Below the pieces are notes generated by a model, which did not search any database, had not been told where the DNA came from, and saw nothing but the letters and a program-made list of their open reading frames with translations. Below are positions 1-64,000 of a stretch of 64,000 bases of DNA, piece by piece. Source of the stretch: a virus. The position numbers and the translations under genes were made by a program. Where the stretch lies: the IMG/VR virus record IMGVR_UViG_3300029267_001061, positions 3,332 to 67,331 of that record. The stretch is one strand, 5' to 3'. Every line of letters begins with the position of its first letter. The first letter of the stretch is position 1.

Positions 1-5
1 TCCGA

Positions 6-3000
6 GTGGAGACGGATAACGCCAGGCGGGCTCTACTGAAAGAGCAGCTGGATGAACTCGAGAAGCTGATGGATAACTCCCCCGAATTCGAGGGCACTGT
101 ATGGAGAGGTTGGGATGACCTGCCCGAAGACGTCTTCCAGAAGCTGTACAACTCAGACGTGTTCGAGCTGGATGCCCCCACGTCCTCCACCCTCAACCTG
201 GAGGTCGCGGATCGCTTCATCGACGAGCACTCTCCGACCTCGATCATTATGGAGATGAAGACGAAGCACGGTACCCGCATCCCCGACTTCGACCCCGGCC
301 CCCACACATTGAATCAAGAGGAAATCCTGTTGAGGCCCGGAGCCAAGTACCGTGTAGTGGAGCGAGGCCACAAGGAGCTGTGGGGCCAACAGGTGCCATA
401 CCTGAAAGTGGAGGAAGTCACCGATACCTCGAACTACATGTCCTTCGCCAAGAAGCCGCCTGCTGAGTGGGCCGCATCCCTGAGTGATGATGAACAGGCT
501 GTAATCCGGGCCTGGTCTAGGAATGACTACAGGGAGATTCGCCGATGGCAGGCCAAGGGGATACGGCCTGGAGTGAAGCCCCACATTGCGGGGAAGACCT
601 GGGAGATAGAAGAAGTATCCGACATGCTGGAAGCGGCAGTCGATAGGTGTGAACCCTGGAAGGGCAAGGTATACCGGGGGATCGGCACTGATGACCCCAA
701 GATGCTACAGCGACTCACCAATGGGAAGGTGTTGGAGTGGGATGCGCTGACCAGTGCGTCGAAGTCCAGGATGGATGGAATCGAGTTCACCTCCCAGTGG
801 GGCCTGAAGAAGAGGCAGATCCTGTTCGAGATTGATCAGGTCTCTGGTGTGGATATCAACCCCGGGCTCAAGGGGCTAACTGCTCTAGACGAAGCTGAAG
901 TCCTGATGAAGCGGGGCGTCAAGTACCAAGTCGTTGGCAAGCCGAAGAAAGAAACGATCTACGTGCCCAAGCTCCAGAGACATGACGATATCTGGGTTGT
1001 CAAACTCAAGGAGCTGCCTGCAGATTCGCCGATGGGCCAACGATCCTGGGTGTCTACACTCGATGCCCGAGAACGTGGGGCTCTCCGCAGGATCCAGGAA
1101 GGCCGGGTAGTACCAGACGATATGAAGGATGCCTACGAGGCAGCGATCAAACGAGCCCCCACCTTCGAGGGAGACGTCAATGAGGTAGTCCTGCTCAGCA
1201 AGAAGAAGCTCGCTCGGCTAGAGGCAGCTGACTTCATCGACATCGACCAACCGAAGGGCGGAATCATCCGCAGCGTCGACATTGGGGATCTGCCCTCGGG
1301 AGATGCGAACCACAAAGCAGCCATCATCCGCTACCAGACGAAGAGCGGCATCGACTTGGGTACAGGCGATACTGATGCCATCATCAGGAAGGGCGGGCGC
1401 TACCAACTGGTCGAGGTCAACCAGAAGAAGTTCAAGAAGCGCCAGGTTGCGGAGTTCGTCTTCCGTGAAGTCGATCCTTCCGATCCAGCGGTAGGGGCCA
1501 AGAAGGCTGCCCGCCAGAAGCTGGCCACTGCGACAACCCCAAGTCCTACGGGCACTAAGCCGCCCATGACATTCCACGAAGCCATTGCTACTCCGCCGAA
1601 GGCAAAGGTGAAGAGCTCACAGGCAGCTGTGAAGCGGAATTTCAAGGACTACATGGACAACCAGGGCGGGAAGCAGTGGAAGGAGAGTCTTGACAAGCCA
1701 CACCAGGATGCTGTGAAGGGATGGCTCTCGGATACGAGGGGTGACGGCACCAGGGGAATCGGCTACATGGAGATCCGCTCGCTACAGAAGGGGCGGCTAA
1801 CCGATGTCAGTGACGAGGTTGTTGAGAAGACGAAGAAAGCACTCCGCCAACTGGATGAGGCCCTGGAGTCTGCCCCTCGCCATGAGGGCACCGTGTACCG
1901 CGGCCTACAGATCGACCAGAAGCGGTATGATGACCTGATCAGGCAGACAGCGGTGGAGTTCGATGCTCACGCCTCAACTACTCCGGACGACTTCATGGGC
2001 TTCAAGTTCGCCACTGAGCGATCCATCCAGGACCTCGACCGAGAGATGTCTGTGGTTATGGAGATTCGTGGAGTTGAAGGCGCGAAGGTCGGCTGGTATG
2101 CGAAGCTCGGCGAGACAGAGGTCGTTCTACCTAAGGGCACTAGGCTGAGACGCGTAGGGGAACCCATCATCGAGACCTACAAGCCCAGGAACGGGGTTTC
2201 ATCGAAGACCATTACCCGCCTGGTGTTTGAGCCGGTAGCAGATGAGGTCGAGTGGAAGAAGCTCACTGCGATGAAGAGCCCTATGGACAGTAAGACCCAA
2301 CTGGCTTCCGCTCGGTACCGCTACATCAATGCCCAGGATACCCTTGAACGACTGGAACCGCAGAGGCCGCGATCACTGAAGGCTCTGGAAGAGGCAAGAG
2401 CTGCCGAACCGGGCAGTTGGCACGCCAAGCAGCTTGAGCGGTACGAACTACACTTGAAGCAGATAGATGAAGCAATCGCCAGAGCCCGCAAGGATGTCGC
2501 AACAGCAGATGACGACATCAAGCGGATCCTGAAGACGTGGGATCCCGGTACACCGCCCGCAGTACGGGAAGCTGTAGAGGAAGCAGTAGAACGAGTCGTC
2601 ACAACGACGCCGAAGCCAGCGCCGGCGATCGAGGTCATCCCCGAGAATCCTAAGCTCACGGCTCTTCGCAAGAAGCTGTCCTCAGCAGAGGAGGCCTTGG
2701 AGGCGTCGACCGACCCGGATGAGCAAAAGAAGCTGAAGCGCCGGATCCGCAAGTACAAGAGGGAGATCGCAGCAGAACAGCCGGCCAGCCCTGTAACCAG
2801 CGCCCCTTCTACTCCTGCTCCGAAGCCCCAACCCCAGGTTACACCCACAGAAACGCCAACCATCATTGCCGAAAACCCGAAGGTCACGGCATTGAAGGCG
2901 AAGATCGCGGAGGCTGAAGAGATCGCGGGGTCGATCGCCGATCCTGACGAGAAGAAGAAGATCAAGCGAAAGATCCGGAAATACAAGCGAGACCTGAAGG

Positions 3001-4238
3001 CGCTTGAAGAGGTACCTGATACGCCGGCGGTCACTACGCCAGGCAAGCTCAAGCTGGGCAAGACGATTGAGGAACTCGAGGGACAGCTAGAAACCTTCAC
3101 CGATCCGGATGACCAGAAGAAGATCAAGCGCAAGTTGAGGAAGCTGAAGCGTGAAACGCCTTCGGTGCCCACTCCCAAACCGGCGCCAGTGGTAACGAGC
3201 CCGACTCCAGCACCTGCTCCGGGGCCATTCAAGTTGGGAACAACCATCGAGGAGTTGGAGCAGCAGCTGAAGGACTATACAGACCCCGAACAACAGAAGA
3301 AGATCAAGCGTAAGCTTCGAAAGCTGAAGAGAGCCGGCGGTACGGCCACACCGACAAAGAAACCGACCGTGACCCAGGCCCCCGAGGCTCCGAAGCCGAC
3401 CGCGAGAAGAGAAGACCTGCAGTGCAAGTTGGAATCCGTCAAGGATGGCGACCTGCTCTGGGGTGAAGAGGAAGCGATCGACAGCGCCTGGAACTACACT
3501 GGTGTTCAGACCCAGGTCAAACAGAAGCTGACCGAGGATGTCCGGGGCGGCATCAATCCTCCGGGCTCACTGCGGAAGGTCACTGACAGAGTCACGTTCC
3601 GTGACATGCAGCTTCCCAAGAAGAAGTTCGATGTGGAGATGGTTCAGGCTCAGGTCGACGACATGGCTCGGGTCATGGACCAGCTGGATCCGGATTACGT
3701 GCCCACCAAGAAGATGCGCGGTATCCGATTCCGGAACGAGATCCAGGATGACGGCATCTACCAGGGCACATGGGGTCGATACACATACACCATGAAGCAG
3801 GGGGATTGGATGGGGCCGAAGGTTCCGAAAGAGATGGCCCTTACCGCATCCCACAAGCCTTACCAGACGGGCCTTATGCGGAGCAAGAAGCACCTGAAGG
3901 TGGGGAGATCGCCAGCTACACGATCCTTCGTGCGTGACCATGCTTGCTCAGGGCTGGACGGTACATACGCCGAGATCGGCGCCAGCACGGCAAGGCACGA
4001 GCTTGGCCACCACATCTGGTTCAGCATGTCTCCCGGTAAGCAGCAGGAGTTTCGTAGAATATTCCGAAAGCTCGAGGATGAGAGGAAGGTGAACAGTGTG
4101 CTAGGCTACTACGGCGGAACCAACGTGGAGGAAGGATTCGCGGAAGCGTTCTCCCTCTTCACACACAAGCGGTATCGCCGAGGCGGCGCACTGGGAGCAG
4201 AACTCGAAGCTTGCATGGGGAGGTTGTTCCGACGATGA
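6..4238 (+). CDS. Minor head (MuF-like) polymorphic effector, 5'-truncated: 4 ART modules, Lys-rich repeats, C-terminal zincin
   Basis: R-S-E motifs VWRG/TSST/QEEILL, VYRG/TSAS/EAEVLM and VYRG/ASTT/ETEVVL; HELGH...EEGFAEAF; frame open at the window edge; lies upstream of the head genes. The MuF domain itself is not visible. Confidence 0.8.
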   Translation: METDNARRALLKEQLDELEKLMDNSPEFEGTVWRGWDDLPEDVFQKLYNSDVFELDAPTSSTLNLEVADRFIDEHSPTSIIMEMKTKHGTRIPDFDPGPHTLNQEEILLRPGAKYRVVERGHKELWGQQVPYLKVEEVTDTSNYMSFAKKPPAEWAASLSDDEQAVIRAWSRNDYREIRRWQAKGIRPGVKPHIAGKTWEIEEVSDMLEAAVDRCEPWKGKVYRGIGTDDPKMLQRLTNGKVLEWDALTSASKSRMDGIEFTSQWGLKKRQILFEIDQVSGVDINPGLKGLTALDEAEVLMKRGVKYQVVGKPKKETIYVPKLQRHDDIWVVKLKELPADSPMGQRSWVSTLDARERGALRRIQEGRVVPDDMKDAYEAAIKRAPTFEGDVNEVVLLSKKKLARLEAADFIDIDQPKGGIIRSVDIGDLPSGDANHKAAIIRYQTKSGIDLGTGDTDAIIRKGGRYQLVEVNQKKFKKRQVAEFVFREVDPSDPAVGAKKAARQKLATATTPSPTGTKPPMTFHEAIATPPKAKVKSSQAAVKRNFKDYMDNQGGKQWKESLDKPHQDAVKGWLSDTRGDGTRGIGYMEIRSLQKGRLTDVSDEVVEKTKKALRQLDEALESAPRHEGTVYRGLQIDQKRYDDLIRQTAVEFDAHASTTPDDFMGFKFATERSIQDLDREMSVVMEIRGVEGAKVGWYAKLGETEVVLPKGTRLRRVGEPIIETYKPRNGVSSKTITRLVFEPVADEVEWKKLTAMKSPMDSKTQLASARYRYINAQDTLERLEPQRPRSLKALEEARAAEPGSWHAKQLERYELHLKQIDEAIARARKDVATADDDIKRILKTWDPGTPPAVREAVEEAVERVVTTTPKPAPAIEVIPENPKLTALRKKLSSAEEALEASTDPDEQKKLKRRIRKYKREIAAEQPASPVTSAPSTPAPKPQPQVTPTETPTIIAENPKVTALKAKIAEAEEIAGSIADPDEKKKIKRKIRKYKRDLKALEEVPDTPAVTTPGKLKLGKTIEELEGQLETFTDPDDQKKIKRKLRKLKRETPSVPTPKPAPVVTSPTPAPAPGPFKLGTTIEELEQQLKDYTDPEQQKKIKRKLRKLKRAGGTATPTKKPTVTQAPEAPKPTARREDLQCKLESVKDGDLLWGEEEAIDSAWNYTGVQTQVKQKLTEDVRGGINPPGSLRKVTDRVTFRDMQLPKKKFDVEMVQAQVDDMARVMDQLDPDYVPTKKMRGIRFRNEIQDDGIYQGTWGRYTYTMKQGDWMGPKVPKEMALTASHKPYQTGLMRSKKHLKVGRSPATRSFVRDHACSGLDGTYAEIGASTARHELGHHIWFSMSPGKQQEFRRIFRKLEDERKVNSVLGYYGGTNVEEGFAEAFSLFTHKRYRRGGALGAELEACMGRLFRR
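2644..3335 (+). repeat. Four copies of a helical-hairpin peptide repeat DP(D/E)xxKK(I/L)KR(K/R)(I/L)RK(Y/L)KR
   Basis: Seen directly in the translation, separated by Pro/Thr-rich linkers. Confidence 0.9.
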
Positions 4239-4435
4239 CATCATTCGCGATTCCAGAAGAAGTGATGAAGGCGGCAGAGGCTGGGAAGTGGGTCTTCCGA
4301 GAACGCGTCCCTGAAGGACCATTGAAGCGCTTGCCCAAGTACTGGATCGGAGACGACCCGGACGAAGCGCCCCGAGATTACGTAGAATGGATTCGACCGG
4401 AGGACAACGATGACACAGAACCAGCTGCCCCCTGA
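4235..4435 (+). CDS. Small protein, candidate immunity protein 1
   Basis: ATGA overlap with the effector stop codon; SD GGGGAGGT; motif GKWVF...WxGDDPxxAP. Confidence 0.75.
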   Translation: MTSFAIPEEVMKAAEAGKWVFRERVPEGPLKRLPKYWIGDDPDEAPRDYVEWIRPEDNDDTEPAAP

Positions 4436-4589
4436 GATCGTACAAGCGATCCGCGACGGGAAGTGGGTATTCAAGGAGACCCAGCCTGAGAACCCCCACG
4501 ATCCTGAGTTCTGGTATGGGGATGACCCGGTAGATGCACCGGATGGCTGGGAAGTGGCGTACGCGCCGAGGGAGGAGAAGAATGGCTGA
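4410..4589 (+). CDS. 59-aa paralogue of the preceding gene, candidate immunity protein 2 (not in ORF track)
   Basis: SD GGAGGA; MTQNQLPPEIVQAIRDGKWVFKETQPENPHDPEFWYGDDPVDAPDGW aligns with 4235-4435. Confidence 0.8.
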   Translation: MTQNQLPPEIVQAIRDGKWVFKETQPENPHDPEFWYGDDPVDAPDGWEVAYAPREEKNG

Positions 4590-4836
4590 GCAGCAAACTG
4601 TATGCCCGATGGGGGTAGGACGGCAATGCCGAGGAGAAGACTGCGAGTGGTGGATTTCAAGGCAGACTCTTGAAGGAACCATCTTCGTGGATGGGAATCT
4701 GGAAGGGCCGCTTGTGAGTGGGGGCTGTTCGATGAAGGTGATGGCCCTCTACATGCCGCTTCTCATTCTTCGGGTTGGGGACATCTCCGGCGGCTTGGGG
4801 GGTATCATTAGCGCAGCAACGGAAGGGAGACCCTGA
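4582..4836 (+). CDS. Small Cys-rich hypothetical protein
   Basis: SD GGAGGAG; CPM...CxGxxCxWW...GGC. Confidence 0.65.
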   Translation: MAEQQTVCPMGVGRQCRGEDCEWWISRQTLEGTIFVDGNLEGPLVSGGCSMKVMALYMPLLILRVGDISGGLGGIISAATEGRP

Positions 4837-5081
4837 TGCCTAAGACGAAAGATGCGGATCGTGCGGAACGCTTCGTGGACACGGACCTGAGCTTCATCTC
4901 ACTGGGTGGAGCCGAGTGCCACAAGTGCAAGCACCTGAACGAAGAGACGAATGACGACGGGGAGGAGACCTGCAAAGCCTTCCCTGCCGGGATCCCGGAT
5001 GACATCATCATCGGCGATACCCTACACCGCGTCCCTGTGGATGGGGACAACGGAATCACGTTCGAGCCAAGAGATGAATAA
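4836..5081 (+). CDS. CxxCxH / CKAFPxGIP...GDNGIxFE protein, candidate ART immunity protein
   Basis: I recall this motif family occurring downstream of phage MuF-ART genes; translationally coupled (TGATG). Confidence 0.7.
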   Translation: MPKTKDADRAERFVDTDLSFISLGGAECHKCKHLNEETNDDGEETCKAFPAGIPDDIIIGDTLHRVPVDGDNGITFEPRDE

Positions 5082-5110
5082 CTAGCACGTCTGTTTCTCT
5101 CCTTGTGTTC

Positions 5111-5150
5111 GCGCCCCCCGCGCTTCGGCAACGGGGGCGCCTCTTTGTTT
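5111..5150 (+). terminator. Rho-independent terminator
   Basis: GCGCCCCCCG...CGGGGGCGC stem followed by CTCTTTGTTT. Confidence 0.7.
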
Positions 5151-5172
5151 CGTCGTAGAAAACTCCGAGCAG

Positions 5173-5200
5173 TTGAGACCGGCAACTTCATATCTATAAT
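5173..5200 (+). promoter_or_regulatory. Sigma70-like promoter
   Basis: TTGAGA-N16-TATAAT upstream of SD GGAAGGAGG and ATG 5225. Confidence 0.6.
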
Positions 5201-5224
5201 AGCCCTCGAACGGAAGGAGGAGCC

Positions 5225-5506
5225 ATGAGGACGGTTGCATCAATTTCACAGCTAGCGCGTGCAGGGCTATTTGCCCATGCAATTCGCAAGGCACAGATCG
5301 ATGGAAATCACTTCAAGCAGGTTCCTTCGGAAGCATTCGATGACGAGGGCAACCTGGTGAAGTACGTCTACGTGAAGTACCTAGGGAAGTTCTTCACGAC
5401 TGGTCACGAGCGCGAAGATCAGAACGTGGAGTTCTGGCTGGCGGACTCAGCCGAGGTACAGCCTCCTGCTGGGTTCCAACTTCTGTACAGCCCCCGAACT
5501 TCGTAG
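5225..5506 (+). CDS. Hypothetical protein
   Basis: Strong SD, 93 aa. Confidence 0.7.
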   Translation: MRTVASISQLARAGLFAHAIRKAQIDGNHFKQVPSEAFDDEGNLVKYVYVKYLGKFFTTGHEREDQNVEFWLADSAEVQPPAGFQLLYSPRTS

Positions 5507-5516
5507 GGCGTAGGAG

Positions 5517-5768
5517 GTGAATCCCGTGAAGAAAGCACTTCAACTACTCGGAACATTCGCTGGGACACTACTCAGTCCCAAGAAGCAGCAAGAACAGGTG
5601 GGCGGCCGGCGCGTCTGGCTCGTCCTTGTACTACTCGCTGTTGCGTGGGGTATGCACGCGACCGGCGTATCCGACGGCATCATCTTGGCCTGCATCGGTA
5701 CCGCATCCACATTCGTGGTTGGGGAATCGGTCGGAGATGTCAAGGCACGGAAGAAAGACAGTCAGTAG
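5517..5768 (+). CDS. Holin-like membrane protein
   Basis: Two hydrophobic segments, basic C-terminus, 83 aa. Confidence 0.55.
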   Translation: MNPVKKALQLLGTFAGTLLSPKKQQEQVGGRRVWLVLVLLAVAWGMHATGVSDGIILACIGTASTFVVGESVGDVKARKKDSQ

Positions 5769-5771
5769 GAG

Positions 5772-6803
5772 GTGGAAAACACCGTGAAACAACGACTCGC
5801 ATTAGCCATCCTCTTCGTGGGGATGTTCGTATGCCTTACTGGCTGCGAACTCTTCGACTTCTTGACACCGGATATGGCCCTTGAGGCCCACATCAGTGTC
5901 GGAGCGGCGTTGGTGACGGAAGTTGAAGTGGTGCCCAGTGTAGAAGCTGGGGGCTATCTCGTCGCTATCCGCATCAGGGGTGGCAATCAACGAGCAGGAT
6001 ACACCATCCAATGGGGTGACGGGCAATCCGCCAACATCCCCACACAGGATGAATCCCTATACACGGCCGTGTCGCACCTCTATGCAGTTGAGGGCGATTA
6101 CGACATCTTGGTTACAAGCGGCAATGGGCATGCACCGGTCGAGCTGACCGTGCATTGCAAGGCTAGCGGTCTCGTGTATCGAGGCGCTTGGTTATCTCCG
6201 GTGCAGTTCAACTACCGCGATCTTCTTTCCATCGATTTCCGTCTACGGGATCGAGGATGTGATGGCGCTACCGGGGAACCCCTCTACAGCTCTGGTGTCC
6301 TGAACCTGGACCCGGGTGTATGGGAACTCCGTATCACCATCGAAGATTCGACCGGTCCGTTCGCGATCTACACTGGAGAATACGACCTGCACTCCGACGG
6401 CTCCCGTACATATAGGAATGTCGCCGGGGTATGGATCGAAGAACCCGAAGTCCTGTACTGCCTCATCGGCAACCGCAACGATCAGCCTTGGTATCCTCTG
6501 AACGCTCCCGCCAGTACAACTGGCTACGACTGGTTCGAGGATCTCATGGCTTCTGCGCTCGCAGGACTGGACAACGATGAAGGAGGTTTGCTCGGTGACG
6601 CATCCAGCGCTATCGAAGCGAAGGGTTGTCCGCCGATCCCGAATCCTACTCCTGTACCTGATCCTGAGCCGATTGAGCCAGGCACGGAAGGGTGTACAAG
6701 CGGGCGGCGATGGGTGAAGATGACGATTCAACTTCGCAACCAATGGACCAACGTGCTGACGTACGTGAGTACTTTCTGCGCGATGCCCAACGGTTGCCAA
6801 TAA
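5772..6803 (+). CDS. PKD-domain lipoprotein
   Basis: Lipobox LTGC after a hydrophobic signal; PKD motif IQWGDG...SHLYAVEGDY. Confidence 0.75.
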   Translation: MENTVKQRLALAILFVGMFVCLTGCELFDFLTPDMALEAHISVGAALVTEVEVVPSVEAGGYLVAIRIRGGNQRAGYTIQWGDGQSANIPTQDESLYTAVSHLYAVEGDYDILVTSGNGHAPVELTVHCKASGLVYRGAWLSPVQFNYRDLLSIDFRLRDRGCDGATGEPLYSSGVLNLDPGVWELRITIEDSTGPFAIYTGEYDLHSDGSRTYRNVAGVWIEEPEVLYCLIGNRNDQPWYPLNAPASTTGYDWFEDLMASALAGLDNDEGGLLGDASSAIEAKGCPPIPNPTPVPDPEPIEPGTEGCTSGRRWVKMTIQLRNQWTNVLTYVSTFCAMPNGCQ

Positions 6804-6824
6804 CCCCATGGAGGTGGGGATATC

Positions 6825-7373
6825 ATGAAGAGAGCACTAGTACTTTCACTGGTCTGCATCATCGGCCTGGCCGCGATCGCTTTCGCCGGTCCGACTGTGC
6901 AGCTTCAGTCCCTGTGGTATGACGGCGATCAGCAGCTGGCCTTGGCGTTCGGGGGGAGCTACGTTCCGGACAGAGCCTGGGGTGGCTTCGGTGAGTTCAA
7001 ACTGGCTGAGTTCGAGTACGTTGGCGGCGATGGGGGGTTCCTGCACATTGAAGGTGTATGGGACTTCCAGGTGACCTACGACATCGACCTGTTCCAAGAC
7101 GACGACGATGCCTACCTTACACTACGTCCCGGCTTCGGAATCATGTTGCCATCGGTCCTACACGTCGAACAGAACATCTTCGATCCGCTCGTTGTCGAAC
7201 CGGGCCTTGCCGTATCACTTGCGGTCATCACGGTCTACGACTTCCAGATCCGCGGAGAGATGTACTTCAACGGTGATGCCGTCGGCTGGGCATTGGGCGG
7301 CGGGTTCGATTTCTTCGGACTCTCCGAACTCTTCCGTCGACCCGCTGAGCCGGTTGGAGACGAAGGCCTCTAG
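6825..7373 (+). CDS. Secreted protein, possible small outer-membrane beta-barrel
   Basis: Sec signal MKRALVLSLVCIIGLAAIAFA; alternating aromatic beta strands ending WALGGGFDF. Confidence 0.6.
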   Translation: MKRALVLSLVCIIGLAAIAFAGPTVQLQSLWYDGDQQLALAFGGSYVPDRAWGGFGEFKLAEFEYVGGDGGFLHIEGVWDFQVTYDIDLFQDDDDAYLTLRPGFGIMLPSVLHVEQNIFDPLVVEPGLAVSLAVITVYDFQIRGEMYFNGDAVGWALGGGFDFFGLSELFRRPAEPVGDEGL

Positions 7374-7388
7374 GCCGAAAGGAGAAAC

Positions 7389-9515
7389 ATGCCCTGGACT
7401 TCGGCAGACGCGAAGAAACACTCGAAGCTGGTGAAGAAGCCAGCTCACGCCGAGGCATGGGCGAAGGCTGCTAACCGGGCGCTCTCCAAAGCCAAGAAGG
7501 AGGGCGTCCGGGATCCTGAAGCTCGGGCCATCAAGATCGCGAACTCACTGTTGCGACAGATGGTGAAGACCTCAAACGACTCGTTCATACCCGACGCGTC
7601 CGATGCGGTCTTCCGAGCGGATCAAGAACCACCCAAGACGCTGCTCGAAGGCCGAGGGGAAATCGTTAGCTTCGAGATTGATGAGAGCACCGGTATCCTT
7701 ACCGCTGATGTCATCATTTCGCAAGAAGCGGTTCTCCCCTACATCGTGGACGGCAAGATCGTGCACGAATACATCCCGGCAGCCGAGTTGTCAGACCAGG
7801 AGTTCTTGGATTCAATCCCCGGGAAGCCTGTCACAGACGGGCATCCAGCGGAGAAGCTGGTAACCTTCGACTCATTGTCCCAGCACTCGAAGGGGGTACT
7901 ACACGGGCCGTTCGAGACGTTCGTCGATGAAGACGGAGTCACGAAGGCAAGGGGTAAGGAGACCGTGTGGGACCCGGAACTCGTACAAGATATCGCCGAC
8001 GGGAAGAAGCGCAGTGTCAGCATCGGCCGGTGGGCCCAGCTGATCCGAGAAGATGGGGAATGGAATGGCCAGTCCTATCAGCGACGCCAAGCCAAGCTGC
8101 GCTGCAACCACGTTGCACACACTGACTCGCCCCGCAACGAGGGTTGCCGCATTCTCGTCGACATGATGGATCCAACGGATGCCTCGGTTTCTACGATTCG
8201 CGAGATGCCGTTGGCAGAACAGCCTCAGGCGCTGAAGGACCTGATCCAGAAGGTGAAGGGAGACCCTCGCGGACTGAGGAGTGTCTCGTACGCCGTCAAG
8301 GACTTGCGCCACTTGCTGAACGAGGCGATCAAAGTCATCGGAACAACCGACGGCGAAGCGAAGAAGACACTGACTACAGCACTGGCCCAGGTGAAGGCCT
8401 GGTGGCCGGCGCTACATTGGAAGGGAGATGAGGAGTTCACGGAAGATGCGTGGACAGCGCCGACTGATCTCTCTGCTGAGGACTACGCGGAAGTAGTGCC
8501 TCCGGCAATCGCTGCTTGGATGGCAGATGAAGAATCTGCAGAGCCAGTGGCGATTGTACGGGCTACTCCCGACAGTCCGCTGAACTTGCATGCTCTGCGC
8601 GCATTGATCGGAGATGGAGCTCACTTCGACGGAGTACCGGACCACGTCATCCGGGAGACCCGAGAGTGGGCGCGGGAACAACTCACAACGTACCACATGC
8701 GAGGTGATTCAACGATGAGTGGAGCGACCAAGGTCGAAAAACTCCAGCTCACGCTCGGTGATCAGGTACTGGAGTTCCCCGTGGACGAACTCGATGGGCT
8801 TGACCTGGATGAGTTCCGCACCACGCTCGGGGACTTTCAGAAGAAGATCGACGAGCAGGCCACCGAGCTTGGCGACCTGAAGGACAACGGAGATCCGAAG
8901 CCTGAGAAGAAAGAAGGCGAAGGAGATCCGAAGCCTGAGGACGACAAGTCCGGTGAAGGAGATGGCGACGACGAGGAAGAGGATGAGGAAGAGGCAACTC
9001 CGACTGACTCCCTCCAGAAGATCGTCGATGCCGCTCAGAAGGAAATCGAACGCCTGAAGGCTCAGAAGGACGGGAAGACCGACGAGATCGAAGCGCTTCA
9101 GAAGAAGCTCGACGAGTTCAAGAACGGTCTGCCGACCGCCGAAGCACAGGCACAGGCAGTGATGGACGAAGTGGAGACCAGGACTGGTCTTCTGCAGGCC
9201 ATCGCTTTCTTCTCCGATGACTACAGCCAGAGCGGCAAGTCCACGGCCGAGATCAAGCGTGATCTCCTGTGCCTGGCCCGCCCAGACTCGGCGGAAGCCA
9301 TCATGGAGCAGAACGAAGCTGGTGAGTTCGTCAAGAGCGACGCATACGTGGATGCACGTGTGGAAGTCGTCATTGACGACATCACCGAGCAGATTGGGGC
9401 CTCCGTTGGGAACAGCACGCTGAAGACCCGACAGGATGGCAAGGACGGAAACTCGAGCATCGCGAAACTCCGACAGGGGCGGCAGTCGATGTTCAAAGAG
9501 CCGGAGGTGACATAG
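7389..9515 (+). CDS. DUF2213-family prohead protease/scaffold protein
   Basis: GKPVTDGHP, VSIG and NHVA motifs; acidic coiled-coil C-terminal half; precedes decoration and capsid genes. Confidence 0.85.
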   Translation: MPWTSADAKKHSKLVKKPAHAEAWAKAANRALSKAKKEGVRDPEARAIKIANSLLRQMVKTSNDSFIPDASDAVFRADQEPPKTLLEGRGEIVSFEIDESTGILTADVIISQEAVLPYIVDGKIVHEYIPAAELSDQEFLDSIPGKPVTDGHPAEKLVTFDSLSQHSKGVLHGPFETFVDEDGVTKARGKETVWDPELVQDIADGKKRSVSIGRWAQLIREDGEWNGQSYQRRQAKLRCNHVAHTDSPRNEGCRILVDMMDPTDASVSTIREMPLAEQPQALKDLIQKVKGDPRGLRSVSYAVKDLRHLLNEAIKVIGTTDGEAKKTLTTALAQVKAWWPALHWKGDEEFTEDAWTAPTDLSAEDYAEVVPPAIAAWMADEESAEPVAIVRATPDSPLNLHALRALIGDGAHFDGVPDHVIRETREWAREQLTTYHMRGDSTMSGATKVEKLQLTLGDQVLEFPVDELDGLDLDEFRTTLGDFQKKIDEQATELGDLKDNGDPKPEKKEGEGDPKPEDDKSGEGDGDDEEEDEEEATPTDSLQKIVDAAQKEIERLKAQKDGKTDEIEALQKKLDEFKNGLPTAEAQAQAVMDEVETRTGLLQAIAFFSDDYSQSGKSTAEIKRDLLCLARPDSAEAIMEQNEAGEFVKSDAYVDARVEVVIDDITEQIGASVGNSTLKTRQDGKDGNSSIAKLRQGRQSMFKEPEVT

Positions 9516-9516
9516 C

Positions 9517-10365
9517 ATGTCCGAATTCCGCAAGGGTATGGCATGCGAGATGGTACCGTTCGAGGACATCGTCTCTCGAACGATTGAAGGTACCGGCGGT
9601 CTCACGTTTGGCGTCCCGGTTCAGGTAGGTACTGACCAGGAGAAGCAAGTCAAGGCCTGGGCTTCAGGCGGACGGCTCTTCGGGTTCACGCTCTTCGATG
9701 GGCGCAAGGGTACCGGCCCGGACGACGCCGGAACCGTAGTTCGGTTCTACGCGGAGAAGATTGCTGGTGCTGTGATGCGGAAGGGTCGGATCTGGGTTGA
9801 AGCTGGCGCAACGATCGTTGCTGGCGGCCAACTCGCGTTGCTCAAGACGGCAACTTCTTTCCCGACCACGACGACGACTCTCGCCGAAGCGAGCTCCGGA
9901 ACGGATCCGGCGTTCGGTACGGAAGACGACCTTGTCATCGCTTACTCGATCCTCGGCCCCTGGGGCGAATCCGCCCTGAAGGGTGCTTCCGCGGCAACCG
10001 ATGTCAGTGGCTACACGAACTACATCGAAGTCACGGTTCCGGGTCAGGACGCGCTTCCGAAGGGGACAACGTACCTCCAGCTGTGGGCATCCACGGATGG
10101 CGGCACTACGTTCGCTCCTCTGACCGACCACAAGATCGCTTGGGCCGACATCACCGATGCCGCAACCCACGTCGAAGACCTGAAGGGCGCCGACGATGAC
10201 GTCGGAGCAACGGAACCCGAAGCTGCGGATCCGACCCTTCTGGCCGTTGGGGCTGTACTGCCGACGACCGATACCCGTGACATCACCACGTTCTCGGGGA
10301 CGGAGTTTCTGTCCGGTGCAGCCAAGGGTGAGCTGGTGAAGCTCGAACTCAATCTGCCCGCCTAG
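9517..10365 (+). CDS. Head decoration protein with inserted beta domain
   Basis: FGVPVQVG...VMRKGRIWV motif; lies between scaffold and capsid genes. Confidence 0.7.
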   Translation: MSEFRKGMACEMVPFEDIVSRTIEGTGGLTFGVPVQVGTDQEKQVKAWASGGRLFGFTLFDGRKGTGPDDAGTVVRFYAEKIAGAVMRKGRIWVEAGATIVAGGQLALLKTATSFPTTTTTLAEASSGTDPAFGTEDDLVIAYSILGPWGESALKGASAATDVSGYTNYIEVTVPGQDALPKGTTYLQLWASTDGGTTFAPLTDHKIAWADITDAATHVEDLKGADDDVGATEPEAADPTLLAVGAVLPTTDTRDITTFSGTEFLSGAAKGELVKLELNLPA

Positions 10366-10378
10366 GAGGGGATAACAG

Positions 10379-11272
10379 ATGAAGAAAGGACTTGGAGTTC
10401 GTACCGACACTGTTCTGTACCCTCGAGACCTGCAGAGCATCGATTCGACGCTCTACCAGCCGAAGGAATCGGAACTCATTGCTCGCCGGGTATTCTCCCT
10501 GAAGACGGATGACCCGGAGTGGGCAGAGACGATCGGATACGACAAGCAGACACGCGCTGGTTCCGCTGCCATCCTGAACTTGATGGCTTCCAACCTGCCG
10601 TTCGTCGACGTCGATGTGACCCGCGCGATTCAGCGCGTCCACACGCTCGCCACGGCATGGAAGCTTCGGTTCGCTGAGGTGGAAGCAGCCCGCGCCGCTG
10701 GCAAGCAACTGGAACCCGCGAAGGCCGCCGCAGCCCGCCGCTACATGGCTGCCGAGGAGAACTCCCTCGCCTTCAACGGTGACTCTGGATTCAACATCCT
10801 CGGTGTCTTCACGTCAACGGACCGCCTCGAGACCAGCGCCACGAACGGCGATTGGGATACGTTGGGCGAAACCGATGGCCCGAAGATCGTTGCCGACATC
10901 CGCAAGGGTCGCATGGCCCAGAACAAGCTGGATGGCTTCGACACCCAGGTGCTGATCCTCAGCTCCGAGAACTACGAGTACCTCGGGTACTTCATGAGCG
11001 ACCGGTACGACATCACGGTTCTCGAGTACCTCCGCAAGGTCAACTGGTTCCCGGGCGGGATCTACGCATCCAGTGAGATCTCCAACACGAAGATCGCAAT
11101 GCTGGACAACCGACCAGAACAGGTTCAGCTCTCCATCCCGAAGGACATGGAGCGCCTCGACCCCTGGAAGGACAGCCCGTTCAGCACGGTCATCCCCGTG
11201 TTCCAGCGGATCTCCGGCCTCGTCGTCCGATTCCCGCAGTGCATCTCGGTCGTGACCGGGATTCAGAGCTAG
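10379..11272 (+). CDS. Major capsid protein (DUF2184/HK97 fold)
   Basis: LQSIDSTLY, AFNGD..FNILG, GLVVRFP motifs; 297 aa. Confidence 0.9.
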   Translation: MKKGLGVRTDTVLYPRDLQSIDSTLYQPKESELIARRVFSLKTDDPEWAETIGYDKQTRAGSAAILNLMASNLPFVDVDVTRAIQRVHTLATAWKLRFAEVEAARAAGKQLEPAKAAAARRYMAAEENSLAFNGDSGFNILGVFTSTDRLETSATNGDWDTLGETDGPKIVADIRKGRMAQNKLDGFDTQVLILSSENYEYLGYFMSDRYDITVLEYLRKVNWFPGGIYASSEISNTKIAMLDNRPEQVQLSIPKDMERLDPWKDSPFSTVIPVFQRISGLVVRFPQCISVVTGIQS

Positions 11273-11283
11273 AGGAGGATGAA

Positions 11284-11727
11284 ATGAGTCGATCACTTAC
11301 GATCGTGAATCATGACAACTGTACGCTCCATGTGGAAGGCCTGTTCCTTCTGCGCGGTGAGAACGCGGACGTGAATCCTGACCTGTGGAAGCAGGTTGAG
11401 AACACGACGCTCGTCCAGGAGTGGATTCGCGAGGGCAAGATCGAGGTGCTCAAGACTCAAGTTTCAATGAAGTCCACCAAGCGGGGAAATGGTTCCGACC
11501 ATGACCCCGCTGCGGTGGGCGATCAGCGAAACTTCGCCATGGAAGCGGCCACAGAAGAAATCTTGGCCAGGAGACGGGAGCTGCTGCAGAGCAACGCGGC
11601 CCAGCTTCAGGATCACTTCCAAGGACTACGTGCCACAGGGATGGATCGCGCTGAGGCGATTCAGTACCTGGCCGGGCACTACGGTCTTGAGCCGGAGACG
11701 GTTGCAGGGAGGTTAGGAGATGGCTAG
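11284..11727 (+). CDS. Hypothetical head-associated protein
   Basis: SD GAGGAGG; N-terminus similar to 12642-13139. Confidence 0.65.
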   Translation: MSRSLTIVNHDNCTLHVEGLFLLRGENADVNPDLWKQVENTTLVQEWIREGKIEVLKTQVSMKSTKRGNGSDHDPAAVGDQRNFAMEAATEEILARRRELLQSNAAQLQDHFQGLRATGMDRAEAIQYLAGHYGLEPETVAGRLGDG

Positions 11728-12043
11728 AGTAACGTACTCGGAAGTCAACGCGATTGGCGGATTCAAGGCCACGTCTGCGGAGATGGCTCCTTTCATAGAG
11801 CTGGCTCACCAGATCCTGCCGGATGACGACATCGCGTCGGCTGATCGCAAGCACATGGAACTTCTGCTTGCGGCGCACCTGTTCGCGTCCATGGTCGAAC
11901 CGCCCGTCCAGTCTGAGAAGGGTGGAGAGGTCAGTGTGACGTACGCACAAGTTGTGCGGGATGGGTTCGGGGGTACTTCTTGGGGCCAGATGTACGAGAC
12001 CCTGCTCAGGAAGCAGAAAGGTGTATCGGTGAAGATTCTCTGA
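11720..12043 (+). CDS. Head-tail connector (DUF4054-like)
   Basis: LLAAHL...GEVSVTY...TSWGQMY. Confidence 0.75.
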   Translation: MARVTYSEVNAIGGFKATSAEMAPFIELAHQILPDDDIASADRKHMELLLAAHLFASMVEPPVQSEKGGEVSVTYAQVVRDGFGGTSWGQMYETLLRKQKGVSVKIL

Positions 12044-12630
12044 TGCCCGTCGAACTGCGCGAATCATCTAATGGGAACATGGAGCGAGTCCAGCGCGAGC
12101 TGGACAAGCTGAACACGATGGAAGTCAAAGTTGGCTTCTTCGCGTCCGGCGATTCCAAGATGCTCATGATCGCGTCGGTTCACGAGTTCGGAATCAGCAT
12201 CACAGTCACCGAGAAGATGCGCGGGTGGTTGGGCGTGCACGGTTTGCACCTCAAGAAAGAAACCACCCACATCAACATCCCGGAGCGAAGTTTCATTCGC
12301 ACGGGGATTGATGAGTGGGCCAAGCGCACAGGCCCTACCATCCTGAGGAAGGGAATCGACGCTATTCTACAGGGCGAGGCTACGGCTGAGCAACTGGGAG
12401 AGCGTTTGGGGATCGGTATGGCCGGCGCTGTGAAAGCAATGATCAAGAAGGTGAAGGAGCCACCGCTCCACCCCTTCTCAACTCAGCGACGGGTTGCCTC
12501 GGTCAAGTCCAAGAAGGCGAAGATGAAAGCTGCTAGCAACCCGAACCCACTCATGGGTAGAGGAAGGATGCGACAGGCTGTGACCTACAAGGTATCCTTC
12601 AAGAAGGCCGCGATGGCGGCCGCCGCTTAG
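12043..12630 (+). CDS. Neck/tail completion protein
   Basis: IASVHEFG...IPERSFIR...PL...AVTYKV motifs. Confidence 0.8.
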   Translation: MPVELRESSNGNMERVQRELDKLNTMEVKVGFFASGDSKMLMIASVHEFGISITVTEKMRGWLGVHGLHLKKETTHINIPERSFIRTGIDEWAKRTGPTILRKGIDAILQGEATAEQLGERLGIGMAGAVKAMIKKVKEPPLHPFSTQRRVASVKSKKAKMKAASNPNPLMGRGRMRQAVTYKVSFKKAAMAAAA

Positions 12631-12641
12631 GAGGTGAAACC

Positions 12642-13139
12642 ATGAAAGGACAATACATCGTCGTCAACTACGCGATCCATGTGCGTAAGCTGCTCAACGG
12701 CATCACACTGAGGCCAGGGCAGAACAAGGTTGACGGTCCCGCTTGGGACGAGATCGAGAACCATCTTCGAATCGTTGAGCTCATGGAAGCTGGCGAAGAG
12801 CAGGGTGGGATTGCGGTGTACAGTGCCGCTCAGATCTTCGAGCTGTCTTTAGAAGACCTCTCAGACGTGCAGAAGGTGGAAGAATTCAACGCCTTGTCTC
12901 GAGAGTCGGCAATTCAGTTCATTCATCGATGCGATGACGTGGCACTCCTCAAGGAGTTCCAAGCGACAGTGAAGTTCCCGCAAGTTGCGGCAGCGCTCAC
13001 AGCTCGCATCGCTGAACTTGAGAAGCCGAAGCGTACAACGCGCCAGACGAAGACGACTCGCCGACGGCCTACGAAACCTGTAGCGCCGGTGGAAGAAGAA
13101 GTCGAAGAAGAAGATGAAGACGAGGAGGAGGAGGAGTAA
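12642..13139 (+). CDS. Hypothetical virion-module protein with acidic tail
   Basis: SD GGAGGTG; N-terminus paralogous to 11284. Confidence 0.7.
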   Translation: MKGQYIVVNYAIHVRKLLNGITLRPGQNKVDGPAWDEIENHLRIVELMEAGEEQGGIAVYSAAQIFELSLEDLSDVQKVEEFNALSRESAIQFIHRCDDVALLKEFQATVKFPQVAAALTARIAELEKPKRTTRQTKTTRRRPTKPVAPVEEEVEEEDEDEEEEE

Positions 13140-13540
13140 TGATCCGATCAGGCCTGGTTCGCTTCATTGATCGCCGATCACGGACTTGGAGTATTGTCGG
13201 TGAAGATCGACAAGACGCCGAGACCGATGACTACGGGCGACCAATCCCAGCAGAACCCGAAGCCCAGGCCTTCGAGGGGTGCGATATCCAAGCGCTCTAC
13301 AGCAGAGCGAAGCTGGATGATGTTGGCCTCCTCGCTACCGGGTCGAAGATCCTGCTCGTCGTGAAGGGCGGTCTTTCGTTCGATGCCTCGGAACTGCGGA
13401 TCAATCGCAAGGTAACCGACCCCGATGGTGTGGAATGGGAAATCGTCGCTACTGGGGATATCTCCGACAAGGTGCTGCCTGATCGGCAGGCTGCGCGGGA
13501 CATTCTCCAGCTTACTATCAACAGGGTGGGCCTACAATGA
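13139..13540 (+). CDS. Head closure/adaptor protein
   Basis: DDYGRP motif, size and synteny. Confidence 0.6.
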   Translation: MIRSGLVRFIDRRSRTWSIVGEDRQDAETDDYGRPIPAEPEAQAFEGCDIQALYSRAKLDDVGLLATGSKILLVVKGGLSFDASELRINRKVTDPDGVEWEIVATGDISDKVLPDRQAARDILQLTINRVGLQ

Positions 13541-14445
13541 GTCAAGTAACCGTAGATCCTGGTCTTTCTCGCGTGATCAAGGTGGTACGCACTGGGCTTC
13601 TAACGAAGCTCGCTGGTGCTAACCCCACGATCGTGCAGAAGGACGGTGTCTTCGAGCCCAAGAAATCGGATCTGCCTTTGGTCAGGCTGCGCTGGGGTAA
13701 CCGTCTCGTGCGGACCCTCACTCGGCCAGACCACCCGGTGAGATGGGAGTCAGTCGCAACTGACTGCTCCTTCGAAGCCAAACGATCCGGCACGCAAACG
13801 GGTTCCGGAACCACCCTGCTCGACCCCAATGGGGGATTCACCCAGGGAGATGCGCCAGTCGCCGTTGGTGACGTGGCTCGTAACATCTCACAGGGAACTG
13901 AGGGTACAGTGATCGCCGTAGTGAGTGACACCGAAGTGACGCTCGATGTTTCGCTCGCTGATGGCGAGTCCTATGACATTCACTGGCCTACGGACGTGAT
14001 GGAGTACTACGTGTTCGATTTCGTAGCGCTCCTGGAACTCGATGTCTACGCCAACTTCTATGCCGACCCAGACGCGGAGGAGCATCTCGACCAGATCATG
14101 CGCGCAATTCTCCAGTGGGTATGGGCAGACGGCCGGGAGTCACTTCAGGCCCAGGCAGTCGACATCGTTCGCTTTGACAAAGTCTCTGCGGATGATGAAA
14201 CGATCGGCACCGGCTTAGGCAGCGATTGGTACCAGCGCTCTGTCTTCGAGATGGAGCTACAGGTTGGAGATGGGTTCGGGATCCGCAAACCTAGCGTGGA
14301 GACCACAGCCATCGAAAGCCATCTGGTACGCGAGGTTAGTCGAGCTGAAGGGGAAGCTCTACCTGCGGATGAGAAGATTACCCGTGGAGACGAGATCCTC
14401 GAAATCATTCTGAGTGGCGAACACTCAGTGCAAGAGCCCTCTTAG
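13537..14445 (+). CDS. Tail terminator with inserted beta domain
   Basis: Directly before the sheath gene; LELDVY and RSVFEMELQV. Confidence 0.6.
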   Translation: MSQVTVDPGLSRVIKVVRTGLLTKLAGANPTIVQKDGVFEPKKSDLPLVRLRWGNRLVRTLTRPDHPVRWESVATDCSFEAKRSGTQTGSGTTLLDPNGGFTQGDAPVAVGDVARNISQGTEGTVIAVVSDTEVTLDVSLADGESYDIHWPTDVMEYYVFDFVALLELDVYANFYADPDAEEHLDQIMRAILQWVWADGRESLQAQAVDIVRFDKVSADDETIGTGLGSDWYQRSVFEMELQVGDGFGIRKPSVETTAIESHLVREVSRAEGEALPADEKITRGDEILEIILSGEHSVQEPS

Positions 14446-14456
14446 GAGGTGATTGG

Positions 14457-15938
14457 ATGCCGGTCGTACTTTCAACACGGCCCTCCCTGGACGTCGATGT
14501 CAACATCTTCCATAGCCTGTATCCTGTAGGCACGGCAAGATGGCACAACGTCCTACTGATCACCGATGACCCAGGCCCGAACGCAGGCCAGATCACGATC
14601 TACGGAGATATGTCCGAGCTCGCCGATGACTACTCAGTTGCATCCGTAACCTACAAGGCTGCGGATCAATTCTTCGATCAAGACAACGTGAACGAGATTC
14701 ACGTGCTCCCGATCGGACAGCAGGCAGACGGAAGTCCTCCGCTTTCGACTCACTGGTCCACCGCGTTCAACACGCATGTCAACCTGTATGGGCTGACGTG
14801 GTACTATACGGTACTCACCACCGGCAACGAAACCATCGTTGCTGAGATGGAAGATGCCATCAACAACCACGAGCTCATGTTCTACTCCCGCAACTACGCT
14901 GGAGACAGGGCGACACTCGTTACGGGCACTGGCGGCACGGAGGTCACGTGGACCGCGCGTCTCGAAGGCGCGTTGGGAAACAACCACACGATCGAGTACG
15001 AAGATCCGGGTGAAGTTAGCCAGGACCTGGCGCTCACTGCAACGGCCAACGCCAACGGCGGTTACGACATCAAGGTAAGTCTGGAGACAGATGGAGCCGG
15101 TGACATCGTGACCACGCCTGCGGATATCACGGCCGCAGTTGCTGCCGACGCACTCATCTCGTTCTTGGTGTTCTGTGAAGGAGCGGGCACTTCTGCCGTC
15201 TCCGCAGAGACCCAGGCCGCGATGGCAAATGGCGGAGACAACGCAGGAACGTTGACCTCGTACGCCTCGGTCGTCGAAACCGCAAACACGAACCGATTGA
15301 TCCCGATGGCTCACAAAGATCCGCACCTGTACTTCCCCGACCTCGTCGCGGTTGGTGTGTGCTCTCCCATGAACCCGGGATCCTTCACGATGAAGAACCG
15401 CATCCCGCTTGGTCTCCCGATGCCGGCTTACACCAGCACCGAGTACAACACCATGCGTGCGGCGAACATCAACTCGTTCTTCACCAACCCTGCCGGGCAC
15501 GACAACATCACGGACTTCTGGACTGCAGCTGGCCTGTACGGCGACATCCAGATGGCCATCGACGTTCTCAGCCATTGGCAGCGGATGGAGCTGTGGGACT
15601 TGCTCTCGCAGCCGCCGGCGGGATACCACAAGATCCCGTACGACAACGACGGGTTCATGATGATTGCCGATCGACTGTGGAGGACACTGAACCGTGGTGC
15701 CCGCCCGCAGTGGAACTTCATTGTGAGCCGAGACGGTCAGCCGGCCTGCGCGATCCATGCGCCGACCTTCCAGCAGACCGAGCTCGCGGATCGGAAGAAC
15801 CGAATCTACCGGCCTTGGTGGGAAGCGACATTCAAGGGCGCCGTCCACGAAGTTGTGGTCAACGGCTACCTCACCGTCGAGTTCATCCCGCCGTCCGAAG
15901 TCCGGTTGGGTTCTGGAACTGAATACAGCTACGTCTAG
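14457..15938 (+). CDS. Tail sheath protein (DUF3383-like)
   Basis: YKAAxxFFxQ, PGSFTMKN, KIPYDNDG, DRKNR, GAVHEVVVNG. Confidence 0.9.
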   Translation: MPVVLSTRPSLDVDVNIFHSLYPVGTARWHNVLLITDDPGPNAGQITIYGDMSELADDYSVASVTYKAADQFFDQDNVNEIHVLPIGQQADGSPPLSTHWSTAFNTHVNLYGLTWYYTVLTTGNETIVAEMEDAINNHELMFYSRNYAGDRATLVTGTGGTEVTWTARLEGALGNNHTIEYEDPGEVSQDLALTATANANGGYDIKVSLETDGAGDIVTTPADITAAVAADALISFLVFCEGAGTSAVSAETQAAMANGGDNAGTLTSYASVVETANTNRLIPMAHKDPHLYFPDLVAVGVCSPMNPGSFTMKNRIPLGLPMPAYTSTEYNTMRAANINSFFTNPAGHDNITDFWTAAGLYGDIQMAIDVLSHWQRMELWDLLSQPPAGYHKIPYDNDGFMMIADRLWRTLNRGARPQWNFIVSRDGQPACAIHAPTFQQTELADRKNRIYRPWWEATFKGAVHEVVVNGYLTVEFIPPSEVRLGSGTEYSYV

Positions 15939-15951
15939 GAGGTGACAACAC

Positions 15952-16380
15952 ATGCCCGCAATGGATACCAAGGTTCACTTCAGTAACCAGGTTCAAGTCC
16001 ATGCAGACGGTCATCCAGTTGACCTGCCCGCAAAGCGCAGCGACTGGGTGGAGTTCGCACCGGATGAGAACATCTCGGCACTGAAGGAATCGCTCTACGG
16101 CGGTGGCGAACGTGTCGTCACTGTCTCGACAAAGGGCACGCTTACCATTCGTGTCTTGGCGACGTCGAACTTCTCGCGAGATGCGATTCCTGCGCTCGTG
16201 CGAAAGACCCTGGAGACGGGGTACTTCGGCGTCACACTCCAGGACATGAACCGCGACAGCAAGATCACGATCTCCACCAACTTCGGTGGTGTGGTCGGCC
16301 GTCCGACGGTCAAGCGTGGAGGCCCGGAACTCGATGAGGTGGAGGTCGTCATCGACGGTTTCTGGAACATCACAAGCTAG
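15952..16380 (+). CDS. Tail tube protein
   Basis: 142 aa after the sheath; GTLTIRVLATS. Confidence 0.8.
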   Translation: MPAMDTKVHFSNQVQVHADGHPVDLPAKRSDWVEFAPDENISALKESLYGGGERVVTVSTKGTLTIRVLATSNFSRDAIPALVRKTLETGYFGVTLQDMNRDSKITISTNFGGVVGRPTVKRGGPELDEVEVVIDGFWNITS

Positions 16381-16397
16381 ATCGACAAGGAGCGTAA

Positions 16398-16497
16398 GCG
16401 GGATGGATACTAACCACGTGAAAGGCATCAACCTCCGCCTAGCAGGCGTGGAGAAGATCCGTCCCGCCCGCCCTCTAACCTGCGAAGGAGGTAGGTT
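16398..16497 (+). promoter_or_regulatory. Structured intergenic RNA with RBS-sequestering hairpin
   Basis: GCGGGATGGAT/ATCCGTCCCGC, CTCCGCCT/AGGCGTGGAG and AACCTGC/GTAGGTT enclosing AAGGAG. Confidence 0.5.
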
Positions 16498-16500
16498 GAA

Positions 16501-16914
16501 ATGACACAAGACAACCAGGATTTTGAACTGAGGCAAATGACGGTACCGGCGGAAGAAGGACTCGGCGTGGAGCGAACGCTTCTCGAGCCCACTCTGCCGG
16601 CGGCGCTTGAACTTCAAGAATCGTACATGGAGATCTTCGTCGACCAACGAAACGCTGAACGAGTGCAGATCAACTTGAAGGAATCGGAGTACATGCGGGA
16701 AGTGCTCAACAAGTACTGTGTACCAGCCATTGACATCGGTACACTGCCCGCTCGAGTCTATCCGCAAGTGCGGGCCATCATGGATACCTGGGAGGTGTTC
16801 TCCGGTGTTGGCGCTCTCCAACAAGTCATTCAAGATCGCGTCCAGCAAAGTGCTGGTGACGACACAGAACAGAGCGCCATCGATCCGAGAGCTGAAGAAG
16901 AGGGCGAGGAATAA
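16501..16914 (+). CDS. Tail assembly chaperone (G-like)
   Basis: Between tube and tape measure genes; strong SD. Confidence 0.7.
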   Translation: MTQDNQDFELRQMTVPAEEGLGVERTLLEPTLPAALELQESYMEIFVDQRNAERVQINLKESEYMREVLNKYCVPAIDIGTLPARVYPQVRAIMDTWEVFSGVGALQQVIQDRVQQSAGDDTEQSAIDPRAEEEGEE

Positions 16915-17137
16915 CCTCCTCTACTGGAAGCTCTTGTTCGATGGGTCGGCCACTGTGCCATTCGAGAGGATGATGCAGTGGCCGCTCTCCCGGGCCCTGG
17001 AAATGATCTTCGCGCGGGAGATGTGCGCTGAGTTAGAAAAGAAGGCCGCCGAGGATGCCATGGAAGAAGCGAAGAAGCCGAAGACGAAGGTCCAACCTTG
17101 GTATGAGACGGGGGCATTAGGAGACAGCCATGCTTAG
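16856..17137 (+). CDS. Tail assembly chaperone, second frame (T-like); start uncertain
   Basis: Overlaps the chaperone in the +1 frame and abuts the tape measure start. Confidence 0.55.
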   Translation: MTTQNRAPSIRELKKRARNNLLYWKLLFDGSATVPFERMMQWPLSRALEMIFAREMCAELEKKAAEDAMEEAKKPKTKVQPWYETGALGDSHA

Positions 17138-19859
17138 AGATCTCGTTGCAAGAGTACGAGTCATCACCGGCAAGGGTGAGGCAGCGCTCAAGCAGGTTGA
17201 TCAGCGATTCACGAAGATCAAGGTCACGGCAGAGAAATCGTCTACGGCCATTGATCAGTTCGCGGATGACCTCTCAAAGCAGGGTGGGCGGGCTGTTGAC
17301 ACATTCAACAAGATGACCGCCGCTCAGCAGAGGGGCGTCGCGATGCTTCACAAGTACCGGCACCGTATCATGCTGGCCGGTGCGGCGATGACTACTTACG
17401 CGGGGATCTCGACGAAGATGGGTGCCGACACCTTGGACTGGGAGCGCAAGTTCGCGGTCGTGTTCGGTGACCACGCGGACACAGTCAACAAGTGGATCGA
17501 GAGCAACGCACAACGGTTCGGTATGTCTACGCGAGCAGCGGTCCAGATGGCCGGTGCTTATGCGGACATGCTCGTGCCGATGGGAGCCACACGAGAACAG
17601 GCCGCCGCTATGTCAACTCAGTTGATGGAAGTAGCGGGCTCCCTGTCCTTCTTCAACGGTGTCTCACGAGAACGCGCTAAGGTTGCGTTGCTATCCGCGC
17701 TTGCGGGAGAGGCCGAAGCTATCAAGAGGTTCGGTGTTGACATCAGGCAAACAGCCCTAGAGGAGTTCGCTCTGGCGGAAGGCTTAGTCAAGAGTAAGGA
17801 AGAACTCAAGGGCTTCACGAAGATGCAGGTTATCTTGAAGAAAGTCATGCTTGACTCGACGGACGCGTTGACCGCATCCAAAGACATGAGCGGCTCGCTG
17901 AACATCCAGATGGGTAAGCTAACGGCATCAGTCCAGGACTTCATCGCACGTGGTGGTAAGCCCGTCGCGAAAGTACTCGCCAAAGTCATCGACAAGGGAA
18001 TCGCTCCCTTCCTCGATGGCCTCCTGAAGATCCCTGGCCTTGCTCCGGTGGTGACGGTACTAACCGCAACCCTCGGCCCGTTGGTGTCTGGAGTCGGCGG
18101 AGTCGCAGAGAGCATGTTCTTCACTCTCAAAGTGCTAGACATGTTCGGGCTCAGTGTATCTTCCATCGTCGATATACTCCGCCACCCGATCCTTGCCTTC
18201 AAGCTCTTGAACATGAGGCTGTGGGGCGGGGTGAAAGCTTTCGTCGCCAACAAAGCGGCGGCCATTGCGAACGCTGTGGCCAACTCGACCGCAGGTGTGG
18301 CGATTGGGGTCTACTCCATGAGTGTGTGGAGTGCGGTCACGGCAACGTGGGCGTTCACAACAGCTCTGCTGGCCAACCCTTTGACGTGGATCATAATGGC
18401 TATCGTCGCTGCGATCGCCGCACTCGGGGTTGGACTGTACTTCCTGATCAAGCACTTCGACAAGGTGAAGAAAGCCTTCCAGAAGTTCGGCAAGATGTGG
18501 GTCAACATCTGGCAAACGATCACGGGAGCGCTGAAGCGAGTTTGGGGTAGCATCACAGGTTTCTTCACGAACTTGGTCGGCCTATTCCGCGGCCTTGACA
18601 TCGTGGGGCACATCAAAGGTGCCTTCATCGCGGCCTGGAACTGGATCAAGAAGTACGTGCTGCTCTGGGATATCTGGGGCTACATCTGGCAAGCAATGAA
18701 GAAGGGTTGGCAGAAATTCATCGAAGGTTTCAAGAGCGCACTCCGATGGCTCAGGAACCTACTGCCATTCTCGCCAGCGAAAGAAGGACCGCTCTCGGAT
18801 CTCCAGCTTGTGGGACCTGGGTTCATCAACACGATCGCCGGCGGAATCATGTCGAACATGCCGACTCTCCGCAAAGCAGTACACGAAGTCTCTGCCGCGA
18901 TGTCGCAAGTACAAGTCGCTGCGGCCGGTGGGGATCTCGGACCGGAAGGTGCAACACCAGCACCTGCTGTACAAGAAGAGCCGAAGCTAGATCTACTCGG
19001 CACCTTCCTCAACACTCTGACGAGTGGTGGGGATCTCGGTGGGATGATATCCAATCTTGCCGGCCAGGTGTTGGGATCGGATGGTGGGGGCCTGCTCGAC
19101 TCCGTCCTAGGGTTGTTAGGTGGGGGCGAGGGAGGTGGACTATTATCATCCGTCCTTGGTCTCGTTACAGGTGGGGGTGGTGGCGGGATCCTAAGTTCCG
19201 TCATGGGCCTGCTCGGTGGTGGTGGCGAAGGTGGAGACGGTGGTGGAGGCAATCTCCTCTCCACGATCGGTGGCATCGCTGGAAACCTGTTCGGCGGGCC
19301 CATCGGTGGTATGATCGGCAAGTTCGCCGGAGATATCCTCGGTGGGGAAGGCGGGATTCTTAGTGGAATCATGGGGCTATTCGGTGGGGACGGTGAGGGA
19401 GGCGGTATTCTCAGCACCATCACCAACCTGGTCGGCGGCCTCTTTGGCGGAGGAGAAGGCGGCGGGATCCTCAGCACCATCATGGGTCTCTTCTCTGGAG
19501 ACGGGCTCGGTGGGATCTTCGATTCCATCATGGGTCTCTTCGGTGGGGGCGGTGAAGGTGGAGGACTCCTGAGCGGTATCTTGGGAGTCGCAGGCAACCT
19601 ACTCGGCGGACTCCTCGGCCCACCTCCGGCACCACCTGCACTAGCGGGAGCGGGAGCCGGCGGTATCAACATCAACGTCAATGTCACCGTTCAAGCGAAG
19701 GGCGGTGTGGGCAAGGCGGAAGCTGAAGAAACTGGTCGGAAGATCGGATCCTCCACAGCAAGGGAGATTCGCGAACAGATCGGCAGCTACCTCCTTGAGG
19801 TACTGGAAGGGCAGAAGTACAACGCCCTCCCGGACGAAGGCCACAGGCACCAGGACTAA
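17130..19859 (+). CDS. Tape measure protein
   Basis: Ala-rich helical 909 aa; ALLANPLTWII; LPFSPAKEGPLS; Gly-rich C-terminus. Confidence 0.92.
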   Translation: MLRDLVARVRVITGKGEAALKQVDQRFTKIKVTAEKSSTAIDQFADDLSKQGGRAVDTFNKMTAAQQRGVAMLHKYRHRIMLAGAAMTTYAGISTKMGADTLDWERKFAVVFGDHADTVNKWIESNAQRFGMSTRAAVQMAGAYADMLVPMGATREQAAAMSTQLMEVAGSLSFFNGVSRERAKVALLSALAGEAEAIKRFGVDIRQTALEEFALAEGLVKSKEELKGFTKMQVILKKVMLDSTDALTASKDMSGSLNIQMGKLTASVQDFIARGGKPVAKVLAKVIDKGIAPFLDGLLKIPGLAPVVTVLTATLGPLVSGVGGVAESMFFTLKVLDMFGLSVSSIVDILRHPILAFKLLNMRLWGGVKAFVANKAAAIANAVANSTAGVAIGVYSMSVWSAVTATWAFTTALLANPLTWIIMAIVAAIAALGVGLYFLIKHFDKVKKAFQKFGKMWVNIWQTITGALKRVWGSITGFFTNLVGLFRGLDIVGHIKGAFIAAWNWIKKYVLLWDIWGYIWQAMKKGWQKFIEGFKSALRWLRNLLPFSPAKEGPLSDLQLVGPGFINTIAGGIMSNMPTLRKAVHEVSAAMSQVQVAAAGGDLGPEGATPAPAVQEEPKLDLLGTFLNTLTSGGDLGGMISNLAGQVLGSDGGGLLDSVLGLLGGGEGGGLLSSVLGLVTGGGGGGILSSVMGLLGGGGEGGDGGGGNLLSTIGGIAGNLFGGPIGGMIGKFAGDILGGEGGILSGIMGLFGGDGEGGGILSTITNLVGGLFGGGEGGGILSTIMGLFSGDGLGGIFDSIMGLFGGGGEGGGLLSGILGVAGNLLGGLLGPPPAPPALAGAGAGGININVNVTVQAKGGVGKAEAEETGRKIGSSTAREIREQIGSYLLEVLEGQKYNALPDEGHRHQD
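19025..19620 (+). repeat. Gly-rich peptide repeats GGG(I/L)LSx(I/V)xGL(F/L)GG
   Basis: More than ten imperfect copies in the tape measure C-terminus. Confidence 0.85.
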
Positions 19860-19862
19860 GCT

Positions 19863-20960
19863 ATGGCAATCACATACGAGAGACACATACTGGTCAAGCT
19901 AGGGGTGACCGGCGGAGTCAGTGATATGGGTGTGGATTTCGAGTGGTACTACCCTGCGGGGAAGAAGCGCTACTTGGAGTTCAACGCCACTGTCGACTGT
20001 GACAGCGACGACAACGTCGGCACCTTGGATGTATGGAACCTCACAGAAGCCAAGCTGCGTCAGATCTATGACGCCCTGAAGCAGGCCGGTATCAAGATCG
20101 AGGAGGGAGACCCTGATGGCGCGTTCCACCCGTATGCAGAAGTGTACGCGGGATACGGCCCCGGTCAACCGCCCCTGATCTTCAACGGTCGAATCCTGAA
20201 GCTGCCTGAGATGAAGTGGTCCGGCGCCGATATGATCACGTCGTTCAAGCTGGGCCGTGACACTGAAGATCGAACTGCGAGAAAGCGATGCAACCGTGAA
20301 TGGACTCCGGGTACCATGTGGAGCACGGTTGTGCGTGATTTGCTCAACGACCTGGAGATCGCCCTCGGGGCACCCCCGGAGCTCGGGGTTGACTACCCGT
20401 TGAAGGAGGACCTCCAGTTCGCGCCGGAGATGGCTATCCGCTCCGCGCTCGACCAATGTGCGCAGAACACGGATAGTGAGTTCTATGTACTCAATTCGCT
20501 CGCCTTCTTCGTTCCGCGTGGATGGGGCATCCCGACGGGTTCAGCGCTCTCGCCTGAGACCGGCCTCATCCACAATGCGGAGATCGCGTTCCAGGCAGCC
20601 TGGACTGGCGTGGAGGAGATTCACTTCACGTGCTTGATGAACTCCTGGATCTCGCTGAACTCAATGGTCCCGATTGAAAGTGCTAACTTCACCGGTACTG
20701 TGAAGGTGAAGTCGATCACGTATAATATCGGGAACCACGACTTCTACATGGTCTGCAAGGGTGAGATTCTAGATGAACAAACCCAGCTGGCCACGCAGAG
20801 GCAGTACGTACAAGACAGGCTGGATGCCTTGCGCAAGTCGAACAAGAGACAAACCGTCTTCGCGCAGGGCAATCGGATTAGTATCATGAGCCCCGAGGAG
20901 GTTGAGGCCCAGGGGATCGAGATCCCTGCCGACCCGGTACCGCCGGAAGAGCAGGAATAG
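19863..20960 (+). CDS. Baseplate hub protein
   Basis: VWNLT, AGY...LIFNG, LSPETGLI motifs. Confidence 0.8.
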   Translation: MAITYERHILVKLGVTGGVSDMGVDFEWYYPAGKKRYLEFNATVDCDSDDNVGTLDVWNLTEAKLRQIYDALKQAGIKIEEGDPDGAFHPYAEVYAGYGPGQPPLIFNGRILKLPEMKWSGADMITSFKLGRDTEDRTARKRCNREWTPGTMWSTVVRDLLNDLEIALGAPPELGVDYPLKEDLQFAPEMAIRSALDQCAQNTDSEFYVLNSLAFFVPRGWGIPTGSALSPETGLIHNAEIAFQAAWTGVEEIHFTCLMNSWISLNSMVPIESANFTGTVKVKSITYNIGNHDFYMVCKGEILDEQTQLATQRQYVQDRLDALRKSNKRQTVFAQGNRISIMSPEEVEAQGIEIPADPVPPEEQE

Positions 20961-20973
20961 CTAGGAGACGGAC

Positions 20974-22134
20974 ATGTCCATAGCAAGCGCACTGAGTGCA
21001 GCAACGAGCTTCGCCGAAGGAGTCGTCGACACTGCGCTCTCTTTCACACAAACAGCCAGCGAGTTCTTGGCTGACTTCCCGTTCCCGATGCCCACCATTG
21101 GGCTCGGATCTTTCTCTGCTATCCCGACCTCCAACCCGTTCAACCTCGGGCCGAGTGAACCAGAGCAAACTAAGCTCGTCATCGGGGGAGCCGTGTTCCA
21201 GGTCGTCAGCCGTGAAACCCTCACCGAAACTCTAGACCCGCAGAAGCATCCTGTGGAAACGAGTCATCAGATCATGGACCACGCTTGGCGTGACCCGCTG
21301 AAGATCTCAATCCAGGGCTGGTTGATTGGGTATCCCCGTGAGACGGAAGTTCACAAGCGGGCCTTGGAGCAACTTCAGAAGCTGAAGGAGGATGCCACAC
21401 CTATCACCCTGGTCACAGACTTTCCACCCGGCCAAGTGAAGGACATGCTTCTCGTCTCGCTGAAGGCCACCCGGAAGATGCCTTGGGGCAATGGCTATGA
21501 GGTAACTGCTGAGTTTGAACAGGTTCACTACGTGGACCAGGTCGCCAGCCCTGCCGCTTCTTCCCGCTCCGATCCGGGCCTCTCGCTCGATGGGATGTCA
21601 TTCGCGTCGACGGATCTACCCGCCACAAGCAGTCAGGGCCTGCAGACTCCATACTCGCTTACGCTCCCGAGTCTAGCCGAGATGCCCAGTGGCGACGCTA
21701 GTCAGGTTGACAACATGGTCGTATCGTTCGCCGGAGATATCCCCAGCACGGACATGGCTCTGGCCCTTGATGCTTCGTTCTCTGACATGCAGGCTGAGAA
21801 GTCAGCGGGACTGGCAATCGTGGAACAGTTCATGAACGGCGACAACCAGGCGTACGAGGCACTCCGAGAAGGATCCAGCGTACTGCCCGACGGGCCTGGA
21901 GTAATCGACAACATGTGGGACGCGCTTCATCAAGCGCAAGGGCTATCCGCCGGTCCCCAAGTGGTCGATTCCGACAAGGCGCCAGCAGCACGATCATTCG
22001 ACCAGCAACTGCGAAGTGAAGGAATCACTGCTGAGTCGGTCGCCATGGACTTGATCAGCAAGACGATTGGAAACGCAGCGGCGAACACCGCCAAGTCGGA
22101 TGCCGCGAAGATGCTAGCGAGGTGGGTCCGATGA
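20974..22134 (+). CDS. Dit-like baseplate/tail initiation protein
   Basis: HPVE...DHAW..P..I.I.G...FEQV motif. Confidence 0.7.
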   Translation: MSIASALSAATSFAEGVVDTALSFTQTASEFLADFPFPMPTIGLGSFSAIPTSNPFNLGPSEPEQTKLVIGGAVFQVVSRETLTETLDPQKHPVETSHQIMDHAWRDPLKISIQGWLIGYPRETEVHKRALEQLQKLKEDATPITLVTDFPPGQVKDMLLVSLKATRKMPWGNGYEVTAEFEQVHYVDQVASPAASSRSDPGLSLDGMSFASTDLPATSSQGLQTPYSLTLPSLAEMPSGDASQVDNMVVSFAGDIPSTDMALALDASFSDMQAEKSAGLAIVEQFMNGDNQAYEALREGSSVLPDGPGVIDNMWDALHQAQGLSAGPQVVDSDKAPAARSFDQQLRSEGITAESVAMDLISKTIGNAAANTAKSDAAKMLARWVR

Positions 22135-22514
22135 CCAGTTCAAGACGAGTACAGGCTATCCCAACGCGCCAAACCTTGATGGACATTCAAGCCCTGCCGC
22201 TTCCGGGCGATGTCGTCCTGAAGATGCCTTACACCTGGAAGCAGCGGATCAGTGGGCAGTTCCTCGAGTTCACGGTTGACTACAACAACTTCGGCAAGTT
22301 CTTCACCCTTGCGGTTCGGGACTACCGGGGGGATGAACTCTGCAAGACTGCGCTCACGTACGGGGTGGATGCGCTGAGGATGTTCCAGCACATTCCAGAA
22401 GTCACGGGTATCCATATCGTACCGTTCGACCCGGCCTTCCGGTACCTGCGCGTGGGCATCCGAACCGAGAACTTCGGCAACTCGATCCGTCTCTGGTTAG
22501 GAGTTGATTCCTAG
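22131..22514 (+). CDS. Baseplate protein
   Basis: YN...FFTL...LTYGVD motif; synteny. Confidence 0.65.
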   Translation: MTSSRRVQAIPTRQTLMDIQALPLPGDVVLKMPYTWKQRISGQFLEFTVDYNNFGKFFTLAVRDYRGDELCKTALTYGVDALRMFQHIPEVTGIHIVPFDPAFRYLRVGIRTENFGNSIRLWLGVDS

Positions 22515-23281
22515 TGGGCGGCGAGAGCAATGTCCGAGAAGTCAGAGAGGGCCTGAAGAGGTTCGTGCGCCAGAACATCGAGACGGTGCACATCGGCTTC
22601 CTCGCTGTTGTGGAAGAATACCTGGGGCCCGTCATCAACTCGTATGGACGCGGAGAAACCGTTGGAGCGCTGAAGGCTCGGGCCAACATTCGACCGAAGC
22701 AGAAGCGAGTGCTACACGATGGGGAAGAACACGAGCTGAAGAAGATCTGGAACGTACCGGTCAGTTGGTACAAGATGGGTGACTTCATCGTGAGGTTCCC
22801 CCTCAAGAAAGGCGACGTGGTGATGTGTTTGGTGTCTGAGAGGGCGCTCGACCATTTGATCGTAGATCACGATCCCGCGCACCCCCAGCTGAAGGACTTC
22901 GCTCGAATCAACGATGCTGTCATCATGCCTTTCGGGGTACGGATGGATGAAGATCCACACACGCCGGATGAAGTGCTCGATGGAATCTACTTCGCGTTGG
23001 TGGACGACGACAACGCTCCGATCTCGAAGTTCATGATGAAGGCAGACGGAGAGGTGAAGATCGTGGCCCCGAAGTTCACGGTCATCTCACCCGACATCAA
23101 CATGGTCGACCATGACGGACCGCAGGTCTCGCGTGTAGGAGACAAGGACGATGATGCAGGCTGCTCGGGCAATGGCCCCAATGACAAGCTGATCGAGGGT
23201 TCTCCATCGATGAAGGTTGCGGATGAAAGTACATACACGCCTGGGGCTATCACTGAGCCCAGGTTCACAGGAGGTGGATAG
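22514..23281 (+). CDS. Baseplate spike (Gp138-N-like)
   Basis: NVPV...FPLKKGD.V..LVSER.LD; C-terminal RVGD. Confidence 0.85.
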   Translation: MGGESNVREVREGLKRFVRQNIETVHIGFLAVVEEYLGPVINSYGRGETVGALKARANIRPKQKRVLHDGEEHELKKIWNVPVSWYKMGDFIVRFPLKKGDVVMCLVSERALDHLIVDHDPAHPQLKDFARINDAVIMPFGVRMDEDPHTPDEVLDGIYFALVDDDNAPISKFMMKADGEVKIVAPKFTVISPDINMVDHDGPQVSRVGDKDDDAGCSGNGPNDKLIEGSPSMKVADESTYTPGAITEPRFTGGG

Positions 23282-23283
23282 CC

Positions 23284-23709
23284 ATGGCAGTTGAGCCCTA
23301 TCGCGGACACGTCTCCATGGATGTCACCGAGAAAGAAGGGTACTTCGACCTCCAGCTAGACGACCAAGGCCGCGTGAAGCTATTGACCGGTGCTCGTGAA
23401 GTCGCACAGGCTGCCGAGCTCCGCCTTCGGTTGTGGATGAAGGGTTGGTTCTTGGATGTCGACCACGGGTTCCCTTGGGAACGAGTTGTGGGTCGGAAAG
23501 ACTTCACTCGCGAGGAGTTCGTCATGTGGGCGGTGAAAGTGATTCTGCGAGACGAGCGCATTCGCTCAGTCACTCGCACCGAAGTCATCAGCTTCCCGCC
23601 AGATGGTGGCGGACCGCGAGCCAAGGATGGAATCCTGGAGTTCGAGTGGAGAGGGACCACTATGAGTGGTGAGGAGCTACAACAACGGGTGGAGCTATCC
23701 ATCCTCTAA
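23284..23709 (+). CDS. Baseplate wedge/sheath initiator
   Basis: RLRLWMKGWFLDVDHGFPW. Confidence 0.8.
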   Translation: MAVEPYRGHVSMDVTEKEGYFDLQLDDQGRVKLLTGAREVAQAAELRLRLWMKGWFLDVDHGFPWERVVGRKDFTREEFVMWAVKVILRDERIRSVTRTEVISFPPDGGGPRAKDGILEFEWRGTTMSGEELQQRVELSIL

Positions 23710-23716
23710 GGGGTGA

Positions 23717-25402
23717 TTGATCGTGGCTGAACATGGATGGCTCAGATCCGGTTTCGTCCGTAGGAAGTTCGCCACCATTCGTGACGCGACGTACGAGAAG
23801 CTCAGAGAGAAGTGGGGAGACCACATCGATCTGAGCGATGATTCATTGCCGGCGATCTTGATTCAGGTACTCCTGTTCGAGATCGGCATCCTGTGGAAGG
23901 CTGTGGAGTCGGTCTTCTACTCGCGCTACATTACAACCGCGCGGGGAACGGCACTGGACCATCTCGGACAGCGAAGGATGTTGACGAGGCAAGGCGAAAC
24001 CTACGCGACGGGAATCCTGAAGGGCACTGCGGATGAGGGAACGGTAGTCAATGTGAACACGGTTGTCCGACATGCTAGCGGGGCCGAGTTCGTGGTGACC
24101 AAGCAACGCACCTTCCCCGCAAGCGGTATCATCGACATCCCGATCCAGGCTTCAGAGTCTGGTCCGGGCGGGAACAAGGTTGTGGGCGGTACTTGGGTCT
24201 ACACCCTTGGAGAGGTTGCCCTGTCCGGTGCTGCCGAGGAACACAACTTCGAGACCTTCGATGATGCACTGATCACGGGGTACTCGTACCTGCCGGCGGA
24301 GGAACGGTTTGACACGTATCAGGAGGTTGACGTCTCAGACCTGCGTTACCCGCTCAGTCTAGACACGCTGGCAGTTCCGATCAAGAACAACAGCGATCAA
24401 ACTGAGATCTTCTACTTCTACCTGGTTGTCAGGGACAAGGATACGGGTACTTACATCGGGCAAACGCAGACTAAGCACCTGTCCCTTGAGGCTGGCACTG
24501 AGCAAGTCGTTTCATTCGACGGGCAAGACATCGATGTGTCCGACTACACTACCGTCGAGGTCTCCTTCGTCTTGGCTTATGGGAGCTCGGCTGCGCTGGG
24601 CTTGGCGGTCAACAACACCGCCCCATACAACGGAGGCTACTACCTGCAGGGCGAAGCTCAGACAGGGTATGATGTGTGCTTGGTGGTCACCACGATCGCC
24701 GGCGGCAAAACCACAGGAGGCCAGTACGAGGAAGGAGATTCGGAGTTCGCTTTCCGCCAGCAACGAGCAATGGCGAAGGGCGCTGCTGCGATCCCCGAAG
24801 CCATTGAATCTCACTTGTGGGATGTGGATGGAGTTCGCCATGTGAAGGTGGACTTCAATCCGACACTCGTCGAGGATTCAAACGGCGTGGGGCCGAAAGC
24901 CGTCAGGGCTACGGTCGCCGGCGGTAAGGTCCGCGACATTGCGGAGGCACTCCTCGAACATGGGGTCTGCGCTGGCATTGCGACCGACGGAACAAGCACT
25001 CTAAGTGTGCTCGACTCCACTGGAGGCCAGTCAATCCCCGTATCTTTCGAGAGACCGACGGAGATTCCGGTGTACATCCGCGTTCGAGTTATCCCCGAGC
25101 GGGCGAGCTCGATTCCGGAAGCACTACACAACAAGATCCGAGATGCGGTCATCTCCTACGTGGGCGGTTCGCTTGTCGATGGCACGGACATGCGCGGCTT
25201 GAAGCCTGGTGAAGATGTCTCGGTTGCTCAGATCCATCATGCTGTCTGTTCGTTCCGCGGAGTACAGAGCGCGGTCGTTCGACTCTCTCGAGTGGAGATT
25301 CCGGAGACGGACAGCGAAGGAGAAGGTTCGGACTTGGAGATCTTGGTTGGTAACCCGGTCGAGATCGCGACCACAAAGGCAGCGTACATTGAGGTAGTCT
25401 AA
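23717..25402 (+). CDS. Baseplate J-like protein with inserted domain
   Basis: TARGTALD, GPGGN, E.DSEF..R, VDGVRHV, VSFERP. Confidence 0.9.
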   Translation: MIVAEHGWLRSGFVRRKFATIRDATYEKLREKWGDHIDLSDDSLPAILIQVLLFEIGILWKAVESVFYSRYITTARGTALDHLGQRRMLTRQGETYATGILKGTADEGTVVNVNTVVRHASGAEFVVTKQRTFPASGIIDIPIQASESGPGGNKVVGGTWVYTLGEVALSGAAEEHNFETFDDALITGYSYLPAEERFDTYQEVDVSDLRYPLSLDTLAVPIKNNSDQTEIFYFYLVVRDKDTGTYIGQTQTKHLSLEAGTEQVVSFDGQDIDVSDYTTVEVSFVLAYGSSAALGLAVNNTAPYNGGYYLQGEAQTGYDVCLVVTTIAGGKTTGGQYEEGDSEFAFRQQRAMAKGAAAIPEAIESHLWDVDGVRHVKVDFNPTLVEDSNGVGPKAVRATVAGGKVRDIAEALLEHGVCAGIATDGTSTLSVLDSTGGQSIPVSFERPTEIPVYIRVRVIPERASSIPEALHNKIRDAVISYVGGSLVDGTDMRGLKPGEDVSVAQIHHAVCSFRGVQSAVVRLSRVEIPETDSEGEGSDLEILVGNPVEIATTKAAYIEVV

Positions 25403-26409
25403 TGCCTACACAACCTCTCACGACGACCGTTGATGAAGTCCTCGGCAGATTGATCGCCAGACTTGACCACCGATGGAAGCGACAGGCGAGCGAGCTTCCC
25501 GCAACGGCATTGTCCTATGGGTTCCTCGCATCCTGCTCTGTGGAACCAGCTGTGGTCTGGGAGGTGCTCCACGACATTGGGGAGTTCAATGACATCGCGA
25601 ACCTGCGAGATGTCCCGCTAGACCTGGAGTTGGCGGACTACGACCTCGTGATCACGGAGAACTGGGACAATGATACCAAGCTCTGGTGGCTGAAGCTTCA
25701 CCTGATGTTGTACTCATCCGCAGGCCTGATCCCCGAGATCAAGTTCCTGCTGGCGTTCCTCTTCTGGGGGAAGCAGTACACAGGTGAATGGAATCCAGTC
25801 GACGTCTATGCTTGGCTGAAGCAATACGCGGCGCAGATCACAGTGGAAAACAACTACTGCCCGATCTGCAAGTACTATGAACCAGCGTTCTACACCATCA
25901 ACTTCCCAGTCGCTTGGCTGAGCAACATCGCAGCCGAGGACTACATGAGATGGGATCCGAACGACGATGATGAATTACACGAAGCCCCAGCCAACGGTTG
26001 GGGAACCGGGAGGTGGTACGAAGGAGAACAGGACTGGGCGGCCACAACGCTTCAGTTCTTGCGCAGAGCTACAGCGGCTGGCGTCCGTTTCAACGCCCTG
26101 GGGACCCAAGGGTTCCAGTGGGATCCCACTGGGGATGACGAGCTACATGAGACGGAAGAGCACGGCTGGGATACAGGCCGGTGGAACGGGCCGATCGAAG
26201 AACTACTTCGAGAGTACAGCTTACTGCCTGAGTATCAGGCATGGTTCCATGTGTGTCAAGCATCGGAAGACGAGTTCCCTTGGGAATCAGTTGCCAATCT
26301 TCCGCCTAAGCAGCCGTTCCAGTGGGACCCGAACCCGGATGATGAGTTCCATCGGTCCATGACCAGGGGATGGGCATTCGGGGCCTGGGTTGAGATTGAT
26401 GAAGACTGA
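25402..26409 (+). CDS. Baseplate wedge protein with three WDP repeats
   Basis: Follows J; AAGVRF motif; repeats xxWDPxxDDExHxxxxxGWxxGxW. Confidence 0.65.
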   Translation: MPTQPLTTTVDEVLGRLIARLDHRWKRQASELPATALSYGFLASCSVEPAVVWEVLHDIGEFNDIANLRDVPLDLELADYDLVITENWDNDTKLWWLKLHLMLYSSAGLIPEIKFLLAFLFWGKQYTGEWNPVDVYAWLKQYAAQITVENNYCPICKYYEPAFYTINFPVAWLSNIAAEDYMRWDPNDDDELHEAPANGWGTGRWYEGEQDWAATTLQFLRRATAAGVRFNALGTQGFQWDPTGDDELHETEEHGWDTGRWNGPIEELLREYSLLPEYQAWFHVCQASEDEFPWESVANLPPKQPFQWDPNPDDEFHRSMTRGWAFGAWVEIDED

Positions 26410-26419
26410 GGGCTATAAT
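26390..26419 (+). promoter_or_regulatory. Possible internal sigma70-like promoter
   Basis: TTGAGA-N18-TATAAT, the same hexamers as at 5173-5200. Confidence 0.45.
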
Positions 26420-26441
26420 GCCCTGAGGAGGTAGAGGACAA

Positions 26442-27083
26442 ATGTCACTGATTACACTACAGTTCCCGCCTTGGGAAGATGAGGGGACTCTGCCGCCGTC
26501 TGGGAAGCGTAACTTCGTTGCTGGGTACTACCCGAAACCGCAGTATCACGATGCTCTGATGTACCGGAACCGCGCAGATCATGAAACCTTCGCGACCTAC
26601 ATCGAGCAGTACGGTACCGCTCAGCACTTCCTGTTCGACGACATGCTCACGCTTAGTGGGATGGCTTCAGGCCAGCCCCCGGTTGCAGCGGTTGTCGGAC
26701 GATGGCCCGTGTTCCAGTTCGCTCAGAACATCGTGCCTTCTGGTGAAGTCCAAGAAGTCTATGTCTTCCCTCGATTCGCCGGAACGACTGGCTTCGTCTA
26801 CATCCAGTGGAGTTCACCGGATACGACGGGGAAGAATGTCGTCTGGGGAGTTGACGTGCAGGCAATCCCTGTTGGTGGAGATTTCGCATCTTCAGGTGCC
26901 GCGACAACGGCGATCTGTGCGGACACCGCACTGGCCGATGTTCGGAACCAGTCGAAGATTGCGATCGGGCCCGTAGCGGCTGCCGGATACATGTTAGGTA
27001 TCCGGGTATACCGCGACTGGGAAAGCGCTAACGATGACCCGATCACTGCGAACTTGCACGCGATCTGGGTCCTCACGGTATAG
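26442..27083 (+). CDS. Tail fibre proximal/structural protein
   Basis: W..GT.PP....F..GY.P N-terminus typical of fibre attachment. Confidence 0.6.
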   Translation: MSLITLQFPPWEDEGTLPPSGKRNFVAGYYPKPQYHDALMYRNRADHETFATYIEQYGTAQHFLFDDMLTLSGMASGQPPVAAVVGRWPVFQFAQNIVPSGEVQEVYVFPRFAGTTGFVYIQWSSPDTTGKNVVWGVDVQAIPVGGDFASSGAATTAICADTALADVRNQSKIAIGPVAAAGYMLGIRVYRDWESANDDPITANLHAIWVLTV

Positions 27084-27091
27084 GAGGGGCC

Positions 27092-27436
27092 ATGTCCGGA
27101 TTCCTTGACCCGAAACGCTACGGCGGGGTCGATGTCGGCGTGTTCGCCAGCAGACCAGCCCCAGATGCGGTGCCCGAGGAGTTTGTCTACGTCGCCGTGG
27201 ACACGACTTCCATCTACGCGGTCCAGAGTGGAGCGTGGGTGAAAGTCGCTGATCTGACGGCGGGCGTAGATTGGTCGGAGCTCACGAACAAGCCTGACGA
27301 GTTCCCACCTGAAGATCACGACCTTGACACTGCGCACACGGGATCACTGAGCATCACGCGTGTTCTCGGCCATGACCAGTGGGCCCCGGCTCACTACCGA
27401 ATGGCTCTGATGGCGCAAGTGCTCGGAAAGATGTAA
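27092..27436 (+). CDS. Short tail fibre-like protein
   Basis: RPA...YVA.DT..IY...W and WSELTNKPDEFPPEDH motifs. Confidence 0.65.
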   Translation: MSGFLDPKRYGGVDVGVFASRPAPDAVPEEFVYVAVDTTSIYAVQSGAWVKVADLTAGVDWSELTNKPDEFPPEDHDLDTAHTGSLSITRVLGHDQWAPAHYRMALMAQVLGKM

Positions 27437-27447
27437 GGAGGTAGAGA

Positions 27448-28527
27448 ATGAGCGTAACGTGGGGTGACTATACCCTGAAAGAAGCGCTCTCGAACAGCGA
27501 CGGCTCCTGGCTGGAGTCGACGTTGGCGAAGAAGCACGGGTTGTGTGTGATCGCTGCCACAAACGTATCCAGCCCGGGTATCCAGCCGACCATCAAGATC
27601 GAGGACATTGACCACCGCGTCATCCTCGACACCGGCTCGGTCCCGTACACCACCAGCTACAACTGGTATCACTCGCGGTACTACTACCGCTATTGGTACT
27701 ACCGGTATCGCTGGTACTGGTACTACAGGTGGCACTACTACCACCCGCTGAACACCCGTGTGGTCCTGATTGTGCCCACCGAGGATGGAACGGTTCGAGC
27801 GAAGGCTGAGGGTTCTCAGATCTTCGACTTCCGCCTGTCTGTCTTCGAGGCCGGCCTGACCCCTTCCGCCAACAAGGAAGTTCAGAGCGTCGGATTCAGC
27901 AAATCGATCCAGGCTCCGATCACGCGAGGAAGCACCGCACGATACAGCTTCCAGCAGGACGACATTGTCGTCGCGATCGGTGTCGACGGAAGCCGGAACT
28001 ACGCGTTGGCTGACATCAGCTACAACGGGCCGGCCAAACAGGAACTCTTCAACATCCTGCCGAACTACGGTGGCGTGTCGAATCGAGTTCGCGTATGGCG
28101 CATCAAGGCCGACGGCGAGTGTACTCTGACGTACAACTACTGCCACTACGGTCGAATGGCAATCCGCCTGATGCCGAACGCTGAAGAGAAGACGACCGTG
28201 CCGCCGTCCATTACTGAGGACCGCGCGTACTTCGAGATTCAGTGCGAAGTAGACGCCTTCGGTAACGTGGAGCGCGGCAAGTGGTTCGAGGGGTTGTATT
28301 CGACGTTGAAGAACAGCCGCAACATGGGACTGCGAAAGTCCTGGACGCGAGAGGTTCTTGAAACGGACACGGACTCCCTTGGCCGCCCGGTCAACGTGAA
28401 GGCTCGGAGGATCGAGATGTGGTCGGTCCCACAGAGCAAAGCTGGTTCGGTCGGAAGCGATGCACTCCTCTTCGAGGATCGTGCTGAAGCTGACGCCCGC
28501 ATCATCGCGAACGACAACCAGTGGTAG
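27448..28527 (+). CDS. Tail-module protein with Tyr/Trp/Arg tract
   Basis: Strong SD; YNWYHSRYYYRYWYYRYRWYWYYRWHYYH. Confidence 0.75.
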   Translation: MSVTWGDYTLKEALSNSDGSWLESTLAKKHGLCVIAATNVSSPGIQPTIKIEDIDHRVILDTGSVPYTTSYNWYHSRYYYRYWYYRYRWYWYYRWHYYHPLNTRVVLIVPTEDGTVRAKAEGSQIFDFRLSVFEAGLTPSANKEVQSVGFSKSIQAPITRGSTARYSFQQDDIVVAIGVDGSRNYALADISYNGPAKQELFNILPNYGGVSNRVRVWRIKADGECTLTYNYCHYGRMAIRLMPNAEEKTTVPPSITEDRAYFEIQCEVDAFGNVERGKWFEGLYSTLKNSRNMGLRKSWTREVLETDTDSLGRPVNVKARRIEMWSVPQSKAGSVGSDALLFEDRAEADARIIANDNQW

Positions 28528-28540
28528 GAGGTGAAGACAC

Positions 28541-29134
28541 ATGTTCGGTAAGAGTCTAATCCCGTACGAGCCAATCGCTCCCGCGGAGACCATGATTGAT
28601 GGTGCAACATCGGACGCCAGCTGCCCGGGATTCAAGCTCGTGCAGACCGGTGCGTCGTTCACCTCTTCCGTCAAGGAAGGCGACCTCGTTATTCACGGCC
28701 CAGGTACCGCCGGTGCCAAGTCTGCATACGTGATCGAGGTTGAGAACGACACTACCCTGCTGCTCGATGAGAACTTGGAGTTCGACTCCGATGACTTCGA
28801 CATCCGCAGGCCAAGTGAGCTCTCGATCCGCCCGCCTGAACTGGTCGAGTGGGTTCTGCGCTCGATCCGCACGGGTAAGGGAGACCAGGTGAATCGCATC
28901 GGTATGTGGTTCAGCGACGGCTTCCGCAAAGTGCTGGTGCTTGACACCAAGCGCCTGTACACTGAGAAGGGCTTCGACCTTTCATCGGATGACCCCACCG
29001 GATTCTGGATGGAGAATCTCGATCTCTTCGTCACCAACGAGAAGGAGATCCTGATTCGCAACTGCTGCGACGAAACCGCAGATGTCATCGTCATGGGTAT
29101 CAACAAGACGGTGGACATCGGCGATCAAGGCTAA
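28541..29134 (+). CDS. Tail-module protein
   Basis: SD GGAGGTG; N-terminal domain resembles the insert in 13537-14445. Confidence 0.7.
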   Translation: MFGKSLIPYEPIAPAETMIDGATSDASCPGFKLVQTGASFTSSVKEGDLVIHGPGTAGAKSAYVIEVENDTTLLLDENLEFDSDDFDIRRPSELSIRPPELVEWVLRSIRTGKGDQVNRIGMWFSDGFRKVLVLDTKRLYTEKGFDLSSDDPTGFWMENLDLFVTNEKEILIRNCCDETADVIVMGINKTVDIGDQG

Positions 29135-29143
29135 GGAGGAACC

Positions 29144-29632
29144 ATGGACGTGAAAGCACTGTTCAGGTTCGACGGTGACCCAGTCGAGGAACAGCTGGAT
29201 CTGACAACGGACGTTGTGAAGATCAAGGTTATTCCTCGCAAGAAGGACGGGACTCCCGGCTCCAAGGCTGTGTGGAAGACCGCTGAAGAGATGGACTCCA
29301 ACGACGATGTCGTACGGGATCCTCTGACCCAGCGGCCAGTCACGAAGACCGAGGAGACGGATGTAGTCGTCGACTGCCCCAACACGAGCCGTGTGGAGTG
29401 GCCGGTTACGACTGGTCTCGAGAGGACCGACATCATCGAAGCTCCAGACACATACACCAAACTGGTGTGCGTGGAAGGCGCACTGGAACTCATACAGCTG
29501 CTCGACAGTCAGGAGAACGCAACACTCCTGACGTGGATGGAGGCGCAGGCACTTGGAGCGGGATGGGACGAGAAGTTCCAGCTCGTTCAGCATGTGCTTC
29601 CGACCGGCGTCATCAGCGGGTTCCCGGAGTAG
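29144..29632 (+). CDS. Hypothetical tail-module protein
   Basis: SD AAGGAGG. Confidence 0.7.
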   Translation: MDVKALFRFDGDPVEEQLDLTTDVVKIKVIPRKKDGTPGSKAVWKTAEEMDSNDDVVRDPLTQRPVTKTEETDVVVDCPNTSRVEWPVTTGLERTDIIEAPDTYTKLVCVEGALELIQLLDSQENATLLTWMEAQALGAGWDEKFQLVQHVLPTGVISGFPE

Positions 29633-29643
29633 CAACTAAGTGC

Positions 29644-29682
29644 GAGAGCCGCCTCCCGGCCTTCGGGCTGGGGGGTACTCTC
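29644..29682 (+). terminator. GC-rich hairpin with cUUCGg loop (terminator or mRNA stabiliser)
   Basis: GAGAG..CCTCCCGGCC-TTCG-GGCTGGGGGG..CTCTC; no U-tract. Confidence 0.45.
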
Positions 29683-29698
29683 CACAGGAGGTTACGAA

Positions 29699-30184
29699 AT
29701 GAGTGAGATGCAAATCAAGCCCGAAGATCGACTTGGTGAAGTTCGCGCTGAGACTGACCTGGTACGCGAGCGCGCACAGCATGTGCAGCGCACGTTGATG
29801 GACCTGAAGAGCCGCGGCGCCGATGTGACCAAGACGCAAGTCAAGGCTACGATCGACCAGATCGACATTGATGCTTTGGAAGAGAAGTGCGACGACCGCG
29901 TGTCGCTGAAGGTCTGGGATCCGGAAGAGAACGACGGGCTCGGCACGTTCGTGAACTCGGTTCAGAATCCGAAGGAGCACTGGCCGATTCTCGCTGAGGA
30001 CGGCGCTCGCGCCATCATGATCTTCCAGGATGGCAAGTGCGTGCAGTTCCAGTACGAGAGCCCGCAAGGCGGGATTATGGGAGAGGAAGAAGCCATCGAA
30101 CAGGCCAACTACTGGCATGATCAGCGAGTATCGCGTCTTCTTGAGAAGGAGCTTACCGAAGCAGTTCTCGACGCGCTCGGGTAG
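29699..30184 (+). CDS. Hypothetical protein, possible fibre chaperone
   Basis: SD AGGAGGT; coiled-coil N-terminus. Confidence 0.65.
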   Translation: MSEMQIKPEDRLGEVRAETDLVRERAQHVQRTLMDLKSRGADVTKTQVKATIDQIDIDALEEKCDDRVSLKVWDPEENDGLGTFVNSVQNPKEHWPILAEDGARAIMIFQDGKCVQFQYESPQGGIMGEEEAIEQANYWHDQRVSRLLEKELTEAVLDALG

Positions 30185-30194
30185 GTGAAGAGCT

Positions 30195-31343
30195 ATGGCA
30201 GAGACAATGTGGTGGAGTGTGAATCGTTGGTACCCGCTCTGTCGCCCTGATGAGCTAGGGGGAACCGGGACTGCTGCGCCGACTGAGGAATGCGCAGCCT
30301 TCGTGCACGGGGATGACATCTTCCTGTTCGCGAATCAGGCGGTCCGGATCAGGTTCCTCAATCGATCTTCGGGGTACCTCGGCAAAGGGTACTGCCATGA
30401 ACGAGCAAACATGGCGCGCTCCGTGACTAGGGCGATGTTGCAGACCTTCCTTCGCACGGGGACGGATCAGATCTTCGTGATGGATGGGTACAACGGCTTG
30501 AGTAGGTACCAGTGGTACGACGTGAGCGCGAACACGTGGACAGCAGTGACCGACGTCCAGCCTCCGTCGAACATCTATGAGTCAGCTTGCCTCTACTTCC
30601 CATCCCTGGACAAGTGCTTCATGCCTGAGGGATCCGGGGACCGGAACGGATTCGTGGAGTTTGACCCCTCAGTGCCATCATGGACCGAGAAGACCGACAT
30701 GCCGTTCGACGCCGCGTTCTTCTGCGCAGGGGTCATCGGCAGCAAGGCGTACATCGCAGATGGGGCCTACCTTTACGATGACACGAATCGAACGTATGAG
30801 TATGACCCGGCATCCCACACGTTCACGGCGAAAGCAAACTGTCCAGACACCCATCAGCGGTGCACCGGCGCCGTCCTCGACGGAATCCTCTACAAGATGG
30901 GGGACAACATCAACAGCGAGCAGTGTCATCTCTCGGGGTACGATCCGGCGAGCAACACATGGACCTCGTACCGAACGATAGCAACGGGCACTCGATACGG
31001 TGAGAATGGCTGTCCTCGGCTCCTTGCTCTGGAGAGCGCGGGGATGCTTGTCATGGTTGCCGCAGTGACCGGCACTGGGAGCTACAACTTCCCGTGGTAC
31101 GGGATCATGCCGAGAGGGGTCACGGTTTCCGGAACCCTCAAGAACAAGTCAGGTGGCAACGTCGATGGGGACCCCGTGATCGCCATTGGGCTAGAGCATC
31201 CTCAATTCGTCGGGGCCGCGGGGGAAGCTGGCAGCGGGACCTTCTCTCTTGAGGTGCCGGGACCCCAGTCTTCCGCGAAGCTGATCGGAATCATCGGGTG
31301 GCCAGAGAGCGATGCGGTCGCCGGAACAGTGAAGGTGGTGTGA
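30195..31343 (+). CDS. Kelch-repeat beta-propeller protein
   Basis: YDVSANTW, FDPSVPSW, YDPASHTF, YDPASNTW; C-terminal beta-sandwich. Confidence 0.85.
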   Translation: MAETMWWSVNRWYPLCRPDELGGTGTAAPTEECAAFVHGDDIFLFANQAVRIRFLNRSSGYLGKGYCHERANMARSVTRAMLQTFLRTGTDQIFVMDGYNGLSRYQWYDVSANTWTAVTDVQPPSNIYESACLYFPSLDKCFMPEGSGDRNGFVEFDPSVPSWTEKTDMPFDAAFFCAGVIGSKAYIADGAYLYDDTNRTYEYDPASHTFTAKANCPDTHQRCTGAVLDGILYKMGDNINSEQCHLSGYDPASNTWTSYRTIATGTRYGENGCPRLLALESAGMLVMVAAVTGTGSYNFPWYGIMPRGVTVSGTLKNKSGGNVDGDPVIAIGLEHPQFVGAAGEAGSGTFSLEVPGPQSSAKLIGIIGWPESDAVAGTVKVV

Positions 31344-31344
31344 G

Positions 31345-32511
31345 ATGGCTGAGAACTATCCCGCATCCTGGCGAAGGTGTGGAATGGTCAGTAGCCCGTT
31401 GGGGAGTGACACGGTCTGGGCCGTGTTCCCGCGACGTGCAAACGGACGACTACAGGTCTTCCGGGGTGACGACTGGTACGAATGGGAACCATCGACTGAC
31501 ACGTGGACTCAGATATCTACCGACATCGGGAGGAACTACATCTACCGAGGCTACATCTACCGCCCTGACTTGGATGTGATGCGATCGTTCGCTGGGCGAT
31601 CCGGGAGCTACAGCTACGACGACTGCTACGAGTACGATCTCGCGGCAGAAACCGAGACGGCCTTGAACCTCTTCGATGAAGGGAATACGCAGCATGTTCA
31701 GGCAGTGCAGATCAGCGGCTCTACCTGCCTGTGCTTCACAGATTACTTCACGTACGAATACGACTGGGACTCCGACACGTACACCGAGAAGACTGACATG
31801 TCATTCAATCTCGAGGCTTCCAAAGGGAAGATCGGATTCGGGGTCTACGGGGGGAAGGTGTACGTCATCGGGGAGTCTGGAGGTTCCTACGACGGGGACA
31901 AGGTCCTTGAGTTCGATCCGGTTGCGAATGCGTGGACTGCCTACAAGACCGGAGGACTCCCGAATCCGTCATGGGGGCCAGCAGCGACGTACTTTCAGTA
32001 CGGTACAGGCGAGCAGGTGGGGAACCACATCGTCTTCGTTCCGGGTTACACCAACCACGACGGAACGACCTACCCACAAAGCCGGGAGAGGTGGATCGTC
32101 AGTTTCGACATCCCGAACAAGACGTGGCATTCCTGGGACACGGTTCCGGATCATCAAGAATGGGCGTACACGCATTACCATGGGCTCTTTCACTTCCGGG
32201 GCGAGATCTTCCTGTCCTGCGGGGGTACGGACATGGGCGGCATGGTCCACGCTCCGATTGGAGAGACTGAGGTGAGCGGCGTCGTCCGAGACAAGGATGG
32301 GGCGTTGGCCGCTGGCGTGACGGTGTGGGTCGTTCCGAAGTGGGCGCCGCATCTCGCCATGACCGGGACGACGGATGGATCGGGAGAGTTTTCTGTCACG
32401 TTGCCGACGTTGGGGCCGGGGCAGTATGACGCAGCCGTGGACAAGAAGATCGCCGTCTTCACCGCAGAGGAGTCGACAGCAAACTCAGTAAGGGTGAATA
32501 TCAATGCCTAG
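31345..32511 (+). CDS. Second Kelch-repeat protein with carboxypeptidase-regulatory-like domain
   Basis: KVYVIG, EFDPVANAW, FDIPNKTW; VSGVVRD...TTDGSGEF. Confidence 0.8.
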   Translation: MAENYPASWRRCGMVSSPLGSDTVWAVFPRRANGRLQVFRGDDWYEWEPSTDTWTQISTDIGRNYIYRGYIYRPDLDVMRSFAGRSGSYSYDDCYEYDLAAETETALNLFDEGNTQHVQAVQISGSTCLCFTDYFTYEYDWDSDTYTEKTDMSFNLEASKGKIGFGVYGGKVYVIGESGGSYDGDKVLEFDPVANAWTAYKTGGLPNPSWGPAATYFQYGTGEQVGNHIVFVPGYTNHDGTTYPQSRERWIVSFDIPNKTWHSWDTVPDHQEWAYTHYHGLFHFRGEIFLSCGGTDMGGMVHAPIGETEVSGVVRDKDGALAAGVTVWVVPKWAPHLAMTGTTDGSGEFSVTLPTLGPGQYDAAVDKKIAVFTAEESTANSVRVNINA

Positions 32512-33226
32512 TTACCAAGCTCCAGCGAAAGATGAAGTGAAACTGGTTTCGGGAGGCATTCAGGCTAAGCAGGGCCGTACATCTGTAGCCCTGCAGTACG
32601 CTGACTGTGTTATGTGTTGCCCGGCACTCGAAGAGGACACCCGAGATGAGAACACGGTAGAGCTTGACTTCGACCTGTTCCTGTTCAACCCTCAAGCTGA
32701 TCAGATCATCATTGAACGAAAGCTCGGAGCAGCAGGGGAGTGGGGGCCTGTTCAGACGATAGATGCAGACACGACCGACTGGACAGACCCCACTACGCTG
32801 AAGGAAGGGAACGAATACTACTACCGAGCTCGGTTCCGAGTCAACGGAAGTCCCCAGCTGTACTCGGAATACTCGATCTCCCTCGAGGTCTGGACGGATC
32901 GGATCCTCATGATCACCGAAGTACGCGACCACGAATCCAACCTGATGGCCGGCGCACTCGTGATGGCTTTCTCCGAGAACTACATCTGGCAACAGATCGC
33001 GGAAACGGCAGCCGGTGAGAATCTGCCTACCCTGACTTATGATCATGACACCGTGCTCTCCCGGAATGTGACTGGCTTCATCCGGTGCAACCGAACTGAT
33101 GAGGATGGACAGTGCAACATCACCATTCCAGGAAAGCCCGGCAAGGTGTCGGTCTGCTTCGTGGATCCGAACGAGCAAACCATCGGTGGAGACATCAAGA
33201 CCCACATCGACCCCAAGGAGGCATAA
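32504..33226 (+). CDS. FN3-domain virion protein
   Basis: IERK...WTD...GNEYYYRAR...YSEYS. Confidence 0.7.
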   Translation: MPSYQAPAKDEVKLVSGGIQAKQGRTSVALQYADCVMCCPALEEDTRDENTVELDFDLFLFNPQADQIIIERKLGAAGEWGPVQTIDADTTDWTDPTTLKEGNEYYYRARFRVNGSPQLYSEYSISLEVWTDRILMITEVRDHESNLMAGALVMAFSENYIWQQIAETAAGENLPTLTYDHDTVLSRNVTGFIRCNRTDEDGQCNITIPGKPGKVSVCFVDPNEQTIGGDIKTHIDPKEA

Positions 33227-33229
33227 CAC

Positions 33230-36166
33230 GTGGCTGTACCCGGTAAGCCTACGAGTCTACTGTGTGACGGACTGACTGATCCTCAAGCGGTCGGTTCGCT
33301 TCGTCCTGCGCTCTCGGCGGTTTGCGGTTCGGGTGGAACAATCACGCATGCAGAGATCCGCGTCTTCAAGAAGCACGTCGAGGACGACTTCGAAGACACT
33401 GCTCTGCAAGACTACTGGTCGGGGCCGATGACACGCGACACCGTCAACAAGAAGAATGGATCCGCGAGTCTCTACATTCCTGAAACTGGTGGTGACACGT
33501 ACTGGAGGATCTCGAACGGTGATCCGATCGCGACACACGGGGATCCGGATGCGATCGTCTCAGAAGACTTCGAGGGGGGGACGCTTCCGAGTACGTGGGA
33601 CACAGCGGGTGGCGCCGAGATCACAACTGAGCAGAAGTACGCAGGAACCTACGCCGTGAAGCTACCCTACGATTCAGGTGGTCCGAACGGGGTGTGGAAA
33701 GCTCCTCTCGCTGATCGAGCGTCAGTCGCAGGGGGCGGCGAGCTTCGCATGCGAGTCTACGTCGCAGGGACAGGACAGAGGCGCGTCTATCTCTACTCGC
33801 GGCCTCGAGATGCAGATGACTCCTGGTCGAACATCGGGATCATTCGCTTCTACAACGGGAATCTGGACTTCTACAATGGATCGAGCTACGTGACGATCTG
33901 CAGCATGAACGCAAGCGCGTGGCACGAGCTTCGAGTGGCATGGATGGGCGTTCCGTTCGGGGAATCGAACTCATGGTTCATGCTCACACTCGACGGGACT
34001 TCGTACTTCGTGAAGGGGCGGTACACGGCCAACATCACAGAGGAGGTCTTCTGTCAGATCTCGGCCGTTGATGAGTCGGTTCACATCTACATCGACGATC
34101 TCGAATGGGGCGATCGCCTTCCGAATACGCTCGGAATGGCTGGACGCTTCCGGTATTGGTTCAGGGTCAACGAATCCGGCTACAACCAATGCTACCTCTA
34201 CGGGGAGAATGGATCGTCCCCGGCGTGGGGATACATATACTACTACTACGACGATGTCAGGCTGAACTCGATCTACCTCGTGACGAACGGAATCAGCTAT
34301 GGATCGTGGTACAAGCAGGACATCATCAGCATTCCGAAGACAGACGACCTCGACATCTACACGAAGAATCATTGGGATCTCGCTCAGGATGGATCTGGCT
34401 CTGTTGCTGACTGGGATGACCCTCTCGCGGCGATGCGATGGGATGACGACACGACCGAGATCAACATCGACGACTTCGCATTCCTGACAAGCTGGTGGCG
34501 GTCGGGAGAGATCGACATCGAAAACTTCGCGTCGGGCGGTCGGTGTGCAGACATCCCGTACTCGGGCGACTGGCTCGATGCCGCTGGTCTGTGGGAGTAC
34601 GAGTGGCAGATCAGATTCAAGAACGCCGATGGGTGGGGCGACTGGAGCGACTGGGCAGAGTTCAAGGTGACGCCGATCCAAGTTCGAGGCTATGCAGATC
34701 TGCGGGTGTGGGCCAAGCGAGACTTGACCGCGGGGATCCAATCCGTGGATGTCAAGACGGGAACCTACTTCAACCTGAACCCCATCAGCTACCACGATGT
34801 CAAAACATTCGTGAAGGTCATTGATGCCCAGTTCCCTGGACCAGGCGCAATCACCCTACAGGCCCGACCTTTCGCAACATCCGATCCACAGGACATCGAA
34901 CTCGCAGCTGGCGTACAAGACGCCATCGAGTTGGCTTTCTGCGACTTGTTCGCCGATCTGGGCCGCCCGATTGAACATCCTGTGGATCTTCTCACTACAG
35001 CGACTCGAATGACCGAGAACGTGGGTGATCTTCTTACTCATGCTCCGCTTCAAGTAGAGAACATTGCAGACGTGTACACCGATGCGCGGCGGCTGATCGA
35101 GAAAGCTCACGACATGATGGCGGATCTTACTCGCTCGGTAGAACGAGCCATCGACCTGAGGGCTGACCTCTCCCGATTCTACGAGCGAGCGGTGGATCTC
35201 TTGTCCTACCTGCAATTGTTCAAGGACGAGGCGGGGAAGAGTGATCTACTCGCCGAGCTCTTGAAGCTGTACGAAGCGGGCATCGTTGACATCCTCACGG
35301 ATCTACAAACCAACGTGGAGTTCACACATGACCTGAAGGCTGACCTGATCCGAGCCACCACCGGAACGGTCGATCTCCGCGCTTGGCTGCGTCGTTGGGA
35401 AGAAGAGAACGGTTCGGATGTATTCACTGACGCTAGGATAGAACGAGAAGGGGTCGTGGACCTGCTCGCCGACTTGGCCCAGAGTTGGGACCCTGCCGCA
35501 TTGGCAGACATCAAGTCAGACCTGGTGTTGGCACTAGAGGACATGTCCATTCAAGTCGATATGCTATCGCTGACTCGCCTCCTCCGACCGCGCGTGGTAA
35601 CTGTGCCCCAAGCCGGTGGAGACCCACGGGAGATCATTCTCCGCGCCTACAACGACCCATACACAGGAGAGCCTTGGGTGGATGACCCGCCCACAGATAT
35701 CCAGCTCATGGCGCGCTCCGGTTGGACAGGCATGGAGGGCGGTTGGGGCAGCAACATCCACGCCGATCTTGCACATTCACCGTTGTGGTATTGGAAGCAC
35801 GCGACGGCGGATCTGCGAACGGCGATGTATTGGAGCATCGATGACATCGGCGCTGGAGACATGAACGTGGATCTGGCGCACTTCAAGTTCAACCGCCACG
35901 CCGGATGGCAGATAGCGATTCGACTGGCCGTTCTTCACGAGCAGACCGCTGATATGCTGGCGAAGCTCGGTCAGATAGTAGACCTCGAAACATGGGACCA
36001 GCTGCAGAGCAAAGTGGAGATCATGTCTCGAGATTCGCAGATCGAACTGATGGCTCGGATTGACGTGACCGAGCTACTCACGCGTGAGAAGACAGTGGAG
36101 ATCCTGGGCCGTGAAGCGGTGATTGAGAAACTCGAACGACTCTGGGAGGTGCGCGATGCCAACTGA
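33230..36166 (+). CDS. Large fibre/receptor-binding protein (FN3, lectin-like domains, 14-aa repeats)
   Basis: PGKPTSLLC, EDFEGG...YIDDL, WQIRFKNADGWGDWS; DLxADL repeats. Confidence 0.7.
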   Translation: MAVPGKPTSLLCDGLTDPQAVGSLRPALSAVCGSGGTITHAEIRVFKKHVEDDFEDTALQDYWSGPMTRDTVNKKNGSASLYIPETGGDTYWRISNGDPIATHGDPDAIVSEDFEGGTLPSTWDTAGGAEITTEQKYAGTYAVKLPYDSGGPNGVWKAPLADRASVAGGGELRMRVYVAGTGQRRVYLYSRPRDADDSWSNIGIIRFYNGNLDFYNGSSYVTICSMNASAWHELRVAWMGVPFGESNSWFMLTLDGTSYFVKGRYTANITEEVFCQISAVDESVHIYIDDLEWGDRLPNTLGMAGRFRYWFRVNESGYNQCYLYGENGSSPAWGYIYYYYDDVRLNSIYLVTNGISYGSWYKQDIISIPKTDDLDIYTKNHWDLAQDGSGSVADWDDPLAAMRWDDDTTEINIDDFAFLTSWWRSGEIDIENFASGGRCADIPYSGDWLDAAGLWEYEWQIRFKNADGWGDWSDWAEFKVTPIQVRGYADLRVWAKRDLTAGIQSVDVKTGTYFNLNPISYHDVKTFVKVIDAQFPGPGAITLQARPFATSDPQDIELAAGVQDAIELAFCDLFADLGRPIEHPVDLLTTATRMTENVGDLLTHAPLQVENIADVYTDARRLIEKAHDMMADLTRSVERAIDLRADLSRFYERAVDLLSYLQLFKDEAGKSDLLAELLKLYEAGIVDILTDLQTNVEFTHDLKADLIRATTGTVDLRAWLRRWEEENGSDVFTDARIEREGVVDLLADLAQSWDPAALADIKSDLVLALEDMSIQVDMLSLTRLLRPRVVTVPQAGGDPREIILRAYNDPYTGEPWVDDPPTDIQLMARSGWTGMEGGWGSNIHADLAHSPLWYWKHATADLRTAMYWSIDDIGAGDMNVDLAHFKFNRHAGWQIAIRLAVLHEQTADMLAKLGQIVDLETWDQLQSKVEIMSRDSQIELMARIDVTELLTREKTVEILGREAVIEKLERLWEVRDAN

Positions 36167-36506
36167 AGTATCAGGCCCCTTCATGCAGGGGAACAGCTGT
36201 AGGGTTACATTCAAGACGAAAGACTGGGATGACCTACAGACCTCGGCTGAAGAGATGGCAGCCAGCATCTACAAGTTGAAGGACAACGGCGAGCTGGAGG
36301 CCCTGCCTGATTTCCAGGGGGTAACGCCAGCTCCAGACACAAGTTTCTGGGAAGAGCTCGCGGGGGAATACCGCTACAAGATCGACACGTCGACCTTCAG
36401 CAGCGGAACTTACTACGTAGTCTTCGCGGGCAAAGTTAGCGGTGACGGGTTCAAGGAGCCAATCAGCTTCCAAGTCACCAACGATCCCACAGCAGTAGGA
36501 GGTTGA
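36156..36506 (+). CDS. Hypothetical structural protein
   Basis: SD GGGAGGTG; beta-rich. Confidence 0.65.
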   Translation: MPTEVSGPFMQGNSCRVTFKTKDWDDLQTSAEEMAASIYKLKDNGELEALPDFQGVTPAPDTSFWEELAGEYRYKIDTSTFSSGTYYVVFAGKVSGDGFKEPISFQVTNDPTAVGG

Positions 36507-36510
36507 AGCA

Positions 36511-37272
36511 ATGGCTGAGAACGTGAAGCTGTTCCGAGACGCAGCCCTCACCGATGAGTTCTCGAAGGACAAGGCGATGTATGAATCGGGCTACGACCCG
36601 ATCTGGGCCGCCGACACCTTCAATGCTACCGACGGTGAAGGCAAGAACAAAGTCATCTACGCTCAGGAGATCCACGTGTCGAACGATTACTACTACACGT
36701 CGGTGCAGGGATCCCCGATCGAGACTGGCTCGAATCAGCGAGACCCAGACGACGATGCCGCGAATGAGTGGCACTTCTACGTAGCGAAACCCGTGGAGCA
36801 CGCAGAGACTGCTGAAGCAGTCGGCACGGGCGACGACGTGGAGACCGAGTTCGATCTGGACAACAAGTGGGTCAAGCCCGGCTCCGAGACCGTGAAGGTT
36901 GGTGGAACGACGCAGACCCGAAACACGGACTACTGGATCTGCTACAAGGACGGACACATCAAGTTCGCCTCGGCTCCCGGCAATGGTGTGGCGGTCACGG
37001 CCGACTACACGCATGCGGATGATGGAACTGGCGACGTGGATGTTCCCGCCACCGGTACGATCGAGGCCAACGGCGATTGGACGTGGACGGACCTCTGGGA
37101 TATCCCCCATGGTTACGACTCCAACCGCGGTACAGGCTACGAGAAGGACGGGATTCCCATCGTGATCCGCGGTGTTGTGGATGCGGGAACCACCGACCCA
37201 TCCGGCAATGCAGTGACGCTTCAAGCCCAGGACTTCAAGGTCAAGGGTTGGGAGCATAACGCGAAATACTGA
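36511..37272 (+). CDS. Structural protein with DUF2460-like inserted domain
   Basis: VGTGD..TEF.L...DY.....G.I.F..AP..G..VTADY. Confidence 0.65.
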   Translation: MAENVKLFRDAALTDEFSKDKAMYESGYDPIWAADTFNATDGEGKNKVIYAQEIHVSNDYYYTSVQGSPIETGSNQRDPDDDAANEWHFYVAKPVEHAETAEAVGTGDDVETEFDLDNKWVKPGSETVKVGGTTQTRNTDYWICYKDGHIKFASAPGNGVAVTADYTHADDGTGDVDVPATGTIEANGDWTWTDLWDIPHGYDSNRGTGYEKDGIPIVIRGVVDAGTTDPSGNAVTLQAQDFKVKGWEHNAKY

Positions 37273-37290
37273 GTCAGGAGACGACGGACA

Positions 37291-37536
37291 ATGACAAACC
37301 CGACCGAAGTGATTGTGAAGACTCCCGACTATGAAGGACCAGAACGCCGCGAACATGTTACCACTTGTCCGATAGGAGTCGAGATGCGAGTACGTGTCAT
37401 GAATCTCGAAAACTACCAGAAGATCCAGAACGGGCACTTGAAAACAATTCGAGGTCAGCAATGGGCGTTGGTCATTCTGATGTTGACGACGGCGCTGTCT
37501 GCCATCGCTGGAATCGCGATCACACTGATCCACTAG
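37291..37536 (+). CDS. Small membrane protein (XhlA/holin-like)
   Basis: YEGPERR motif, short coiled coil, C-terminal TM helix. Confidence 0.55.
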   Translation: MTNPTEVIVKTPDYEGPERREHVTTCPIGVEMRVRVMNLENYQKIQNGHLKTIRGQQWALVILMLTTALSAIAGIAITLIH

Positions 37537-37560
37537 AAGGAGGAAATCTATCGAAGCTAC

Positions 37561-37710
37561 GCTCTCCTGGTCTAACTACTCGGTTGGGTGATCGAGGAGC
37601 GGAGAACCAGGAGCTCGTTACATCTCACATACGATTGGGAGCGGTAACCCCTATCCCGGACTCGCCCTCACCGGGAGGTTGCTCAGGGGAAGCCGCTCCC
37701 TTCTCTGTTA
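37561..37710. terminator. Structured region at the convergence of the two arms (terminator or small RNA)
   Basis: CTCCTGGT/ACCAGGAG; GGGAGCGG/CCGCTCCC with nested CCCCT/AGGGG and TCCCGG/CCGGGA. Confidence 0.5.
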
Positions 37711-38547
37711 CTTGGGTAGTACGTCCAACCATTCCGCCGCACGCTTCTGGCCCAGACTCTTCGCACCCCGCTTGATCGAGCGGTACGTCCGCGGTTCCAC
37801 ACCAAGGATGTCGCGGGCGAACTCGGCGGCTGACAGTCCTAGCTCTTCTCGATACTCTTCAAGCCGTGCGAGAAGTTTGCCGGTGTTCACTACCTTACCA
37901 GGTTTCTTCTTGGCTTTCTTCTTCTTTGGCTTGTCCTGAGTGGGCGCTGGTCTCGGCTCGACCGCAGGCCTGGTCTGGGTTATGGAGGAGCGGAACCGAG
38001 CACGAGCCGTAATCGAGTAGCCCTGTTCTCGGGCATCACGAATCAGGAAACCATTCTCCAACAGCGCAGCTTTCATGCCGGGCTCCAGAGTGTTGGGATC
38101 CTTGCCCCCACAGCACACTTCATGTAGCGCTGCTTCGACCGGCGCCGGCAGACTGATCTGCTTCGACGCTTCCTCGAACAGGCCTTCCATATCCAACGCC
38201 GCGATCTCTCCAAGTTGATACAGCACCGTCATCAGTTGGAACCGTGGGGTCGTCCCCGTTTCAAGATCCCGCTTCCAATCGCGAATCCAGAACGAGCCCA
38301 AGTTCAAGTCGTTCTCCCATTCCGAGCCGAGGAAGATCTCGAACAATCGGTAGAAGACTTGCGGTGCGGGGTCGTCTAGATAGATGAAGCCCCCGGTGGG
38401 CCCCACCTCGATCAGAGTTCGGAGGATGTCAGCCAACAGGTGCTTGGCCTCCTCCTTCTGTTTGTCCTCCGGCGATGTGCCTCGTTTTCCGATCAGCGTG
38501 AAGATCTCACGCGGGAACGAGGCGTATTGATGTCTAGCGTTAGTCAT
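37708..38547 (-). CDS. Protein with C-terminal XRE-type HTH
   Basis: REELGLSAAEFARDILGVEPRTYRSIKRG. Confidence 0.75.
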   Translation of the reverse strand: MTNARHQYASFPREIFTLIGKRGTSPEDKQKEEAKHLLADILRTLIEVGPTGGFIYLDDPAPQVFYRLFEIFLGSEWENDLNLGSFWIRDWKRDLETGTTPRFQLMTVLYQLGEIAALDMEGLFEEASKQISLPAPVEAALHEVCCGGKDPNTLEPGMKAALLENGFLIRDAREQGYSITARARFRSSITQTRPAVEPRPAPTQDKPKKKKAKKKPGKVVNTGKLLARLEEYREELGLSAAEFARDILGVEPRTYRSIKRGAKSLGQKRAAEWLDVLPK

Positions 38548-38893
38548 CAGCGTTTTCCTCCTCCATCAGCTTCTCCACCTTTTTCACCCATCGGCGAATC
38601 GCCTTGTGTGGCTTGTGGTTGTCTTCCAGTACCGCGAGTGCGTCCTCTACGCTATCCCAGACCACATCTACGATTGCGCCGCAGAGGTACATCTGGGCTA
38701 GGATCCAGAGCTGTCGGTCGCTGGGCTTGTTGTCCCCGACCTTGAGTTCGATCCCGTAGAATTGGCCATCCCGGCACCCGATGATATCCGGAAGCCCCGC
38801 CATCTGGTAGGGACCGCCGTGCACATTGATCCAGAACCCCCCTCGGGCTCGGAGTGCTTTGAGTACTTTCTTCTGGTACTGTGATTCTTTCAT
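38540..38893 (-). CDS. VRR-NUC nuclease/Holliday junction resolvase
   Basis: MKES..QK, GLPDII, GIELK...PS..Q. Confidence 0.9.
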   Translation of the reverse strand: MKESQYQKKVLKALRARGGFWINVHGGPYQMAGLPDIIGCRDGQFYGIELKVGDNKPSDRQLWILAQMYLCGAIVDVVWDSVEDALAVLEDNHKPHKAIRRWVKKVEKLMEEENADD

Positions 38894-38904
38894 AGTAGTA
38901 GAGG

Positions 38905-38940
38905 GAGGGGAAGACCCCGGTGCCGGTGGGGCCTCCCCTC
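38905..38940 (-). terminator. Hairpin downstream of the SSB gene
   Basis: GAGGGG...CCCCTC stem. Confidence 0.4.
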
Positions 38941-38960
38941 GTCGCTGAAGCGCTTACGCG

Positions 38961-39665
38961 CTAGATGTCGTCTTCATCGACGTCCACGCCGTCCTCGTCG
39001 TCATCCTCCTCTTCTTCATCCTCGTCCTCCTCCTCGTCCTCATCCTCGTCGGATTCGTCGGAGTCCTCTTCCTCGTCCTCTTCCTCCTCCTCATCTTCGT
39101 CGTCTTCTTCCTCCTCGACGACCGGAGCAGCCTTCTTCTTCTTCCGCTTCTTCTTGGGCTTGGCGAGGATATCTTCCTCTTCGTCCTCACTGTCGTTCTC
39201 CGTGTCAAGCGGATAGGAGGAGTCGATCTTGTTCCGCTCCTTCTTCTTCCACGTGTCGACGATGACTGAGACACCGCACTCGAGCCCGATGTACTCATCC
39301 GGGTCGATGGTGTTGCCGGTGTCGTAATCCAGTTCCACACCCAAGGCCACGAGGAACTCAGTGAACTTCCACATCGCCTTCTCGGTCAGCGTGGTTGTGT
39401 GGAGGAGCGTGGCGCCGTCGTGTTCACCGCCGACAACCTTCAGCTTCCACCGCAGGCACTTGTTGTTGCTCTGCGTGACGTCCCACTCGCAGTTCACAAC
39501 CTCGACGACGTAGTCGTCTTCAGGCAGGAGCTGGAATCCCGGCCGGGGGATGAAGACTTCCTGGGCTCCGCCCTTGCCTTTGCCGATCAGCAGGTCAGAA
39601 CCGAGGTTCGTGGACTTCTTCTTCTTCGTGGACTTCTTCTTGGTACCGGTCTTCTTCGTTGCCAT
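38961..39665 (-). CDS. DUF669-like single-stranded DNA-binding protein
   Basis: LPEDDYVVEV, KAMWKF..FL.ALG; very acidic tail. Confidence 0.8.
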   Translation of the reverse strand: MATKKTGTKKKSTKKKKSTNLGSDLLIGKGKGGAQEVFIPRPGFQLLPEDDYVVEVVNCEWDVTQSNNKCLRWKLKVVGGEHDGATLLHTTTLTEKAMWKFTEFLVALGVELDYDTGNTIDPDEYIGLECGVSVIVDTWKKKERNKIDSSYPLDTENDSEDEEEDILAKPKKKRKKKKAAPVVEEEEDDEDEEEEEDEEEDSDESDEDEDEEEDEDEEEEDDDEDGVDVDEDDI

Positions 39666-39668
39666 GCG

Positions 39669-40460
39669 CTAGGCCTCCTTCTTGGAACTCTTCTTCTTGC
39701 GCGTTGCCGACTTCTTCTTCGGCTTCGCTTCAGCGTTGCCCTCCCTACTCTTCCGGATCTTGCGCAGGACCTTGGAGAGGTTGGGATTCTCAATCGGCCG
39801 CGGGAACAGCCCGAGTCGATCTTTCGTCTTCAACATCGGATGGGGATGGAAGGCTGTGATGAACCGCGGTTCTTCCTCTTCGCCGTCCAGCACTTTGCAG
39901 TATCCGATGAAGTCGCAAGCCGCTTGTAATGCGTTGCGGACTTTCGGCGGCAGATCCGGGACGATGCCCGACACTCGACCATCCTCGTTCAGGTACCGCT
40001 CGTGACACGTGAAGATGGTATGCATCGGCAGTGCTTTGGCCTGAAGGATCAGGCGCTTCAGCAGAGCCGAGACACTGCCCCAATCCTGGAGCTGAGTTGC
40101 CATCATTTCATCCGGATCAGTAAGCCCGTTCAGCTCGCGCTTGACGTAATCCAAGCCCAAGTCTACGAGCGATGACATCGTGTCGAACGCGACCGACTTG
40201 AACCCGTGCTCCTGAGACTCCAGGTAGGCCATGATGTAGCTCAAGTCCTCCCAGGTCTCAACCCCGAACCGTTGGGCGCCGTTGTCCACCTGAGCCGCAG
40301 ACAGGGTCCCGTCTTCGGTGTCGATGATGAGCACCTTCGGCAGAGTCGCACACTGCGTCGTCTTGCCCGACCCGGTCGGCCCGTAGAGCAGGATGTTCAT
40401 GTTCTTGAACACTTGCTCGGTTACCGGTTGGATCCGTGCTGCGATCTCGCTTGCTTTCAT
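39669..40460 (-). CDS. Sak4-like AAA ATPase (recombination)
   Basis: LLYGPTGSGKT, IDTEDG, FDT, KDR. Confidence 0.9.
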   Translation of the reverse strand: MKASEIAARIQPVTEQVFKNMNILLYGPTGSGKTTQCATLPKVLIIDTEDGTLSAAQVDNGAQRFGVETWEDLSYIMAYLESQEHGFKSVAFDTMSSLVDLGLDYVKRELNGLTDPDEMMATQLQDWGSVSALLKRLILQAKALPMHTIFTCHERYLNEDGRVSGIVPDLPPKVRNALQAACDFIGYCKVLDGEEEEPRFITAFHPHPMLKTKDRLGLFPRPIENPNLSKVLRKIRKSREGNAEAKPKKKSATRKKKSSKKEA

Positions 40461-41410
40461 TTCCTGTCACCCCCTTTCTCTCTTACTGTGAACTGTGTTG
40501 CGATTACATCATCCACGTCCACGCCGCTGCGTTCAGCCTCGCAGAGTGGAAAGTTCTCGCAGAAGTTGCAGTTGTAGTTCCATGCTGGGTAGAACGTCTT
40601 GTCCCGCCGGATCGCAGCCACAATGACCTTGATCCAGTCCAGCACGTAACCAAGTTCAGCTTCCGTGTACTTCATCTTGAAACGGTGGTACAGTCGAGTA
40701 TCCTGCCGCAGGAAGCGCAGGTAGTCTCTGTACTCCGCCAGGTCGCCTCCGGTCTCCTTGATCGCTCTGACGACCTCGAAGCCATAGACCTTGTCGCCCT
40801 TGGACTGGGAGACGGTACCGGCTTTCAGGATCTTCGGCGGCTTGCGGGTCGAAGTCGAAATCATGTCGAAGATGGTTCCACCCAGATCTCCCACCTCGTA
40901 CTCACCCGCCGCAGCAACCAGCCCGATGTGGTACATCCCCGCCTGGAGGAACCAAGTGGGTAGTGGTTCCTTCGGCATCCGACCGGACGTCTTCCGTTCC
41001 ACAATCCACGTGAGGCCCGTGCCGGTGTGCCGCATCAGTGTATCTACCTTGATGACGAGCACGATGTTCAGGTCCTCGATGGGGATCTCCAGCTTGAGCT
41101 CTGTGGCTCCCTCGATCTCTTCGAACGGGCTCTTCTTGTAGTGCCACCGGTAGTCACGAACGAGGTCGATGCCTGTTCGGATGATTTCGGTAGTGAAGCC
41201 CAGTCGTCGCCATGGCTTCTTGTCCAGGTCCTTGAGCTTAGTGCCCCCCGCAAGTTGCTCGAAGGTATCACTGACAACTGAACCCAGTGCCAGAGAATCC
41301 TTCTTCGCAACCGGCCGCAGGCGCCGCACTTGGCCCCAGTAATACTTCCTCGGACATTGCGCGTACTTGCTCAGGGCGGAGTATGAAGTTCTCAGCGCCG
41401 CATTTGCCAT
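40457..41410 (-). CDS. PD-(D/E)XK exonuclease (Cas4/RecB-like)
   Basis: SYS.L..Y..CPRKY, KVD..., IVERKTS, C-terminal CxFCxxxxLC. Confidence 0.88.
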   Translation of the reverse strand: MANAALRTSYSALSKYAQCPRKYYWGQVRRLRPVAKKDSLALGSVVSDTFEQLAGGTKLKDLDKKPWRRLGFTTEIIRTGIDLVRDYRWHYKKSPFEEIEGATELKLEIPIEDLNIVLVIKVDTLMRHTGTGLTWIVERKTSGRMPKEPLPTWFLQAGMYHIGLVAAAGEYEVGDLGGTIFDMISTSTRKPPKILKAGTVSQSKGDKVYGFEVVRAIKETGGDLAEYRDYLRFLRQDTRLYHRFKMKYTEAELGYVLDWIKVIVAAIRRDKTFYPAWNYNCNFCENFPLCEAERSGVDVDDVIATQFTVREKGGDRK

Positions 41411-41420
41411 ATCGCCCTCC

Positions 41421-43814
41421 TTAGTCGTCCAGGCCCCAGTGTTGGGACACGTCGATGTCAACCTTGATTGGGATGCCGAGGTCGAAGCCGAAGACTTCCT
41501 CAGTCGGCAGATTCTCCATCGTCTCCTTGATCAGGTCGACCCACCAGTCAATCTCGGTCGAGCGAACCTCGCAGAGGATCGCGTCATGCACGCTGCCCAC
41601 GAGTCGGAACTCTTCACTCTGTGAGCGAGGGCGATACGCGCTGGCCAATCGGATCAGAGCCCACAAGGTCAGATCACTCGCCACGCTCTGAACAGGCGTG
41701 TTGATCGCTTGCCGCTCTGCCGCACCTTGTTGCTTGTAATCATGTGAGAAGATCTCCGGCAGGTGGCGGATCCTACCGAACAGAGTTCGGATCTGCCCGT
41801 GCTCCCTGACTTCCTCGCGTTGTTCCTCGTGCCAATCGAGGAGCCGAGGGTAGGCATCGAAGAATCGTTGTCGGATTGCTTCTGCCTCCGGAAGGGTGAC
41901 GTCCAGGCCATACGAGGTCTTCGCGTACTCCACGTACTTCGCAGCTCCCATCCCGTACAGGAAACCGAAGTTCACAGCTTTGGCTTTCTTCCGCTCTTGC
42001 TTCGTGATCTTCTCTGCTGGTTTCCCCGTAATGTTCATTGCTGTTAGCGTATGCAAGTCCTCCTCGTTCCTGAACGCTTCCATCATAGTCGGCTCCTGGG
42101 CAAGTGCAGCAGCGACGCGCAATTCAACCTGCGAGAAGTCCGCCTGAATGAACGACCAGCCCGGGGGCGCGCCGATCAATCCGCGGATGAATGGGTCGCG
42201 CGGCACTTGCTGGAGATTGGGCTTCTCAGCGGACAGTCGGCCTGTAACCGTGCCGTGAAGCTTGAATCTCGGATGGAGCCTAGAGTTTGCATCTACCTGT
42301 TCCGACCAGGGCGTCAGGTACGTCGTTCGGTACTTGCGCCACTTGCGGAACTCCAGGATATCCTCGACAATTGGATGTTCGTCCTTGAGCGCTATCAGAA
42401 CCGCTTCCGATGTGCTCGGGGCTCCGGACTTAGTGAACGAGGCTAGCGGTAGTTGCAGTTCGTCGAACAGGATCCTCGCGACCTGCTGGGGTGAGTTCCA
42501 GTTCACTTCTTCCCCGTACTCACTCAGCCGTTCCTCCACCATCGCGATCTCACCTTCCACAGAGGCACGGGCCGCAGTGAGCTTGTCAGGGTCGACCCAG
42601 ACTCCGCGATTCTCGATGTAGCGGAAGACTCGGCAGGCAGGCATCAGGAGTTGTTGGAACGCCCTCGCCAGTTTCTTGTCCTGAACCATCTCGGTTCGGA
42701 GGATCGCGTAGAGGCGAAGCGTGTAGTACGCGTCATACCCGTTGTAGGGTAAGAGCTTCGACAGCTTCGGAGTTCCTTGCTTGAAGTTGATTCCCGCATC
42801 CCAGTTCGGAGCGTCGCACAGGCGGCGAGCCAGTTGCTTCAGGCCCACTCTGCGGTTCTCGTCCAGGAGGTGCGCGGCCAACATCGTGTCGAAGACCGGT
42901 CGGCAGTGAACTCTGCGAGTGAGAAGCCACTTGTCGTCGAACTTCGCGTTGTGCGCGACCGGCTTCAACTTCCCTCCTCCTAACAGCAGGTTGAGCCTGG
43001 GGTAGATCTCTGGAGCAAGTCCACGCTTCGTCTCAAGGGGGAAGACAACGATTGAATCCATGCACGCTAGGCCGATTGATAGAATTCGGCCCTCTGGGTC
43101 GTATGGATCAAGTCCTGTCGTCTCGACATCGTACGCGATCGGTTGACCTCTGTGGTCACTGTGTTCAAAGTAGTCGCACCATTCGATCGCTTCATCGATG
43201 TCCCGCACGATGCGGACTTCCAAGTTCTCCAGCTCGTTCTTGTCGATGTCGCCGTTCAGGAGCTTGGCGAAGCGAACTACATCTCGCATGAAATCATCCG
43301 CGTGACGGGGATCACGAAGGATCAGCGCGGGATGGACGGTCGGGAGGATCGTGCAACCCCATTCCTCGCTGTGGGTCTCCACTCCCCGGTTCTTCATGAT
43401 CCCGCCGCGCGGATTGAGTAGTGCCTTGTAGGCTGTGTTGCCGAGAGCAAGAATGAACTCGGGCTTCACTCGTTTGATCTCTCGTGCGAGATGCAGGTCT
43501 CGACAGATGTTTCGCTCGTCCTTGTCTGGAGTGCGGTTCGCCGGCGGTCGACAGTGAACAACGTTGGTGATGTAGATTTCATCCCGATCCAGCTCGGCAA
43601 GCTCGAGCGCTCGATCGAGAAGTTCGCCGGCTCGCCCGGAGAAGGGCCGGTTGATCTCATCCTCTCGCTTGCCGGGAGCTTCGCCTACGATCATTGCTCG
43701 GGCGGGCTTGGGGCCCTTGCCCATGAGGCAGACCGTCTCCGCCGTTTCCCAGAGTGAGCAGGCGGTGCAGTTCTTATGCCTCCACTTCTTCTTCTTCTTG
43801 GGCTTGTCGCTCAT
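41421..43814 (-). CDS. Family A DNA polymerase with N-terminal family-4 uracil-DNA glycosylase domain
   Basis: CxxC, GEAPG, CRPP, HPA; DVETTG exonuclease; TGRLS, DFSQVELR, KAVNFGFLYG, VHD. Confidence 0.95.
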   Translation of the reverse strand: MSDKPKKKKKWRHKNCTACSLWETAETVCLMGKGPKPARAMIVGEAPGKREDEINRPFSGRAGELLDRALELAELDRDEIYITNVVHCRPPANRTPDKDERNICRDLHLAREIKRVKPEFILALGNTAYKALLNPRGGIMKNRGVETHSEEWGCTILPTVHPALILRDPRHADDFMRDVVRFAKLLNGDIDKNELENLEVRIVRDIDEAIEWCDYFEHSDHRGQPIAYDVETTGLDPYDPEGRILSIGLACMDSIVVFPLETKRGLAPEIYPRLNLLLGGGKLKPVAHNAKFDDKWLLTRRVHCRPVFDTMLAAHLLDENRRVGLKQLARRLCDAPNWDAGINFKQGTPKLSKLLPYNGYDAYYTLRLYAILRTEMVQDKKLARAFQQLLMPACRVFRYIENRGVWVDPDKLTAARASVEGEIAMVEERLSEYGEEVNWNSPQQVARILFDELQLPLASFTKSGAPSTSEAVLIALKDEHPIVEDILEFRKWRKYRTTYLTPWSEQVDANSRLHPRFKLHGTVTGRLSAEKPNLQQVPRDPFIRGLIGAPPGWSFIQADFSQVELRVAAALAQEPTMMEAFRNEEDLHTLTAMNITGKPAEKITKQERKKAKAVNFGFLYGMGAAKYVEYAKTSYGLDVTLPEAEAIRQRFFDAYPRLLDWHEEQREEVREHGQIRTLFGRIRHLPEIFSHDYKQQGAAERQAINTPVQSVASDLTLWALIRLASAYRPRSQSEEFRLVGSVHDAILCEVRSTEIDWWVDLIKETMENLPTEEVFGFDLGIPIKVDIDVSQHWGLDD

Positions 43815-44241
43815 CCAGTACCACAACTCCTACCTGCCGAAGGACAGACTCCGTATGTTGTACGAGTGGGCCATTGTACTCGTAACGATAGACCAGCTTC
43901 TTGATGCCCGCAGCCATGAGAATCTTCGCGCAGTTCCAGCAAGGGAAGTGCGTGACGTAGATCGTGGCCCCCTCGGTTGCGATGCCATGGCGAGCAGCAT
44001 GTGCGATCGCGTTCGTTTCCGCGTGGACCGTGCGGATGCAGTGGCCATCAACTTCATGGCATCCAACATCCAAGCAATGGGGCATCCCGGACGGAGACCC
44101 GTTGTAGCCTGAAGAAACCATGTGCTTGTCCTTCACCAGGACGGCTCCAACGGATAACCGCTCACAGCTACCCCGAAGGGCAACTGTGGCGGCGATATCC
44201 AGGTACATCTTAGTTCGCGAGATGCGACCGTTAGAAGACAT
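43774..44241 (-). CDS. dCMP deaminase
   Basis: GYNG, HAETNAI, PCWNC. Confidence 0.93.
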   Translation of the reverse strand: MSSNGRISRTKMYLDIAATVALRGSCERLSVGAVLVKDKHMVSSGYNGSPSGMPHCLDVGCHEVDGHCIRTVHAETNAIAHAARHGIATEGATIYVTHFPCWNCAKILMAAGIKKLVYRYEYNGPLVQHTESVLRQVGVVVLDERQAQEEEEVEA

Positions 44242-44929
44242 CAGCCACATCTTTCTGGAACACGTGCAGTGAGAACATGAAGTGCGAGAACGCCCCGACT
44301 TCAAATCCGGTCTGTTCGGCGACGTGACAGAGCAGCTTGGTTGCGAGCCAAGCGTCGTTCTGGAAGTGCGTGGCGAAGTCGCAGCTGCGCATCACGTAGA
44401 TCATGTTCAGCTTGCCGAGGCGCATCATGAAGTGATAGCCGAGGCTACACGGAACACGATTCCCGCCCGCGGTGCCGATCCGTTCGCCGTCGATCTGGCG
44501 GTCCCAGATTGGGATCCAGAGCTGACGGGAAGTGGGCCGCACCTTGATCTCTTCGATGATTCGGGTGATCTGCCCGGCCATCCGCTCGGGGTACGCGTAA
44601 GCGAACTCCCCGTCGTGAATGAACTGTTGCCAGTACTCTTCGCGATGTTTCCACGCCTCGCCCGGATTGAGTGGTTGTTCCGAGAGGCGCTCGGCAATCT
44701 CCGCGTCTGCCCAGGGTTGTACGGGGTTGAGCTCGTGGATGGTATCCGCCGGCTTGGTCACCGTGTACCCGTACCACATGAGCTCACGCATCAGGTACTG
44801 CGCTTCAAGCTCGGGGTTCCCGGCAACCATGATGTCCTGAACGGACGCTGATTGTACCCGAGTTCCCATCTCACCAAGATCTCGCTTGGTGTCCGATACT
44901 GCTTCTCCGAAGCCCTCATAGATCCGCAT
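44231..44929 (-). CDS. Thymidylate-synthase-superfamily enzyme, dCMP (hydroxy)methylase type
   Basis: SRQ..IPIW, VPCS, MRSCDFATHFQND, SLH. Confidence 0.85.
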   Translation of the reverse strand: MRIYEGFGEAVSDTKRDLGEMGTRVQSASVQDIMVAGNPELEAQYLMRELMWYGYTVTKPADTIHELNPVQPWADAEIAERLSEQPLNPGEAWKHREEYWQQFIHDGEFAYAYPERMAGQITRIIEEIKVRPTSRQLWIPIWDRQIDGERIGTAGGNRVPCSLGYHFMMRLGKLNMIYVMRSCDFATHFQNDAWLATKLLCHVAEQTGFEVGAFSHFMFSLHVFQKDVADVF

Positions 44930-45752
44930 TTGCTGCCTCCTTCTTTTGCTTCGATCTTAGTCTACGCCGCTGCCTCTTCTCGTCGAAGAGCGGAGCGAGC
45001 GATAGCTCTGTAATCGGTGTCGATCGCCGTTTGTCGTTCAGGATCCGCTGCCACATCTCGTAATGTCTGCGGAGCCGTTTGAACTTCACACTGGAGAGAT
45101 CTTTCACGTACCGCTCTCGCCAGTACTCGAAGATGTCCCAGTGGTCCGGCGGTGCCTCTTCTTCTTCGAAGATGTCCCAAAGCCCCATCTGCTCTAGGAA
45201 TACGGGGAAGAACGTTGCGCTGATACCCACGGAGTCTGCATACCACTGTATACGGAAATCGCTAGGGTCGAATCCGATCCGCTCTCCGATCTCCTTGCAA
45301 AGGATATGGAGGAGGCAGCAATCGAGCACCATCACGCGCTGCGCTCCTAACATCCTAGAGATGAATGTGAGGTGTGGGACCTCGCCAACGAACTTGAAGA
45401 TGAATCCCATGAAGCACGCCCCGCCGCGATGGCCCTTGTTGTCGACCGTCGGGAGTGAGTACCCGAACGAAGGCCAACTCTTCTGAGCATCGCGTTCGAT
45501 CTCATCCAGCCAAGTTCTCACCTGATCCGGCACGAGGTAGTCGGTCATCAGCTTGTTGAAGCGGAAGCCAACGTAACCCGCATCCTGCCCGATATCAAGA
45601 TCACACTCAGCAGACTCGACCGTGAACACGTTGTGGAATGAGGAGTGCCTCGCTCCTTGCGCGTAGTCATGACAGTTGTCAGTGTTCCAGAACAGAGCCA
45701 TGTTGGTCTGCATCCAGAGTTCGCGCAGAGTCTGTGCGTGAATGTTCAGCAT
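44916..45752 (-). CDS. Divergent thymidylate-synthase paralogue
   Basis: GACFMGF, LTFISR-x10-D; tandem with the first. Confidence 0.6.
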   Translation of the reverse strand: MLNIHAQTLRELWMQTNMALFWNTDNCHDYAQGARHSSFHNVFTVESAECDLDIGQDAGYVGFRFNKLMTDYLVPDQVRTWLDEIERDAQKSWPSFGYSLPTVDNKGHRGGACFMGFIFKFVGEVPHLTFISRMLGAQRVMVLDCCLLHILCKEIGERIGFDPSDFRIQWYADSVGISATFFPVFLEQMGLWDIFEEEEAPPDHWDIFEYWRERYVKDLSSVKFKRLRRHYEMWQRILNDKRRSTPITELSLAPLFDEKRQRRRLRSKQKKEAANADL

Positions 45753-45753
45753 C

Positions 45754-46479
45754 CTAGTAGTTCGTCTCCTGTCGGAACTTGTTCACTTCGCTCTTGCGGA
45801 AGTAGTAGCTGAAGATGTCATCCGACTGCATCCCGAACGCCAGGCCCACCGCGAGGAACGCAACTGCTGCATCCGCAAGGTCCCGCAGGTACTGGGGTTT
45901 GTCGGTCAGGATCGGAGTCTGCTTCCACGGCTTGCACTTCAGGTTGTTCATGAGCACGCCGAGCTTCCACGTGAAGCAACCCATCATCTGAGCGAACTGA
46001 ACTCGCGGAGAGCAATTCGCCGTCTCCTTCGTCTCCTCGGTTCGGAACGCGTCTGCAACCAGCCACCACTCGGTGAGCAGGTCGTCGCCCGCCACCTCTT
46101 CCCAGCGGTAGTCCAGGTTCTGGCGCATCAACTCGAGAAGCTTCGCTCCCGTGTCCACACCGGACAGGATACAGAGCTCGATGAAGAAGTGAACGCTGTC
46201 GGCGAACTCCTCCCACACGTGGTCCTTGCTGTGGCCGAGTGCGTACCGAGCATCAAACGCCTCACCGAGTTCTTCCGACACGCGCCAGGCTTCATCCTTC
46301 AACTGGAGCTGATCCGCCGGCACATCCAAGTCGACCGGACAGTTCTCGGACTGGCGAAGTCCAGTGCCCACCTCGATCGGGATGTACTTGCGAATGAGTT
46401 CTCTTTGCCGGGCGAAGATCATTTCCAAGCGGTCGTCGCCGTCCTGCACTACGGGTTCTTTGTAGTCGTGAATGTTCAC
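45754..46479 (-). CDS. All-alpha dimeric dUTPase/dCTPase-like pyrophosphatase
   Basis: EELGEA, EEFAD..HF, KPWK, Y..K..VN..RQ. Confidence 0.85.
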   Translation of the reverse strand: MNIHDYKEPVVQDGDDRLEMIFARQRELIRKYIPIEVGTGLRQSENCPVDLDVPADQLQLKDEAWRVSEELGEAFDARYALGHSKDHVWEEFADSVHFFIELCILSGVDTGAKLLELMRQNLDYRWEEVAGDDLLTEWWLVADAFRTEETKETANCSPRVQFAQMMGCFTWKLGVLMNNLKCKPWKQTPILTDKPQYLRDLADAAVAFLAVGLAFGMQSDDIFSYYFRKSEVNKFRQETNY

Positions 46480-46480
46480 G

Positions 46481-47050
46481 CTATCGTCCTCCTGTCTCTA
46501 GGTTCCGGCCCAGCCTGCGTTTGCCCCAGCTCTGGATCCGATCCAGTAGTTCCTCCACGTCGTTCCGTGCCCAGTCGTACACCGCAACCTCGCTGAAAGT
46601 CTTCGTACGTGCGCGGTCCATTACTAGAGTGCGGTACCGCCGGCGTACTAGCATCAGCGTCTCCTGCGCCTTCGCCGGCGGAACCATCTGCTCCCGCTCG
46701 GCGTATGTCTCCATGATCCTCTCCATCGGCCTGTGGGCCAGGACCACGAAGACCGGTCCCGCCGCTGCCGCTCGATCCAGCAACCTGATGTCAACTTGAC
46801 TGAAGCTGTTCGTCCCCCGCACTACAGGCCCGTAGGCCAACTCCGCGAGATAGAACCGATCCATGACCGCTACTCCAACGGCGTCGTCGCTCCCGATCAT
46901 GTGTTTGATGTTCCAGGCCCGAAGCTTCCGAGAATCGCAAGGCCCGATCGAGTGAGTGTAGTAGCACGAGCACATGAAGCGCGACATGATTTGACGCGCT
47001 AGCGTTGACTTGCCCGTGTTGTCGATTCCAGTGACAATGATTGCTGCCAT
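46481..47050 (-). CDS. dNMP (thymidylate-like) kinase
   Basis: GIDNTGKST, DRFYLAELAYG. Confidence 0.85.
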   Translation of the reverse strand: MAAIIVTGIDNTGKSTLARQIMSRFMCSCYYTHSIGPCDSRKLRAWNIKHMIGSDDAVGVAVMDRFYLAELAYGPVVRGTNSFSQVDIRLLDRAAAAGPVFVVLAHRPMERIMETYAEREQMVPPAKAQETLMLVRRRYRTLVMDRARTKTFSEVAVYDWARNDVEELLDRIQSWGKRRLGRNLETGGR

Positions 47051-47051
47051 T

Positions 47052-47222
47052 CTACCCCCTTGGGATCTTGTTGAAGCGATTGATCAAGTGCTCGTCCTGG
47101 AGGCAGCACTTCTTGAACTTCTTCCCCGATCCACACGGGCAGGGTTCGTTCCGGCCTGGGAGCTTGCCTCCACGAGCCTTGAGTCCTTTGCTGAAAGCTA
47201 TCTGTCGGATGGGTCCGGCCAT
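47052..47222 (-). CDS. 56-aa SEC-C motif protein (not in ORF track)
   Basis: [18 protein letters not shown]; SD AAGGAGG; TAGAAT upstream. Confidence 0.85.
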
Positions 47223-47249
47223 GTTGCCCTCCTTCGAAATGATTCTACC

Positions 47250-48707
47250 CTACTCGAGCTCTGTCTCATCCCCGACAAGGAACCTCTTGACCCGAGCTCT
47301 GTCCACCTTGTCTCCACGTCCGCACATCACCTCCGCTATGGCCTTCTTGTCCTTCAACATGCTGTAGATCCCGTAGTCGATTGTGCCCCTCATCAGCAGG
47401 TACTGGTAGAGCACCGGGTTCTTCTGACCCACTCGGTGGAGCCGGTCCTGGGCCTGCTTGAAGTCGCCGTAGTTGTATGTCATCGAAGTGAAGATCGCCA
47501 CCGACGCGGCGGTCAGTGTGATCCCCAAGGAGCCTGCTTGATACTGAGCGATGAAGACCTTGCGGTCTCCCTTCTGGAACAGGTCGATCTCCTCCTGCCG
47601 CTGGTCGGATGGAATCGAGCCCATCATGACCGACGGCGTCGTGTCGAACTCTTCCATGCACATCTCGATCAGGCGCTCGATCTCCCAGATGAAGCGGCAG
47701 AAGATTACGACCTTCTGGTCTGATTCGACGATCCACTCGTACAGGAGCTCACGCATCGCTCTCATCTTCTCGTCGCCAAGCGTTCTGAGCTCGTCGCCCT
47801 CGGTCTTCGCGAATCCGCTTGTGATCTGACAGAGGCGGAGGGATCGAGCAAGGACGTTGGCGGCAGTCACGATCTCGCCAGAGTCCAGTTCGATCAACAG
47901 TTCGTCCACCATCTTGTCGTACATGCGTTTCGTGTTGCCTGTCGCCTCCACCGGCACAACCTGGAATCTCTGTGGCGGCAAGTCGGGAAGAACCTCCGCC
48001 CGCGACATGATGACCGAGTGGCGCTTGATGATTGCACTGAGCTCGTCCATGTGCCGCCAGCCAATGGGCTGCCGACCCTGGAACCCGCCCCACACCACGT
48101 AGTAGTCCTTGAAATCGGAGAACCGAGTACCGGTCTCCTCCGGCGCCACCATCCGCATCTGGCTGAACACGTCGAGCGGATTCTTCGTGATCAGAGTTCC
48201 CGTCAGCATCAGCACCTCGGGTACATTGCGACCGAGTGCGTACGCTGCCTTGGTTCGCTTCGCGTTCGGGGTCTTGATGAGATGGCACTCGTCGAAGATG
48301 AGGATGTCGGGAGCGAACCGGCCAATGGCTTCGCGCATCTTCAACAGCATGTCATAGTTGATAACCGCGATCTTCGTTCGCCGAGTCTTGCTCCTGTGAA
48401 GCTCTAAGAGGGCGTTCAAACGCGTTTGGAATGACCCTGAGGTGAGCTTCACCAGGTCGTACTCATAAGGGCAATTAGCAGCCCATTCGTTTTCCCAGAC
48501 GCCCGCGACGCTCAGGGGGCAGACCACAACTACGCGAATCGGCCTGCTCCACTTGAGTTCACGGCAGCCGCAGTAGTCGACCGCGATCTTCGTCTTCCCC
48601 AGCCCAGGTTCGAGCAACAGAGCAGTGCGCGTGCGCCGGAGTAACCGACGCAGCGCCCGCTTCTGATACTTGAACGGAGGGAGCTTAGAGAAGTATTTCC
48701 GCCCCAT
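47250..48707 (-). CDS. SNF2-family helicase
   Basis: PGLGKT, DECH, LTGT, GITLT, QAQDRLHRVGQ. Confidence 0.93.
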   Translation of the reverse strand: MGRKYFSKLPPFKYQKRALRRLLRRTRTALLLEPGLGKTKIAVDYCGCRELKWSRPIRVVVVCPLSVAGVWENEWAANCPYEYDLVKLTSGSFQTRLNALLELHRSKTRRTKIAVINYDMLLKMREAIGRFAPDILIFDECHLIKTPNAKRTKAAYALGRNVPEVLMLTGTLITKNPLDVFSQMRMVAPEETGTRFSDFKDYYVVWGGFQGRQPIGWRHMDELSAIIKRHSVIMSRAEVLPDLPPQRFQVVPVEATGNTKRMYDKMVDELLIELDSGEIVTAANVLARSLRLCQITSGFAKTEGDELRTLGDEKMRAMRELLYEWIVESDQKVVIFCRFIWEIERLIEMCMEEFDTTPSVMMGSIPSDQRQEEIDLFQKGDRKVFIAQYQAGSLGITLTAASVAIFTSMTYNYGDFKQAQDRLHRVGQKNPVLYQYLLMRGTIDYGIYSMLKDKKAIAEVMCGRGDKVDRARVKRFLVGDETELE

Positions 48708-48972
48708 TCTTTCGCACCTCCTCGACCAGGTCGACCACAGCCATCCGTTCGACCACAACTTTCCAATCTCCAACGGAAGCGGCCACCCAAGCATCGAACA
48801 CGCACTGATCTTCCATCCGGGCAAGAAGGCGGAGAAGCTTCTCCTCCGGGAATACATTCTCAGTGAGGAGGGTGGTAATCCTCGACTGCCATCTCGACAT
48901 TGATGAGTATCCCACGTGGGGAGTGGTGGGATCCTGGCGTTTCTTCTTCCCCTCTTCTTTCTTCTCGGCCAT
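48685..48972 (-). CDS. Hypothetical protein
   Basis: Translationally coupled in the operon. Confidence 0.6.
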   Translation of the reverse strand: MAEKKEEGKKKRQDPTTPHVGYSSMSRWQSRITTLLTENVFPEEKLLRLLARMEDQCVFDAWVAASVGDWKVVVERMAVVDLVEEVRKNGAEILL

Positions 48973-49187
48973 TACCTCATCGCCTCGCTGTTCTTGATGT
49001 ACTCAGCTGCCTGCTCCACCGTCAACCCGCGATCGAACATGTTGCCGTAGTCGTAACCGCTTAGCTCGTTCATTCCGGCTCCCACGCGGGCCGTTAGCGC
49101 GTCATCCAGTCGATCCTTCCAGCGGATCCACTCGGCTCGATCGCGTGGCTGCTTCCTTCTCTGCACCGTCTTCCTGTGCGTGGCCAT
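48972..49187 (-). CDS. Hypothetical protein
   Basis: Translationally coupled in the operon. Confidence 0.6.
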   Translation of the reverse strand: MATHRKTVQRRKQPRDRAEWIRWKDRLDDALTARVGAGMNELSGYDYGNMFDRGLTVEQAAEYIKNSEAMR

Positions 49188-49894
49188 TAGCTCTGCCCCC
49201 TCTTCACCTTCTTGGAGCTCTTCTTCTTCGCCTTGACTGGGCCGTGTCCCTTCTTGTAGACCGAGAAGGCAGCTCCGATCTTCTGCGCGGAGAACTCATC
49301 CTCGGTCAACGGGATCGGGTGGTAGACGAAGTTGAATCGGCTCGTCCAGTCGTCCATGTCTATGATCTGTGCGATGTAGGGCTTCCACGCCTTGCGGGGG
49401 ATGGGATGGTTCGAGTTCTCGCCGGTGAGGTGGACTTCGAGGATGTGGTGGGTCTCGAGGTCGATCTTCATGATGGCAACCTTGGTGAGTGTGGTAGCAT
49501 CGCCGTGCCGGGAGACGATGACTTTGCGGTAAGCGATTCCCGACTCCGATTCTTCCTCGAGCGGAATCTGGGGGTTGTCATCCACGATGGGTTCTGGCCC
49601 CTTCTTCTTCTTCCGCGCCCGCTTGCTCGGCGGGGGCGGCCCCTCAGGGAGCCAGAGCTCGATCCCCTTGGGCTCGGTTGGTGCGGGCACTGCACCCTCA
49701 CACCAGAGCTCCTGCTTCTGGAAGTACGCGAACAGCCTCTTCGCTTGCTTGGCAGAACCACAGGTGATGATGAGATGTTGGGTCTCCTGGTCGACTACCG
49801 TCTGGATGGCGGTGTCGATGATTTCCTTCGAGAGAGCCTTCCGCGCCAGCTTCCGGACTCGTCCCGCGAGTAGTTGTGCTTCGGTCTTGGCCAT
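49187..49894 (-). CDS. Hypothetical protein
   Basis: SD GGAGGTTGA; 235 aa. Confidence 0.7.
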   Translation of the reverse strand: MAKTEAQLLAGRVRKLARKALSKEIIDTAIQTVVDQETQHLIITCGSAKQAKRLFAYFQKQELWCEGAVPAPTEPKGIELWLPEGPPPPSKRARKKKKGPEPIVDDNPQIPLEEESESGIAYRKVIVSRHGDATTLTKVAIMKIDLETHHILEVHLTGENSNHPIPRKAWKPYIAQIIDMDDWTSRFNFVYHPIPLTEDEFSAQKIGAAFSVYKKGHGPVKAKKKSSKKVKRGQS

Positions 49895-49900
49895 GCTTCT

Positions 49901-50158
49901 TCAACCTCCCTTATTGCGAATCATACCCCATCTTGCCAGTGCTACTCCAGAGAACTCGTTTCCGACGATGTAAGCGATCATGTCGTCGGGCTCCGTGACG
50001 AAGGAGCTCAGCTCTGGTTCTCCCGCTTGGCGCATTACTTGTTGGGCTTGGTAGTTCAGTTCCTGGACGCTTACCGAGCGCAGCTCCTCGATCCGCGTTT
50101 GGATCGTGTGGAGCTGGGCGAAGAATTGCTTCCTGTCCTCGGGTGCAGTTCGGGCCAT
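49901..50158 (-). CDS. Hypothetical protein
   Basis: SD GGAGGTTGA. Confidence 0.65.
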   Translation of the reverse strand: MARTAPEDRKQFFAQLHTIQTRIEELRSVSVQELNYQAQQVMRQAGEPELSSFVTEPDDMIAYIVGNEFSGVALARWGMIRNKGG

Positions 50159-50185
50159 GTTCTCAACCTCCCCGGGGGAAGGGGC

Positions 50186-50392
50186 CTAAGCCCCCTCCTC
50201 CGCGATTTCGAAGCCGTGGAAGATACCCTGCGCGTATGCGTCTCGGTTATCCTCGATCCAGACGACCAGCTCGTAGTACTCCTCGCGGTTCGCGATGAAC
50301 TGAACCCCGTTCCTGTCCAGCATGTTGATCTCGCCGCTCTGGCGGATAGCCTCCAGTTGTTGGTGAACCTTAGCTGGTACCTGTACTGCCAT
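50186..50392 (-). CDS. DUF5049-like protein
   Basis: AIRQSGEINMLD...VQ.IA....YELV.WI. Confidence 0.75.
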   Translation of the reverse strand: MAVQVPAKVHQQLEAIRQSGEINMLDRNGVQFIANREEYYELVVWIEDNRDAYAQGIFHGFEIAEEGA

Positions 50393-50792
50393 CTTCAACC
50401 TCCTGTGCGCGGGCCGCGCCGCGGATCCCGTGGATGATGTTCTCCAGCCTCTCGATCTCCACTTGGAGTTGAGCGACTCGTGGTTGAATCTCGTCGTGTA
50501 GGTCGGCTACTCCCTCCTTCCACTCGTGGATGTCTCCAAGGAGGTAGTCCATCGAGTTCTCCAGGGTCGTTGCGTTGTACTCGCCCAGTGGGCCATCTGG
50601 TTTCGCGTTGTCGTCGAGCGGGTCGAAGCTCACTGCCTCGAAGTTGAGTGTCCCGATGAAGTCGCACTGGGTACACTCCAGGTTCAGGCAGAAGAACTGG
50701 TCGACTCGGTCGGCCTCGTACTCCGCGAGCTCTGCCCCACACTTGGGGCAGGCTCGATTGTGTGCGAGTATGAAGAGTTCTCGGTAGTTCAC
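50370..50792 (-). CDS. Zn-ribbon protein
   Basis: CPKCG...CTQC; coiled-coil C-terminus. Confidence 0.65.
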   Translation of the reverse strand: MNYRELFILAHNRACPKCGAELAEYEADRVDQFFCLNLECTQCDFIGTLNFEAVSFDPLDDNAKPDGPLGEYNATTLENSMDYLLGDIHEWKEGVADLHDEIQPRVAQLQVEIERLENIIHGIRGAARAQEVEDGSTGTS

Positions 50793-50794
50793 CG

Positions 50795-51133
50795 TTAGCT
50801 CCCCTTCGTAACCTGTCGCATCTTCTTGTAGGTTTCTTCGCCGAAGGCCGTTTGGACCGCTGTGCGGAAGCCGAGGAGTTGAGCGTATGCCCGGGTCTCG
50901 CCGTCGCTGAACTCGACCTTGGAGATGATTCCCGTCTTGGGGTCGCTGACTCGGATGTGGTCGGCGGCCGAGAAGAGGTTCACAGTTCGCTCTCCGCGGA
51001 AGGTAGCCTTCGGGGAGGCCAGTCCGTCGATGGGGAGTTCGCCGTTGCTCAGGAAGAGCCGGGTGCGGTTGAGCTCGCGCTCGAACCTTCGCTGTCGTTT
51101 GGTCCTCGTTGTTGCTTCTTTGGTTGTAGCCAT
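50795..51133 (-). CDS. Hypothetical protein
   Basis: SD GGAGGTTGA, promoter upstream. Confidence 0.65.
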   Translation of the reverse strand: MATTKEATTRTKRQRRFERELNRTRLFLSNGELPIDGLASPKATFRGERTVNLFSAADHIRVSDPKTGIISKVEFSDGETRAYAQLLGFRTAVQTAFGEETYKKMRQVTKGS

Positions 51134-51162
51134 GTTTTCAACCTCCGATGTTAGATACATTG

Positions 51163-51171
51163 ATTCTACCA
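51163..51171 (-). promoter_or_regulatory. Extended -10 promoter element
   Basis: TGGTAGAAT on the minus strand, intergenic. Confidence 0.5.
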
Positions 51172-51268
51172 CGATTTCCTTTCGGCGTATACAGCTGCGG
51201 GGGTGATGCTCGTCACGTTTGTTGAAGATACAAATTCCGGTTGTCTCGCCATCCTGTACCCCCCTTGG

Positions 51269-52246
51269 CTACAGGGTTACGCCGTGTAGGGCGAGGAAGT
51301 GGTCCAACTGAGTGTCGGGAATGTTCATGTAGTAGCCAAGTTCCTCGTGACTGAGGTTCTTCGCCATCCCCCTCTGGAGTTGTCGGGCCGAAGCCGGGCC
51401 TTCCGTGATCTTCGCCGAATACTCCAGGTTGAAGGTCGAGCCGAGCTCTAGGTCCACCTTGATTCCACTGGATGAGTTGACCGAGCGGAACTCGCGGCCC
51501 ATTTCGATCTTCGAGTACCGACCGTCCGGGCGGCTGATGTACAGCGCGTTCTCGACCCACCCCCAGAAGATGATGGTTCCGAGCGTCTGCGCTCCGCGCC
51601 TTCCATCGTCTCGAGCCTTCTTGGTGTGGTGGACCAACACGAGTGCGGTGTCCTGCGATCGAGCGAGAAAGCTCAACCAGTCCAACGCCGGCTGAACTTC
51701 GCGAGCCTCGTTGAAGTTCACTGTCGGGAAGAGTCGGTACCAGGGGTCGAAGATTACGAGTTCGGGTTCGACCTTCGTGGCTATCATCCGCTCCATGAAC
51801 GCCTGGTCCTTATCTCGGCCGAGATCGAGCGGCCCGGTGTAGAACCAGATCGGCGGTCGCTTCTCGGGCTCGAACACGATTCCCTTCTCAGTGTGTCTGA
51901 TCTTGCCGAGAAGTCCTCGGCTCGCTAGGATCTTGGAGACCCGAGCCTTCAAGCTCTCGATCGTGTCCTCTCGTGCCACAAGCATGACAGGCCCGTCAAC
52001 CAAGGTTGTGAAGTGACCGAGGAACGGCGTGCCTGATGCGACTGACACAGCGAGATCCATCATCAGGTATGACTTGAACGACTTCGGAGGCGCAGAGACC
52101 AATCCGTACGCGCCCTTCTGCCAGATGTTGTGCACGAGCCACTCCGGTGGTTGGAACTCACCGGTCATGACATCCTCAAGTGAGAACAGGCTTTCGAGTA
52201 GTGCTTGCTCCCTAACTGCTTCCCGATCTTGGTGTAACTCTGACAT
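51269..52246 (-). CDS. AAA_25/RepA-like replicative helicase
   Basis: APPKSFKS, SVASGTPFLG, VIFDP, LVHHTKK. Confidence 0.9.
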   Translation of the reverse strand: MSELHQDREAVREQALLESLFSLEDVMTGEFQPPEWLVHNIWQKGAYGLVSAPPKSFKSYLMMDLAVSVASGTPFLGHFTTLVDGPVMLVAREDTIESLKARVSKILASRGLLGKIRHTEKGIVFEPEKRPPIWFYTGPLDLGRDKDQAFMERMIATKVEPELVIFDPWYRLFPTVNFNEAREVQPALDWLSFLARSQDTALVLVHHTKKARDDGRRGAQTLGTIIFWGWVENALYISRPDGRYSKIEMGREFRSVNSSSGIKVDLELGSTFNLEYSAKITEGPASARQLQRGMAKNLSHEELGYYMNIPDTQLDHFLALHGVTL

Positions 52247-52406
52247 CTTTGCCCTCCACGACCAGATCCCTCATCTTCTCGAACGTGATGCTAGCTATCG
52301 TCCCGTCCGCACTGGGGTCTGGACAGTCCCATAATACCGCAACCATGTCCCGGTACTTCTTCCACCGGGGACCGCGCTTGAACTTCTCCAACGTGGCGTG
52401 GCTCAT
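52212..52406 (-). CDS. Hypothetical protein (start uncertain)
   Basis: Fills the gap between primase and helicase. Confidence 0.4.
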   Translation of the reverse strand: MSHATLEKFKRGPRWKKYRDMVAVLWDCPDPSADGTIASITFEKMRDLVVEGKDVRVTPRSGSS

Positions 52407-52435
52407 GACCGTTCCGCGTCGGGAACGATCCTTGA

Positions 52436-53308
52436 TCAACTGGACTCTAAGTCCGGTGAGTACTTGGCGACCACCTTGTTCGCCTCTTGCCATAGCCTGA
52501 GCTCTCCATCCGTCCGCTCCTCGTACTTCGACCGGGCCATCGGCGTGTTTCGTACGAGGTTGTAGACCTGCAGGGCTGTGAACCCTGCGAGTGCAAGCAT
52601 CTTCTCCAACTCCCAGATCCGAGCGGAGCGGTCATCAACCAAGTGTGGTTCCGCTCGCAGGAGATGGCGCCCTCGGCCGTTCAGGCGTTTCCTCGCATCC
52701 TTCACGAGTGCTCGATACACCGGCTCACTGAGAACCGGAGCTCCACGCCTGAGCAGCACTACGTTTTCATCAGTTCCGGGGAAATCTCTCGGATCGTACA
52801 CGCGATCGAGATCGGCGTCCACAACGTGGACCTTCGGCGCCGGATCGTACTTGAAGTTGTACGAGCCCGGCACGCGAAGCACTTGAGTGAGATCCCATCC
52901 TCCGGGGTCGAAGCCATTCAAATCAGCGAGATGCTTGTTGATGCCTGCGACCCGAGGGGGTGACACCTCAGCGGTTAGCATCCAGTACGCGTGATGACGA
53001 CCGGGGCTGCTCTCCACCAGGATTGTGGGTTCGGGATCGAACGGGAGCGGTGCTTCGTCACAGTCAGCGAACGCGACGCTCGAGCCTTGCACGTTGGGAA
53101 TCAGCCGGCGTCGGTTCTTGAAGAGAAGCGGGCAGAAGTACAGGTCGTGTCGCATTTCGACTTCCATCCGCATGCGGTCTCGAAGTGTGGTCCAGTCGGT
53201 TGGCCATTCAATGGAGTACTCGCGCCAGTAGTGAGAAGGGAGGCGGGCTGGAAAGTGCGCCCAGCCCGTCCCCTGTAGTATGGCATCGAGGAAATGCCTA
53301 GTCTTCAT
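52436..53308 (-). CDS. RepB-type DNA primase
   Basis: DLYFCP, ADCD, ESSPGRHHAYW, LRVPGSYNFKY. Confidence 0.9.
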   Translation of the reverse strand: MKTRHFLDAILQGTGWAHFPARLPSHYWREYSIEWPTDWTTLRDRMRMEVEMRHDLYFCPLLFKNRRRLIPNVQGSSVAFADCDEAPLPFDPEPTILVESSPGRHHAYWMLTAEVSPPRVAGINKHLADLNGFDPGGWDLTQVLRVPGSYNFKYDPAPKVHVVDADLDRVYDPRDFPGTDENVVLLRRGAPVLSEPVYRALVKDARKRLNGRGRHLLRAEPHLVDDRSARIWELEKMLALAGFTALQVYNLVRNTPMARSKYEERTDGELRLWQEANKVVAKYSPDLESS

Positions 53309-53654
53309 CCTCCTCCTCGAGGTCTTCTTCATCCTCGGGGTCCTCGTCCTCTTCGTCGGAATCATCGAGGTCTTCCTCCTCCTCGATCTCCTCCTCCTCG
53401 GAGTCCTCGGCCTCCTCGTCGAGCTCCTCCTCGGGCGCCGCTGGTTCGTCCTCAGGGGCGGATAGGGCTTCGCCCTCCGCGTTCAGGATTGTGACCTGAT
53501 CCTCCACACCCAAGAAGACCGCGATGTCCTGAAGAGCTTCCGCGGGAGTCTCGTGTTCCGTGGCGACATCAACCTTGGCGCCGTCGACATACCGAACAAC
53601 GGAGAGAGGGCCGGAGCCCTCCCTCTGTACTACCTTGGCGAGGAGGTTACTCAT
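53298..53654 (-). CDS. Small protein with long Asp/Glu tail
   Basis: Overlaps the histone-like gene stop and the primase start. Confidence 0.75.
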   Translation of the reverse strand: MSNLLAKVVQREGSGPLSVVRYVDGAKVDVATEHETPAEALQDIAVFLGVEDQVTILNAEGEALSAPEDEPAAPEEELDEEAEDSEEEEIEEEEDLDDSDEEDEDPEDEEDLEEEDED

Positions 53655-54135
53655 CCTCGTCCTCGTCTTCGTCGTCCTCGAACTCGTCGTCGTCTTCTTC
53701 GAGTTCGTCCTCATCCTCTTCTTCCTCGTCCTCGTCTTCCTCTTCCGGCTCGTCCGGAGCGCGCTGATCCGCGATCTTGAGGAGTGCGACTTCGAGGTCG
53801 GCCGGAGTGACAGTGGACTGTTTCCGTGCCGTGGTTGCCGCGCCAGCTTCAAGCAGAAGCTGTTCGACCAGTGTGTCGAGCGCGAGGCGGAGTGCCCTGG
53901 CCATGCGCCAACCCTTGCCGGAGAGCAGAGCTCGGACCTTCTTCTTCGTGATCAGGCCGGGACCCGTGTAGGGCTCTCGGGGTTTGCGCGTTCGCTTCTT
54001 GGAAGCGGCCTTCTTGGCCGTGCTCTTCTTCGGAGCGGCCTTCTTGGTTGCGGGCTTCTTCGCCGTCGGCTTCTTGGCCGCAGGCTTCTTCGCTGCGGGC
54101 TTCTTCGCGGTACTCTTCTTCTTGCTGTCAGCCAT
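53647..54135 (-). CDS. Histone-fold protein with Lys-rich N-tail and acidic C-tail
   Basis: Core LITKKKVRALLSGKGWRMA...LDTLVEQLLLEAGAATTARKQSTVTPADLEVAL matches the prokaryotic histone alpha1-L1-alpha2-L2-alpha3 pattern; SD AAGGAGGT. Confidence 0.75.
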   Translation of the reverse strand: MADSKKKSTAKKPAAKKPAAKKPTAKKPATKKAAPKKSTAKKAASKKRTRKPREPYTGPGLITKKKVRALLSGKGWRMARALRLALDTLVEQLLLEAGAATTARKQSTVTPADLEVALLKIADQRAPDEPEEEDEDEEEEDEDELEEDDDEFEDDEDEDEDE

Positions 54136-54247
54136 TGTGCTGACCTCCTTCTGTAGCGCCTGAAGCGCCCTCGTTAGGTTGTGGGGTTTTGCCCCCGTGT
54201 CGGCGGAGGGCGGATGAAGAGTCGATTGCTCGTCGTGTTTTCTTCAT
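54128..54247 (-). CDS. Possible 39-aa leader ORF coupled to the histone-like gene
   Basis: SD AAGGAGG, ATG 54247, stop overlaps the histone gene start. Confidence 0.35.
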   Translation of the reverse strand: MKKTRRAIDSSSALRRHGGKTPQPNEGASGATEGGQHNG

Positions 54248-54272
54248 GTAGGATGCCCTCCTTTGTACCGGC

Positions 54273-54281
54273 ATTATACCA
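54273..54281 (-). promoter_or_regulatory. Extended -10 promoter for the histone/primase operon
   Basis: TGGTATAAT, intergenic. Confidence 0.6.
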
Positions 54282-54298
54282 CAACTCCAGCTCTTCTC

Positions 54299-54838
54299 TC
54301 AGCTTTCTTCGGAGCTGTCCTGAAGCGCCCTAGCCAAGGCTAGTTGGCCGAGTCGGTCTGCGAGGACCGTCGCCGAAACGCGCGCTTGGAGGATCTGCTG
54401 GAGCTCGTCGATTGGGAGGAACGGCGCCGCATGTTCGCGTCGCTTCGCTGCCTCGTTGACCTCGTGGATGAACTCCACCGGAGGCACGCCCGGGTAATAC
54501 GGGTAACTTTCCGTGCCCCCTCGCGCGCCCATTCCTTTGGTAAGGAAGCGGAGCGCTGGGATCTGGCGGTCGACGGCGCCGCGGAATGTGCGACGCAGTT
54601 CACGAGTTTCCTCGGTCGACATACCGAGCGGGTAGGCCTCCACGCGGAAGCGATCCGCATCGTCCTCATCGAAGATGACCGAGAAACTCCACTTGCCTGC
54701 CAACGCCACCAACATCGTGAGCACCCAAGGATAGGCGCCCACACGAGTCATGTCGCCGATCATTCGGCTGATGTTCTCGTGTGAGTCCTCCAGCAGGTTC
54801 TCGACGGCCAACGGTTGAATGTTCACATCACCGATCAT
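54299..54838 (-). CDS. Hypothetical protein
   Basis: SD AAGGAGG; ATGA overlap. Confidence 0.65.
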   Translation of the reverse strand: MIGDVNIQPLAVENLLEDSHENISRMIGDMTRVGAYPWVLTMLVALAGKWSFSVIFDEDDADRFRVEAYPLGMSTEETRELRRTFRGAVDRQIPALRFLTKGMGARGGTESYPYYPGVPPVEFIHEVNEAAKRREHAAPFLPIDELQQILQARVSATVLADRLGQLALARALQDSSEES

Positions 54839-55221
54839 TCGGCCTCCTTCTGCTTGATTCCCCAGGCCTGGAGCTCCCCCTCTGTGGCCTGCCATTTCCC
54901 CGCCCGGAGAAGGCGAGCCATTGTACAGTAGATGGCGATATCCGCCCACGTGTCTTCCACGTTCTCGCACTTGAGCTCCCGGCCCTGCCGGAAGTGCGAG
55001 ACCAAGCGCGAGAACTTGTCGGCGAGTCGGACGAAGATTCCTTCCTCACCGCCGATCAGGATGTTCAGCGAGCTGTAGTCGTGTTGCTTCCTGGAGAATA
55101 GCTCGAGCTGCTCAATGAACAACCAAGCCATCTCCCTCGTCTTCGACTCTTCCGGGAACTCGATGTGTTCTGTGATTGCAGGCCAGACCTGCTCATCGAA
55201 CTGCTTACGCGTCAAGCTCAC
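54835..55221 (-). CDS. DUF1599/nucleotide-modification-associated domain 1 protein
   Basis: KQHDY...GI.VRL.DK..RL...E.VEDTW.DIA.Y. Confidence 0.85.
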   Translation of the reverse strand: MSLTRKQFDEQVWPAITEHIEFPEESKTREMAWLFIEQLELFSRKQHDYSSLNILIGGEEGIFVRLADKFSRLVSHFRQGRELKCENVEDTWADIAIYCTMARLLRAGKWQATEGELQAWGIKQKEAE

Positions 55222-55496
55222 GGTTTCACCAACTTCGTATCCGGAGTCTCGATCGGCGGCGGCGCCATCTCTTCATGCGCGTTCGCCACAAGGGCGACAC
55301 CGAACGTCATCAGCATCGTGCCGTCAGACCGGAGGATGTTCAAGAACGGGCCTTGGTTGAAGATGCTTTCCAGCTCCTCGCCCTTGACCTCCGCGACGAC
55401 CGAGCCATCGCCGTTGAGCAACTTGACATCGTCGATCTTCATCTGCTTCTCCGGGCCTGCCGGATGCGGGATGGCCCCGCCGGGTGTCCTGCTCAC
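55218..55496 (-). CDS. Hypothetical protein
   Basis: SD GGGAGGT; coupled. Confidence 0.6.
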   Translation of the reverse strand: MSRTPGGAIPHPAGPEKQMKIDDVKLLNGDGSVVAEVKGEELESIFNQGPFLNILRSDGTMLMTFGVALVANAHEEMAPPPIETPDTKLVKP

Positions 55497-55900
55497 TGTG
55501 TACCTCCCATCAAGTTGTGGAACGACTGGTGGAGCGAGCTCGGGTCGATGTCCGCGTTGAACAACAGCTTGTCATGCGGACGCGGGAACGCCAGGCCGTG
55601 CCTGTAGACCTGAGTCATGAAGCCCTCCAAGATGTAGCCGTCCTCGCCAAGATCCTCAACGACCGCGACCGTGAAAACGCCGGCCGTGATGAAGCTCGCG
55701 GAATCGTCTTGCGCGAAACCCAAGAGCATGTCGGGAACGTTGTTTGGATCGTAGCCCTCAGCAACGTCGTCACGAGCTACGCGAAGCAACACGTAGTCGC
55801 CGATCGTTGCACGCCGAATCGTCAATGACTGGTGGAATCCACGGAGCTCGCCGGTGTTCAGCAGGACCGTGTCCATCCCTCCGCCAGGTGCATCTTTCAT
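55493..55900 (-). CDS. Hypothetical protein
   Basis: Coupled in the operon. Confidence 0.6.
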   Translation of the reverse strand: MKDAPGGGMDTVLLNTGELRGFHQSLTIRRATIGDYVLLRVARDDVAEGYDPNNVPDMLLGFAQDDSASFITAGVFTVAVVEDLGEDGYILEGFMTQVYRHGLAFPRPHDKLLFNADIDPSSLHQSFHNLMGGTQ

Positions 55901-56058
55901 TTCCATCCTCCTCGTAGTGCGTGAATGACCATGCCCCAGAGCGCGATGCTCAGGGCGTAGAAGCCAACGGTGAATTGTATCAGGCTCCAACTGAGCCAGG
56001 TGCCCTCAACCCAGGCGCCGATGAAGTAGAATCCGACGAGAAGCGCGATCAGGAACAT
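55897..56058 (-). CDS. Small two-TM membrane protein
   Basis: SD GGAGG; hydrophobic 53 aa. Confidence 0.55.
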   Translation of the reverse strand: MFLIALLVGFYFIGAWVEGTWLSWSLIQFTVGFYALSIALWGMVIHALRGGWK

Positions 56059-56312
56059 GGCGCCTCCAGGTCGTTCTCGTACACGTAGTGCATCTTCCAT
56101 TCCATCCCCGCGGGCCAGTGATACTTCGCCAGGATCTGCCGAGTGTGTTTGTCGATCACTTGGATCCCCCGGTAATCTGCAACCCAGCCCTGGTCCTCCC
56201 CGATCTCAATCCAGACCGTCTGGTCCTTGTAGTTCCGCATCGCCTGCATGTCACGGAGCTCTACGCTGATTCCAACTAACCGTCCGCGTTTCCGCTTGCG
56301 CCGTCTGAACAT
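56049..56312 (-). CDS. Hypothetical protein
   Basis: SD AAGGAGG. Confidence 0.6.
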   Translation of the reverse strand: MFRRRKRKRGRLVGISVELRDMQAMRNYKDQTVWIEIGEDQGWVADYRGIQVIDKHTRQILAKYHWPAGMEWKMHYVYENDLEAPCS

Positions 56313-56857
56313 TGCTGCCTCCTTTCATACTCGCGGTATTCGTTGATGTCAAGATCGGGCCCGCGCTCTTCGACCGTCATCTGCCACGGCTTGAGCTTGT
56401 GTTCCAGGTACCAAGCCGCGATCTTCAACGCGTTCTTCCTCGTTTGCTTGTGGACGTGCATGAGTTGGTCGATCAAGCGCATGCCGATCTCGAACCCTTG
56501 AACGAGTCCTTCCTTCATTGCAGCCACTCCACCTACCTTCCACTTCGCTGCGAGCTTCAACATCGGGAACTGATCTGGGTACCCCCACATGATGTGCTCT
56601 TCCAGCCATCGCCGATGCTCGTACGTGAAGAACTGGATCGGCATCTGGCGAGGGGTGTAGACTAGTTGCCCAGCCTGCAGATCCACAATCAGGGCCAACG
56701 GGTCGATGTCCAACCGGTCGTCCCCCTCCAGGCCCAGTATAGGTTGCACGCCTTCACCTGGGCGATGAAGAAGCATCAAGTGACCGACTCGCCCCTCGAA
56801 GGTGTCGATGCCCCTCTTGATCTCGCCGGGGCTAATTATCGCGTAGAGCCCAGGCAT
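56276..56857 (-). CDS. Hypothetical protein
   Basis: Coupled in the operon. Confidence 0.6.
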   Translation of the reverse strand: MPGLYAIISPGEIKRGIDTFEGRVGHLMLLHRPGEGVQPILGLEGDDRLDIDPLALIVDLQAGQLVYTPRQMPIQFFTYEHRRWLEEHIMWGYPDQFPMLKLAAKWKVGGVAAMKEGLVQGFEIGMRLIDQLMHVHKQTRKNALKIAAWYLEHKLKPWQMTVEERGPDLDINEYREYERRQQCSDGASGNADG

Positions 56858-57186
56858 CAAGCAGCCTTCATGCTCTTGTGGATGAACTTGGTTTCCCCGA
56901 AGGTCACAGATTTCCATCCGCCCCGGGGTCCGAACTCTTCGTCAGTGATCTCGCCGTACTGAGCGATGGCCTCCTCGCGTGTCAGTCGGCGTTCGACAAC
57001 GCCCCAAGACCCCATGCGGATGCAGACCAGGTCGGCACCCACCTCTGCGCGCAACTCGGCAAAGCGTTGGTCTCCCAGGTGTTCGGTGATCGGGCGGCCC
57101 CACGCTATGGGTTTGCCACTCCAACCGTCGCAGAGCAGGACTTGTGATTCTCCTAGTACAGATTCAAAACGGGTCAGGTCAGACAT
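56857..57186 (-). CDS. Hypothetical protein
   Basis: SD AAGGAG; GPRGG motif. Confidence 0.6.
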   Translation of the reverse strand: MSDLTRFESVLGESQVLLCDGWSGKPIAWGRPITEHLGDQRFAELRAEVGADLVCIRMGSWGVVERRLTREEAIAQYGEITDEEFGPRGGWKSVTFGETKFIHKSMKAA

Positions 57187-57652
57187 GGGGAACTCCTTGT
57201 ATGGTGAGGTCGATTTCGAGCTTCGGATTCGGGCTGAACAGCGTCGGTTGCTGGAGATTGAGTTGGAACCTCTCACAGAGCTGATCCCCAGGCAGCATCC
57301 AGACAAGCTCGAGCTGTGGGCCAAGTTCCGGCACCCTCAGTTCTTCAGCCAGTGCTTCGAGCAACTCCACGACTCGTTCACGTTTCACGGTATGGCCGAT
57401 GTAGTCAGGCTCCACCTGAACTTTGGGGATATCGCACCACCACTCGATGTTGGATTCAATGATCTTATGTGAAGACGCCCATCGCCAGTAGCCGCCGTGA
57501 TCTGCGGTGTACCTCGCTACGATCGGGGTCGTCAGCGTATCTTCGGGGTTGTCTCCCGGGACGACCATGTTGGGCAAGAGCACCCACACGCGCCGGTCGT
57601 CTTCAGGTAGTCGTTGACTAGTCGGAATCATCCTTGCGACGATGCTTGGCAT
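57179..57652 (-). CDS. DUF551-like protein
   Basis: IP.S.RLP....VWV...W. Confidence 0.5.
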   Translation of the reverse strand: MPSIVARMIPTSQRLPEDDRRVWVLLPNMVVPGDNPEDTLTTPIVARYTADHGGYWRWASSHKIIESNIEWWCDIPKVQVEPDYIGHTVKRERVVELLEALAEELRVPELGPQLELVWMLPGDQLCERFQLNLQQPTLFSPNPKLEIDLTIQGVPHV

Positions 57653-57965
57653 TGCGCCCTCCCTTCCGCTTGTCGATCTTCTTGATCTCGCAGACTGCGA
57701 ACACGTGAGCCAGGTGCTTCTCGAACTCGGCCATGACTTCCCTGCCTGTGGCACGTGAGTATCCCCGGCGCGGTAAGCTCTTCGGGAACTCGCCATCATC
57801 CCAGAACCCAATGCCGACCTTGCCGGAGGCTGCGATCTCCATGTGCTCGAGGATCGTATCCCAGTCTTCGCCCTTCACCATCTTCTTCGTGCGCTTCAGA
57901 CGACCGTTCACGTAGAACGCCCGCTTCTTCGTGTGTAGATTCGTGAGTACAGTGATCAACCTCAT
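57618..57965 (-). CDS. Hypothetical protein
   Basis: SD GAGGAGG. Confidence 0.6.
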   Translation of the reverse strand: MRLITVLTNLHTKKRAFYVNGRLKRTKKMVKGEDWDTILEHMEIAASGKVGIGFWDDGEFPKSLPRRGYSRATGREVMAEFEKHLAHVFAVCEIKKIDKRKGGRNAKHRRKDDSD

Positions 57966-58192
57966 GTGTCGTAGTCCTCCTCTACTGGGGCCATCTCGCC
58001 CTTCTCCGGTGCTTCGGGTACCCACTCGTGTTCCGGATCCTCGACGAAGATCAGCGATGTGGTGGGAACCGTGTTGCGGAACATCTGCGTCGTCTTGACC
58101 AGCCAGCCTCCGGGAACCTTCATGCGGTTCGTGTACTTACCGATCCGCTCCCAGAGAATCGGTGGTGCTGGCTTCCTATCTTTCCGAGGCAT
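57962..58192 (-). CDS. Small phage protein (RxKVPGGWLV...FV.DP.H.W family)
   Basis: Motif recognised from phage hypothetical proteins. Confidence 0.65.
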   Translation of the reverse strand: MPRKDRKPAPPILWERIGKYTNRMKVPGGWLVKTTQMFRNTVPTTSLIFVEDPEHEWVPEAPEKGEMAPVEEDYDT

Positions 58193-58754
58193 CTTGCACC
58201 GGCGGTTTGGAAAGTAGCCACTCGGGGTGCTCTGCATCGTGAAGGATGGAGTCGCAGAACAGCCGCCATTGCGGAAGCCTGTGAGTCAGGCGCTGCCTGA
58301 TCATTCGCTGAAGGGCCATGTAGTTCGTGCACACGATACGCCGCTGGAGGAAGGACTCCGGCAACGCGACCTTCAGTCTTTCCCAATCTCCCTCTTGCCG
58401 CAAGCGCTCGAGATGAGCGATGTAACTGAGGGGCAAGGAGTACTCGAACATGCTGTTCGTGATTTCTTCATCGGTGATCGTGTGCATTGTCGACTCGCTC
58501 TGCTTGGTGACTCCGACTCGGTAGGTGTCGAACTCCTGCCACCAGTAGCGGGGCGCTTTGATATCGACCCACACGACGATGCTCTCCAGGAACTTGTTGT
58601 GGCCATCACCCTTGTAGGCGAGGCGGTCGGCGACGGGTCTCATCTTCGCGAGGAGTTCCTCGTCGCTGCTGAGTTTCTTGTGTTGGCCATGACTGAGCGA
58701 AAGCCCAAACAGGGCGGGCACTAGGCCGTGCTCAGCTATGATTCGTACTCGCAT
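58176..58754 (-). CDS. ThyX-like flavin-dependent thymidylate synthase homologue
   Basis: GHNKFLE...APRYWWQEFDTYR...SESTMH...LP...NY...QR..HRL.QW. Confidence 0.7.
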   Translation of the reverse strand: MRVRIIAEHGLVPALFGLSLSHGQHKKLSSDEELLAKMRPVADRLAYKGDGHNKFLESIVVWVDIKAPRYWWQEFDTYRVGVTKQSESTMHTITDEEITNSMFEYSLPLSYIAHLERLRQEGDWERLKVALPESFLQRRIVCTNYMALQRMIRQRLTHRLPQWRLFCDSILHDAEHPEWLLSKPPVQDASER

Positions 58755-58968
58755 ACTTCCTCCCTTTGCTGGTCAACCGGAAGGCATCATCAATCAACTG
58801 GTGGTGCTTGAGTTTGAGGATGGTGGCCTTCTTGATTCGCTGGATGGGTGCGCCCGTGCCGGGGAGACACGCGAAGTAATCTTTCCGCCGGCGCTCGATG
58901 ACTCTTTGACCTGTTGATAGGTCTAACAGGATCTTCCGTTCTACGGCCCGTAGTTGTACTTCTGCCAT
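58732..58968 (-). CDS. Hypothetical protein, possible winged helix
   Basis: SD AAGGAGG; C-terminal LTSKG; TATAAT at 59002-59007. Confidence 0.6.
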   Translation of the reverse strand: MAEVQLRAVERKILLDLSTGQRVIERRRKDYFACLPGTGAPIQRIKKATILKLKHHQLIDDAFRLTSKGRKYASTNHS

Positions 58969-59146
58969 TGACAGCTCCTCCTTTGAAAGGTTGGTACGTA
59001 CATTATATATGCCCCGGAAGGCGTTACAGAAGCCAGCCCCCTAATCATCGAGGGGGCTGCTTCCGGCGCGGTAGTAGTGGGCATGGCCGACCCACTGACT
59101 GGAGGGCTGTCGAACCATCATATCGGAGGTCGGGTAGTCTTCCCAA

Positions 59147-59413
59147 CTAGCGGCGATTTCGTCGCTTAGATGCCTGAGCAGCCTTCCGCTTCTTCTTCTT
59201 CGACTTGTTTGCTCTGTGATTGGGATTGGATTGCGGGAAGTAATTGCGCTGGGGCTGGCGCTTGACGCGCGGCTCGGCGAAGGCGTTTGGCCCCATCCCG
59301 AGACCGAGGGCAAGGCTTAGCCCGGATCGGCGCATGTTGGAGTGCGTGGTGCGATCCTCAACAAGCGACATCAAGTCGGCCATTTCCTGTTGGGGCGTGC
59401 GTTGTTCGTTCAC
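59147..59413 (-). CDS. Basic hypothetical protein
   Basis: C-terminal KKKRKAAQASKRRNR. Confidence 0.6.
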   Translation of the reverse strand: MNEQRTPQQEMADLMSLVEDRTTHSNMRRSGLSLALGLGMGPNAFAEPRVKRQPQRNYFPQSNPNHRANKSKKKKRKAAQASKRRNRR

Positions 59414-59658
59414 CAGACGACCCCCGGATGCTGTTGATAGTATGGGTAGAACGGGTTGTACGGATGACAGCTGTATGGGTACGGTCGCCACGGCGGGCGG
59501 TAACAGTAGACTTGTCCCGGCGGGCAAGGGGCGGGGGGCACCCAGTACGTAACTGTACCGGGCGCCTCCACCGAAACCGACAGGACGGGAGTCACTTCAA
59601 GTGCCACACACATCGCGAGTGAAGCTGCGAGTATGATCAGTGCCAATAGCTCTTTCAT
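59410..59658 (-). CDS. Small secreted Pro/Tyr-rich peptide
   Basis: Signal peptide MKELLALIILAASLA; SD GGAGG. Confidence 0.6.
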   Translation of the reverse strand: MKELLALIILAASLAMCVALEVTPVLSVSVEAPGTVTYWVPPAPCPPGQVYCYRPPWRPYPYSCHPYNPFYPYYQQHPGVVW

Positions 59659-59686
59659 GGTGTTATCCCTCCACCAATACTATAGG

Positions 59687-60775
59687 CTACTCGGACTCGA
59701 GTAACTCCCTGCCGCGGATTTCCGTAACGTCTTCGAGATTGATCGGCCATACCGAGGCACGACCCTGGCCCTTGCTCCAGAACGTCATCATCTGCTGAGC
59801 GAGCGATCGCTGGTGCAGACCGTACTGGGCGTACTGAGAGTGCCCAACCAGCGGGGGGTTGATGACGGTTTCCCCTTCGAGGATCCCCCAGTGATGCCAG
59901 TGGCCCATCTGCATGAAGTCGAAGGACTCGGTCGTGCGATGGCGCGTTCGGATCTCCTTGTTGACGGCGCTGATGATTCCGAAGTACGGGATCGAGTGCG
60001 TCCGCCTACACATGTCGCCATGAGTCAGCGCGTTCCGCCAGCCGAGGACATCGACCACTCGCACTTTGGAGCGCGGGATATCCCACTGGATCCGGGCGTC
60101 GTCCGCGGTCATCTCCTTAGCGATGTAGTGCATGGATGTGTCCCAGTTGCGATCCGCGGTCATCTTGCTGACGGGCTTGTTCGTGTTGCGACCGTGGTTG
60201 CCTGCCATTCCAACAACGCGGACCTCTTCGAAGTGTGCGGATAGCTGAAGCAGGAACTTGGAGAAGACCCGCGAGACCCACGGCAGGGCCATCGGTAGCG
60301 GCATCGAAGATCCCCAGGATGACTCATCTGGGTGGATCTCTCCCATGAACCAGTCACCGAGCGACCACACATGTAGAGTGTGGATCTCGTGGTTCATGCG
60401 CATGATGTCGGTGAGCTGAAGAACCTTCTTGGCCAGCAACTCCATACGTGCCTCGAATACTTCGGGGCTGTAGGCCGCCATGCCTTCAAGCTCTTCAGCA
60501 TCCACAACCTCATCCGCGTGCGCATCACACACGACGATGCTCGGCTGGAGTTCCGTGATCGGGCGTTCAGCGATGGTGATTGGCTGTGGCTCGTAGACCG
60601 GGAGCTGGGGGATGGATGATTGAATGAGCTCGAACAAGCGCTCGTCCGTCCCGACTCGGTCCTTCAGTCGTTTGATCTCGTTCTGTGCCTCATTGAGGCG
60701 CTTCCCCAGAGCTACTAGTTGTGGCTCCGGATCCGATTTCTCGAGCATCTCCTGTTTGGACTTACCTTCAGTCAC
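59687..60775 (-). CDS. Calcineurin-like metallophosphoesterase
   Basis: DAH, GD, GNHGR, THGD, GHWH. Confidence 0.9.
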   Translation of the reverse strand: MTEGKSKQEMLEKSDPEPQLVALGKRLNEAQNEIKRLKDRVGTDERLFELIQSSIPQLPVYEPQPITIAERPITELQPSIVVCDAHADEVVDAEELEGMAAYSPEVFEARMELLAKKVLQLTDIMRMNHEIHTLHVWSLGDWFMGEIHPDESSWGSSMPLPMALPWVSRVFSKFLLQLSAHFEEVRVVGMAGNHGRNTNKPVSKMTADRNWDTSMHYIAKEMTADDARIQWDIPRSKVRVVDVLGWRNALTHGDMCRRTHSIPYFGIISAVNKEIRTRHRTTESFDFMQMGHWHHWGILEGETVINPPLVGHSQYAQYGLHQRSLAQQMMTFWSKGQGRASVWPINLEDVTEIRGRELLESE

Positions 60776-60787
60776 GGGGGTTCCCCC

Positions 60788-60895
60788 TTAGGATGTACTC
60801 CAGGAAAGACAGGCCAGACCTGCACCTATCAGTGCAACTGGAGCTAACAGGATACTGAGGATGACCAGTACCCAGACCGTGCCCTCATCCAACAT
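60788..60895 (-). CDS. 35-aa single-TM peptide (not in ORF track)
   Basis: MLDEGTVWVLVILSILLAPVALIGAGLACLSWSTS; TAATG coupling, SD GAGGAGG. Confidence 0.5.
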   Translation of the reverse strand: MLDEGTVWVLVILSILLAPVALIGAGLACLSWSTS

Positions 60896-61365
60896 TACTC
60901 CTCCTCGTCTAACTTGTACGCGTTGGGGTTCTCCGCTAGGATCTCGTCGCGAGATTCGGGATCAGTCCACCAGATATCCTTGCCGATGCGGAACTGGTAC
61001 TTGAGCCAGCCCTCATCGGGATCGCGCGCTAGATGTTGGAAGTCCTTCCGAGCGCCGGACAGGCCGATCGACTTGCAGACCTCCCAATCAGAGTAGAACC
61101 GGCCCTTGGTGATGACCTCAGGGATCCGGCTCATTCGATCTTGGGCTCTCGCGATCGGATCGTGTCGACGCATGAACTCGGCCTTCGAGAGGCCGGGCTG
61201 GTTGCGCTTCGTCTTCGTCTGCACTTGACCGGGAGGCGGTGGCGATCCGCCGGCGTCCTCCAGTTTCAAGCGGTCGTTGAAGGTCGAGACATGTAGGCCA
61301 AGTTCCCGTGCTGCCTGGGCTTTGACCCCGCCCGCCTTCTCCAGTGCTTCTCTGTATTGGCCCAT
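60895..61365 (-). CDS. Fis-type HTH protein
   Basis: ALEKAGGVKAQAARELGLHVSTFNDRL. Confidence 0.8.
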   Translation of the reverse strand: MGQYREALEKAGGVKAQAARELGLHVSTFNDRLKLEDAGGSPPPPGQVQTKTKRNQPGLSKAEFMRRHDPIARAQDRMSRIPEVITKGRFYSDWEVCKSIGLSGARKDFQHLARDPDEGWLKYQFRIGKDIWWTDPESRDEILAENPNAYKLDEEE

Positions 61366-61406
61366 GGGCCCTCCTTAGTTAGTAGGGTGTGCGCCCGTAC
61401 CCCCTG

Positions 61407-61628
61407 CTATCCGTCCGAGTTATCCTCGGACTCCTCCTCACCCTCCTGCTCTTCGGAGGCATCATAGTCGTCAACCTGGTCGACAGCTTCCCAGAGCTCG
61501 TCCGCGGTCAACTCATTGAAGGCAGTACGCGTCGCCTCCGCGAATTGGTCCAGATCGGTGGGCTCGTTGTTCTCGTCGACTTCTACAGCAGGCACCAGCA
61601 AAGTTAGGGTGACCTCTAGGTTCTTCAC
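61407..61628 (-). CDS. Small acidic protein
   Basis: SD AAGGAGG before GTG 61628. Confidence 0.6.
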   Translation of the reverse strand: MKNLEVTLTLLVPAVEVDENNEPTDLDQFAEATRTAFNELTADELWEAVDQVDDYDASEEQEGEEESEDNSDG

Positions 61629-61677
61629 GACTTCCTCCTTATTACTCAAGGACACGGGACCGCCCCGCGTCACGGCC

Positions 61678-61686
61678 ATTATACCA
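61678..61686 (-). promoter_or_regulatory. Extended -10 promoter at the start of the leftward arm
   Basis: TGGTATAAT. Confidence 0.55.
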
Positions 61687-61736
61687 TATCGGGAAGTGTT
61701 TGAAGATTCAGAGACAACAGGCGGGCCTATCCCATA

Positions 61737-61800
61737 CTGCAGGTAGACAGGCCGTCAGGCCAGGTCTCTACTATAGATATACATACCTGTCTACCTACAG
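61737..61800. repeat. 15-bp inverted repeat (14/15 match) with AT-rich spacer
   Basis: CTGCAGGTAGACAGG ... CCTGTCTACCTACAG. Confidence 0.8.
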
Positions 61801-62158
61801 TGATATAGGGCCCTCAGTTGTCCCTGTTGGAGGCTCTTGAAACGAACTGTTTGCCCGGACAAATGAGACGTGGGTGGTGGACGTAATTCGGGGTGTCATC
61901 CCATGTGGCATTTCGGAGTAATCTGCGAAGCGGACCTTTCCGATTGATCCCGGGGATCCGTGCTCTGACGGTTGTTGGGGGCAAGTGCTGTGATAGCTTG
62001 TTCATGATACTCAATTATACACCATCTCGGGGAGGGCAGGGCTTATGTAAGTACCTATGCCCAGGGCAGGGCTAAGGTGCCCTGTACGGGATCGGAAATC
62101 GTACGCGCGGCACGTACAAGTTGGGATCGGGTTGACTTGAAGATAGGATGATACCACT

Positions 62159-62698
62159 ATGGCACGTAACGTACGAATGGCAGAGAGGGTAGCCCTTCTG
62201 AAGTACGTGCTTGGGGGCATGACTCCGGAAGCCGCCGCAGAACGAGTGGCCAACGAGGTCGATTCAGAGAACGTAACCAAGGAGCGAATGATCTCGCAGT
62301 GGGACCAGCGAGAGAAATGGATCAACAAAGCACTCCACGCTCCGACCGGTCACAGCATCTGGCTTGAGTACCTGCTCTCGAAGCACGTCCGCCGAGAAGA
62401 GATCCAGCACTTGATCGACATGGCACTCGATGATGACGAGAAGCCGAAGCTTGCTTTCGCTCTAGAGTGTATCATGGCCAAAGCCAGTCTAGACCAGCAG
62501 ATGCTCGATGCTGCTGTGAAGATTGGGGCATTGGCTTCGAATTCCGGATCTGCCGGCGATGGTGATGGGCTTGATGGCGTGTATGAAGCGATGTCGAAAG
62601 CTGACAAGCGAACCGCGCTGAGATCAGCGAAGAAGATCCTCGCGAAGCAGATCAAGAGTCTGGATGACAATGAAGAACCCGCTGAAGATCCTAGCTAA
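62159..62698 (+). CDS. Terminase small subunit
   Basis: Helical HTH-like N-terminus; overlaps the TerL start. Confidence 0.65.
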   Translation: MARNVRMAERVALLKYVLGGMTPEAAAERVANEVDSENVTKERMISQWDQREKWINKALHAPTGHSIWLEYLLSKHVRREEIQHLIDMALDDDEKPKLAFALECIMAKASLDQQMLDAAVKIGALASNSGSAGDGDGLDGVYEAMSKADKRTALRSAKKILAKQIKSLDDNEEPAEDPS

Positions 62699-64000
62699 CG
62701 CTCGAGGGCTATCCTTCGAGGACTACTTCGAGCACATCTTCGTGTTCGGGTACGAGCTTGTGGAAGGCCAGTTCCTGATGGGCGCCCACATCCGAGAATG
62801 GACCAACCGCCTAGAGCACTCGGATTTCACTTCCACCATCTCGGCTCGTGACCACTCGAAATCTACAACCCTCAGGGCCTACATCGGGTGGCGCCTGCAT
62901 CAACTGGAAGAGTTCGAGCGGAACCTGGAGCTGTTCTACTTCTCGTACACGGTCGGCGGTGCTCGCGAACACCTGATCAAAGCGAAGAGATACATCGAGT
63001 CCAATCCTATTATGATGGCTCGATTCGAGTCACTATCGGACGCAGCTTCAGTGCTCGACTTCAAGGACAAGAAGACTGGTTTGCGCTTCACTGCTACACC
63101 GCACGGGATTGCTACCTTCAAACGAGGACTTCACGGAGACGTAATCATCTGCGACGACATCCTCCGCGATCCCGCCCACGAGCTGGACATGACCCAGATC
63201 ACTAAGGTAACGCGTGTCGTACGAGAAGAGATCTTGGGGGGTATCATCCGACCGGAGACCGGAGTCTTCCACCTGATGGGTACGTCGATGTCGAAGAACG
63301 ACGTGTTCTGGGACCTGAAAGAGCTGGAAGAATTCGACTGGCAGATCTACCCTTGCTGGGATGCAGAGCAGAACCCGCTTTGGCCGGAGAGGTACAGCAC
63401 GAAGTTCCTACGGAAGAAGCGACGCACGCTCGGTCGGTTCGCCTTTGCTAAGGAATGGGAAGCCGTTCCAGTTCAGACCGCAGACACCTATCTGGACGTC
63501 GATATGGTAGACGAGGCAATCGGTCCTCAGCTCCCCGAAGGTGTGGATCCGATGTGGCCGGTCTATGCAGCGATTGACATCGGGAAGAAACGACACCCGA
63601 GCTTCTACACTGAGTTCGCACTCGACCTGGAAGGCCGGCGTATGATCCAGATTCACAAGCGCTGGTTCGACGGGTGGGACTACAATCGCCAGAAGGAGTA
63701 CGCGAAGGAGCGAGCAGCCCATCACAAGGGGCGTTGGAAGAAGTTCTGGTTCGATAACACCGACCGTGCTTTCGAGAGTTTCCTTGAGGCAGGAGATCTG
63801 CCACCGCACGCTTCCCCGGTTGTGTTCAGCGGTTCGAAGAATCGAGCAATGGCTACGGCACTGGACATTGTCCTCACGAATGGTCAGATCGAGTTGAGGA
63901 AGGACATCTGGCCGAAATTCGACAAGCAAGACCGCCAACGTGAACAGATGCTCGCGGTCAACTCATCACTCCAAGCCTCGGCAACCAAGCTCGGCCACGC
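62664..64000 (+). CDS. Terminase large subunit, 3'-truncated (not in ORF track)
   Basis: Own translation: Walker A ARDHSKST, RGLHGDVIICDD, nuclease AAIDIGKKR; runs off the window. Confidence 0.92.
   Translation, partial: MTMKNPLKILANARGLSFEDYFEHIFVFGYELVEGQFLMGAHIREWTNRLEHSDFTSTISARDHSKSTTLRAYIGWRLHQLEEFERNLELFYFSYTVGGAREHLIKAKRYIESNPIMMARFESLSDAASVLDFKDKKTGLRFTATPHGIATFKRGLHGDVIICDDILRDPAHELDMTQITKVTRVVREEILGGIIRPETGVFHLMGTSMSKNDVFWDLKELEEFDWQIYPCWDAEQNPLWPERYSTKFLRKKRRTLGRFAFAKEWEAVPVQTADTYLDVDMVDEAIGPQLPEGVDPMWPVYAAIDIGKKRHPSFYTEFALDLEGRRMIQIHKRWFDGWDYNRQKEYAKERAAHHKGRWKKFWFDNTDRAFESFLEAGDLPPHASPVVFSGSKNRAMATALDIVLTNGQIELRKDIWPKFDKQDRQREQMLAVNSSLQASATKLGH

Follow-up and report, generated by a model that had tools for sequence, protein, structure and literature searches.

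The window analyzed here, a 64,000-nt stretch of viral DNA, encodes on its minus strand a protein of 162 aa (P0001), whose core is best read, on the basis of structure models and sequence profiles, as a histone fold placed between a long Lys-rich N-terminal tail and an almost purely acidic C-terminal tail. On balance, we lean toward a function as a phage histone homodimer that binds replicating DNA inside the cell and is kept in check by its own acidic tail. Each of the three elements, a histone in a phage, a Lys tail and an acidic tail on a histone, is already in the literature, and P0001 is an unusual combination of them. The gene and its parts were located as follows:

53647..54135, minus strand: tailed histone-fold gene (P0001), 162 aa, stop codon included
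53980..54135, minus strand: Lys/Ala/Pro-rich N-terminal tail, aa 1–52 (from composition; predicted disordered)
53761..53946, minus strand: putative histone-fold core, aa 64–125 (from helices, fold matches, dimer model and profile link)
53650..53754, minus strand: poly-acidic C-terminal tail, aa 128–162 (from composition; predicted disordered)
54143..54150, minus strand: Shine-Dalgarno sequence AAGGAGGT, 7 nt 5' of the P0001 ATG

The three-part layout claimed in the original prediction was confirmed by the ORF coordinates and the composition. Residues 1–52 contained 22/52 K+R, 13 A, 6 P and a single D/E, arranged in AKKP-type repeats, while the 75-aa core region (residues 53–127), within which the originally quoted core lies, had 13 K+R and 7 D/E, and 32 of the 35 residues in the acidic tail (128–162) were D/E with no K/R, making the whole protein near neutral (35 K+R against 40 D/E). 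An orthologue of 165 aa with 136/162 identical residues was present in the related phage contig L001. Its acidic tail shared 22/35 residues and included indels, so that the length and sequence of this part varied and the composition was kept. The dN/dS values between the two orthologues were 0.23 for the Lys tail, 0.14 for the core and 0.18 for the acidic tail. The strong Shine-Dalgarno sequence, the orthologue in the same gene order and the core dN/dS show that P0001 is a real gene under purifying selection and more than a chance low-complexity frame.

The AlphaFold2 model of the full-length protein predicted a short alpha1 (64–72), L1 (73–79), a long alpha2 (80–103), L2 (104–110) and alpha3 (111–125), i.e., the short-long-short helix topology of a histone fold with two loops of 7 residues each. 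The tails were disordered in this model (N tail with pLDDT 45–53 and no secondary structure). The core-only model had identical helices with a mean pLDDT of 76.8, and alpha2-alpha3 reached 84–88, although the alignments behind the full-length and the core models were very shallow (3 and 6 rows, respectively). Among the matches listed by Foldseek against the PDB, all 46 for the full model and all 43 for the core model came from histone-containing entries, mostly H4-sized chains with 27–34% identity over ~65 columns, a probability of 0.95–1.00 and TM of 0.3–0.6; their E-values were around 0.01 (0.011 or more, none at or below 0.001) and the rmsd exceeded 5 Å. The best Z in the wide VIA-align search was 6.9, for a TAF9/TAF6 entry (6f3t_F, 60 residues, 3.0 Å), and 18 of the 19 top rows were histone-fold entries as judged from their titles, with Z below 8 throughout, a range that can reflect a common helical arrangement. 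In the BFVD fold search the matches were headed by giant-virus histones.

The homodimer model of the core had an ipSAE of 0.87 in comparison with 0.00 for the best of three controls; the ipSAE mark is reached by 20/30 proteins solved as one-chain pairs and by 1/23 solved as single chains. Contact agreement among the three runs was 100%, and the pLDDT of the partners was at least 91. The predicted contacts included V90-V90 (core positions 38-38), where the alpha2 helices cross, and T108/V109 (core 56/57) in L2 against W76/R77 (core 24/25) in L1 of the partner; alpha3 touched the partner as well, as far as core position 74. An antiparallel handshake homodimer is therefore a confident prediction of the model, which may in part reflect its memory of solved histones. 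The original prediction had taken the core for a histone fold able to form such a dimer, and the helix-loop-long helix-loop-helix model, the handshake contacts in it and the profile route to bacterial alpha3 histones described below all point the same way.

The sequence link to known histone families was obtained through an intermediate. Neither the core by itself nor a profile built from the two phage proteins gave a significant histone match in the PDB (best H4, E 0.035–0.19). On P0001, PF00125 reached 15.8 bits, short of its cut-off of 26.4, and 5.6 bits when the genome was scanned; PF00808 and PF09123 gave no match at E≤10, and nothing was found for the core in NCBIfam and PHROGs. The 58-aa histone relatives also missed the Pfam cut-off (17.4 versus 21.8 bits). 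The connecting sequence was P0005, a Lys-tailed protein of 98 aa, which matched the solved histone HLp (9qt0) with E 4e-7. Its library-wide E-value of 8e-6 with P0001 leans on the Lys tails, since the core-to-core score was only 23.9 bits, equivalent to a library-wide E of ~4. Nevertheless, the two-phage core profile (A3) aligned with the P0005-family profile (A4) in hhalign at 94.3% and E 1e-7 over 53 gapless columns, and the latter profile matched HLp (3.9e-12), HTkC (9f2c, 1.8e-6) and HBb (8cmp/8fvx, 8e-4) in the PDB. At the level of sequence profiles, P0001 is kin to the bacterial alpha3 histones.

Several other affiliations were considered and rejected. A full-length PDB match to eukaryotic H2B (E 2.4e-5) was gone when the core alone was searched at E≤10 and was thus driven by the tail. 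The similarity to HC2 (PF07382, 30.5 bits against a cut-off of 40, over residues 1–51) and to an H1-like NCBIfam model (NF038053, 26 bits against a cut-off of 80, over the N tail) was compositional. Designed ankyrins topped the core-only PDB searches by summing one motif over the repeats of the target; P0001 contains a single ankyrin-like motif (LLLEAGA...TPADL), the best i-Evalue per stretch was 4.5, and the Pfam ankyrin models gave no match to P0001 at E≤10.

Compared with the solved histones, P0001 is, as judged from models and alignments, an atypical alpha3 histone with a long alpha3, a Gln in the clamp and the face-to-face (FtF) tetramer residues absent. The predicted alpha3 of 15 residues (111–125) is far from the 3–4 residues of a truncated alpha3, and the phage chain continues for 13 ordered residues beyond the end of all four relatives. 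The alpha2 of 24 residues aligned without gaps with the alpha3-type relatives and was short in relation to the nucleosomal length, the alpha2 of alpha3-truncated histones being 4–5 residues shorter than the nucleosomal one according to PMC11390915. The clamp Arg of the RxTxxxxD motif (RD clamp), present in 4/4 relatives, was replaced by Q106 in both phage proteins, in agreement with the Gln noticed originally, while T108 and D113 of the motif were kept and R104 and K105 stood two and one residues upstream of Q106. This replacement could mean a weaker L2 geometry or DNA contact. The R/N pair invariant among the relatives (R44/N48 in P0016 of the 58-aa family), whose columns, by their spacing, probably correspond to R48/N52 of the published FtF logo, aligned to A100/R104 in the phage protein.

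The FtF alpha3 histones are the closest known system. They include HLp from Leptospira perolatii (PDB 9QT0-2; PMC12701072), the Thermococcus kodakarensis histone HTkC (PDB 9F2C; PMC11390915) and the 58-aa actinobacterial family, and have in common with P0001 the gapless alpha1-L1-alpha2-L2 register, G-x-R-M in L1 and T-V/L-x-P-x-D-L in L2/alpha3. Moreover, the relatives P0005 and P0014 carry Lys-rich N tails as P0001 does. In contrast to them, P0001 has a 15-residue alpha3 instead of a single turn and a 35-residue acidic tail, and its core has no detectable direct sequence similarity to HLp, the link passing via the intermediate 58-aa family. HBb (Bd0055) from Bdellovibrio bacteriovorus, a 'bacterial dimer' alpha3 histone (PDB 8CMP; PMC11317129), resembles P0001 in being small, basic and handshake-forming, with a dimer-type interface (predicted in P0001) and no FtF tetramer residues, but it lacks long tails and has a truncated alpha3. 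The comparison with Bd0055 made in the original prediction was thus reasonable at the fold level, although HLp was the stronger match even for the intermediate family. With the eukaryotic H4 and H2B the phage protein shares a full-length alpha3 and the tail-plus-fold layout, H4 giving the best Foldseek rows, but it has neither an alphaC nor an alphaN helix, is a predicted homodimer and is not a member of those families.

Phage histone-fold proteins have been described in two surveys (PMC11390915; PMC13681535), compared here as far as their available text goes. The second distinguishes in the Caudoviricetes the clusters VFFHFP, BBVHFP, VTTHFP and VHHHFP; P0001, like them, is the product of a tailed phage. 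In the VFFHFPs the N tail is Lys-rich and 5–40 aa long, i.e., shorter than the 52 aa of P0001, and the BBVHFPs are predicted Bd0055-like dimers, whose C-terminus forms a helix; each shares one trait with P0001, a comparison by description only. The 'phage histones' of PMC11390915, or VTTHFP, have an N-terminal alpha3 fold followed by a long tetramerizing C-terminal helix, in contrast to P0001, which has no C-terminal helical domain, a 52-aa tail before the fold and an acidic tail after it. The accessible parts of both surveys mention no acidic tail in these phage clusters. The assertion in the original prediction that most prokaryotic histones lack long tails was unsupported in that form: the first survey gives positively charged tails as common in bacterial FtF histones (PMC11390915), and the Lys-tailed class of phage proteins in the second (PMC13681535) speaks against it as well. 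Highly negative, disordered N- or C-terminal tails are described for archaeal coiled-coil histones in PMC11390915, where they are proposed as intramolecular inhibitors occluding the DNA-binding face. Unlike P0001, those archaeal proteins possess a long coiled-coil helix at the C-terminus, and the passage available describes no Lys tail in them, again a comparison by description.

In the databases searched, only two phage lineages are known to carry the tailed histone gene, which makes covariation and deep alignments impossible. A word-indexed search of 5.8 billion proteins returned 2/77, 1/39 and 5/6 candidates in three rounds. When 1.84 billion representatives were scanned in full by HMMER with P0001 as the query, 12 matches were obtained at E≤1e-3, 11 of them non-self (full sequences retrieved for 5/11), of which P0005 was the only one spanning the core. 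Nine non-self matches were confined to the Lys-tail portion of P0001 (residues 1–73); other non-core matches were one over residues 38–64 and one repeat protein over 88–123. No P0001 match was found by tblastn in the GenBank phages at E≤1, and a phage-containing profile gave 0/315 stretches in the GTDB genomes. The search for tailed homologues in phage metagenomes, suggested originally, was successful as far as a single contig of 17 kb, one record that appears under two names, and nothing else was recovered from IMG/VR and the JGI metagenomes. The ESM Atlas provided a weak lead, with best scores of 0.81–0.85, below the lead level of 0.9; at least two clusters among those listed carried PF00808, in 88% of the members of one and 17% of the other. 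The literature search did not find histone fold, bacteriophage and acidic tail together, and the member lists of the two surveys may contain P0001 or its kin.

Downstream of P0001 the following minus-strand genes were identified:

53298..53654, minus strand: acidic partner gene P0018, 118 aa, with an N-domain of ~70 aa and a D/E tail of ~45 aa
52436..53365, minus strand: RepB-type DNA primase (PF16793, 28 bits, cut-off 24.3)
52212..52493, minus strand: small ORF of 93 aa in the primase-helicase gap, conserved in L001
51269..52246, minus strand: AAA_25 (RepA/DnaB-like) helicase-type ATPase (PF13481, E 1.6e-28)

The ATG of P0018 overlaps the last codons of the P0001 gene (overlapping stop/start). 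P0018 was conserved in L001 and had no sequence match in Pfam, PHROG, NCBIfam or PDB, the frame without the first Met being used in some of these scans and the whole protein in the NCBIfam scan. The primase also matched phrog_3123 (E 5e-42) and phrog_10514, annotated as 'DNA primase' (E 3e-19), and its gene may actually begin downstream of 53365; the ATPase matched the C-terminal half of phrog_3123 (E 2.7e-50). The family search gave no match for the 93-aa ORF. The phage origin and the placement of the gene ahead of a primase and a helicase, as originally predicted, were both borne out. L001 keeps the same order of the P0001 orthologue, P0018, primase and helicase region. P0001 belongs to a minus-strand block of replication and nucleotide metabolism, and the structural genes form a distant plus-strand block. 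A genome scan found one histone-fold gene in the virus record, which fits a homodimer. The same phage encodes an SNF2 helicase. According to PMC13681535, the correlation between histones and SNF2 is significant in Megaviricetes and not in Caudoviricetes, and the association was set aside as evidence.

Upstream of P0001 three further features were recognized:

54273..54302, minus strand: promoter-like site with a weak -35 CTGAGA, an 18-nt spacer and an extended -10 TGGTATAAT at 54273–54281
54136..54266, minus strand: leader of ~130 nt, predicted structured and near-invariant between the two phages
54128–54247, minus strand: 39-codon upstream frame in the leader, with its own Shine-Dalgarno sequence and ATG inside a predicted hairpin

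The first of these is promoter-like by its match to the consensus only (10/12 positions, TG present). The TGGTATAAT site was the sole sigma-70-like site in the scan of 50500–55500, i.e., 1 found against 0.7 expected; TGNTATAAT occurred twice in the whole window, both times on the minus strand, the expected number being 0.22. The -10 of the promoter-like site was kept in L001 and its spacer was not. The leader region differed from L001 by one mismatch (54234) in ~213 nt (54071–54283), while the flanks had ~80–85% identity. Its predicted folding energy was -47.3 kcal/mol (MFE; z -3.29), none of 200 shuffles folding as well, and Rfam gave no match to the leader at E≤1. In four DNA sequencing runs, those with a small share held an L001-like variant with the same single leader difference (54234) and were not independent of the L001 variant; the low-complexity parts of the locus draw hundreds of unrelated contigs in read and contig mapping.

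Taken together, these data suggest the following mechanism for the histone that we favor. P0001 would pair with itself by the classical antiparallel handshake, and the most likely activity of the dimer is a sequence-independent binding to double-stranded DNA by a basic face of alpha1, L1 and L2 (K64-K66, R68, K74, R77, R80, R104, K105 and T108), to which two H1-like Lys-rich N-terminal tails may add further contacts. With a charge of approximately -32, the acidic tail nearly offsets the N tail (~+21) and the core (~+6), and it may fold back on these basic parts, in cis or between dimers, which would hold P0001 soluble and off DNA until displaced, as a built-in inhibitor or self-chaperone. The precedent for this role is the proposal made for the archaeal coiled-coil histone tails in PMC11390915. 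P0001 is coupled translationally to P0018, the primase and the helicase. Since the gene has its own promoter-like site, a conserved leader and this coupling to replication genes, P0001 probably acts on intracellular replicating DNA and is not a virion component. We infer the DNA binding, the roles of the tails, and the timing and target of action from these features. The phi29 p6 'histone-like' early protein, whose gene stands among replication genes, is what we take to be a functional analogue. The acidic tails of HMGB1, T7 gp2.5 and T4 gp32 compete with DNA for a basic surface and recruit partners. None of these four proteins has a histone fold and the likeness to P0001 is one of working principle only.

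An extension of this mechanism, which we regard as unlikely, is that the histone, its acidic tail and P0018 make up a minimal chromatin-assembly system of the phage, one that is coupled to replication. In such a system the acidic parts would hold the histone off DNA and pass it to new DNA at the primase-helicase, and a histone-coated replication intermediate might perhaps shield the DNA from nucleases or exclude host DNA-binding proteins. If true, this would be the first coupling of histone, chaperone and replisome outside the eukaryotes and their giant viruses.

The same gene neighborhood can be read differently. The translational coupling of P0001 to the primase and the helicase, in an order kept in L001, and the acidic end of the neighboring P0018 would also suit a replisome accessory, in which the role of the histone-fold dimer is that of a small clamp or adaptor on dsDNA and the acidic tail docks the primase, the helicase or a polymerase. 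Analogues of such a function are T7 gp2.5 and T4 gp32 with their acidic C-termini and, in eukaryotic polymerase epsilon, the histone-fold subunits Dpb3/Dpb4. A 52-residue H1-like Lys tail, however, typically belongs to a bulk DNA binder rather than to an adaptor, and we consider this analogy-based role possible, albeit rather doubtful. A protein loaded into the capsid with the genome, its Lys tail neutralizing the DNA, and entering the host together with it would have a basic tail like those of DNA-condensing proteins (HC2-like composition), but a gene in the minus-strand replication block, far from the plus-strand structural block, and a near-neutral product, which makes a poor condenser, leave this highly improbable.

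The nearest cellular relatives, chromosomal 58-aa histones of Actinomycetota MAGs (seven complete loci, L007–L013, on contigs up to 866 kb), raise the idea of a host-chromatin antagonist, i.e., a phage copy pairing or competing with a host alpha3 histone, with the acidic tail blocking DNA binding by the mixed dimer, so that the host nucleoid would be loosened or the host histone excluded from phage DNA. Differences of the phage copy from these histones include the loss of the clamp Arg and of the two FtF tetramer residues and the gain of the acidic tail. This is hardly probable in view of the retained Lys tail of the DNA-binding type and basic L1/L2 residues, the confident homodimer model and the core identity to the actinobacterial histones of only 26–35%, while the comparison of five actinobacterial MAGs with 20 kb of the window (44001–64000) produced only Lys-rich and acidic low-complexity matches. 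Finally, the core could be a generic three-helix domain between low-complexity tails with a convergent likeness to histones and ankyrins. The curated models all below threshold, the designed ankyrins as its top PDB sequence rows, the weak fold-search statistics (E ~0.01, Z <8) and the shallow alignments would fit that. Yet the ankyrin scores are sums over repeats with no significant single stretch, a 24-residue central helix is unfit for an ankyrin, and the listed Foldseek rows, all histone-containing, agree with the gapless 53-column profile match and the handshake contacts, making a non-histone domain very unlikely.

Nearly all knowledge of phage histone-fold proteins to date comes from computational surveys, and the in-vitro work published, as far as the available text of the sources goes, concerns histone triplets and singlets and not small phage histones. 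P0001 joins in 162 residues a bacterial-type fold with a full third helix, a long Lys tail and a charge-cancelling acidic tail, and its gene is wired to those of a primase, a helicase and another acidic protein. This makes P0001 a test case, compact and easy to express, for the roles of charged tails on prokaryotic-type histones, for a self-carried inhibitor or chaperone and for the use of histones in infection. If P0001 is an ordinary DNA binder, the finding adds one more phage histone. The 58-aa family, found in Nitriliruptorales-type Actinomycetota, may in addition widen the known range of bacterial histones.

The viral record comprises 67,331 bp with direct terminal repeats, and the window covers most of it. 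The plus strand of the window codes for tail and baseplate proteins, and genes for replication and nucleotide metabolism form a block on its minus strand (a UDG-exonuclease-PolA fusion, a SNF2 helicase, a primase and an AAA_25 ATPase). The gene of P0001, a protein with a predicted histone-fold core between two charged tails, is located on the minus strand; the start of the acidic protein P0018 overlaps its stop, while P0018 in turn overlaps the primase frame.

Features of the P0001 locus and of the minus-strand block
47250-48857, minus strand: SNF2-family helicase, sharing its minus-strand block with the P0001 gene
53298-53654, minus strand: acidic protein P0018, 118 aa, N-domain of ~70 aa and D/E tail of ~45 aa, kept in the related phage contig L001
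53647-54135, minus strand: histone-like gene of P0001, ORF of 162 residues
54128-54247, minus strand: 39-codon upstream frame, ending 5 nt inside the P0001 gene
54273-54302, minus strand: promoter-like site by consensus match, weak -35 and extended -10 TGGTATAAT

The three-part layout of the original prediction was borne out by residue counts: aa 1-52 include 22 K+R, 13 A and 6 P, the core (aa 53-127) has 13 K+R and 7 D/E, and 32 of the 35 residues in aa 128-162 are D/E, which makes the whole protein a near-neutral dipole (35 K+R against 40 D/E). An orthologue of 165 aa, identical in 136 of 162 residues, was found in L001, the single related contig (L003 and L004 are repeat finds of this record). 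Both phages have a common gene order of two small genes, the histone-like gene, the acidic protein, the primase, a small ORF and the helicase. The dN/dS values between the two proteins were 0.23 for the Lys tail, 0.14 for the core and 0.18 for the acidic tail, the latter varying in length and order with its acidity kept. P0001 is a real gene.

Among the curated models, the Lys tail had only a sub-threshold Pfam match to HC2 (30.5 bits, cut-off 40) and the core remained below the cut-off of PF00125 (15.8 against 26.4 bits); PF00808 and PF09123 had no match at E<=10 anywhere in the virus, and the core had no match in PHROGs or NCBIfam. This is weak counter-evidence, since the 58-aa histone relatives described below also fall short of the Pfam cut-off. 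An exhaustive scan of 1.84 billion representatives produced 11 non-self matches with a single core-spanning one, the Lys-tailed P0005 (98 aa), whose C-terminal 59 residues match the solved bacterial histone HLp (9qt0; E 4e-7). Its relatives are P0014 (with a Lys tail of 57 aa), P0015, the tail-less P0016 (58 aa) and P0017. The profile of this family reached HLp (3.9e-12), the archaeal face-to-face histone HTkC (9f2c; 1.8e-6) and HBb/Bd0055 (8cmp and 8fvx; 8e-4) in the PDB, the entries being identified from PMC12701072, PMC11390915 and PMC11317129. The two-phage core profile aligned with the P0005 family over 53 gapless columns (hhalign 94.3%, E 1e-7, 28% identity); alone, it did not reach HLp in the PDB search, and the direct match of the P0001 core with the P0005 core (23.9 bits) is not significant at the whole-library scale. 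Judged by sequence, the link of the phage core to this histone family is real but not overwhelming. The core-only PDB search also listed H4 at E 0.19 and was topped by designed ankyrin repeats, rejected because their score sums one short motif over many repeats. Kinship with eukaryotic H2B was likewise discarded: the full-length protein matched it in the PDB (E 2.4e-5), but the core alone did not.

AlphaFold2 predicted three helices in full-length P0001 (64-72, 80-103 and 111-125; 3-row alignment) between two disordered tails, with pLDDT 84-87 over aa 81-120, and the same helices in the core alone (6-row alignment; mean pLDDT 76.8). Foldseek against the PDB returned nothing at E<=0.001 for either model; histone-containing entries made up all 46 listed rows for the full model and all 43 for the core model, mostly H4-sized chains with 27-34% identity, prob 0.95-1.00 and E 0.011-0.056. 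The independent VIA-align search of 48,161 chains had the TAF entry 6f3t_F as the best match for both models (Z 6.7 and 6.9), and 18 of the first 19 rows with the core model were histone-fold entries by title, the exception being lambda GamS. Z values below 8 possibly reflect just a common helical arrangement, so that the weight rests on the enrichment for histone folds rather than on the score. In the BFVD search, giant-virus histones headed the list with weak E-values. The histone fold of the core is thus supported by concordant computational evidence, each line of which is modest, and it is very improbable that P0001 has some other fold altogether.

Two copies of the 75-aa core gave an ipSAE of 0.87 (0.86-0.87 in three runs), a mark attained for 20 of 30 proteins whose solved structure pairs one chain with itself and for 1 of 23 whose solved structure is a single chain; the best of three controls scored 0.00. 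For a chain resembling solved complexes, such a score indicates likeness rather than proof of binding. The contacts agreed 100% among the runs, with a partner pLDDT of at least 91. The lowest-error contacts joined V90 to V90 (core residue 38 with 38) at the alpha2 crossing and T108/V109 of L2 to W76/R77 of the partner's L1 (56/57 with 24/25), and alpha3 residues packed against alpha2 of the partner. The core therefore models as the handshake dimer by which the original prediction proposed to judge it. P0001 is the only histone-fold gene in the record, which fits a homodimer.

The alignment with the relatives showed conservation of G-x-R-M in L1 and of Thr, Pro, Asp and Leu in the L2/alpha3 motif. 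However, the nearest kin, the alpha3-truncated histones, all end where P0001 runs on for 13 ordered residues; its alpha3 is predicted to have 15 residues and to form part of the modelled dimer interface, so the truncation that defines this group appears to be absent. Furthermore, the clamp Arg of their RxTxxxxD motif is replaced by Gln106 in both phage proteins, and their invariant Arg and Asn, four residues apart, by Ala100 and Arg104 in P0001. From its spacing, the Arg/Asn pair of the relatives is equated with the R48/N52 tetramer contacts in the face-to-face logo of PMC11390915. Given the long alpha3, Gln106 and Ala100/Arg104, a face-to-face torus is less likely than a dimer or another higher-order contact via alpha3.

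Among cellular proteins, the closest to the core are tail-less 58-aa histones encoded on large chromosomal contigs in Nitriliruptorales-type Actinomycetota MAGs. Seven loci of this alpha3-type family were found, on contigs that reach 866 kb, in MAGs of Nitriliruptoraceae, Nitriliruptorales and other Actinomycetota; in the consulted passages of the histone literature, this phylum is not mentioned among the bacterial ones. The Lys-tailed P0005 and P0014 come from short metagenome contigs. The first four residues, M-A-D-S, are shared by P0001 and the actinobacterial 58-aa histones (P0016) before the sequences diverge, which may be chance or the trace of a Lys tail inserted behind the original start.

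The P0001 ATG is preceded at 7 nt by a Shine-Dalgarno sequence, AAGGAGGT. The nonamer of the promoter-like site is present in only two copies in 64 kb, both on the minus strand (0.22 expected). The second exact copy (61678-61686, minus strand) lies upstream of early-looking minus-strand genes, and outside the extended -10 element its surroundings do not resemble those of the promoter-like site of P0001. Between the -10 element and a point ~65 nt inside the P0001 gene (54071-54283, minus strand), the two phages differ by one mismatch in ~213 nt, compared to roughly 80-85% identity in the neighbouring sequence. The leader had no Rfam match and is predicted to be structured, folding better than 200 of 200 shuffles (z -3.29); its first predicted hairpin buries the Shine-Dalgarno sequence and ATG of the 39-codon frame. 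With two sequences compared, the near-invariant stretch could be either a regulatory RNA under purifying selection or a recent recombination patch.

As to function, we infer that a P0001 dimer would bind dsDNA via its basic alpha1/L1/L2 face and the two lysine tails, while the acidic tail, whose charge almost exactly offsets that of the Lys tail and core, would compete intra- or intermolecularly for these basic surfaces. The acidic tail of HMGB1 works as such a competitor. For archaeal coiled-coil histones, the negative tails have already been proposed to play this inhibitory role (PMC11390915). The own promoter-like site and the overlaps with P0018 and the primase frame suggest that P0001 would act within the cell on phage DNA that is being replicated, and a packaged condensing protein is hardly to be expected. 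A replisome adaptor, with the acidic tail docking enzymes, is unlikely but deserves consideration, while a protein that poisons a host histone or competes with it is a distinctly doubtful reading. P0018, which had no sequence match in Pfam, PHROG, NCBIfam or PDB, is a candidate partner of P0001. The published association between histones and SNF2 applies to giant viruses but does not extend to tailed phages (PMC13681535).

Each element of P0001 has a published precedent. The tailed-phage "phage histones" of Schwab et al. 2024 (PMC11390915) combine the alpha3 fold with a C-terminal tetramerisation helix, and positive tails are described as frequent in bacterial face-to-face histones, negative ones in archaeal coiled-coil histones (PMC11390915). 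Liu et al. 2025 (PMC13681535) sorted 289 non-redundant Caudoviricetes histone-fold proteins into seven clusters, including one with a Lys-rich N tail of 5-40 aa and a Bd0055-like one with a C-terminal helix. In the consulted passages and the literature searched, no phage histone was found that has both a long basic and a long acidic tail, that keeps a full-length alpha3 on its alpha3-type core, or whose gene leads a primase-helicase operon including an acidic partner; the comparison is with descriptions, and P0001 may already be among the survey members.

Two other proteins of the window were noted. The structural block opens with a 1410-aa protein (6-4238, plus strand) that had a weak match to an ADP-ribosyltransferase exoenzyme-type domain (PF03496; 29 bits against a cut-off of 23.4, with no single stretch passing). 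The 801-aa protein at 41421-43826 (minus strand) combines a uracil-DNA-glycosylase-superfamily domain, a 3'-5' exonuclease and a family A polymerase in one chain, with only 36-42% identity to its best phage relatives.
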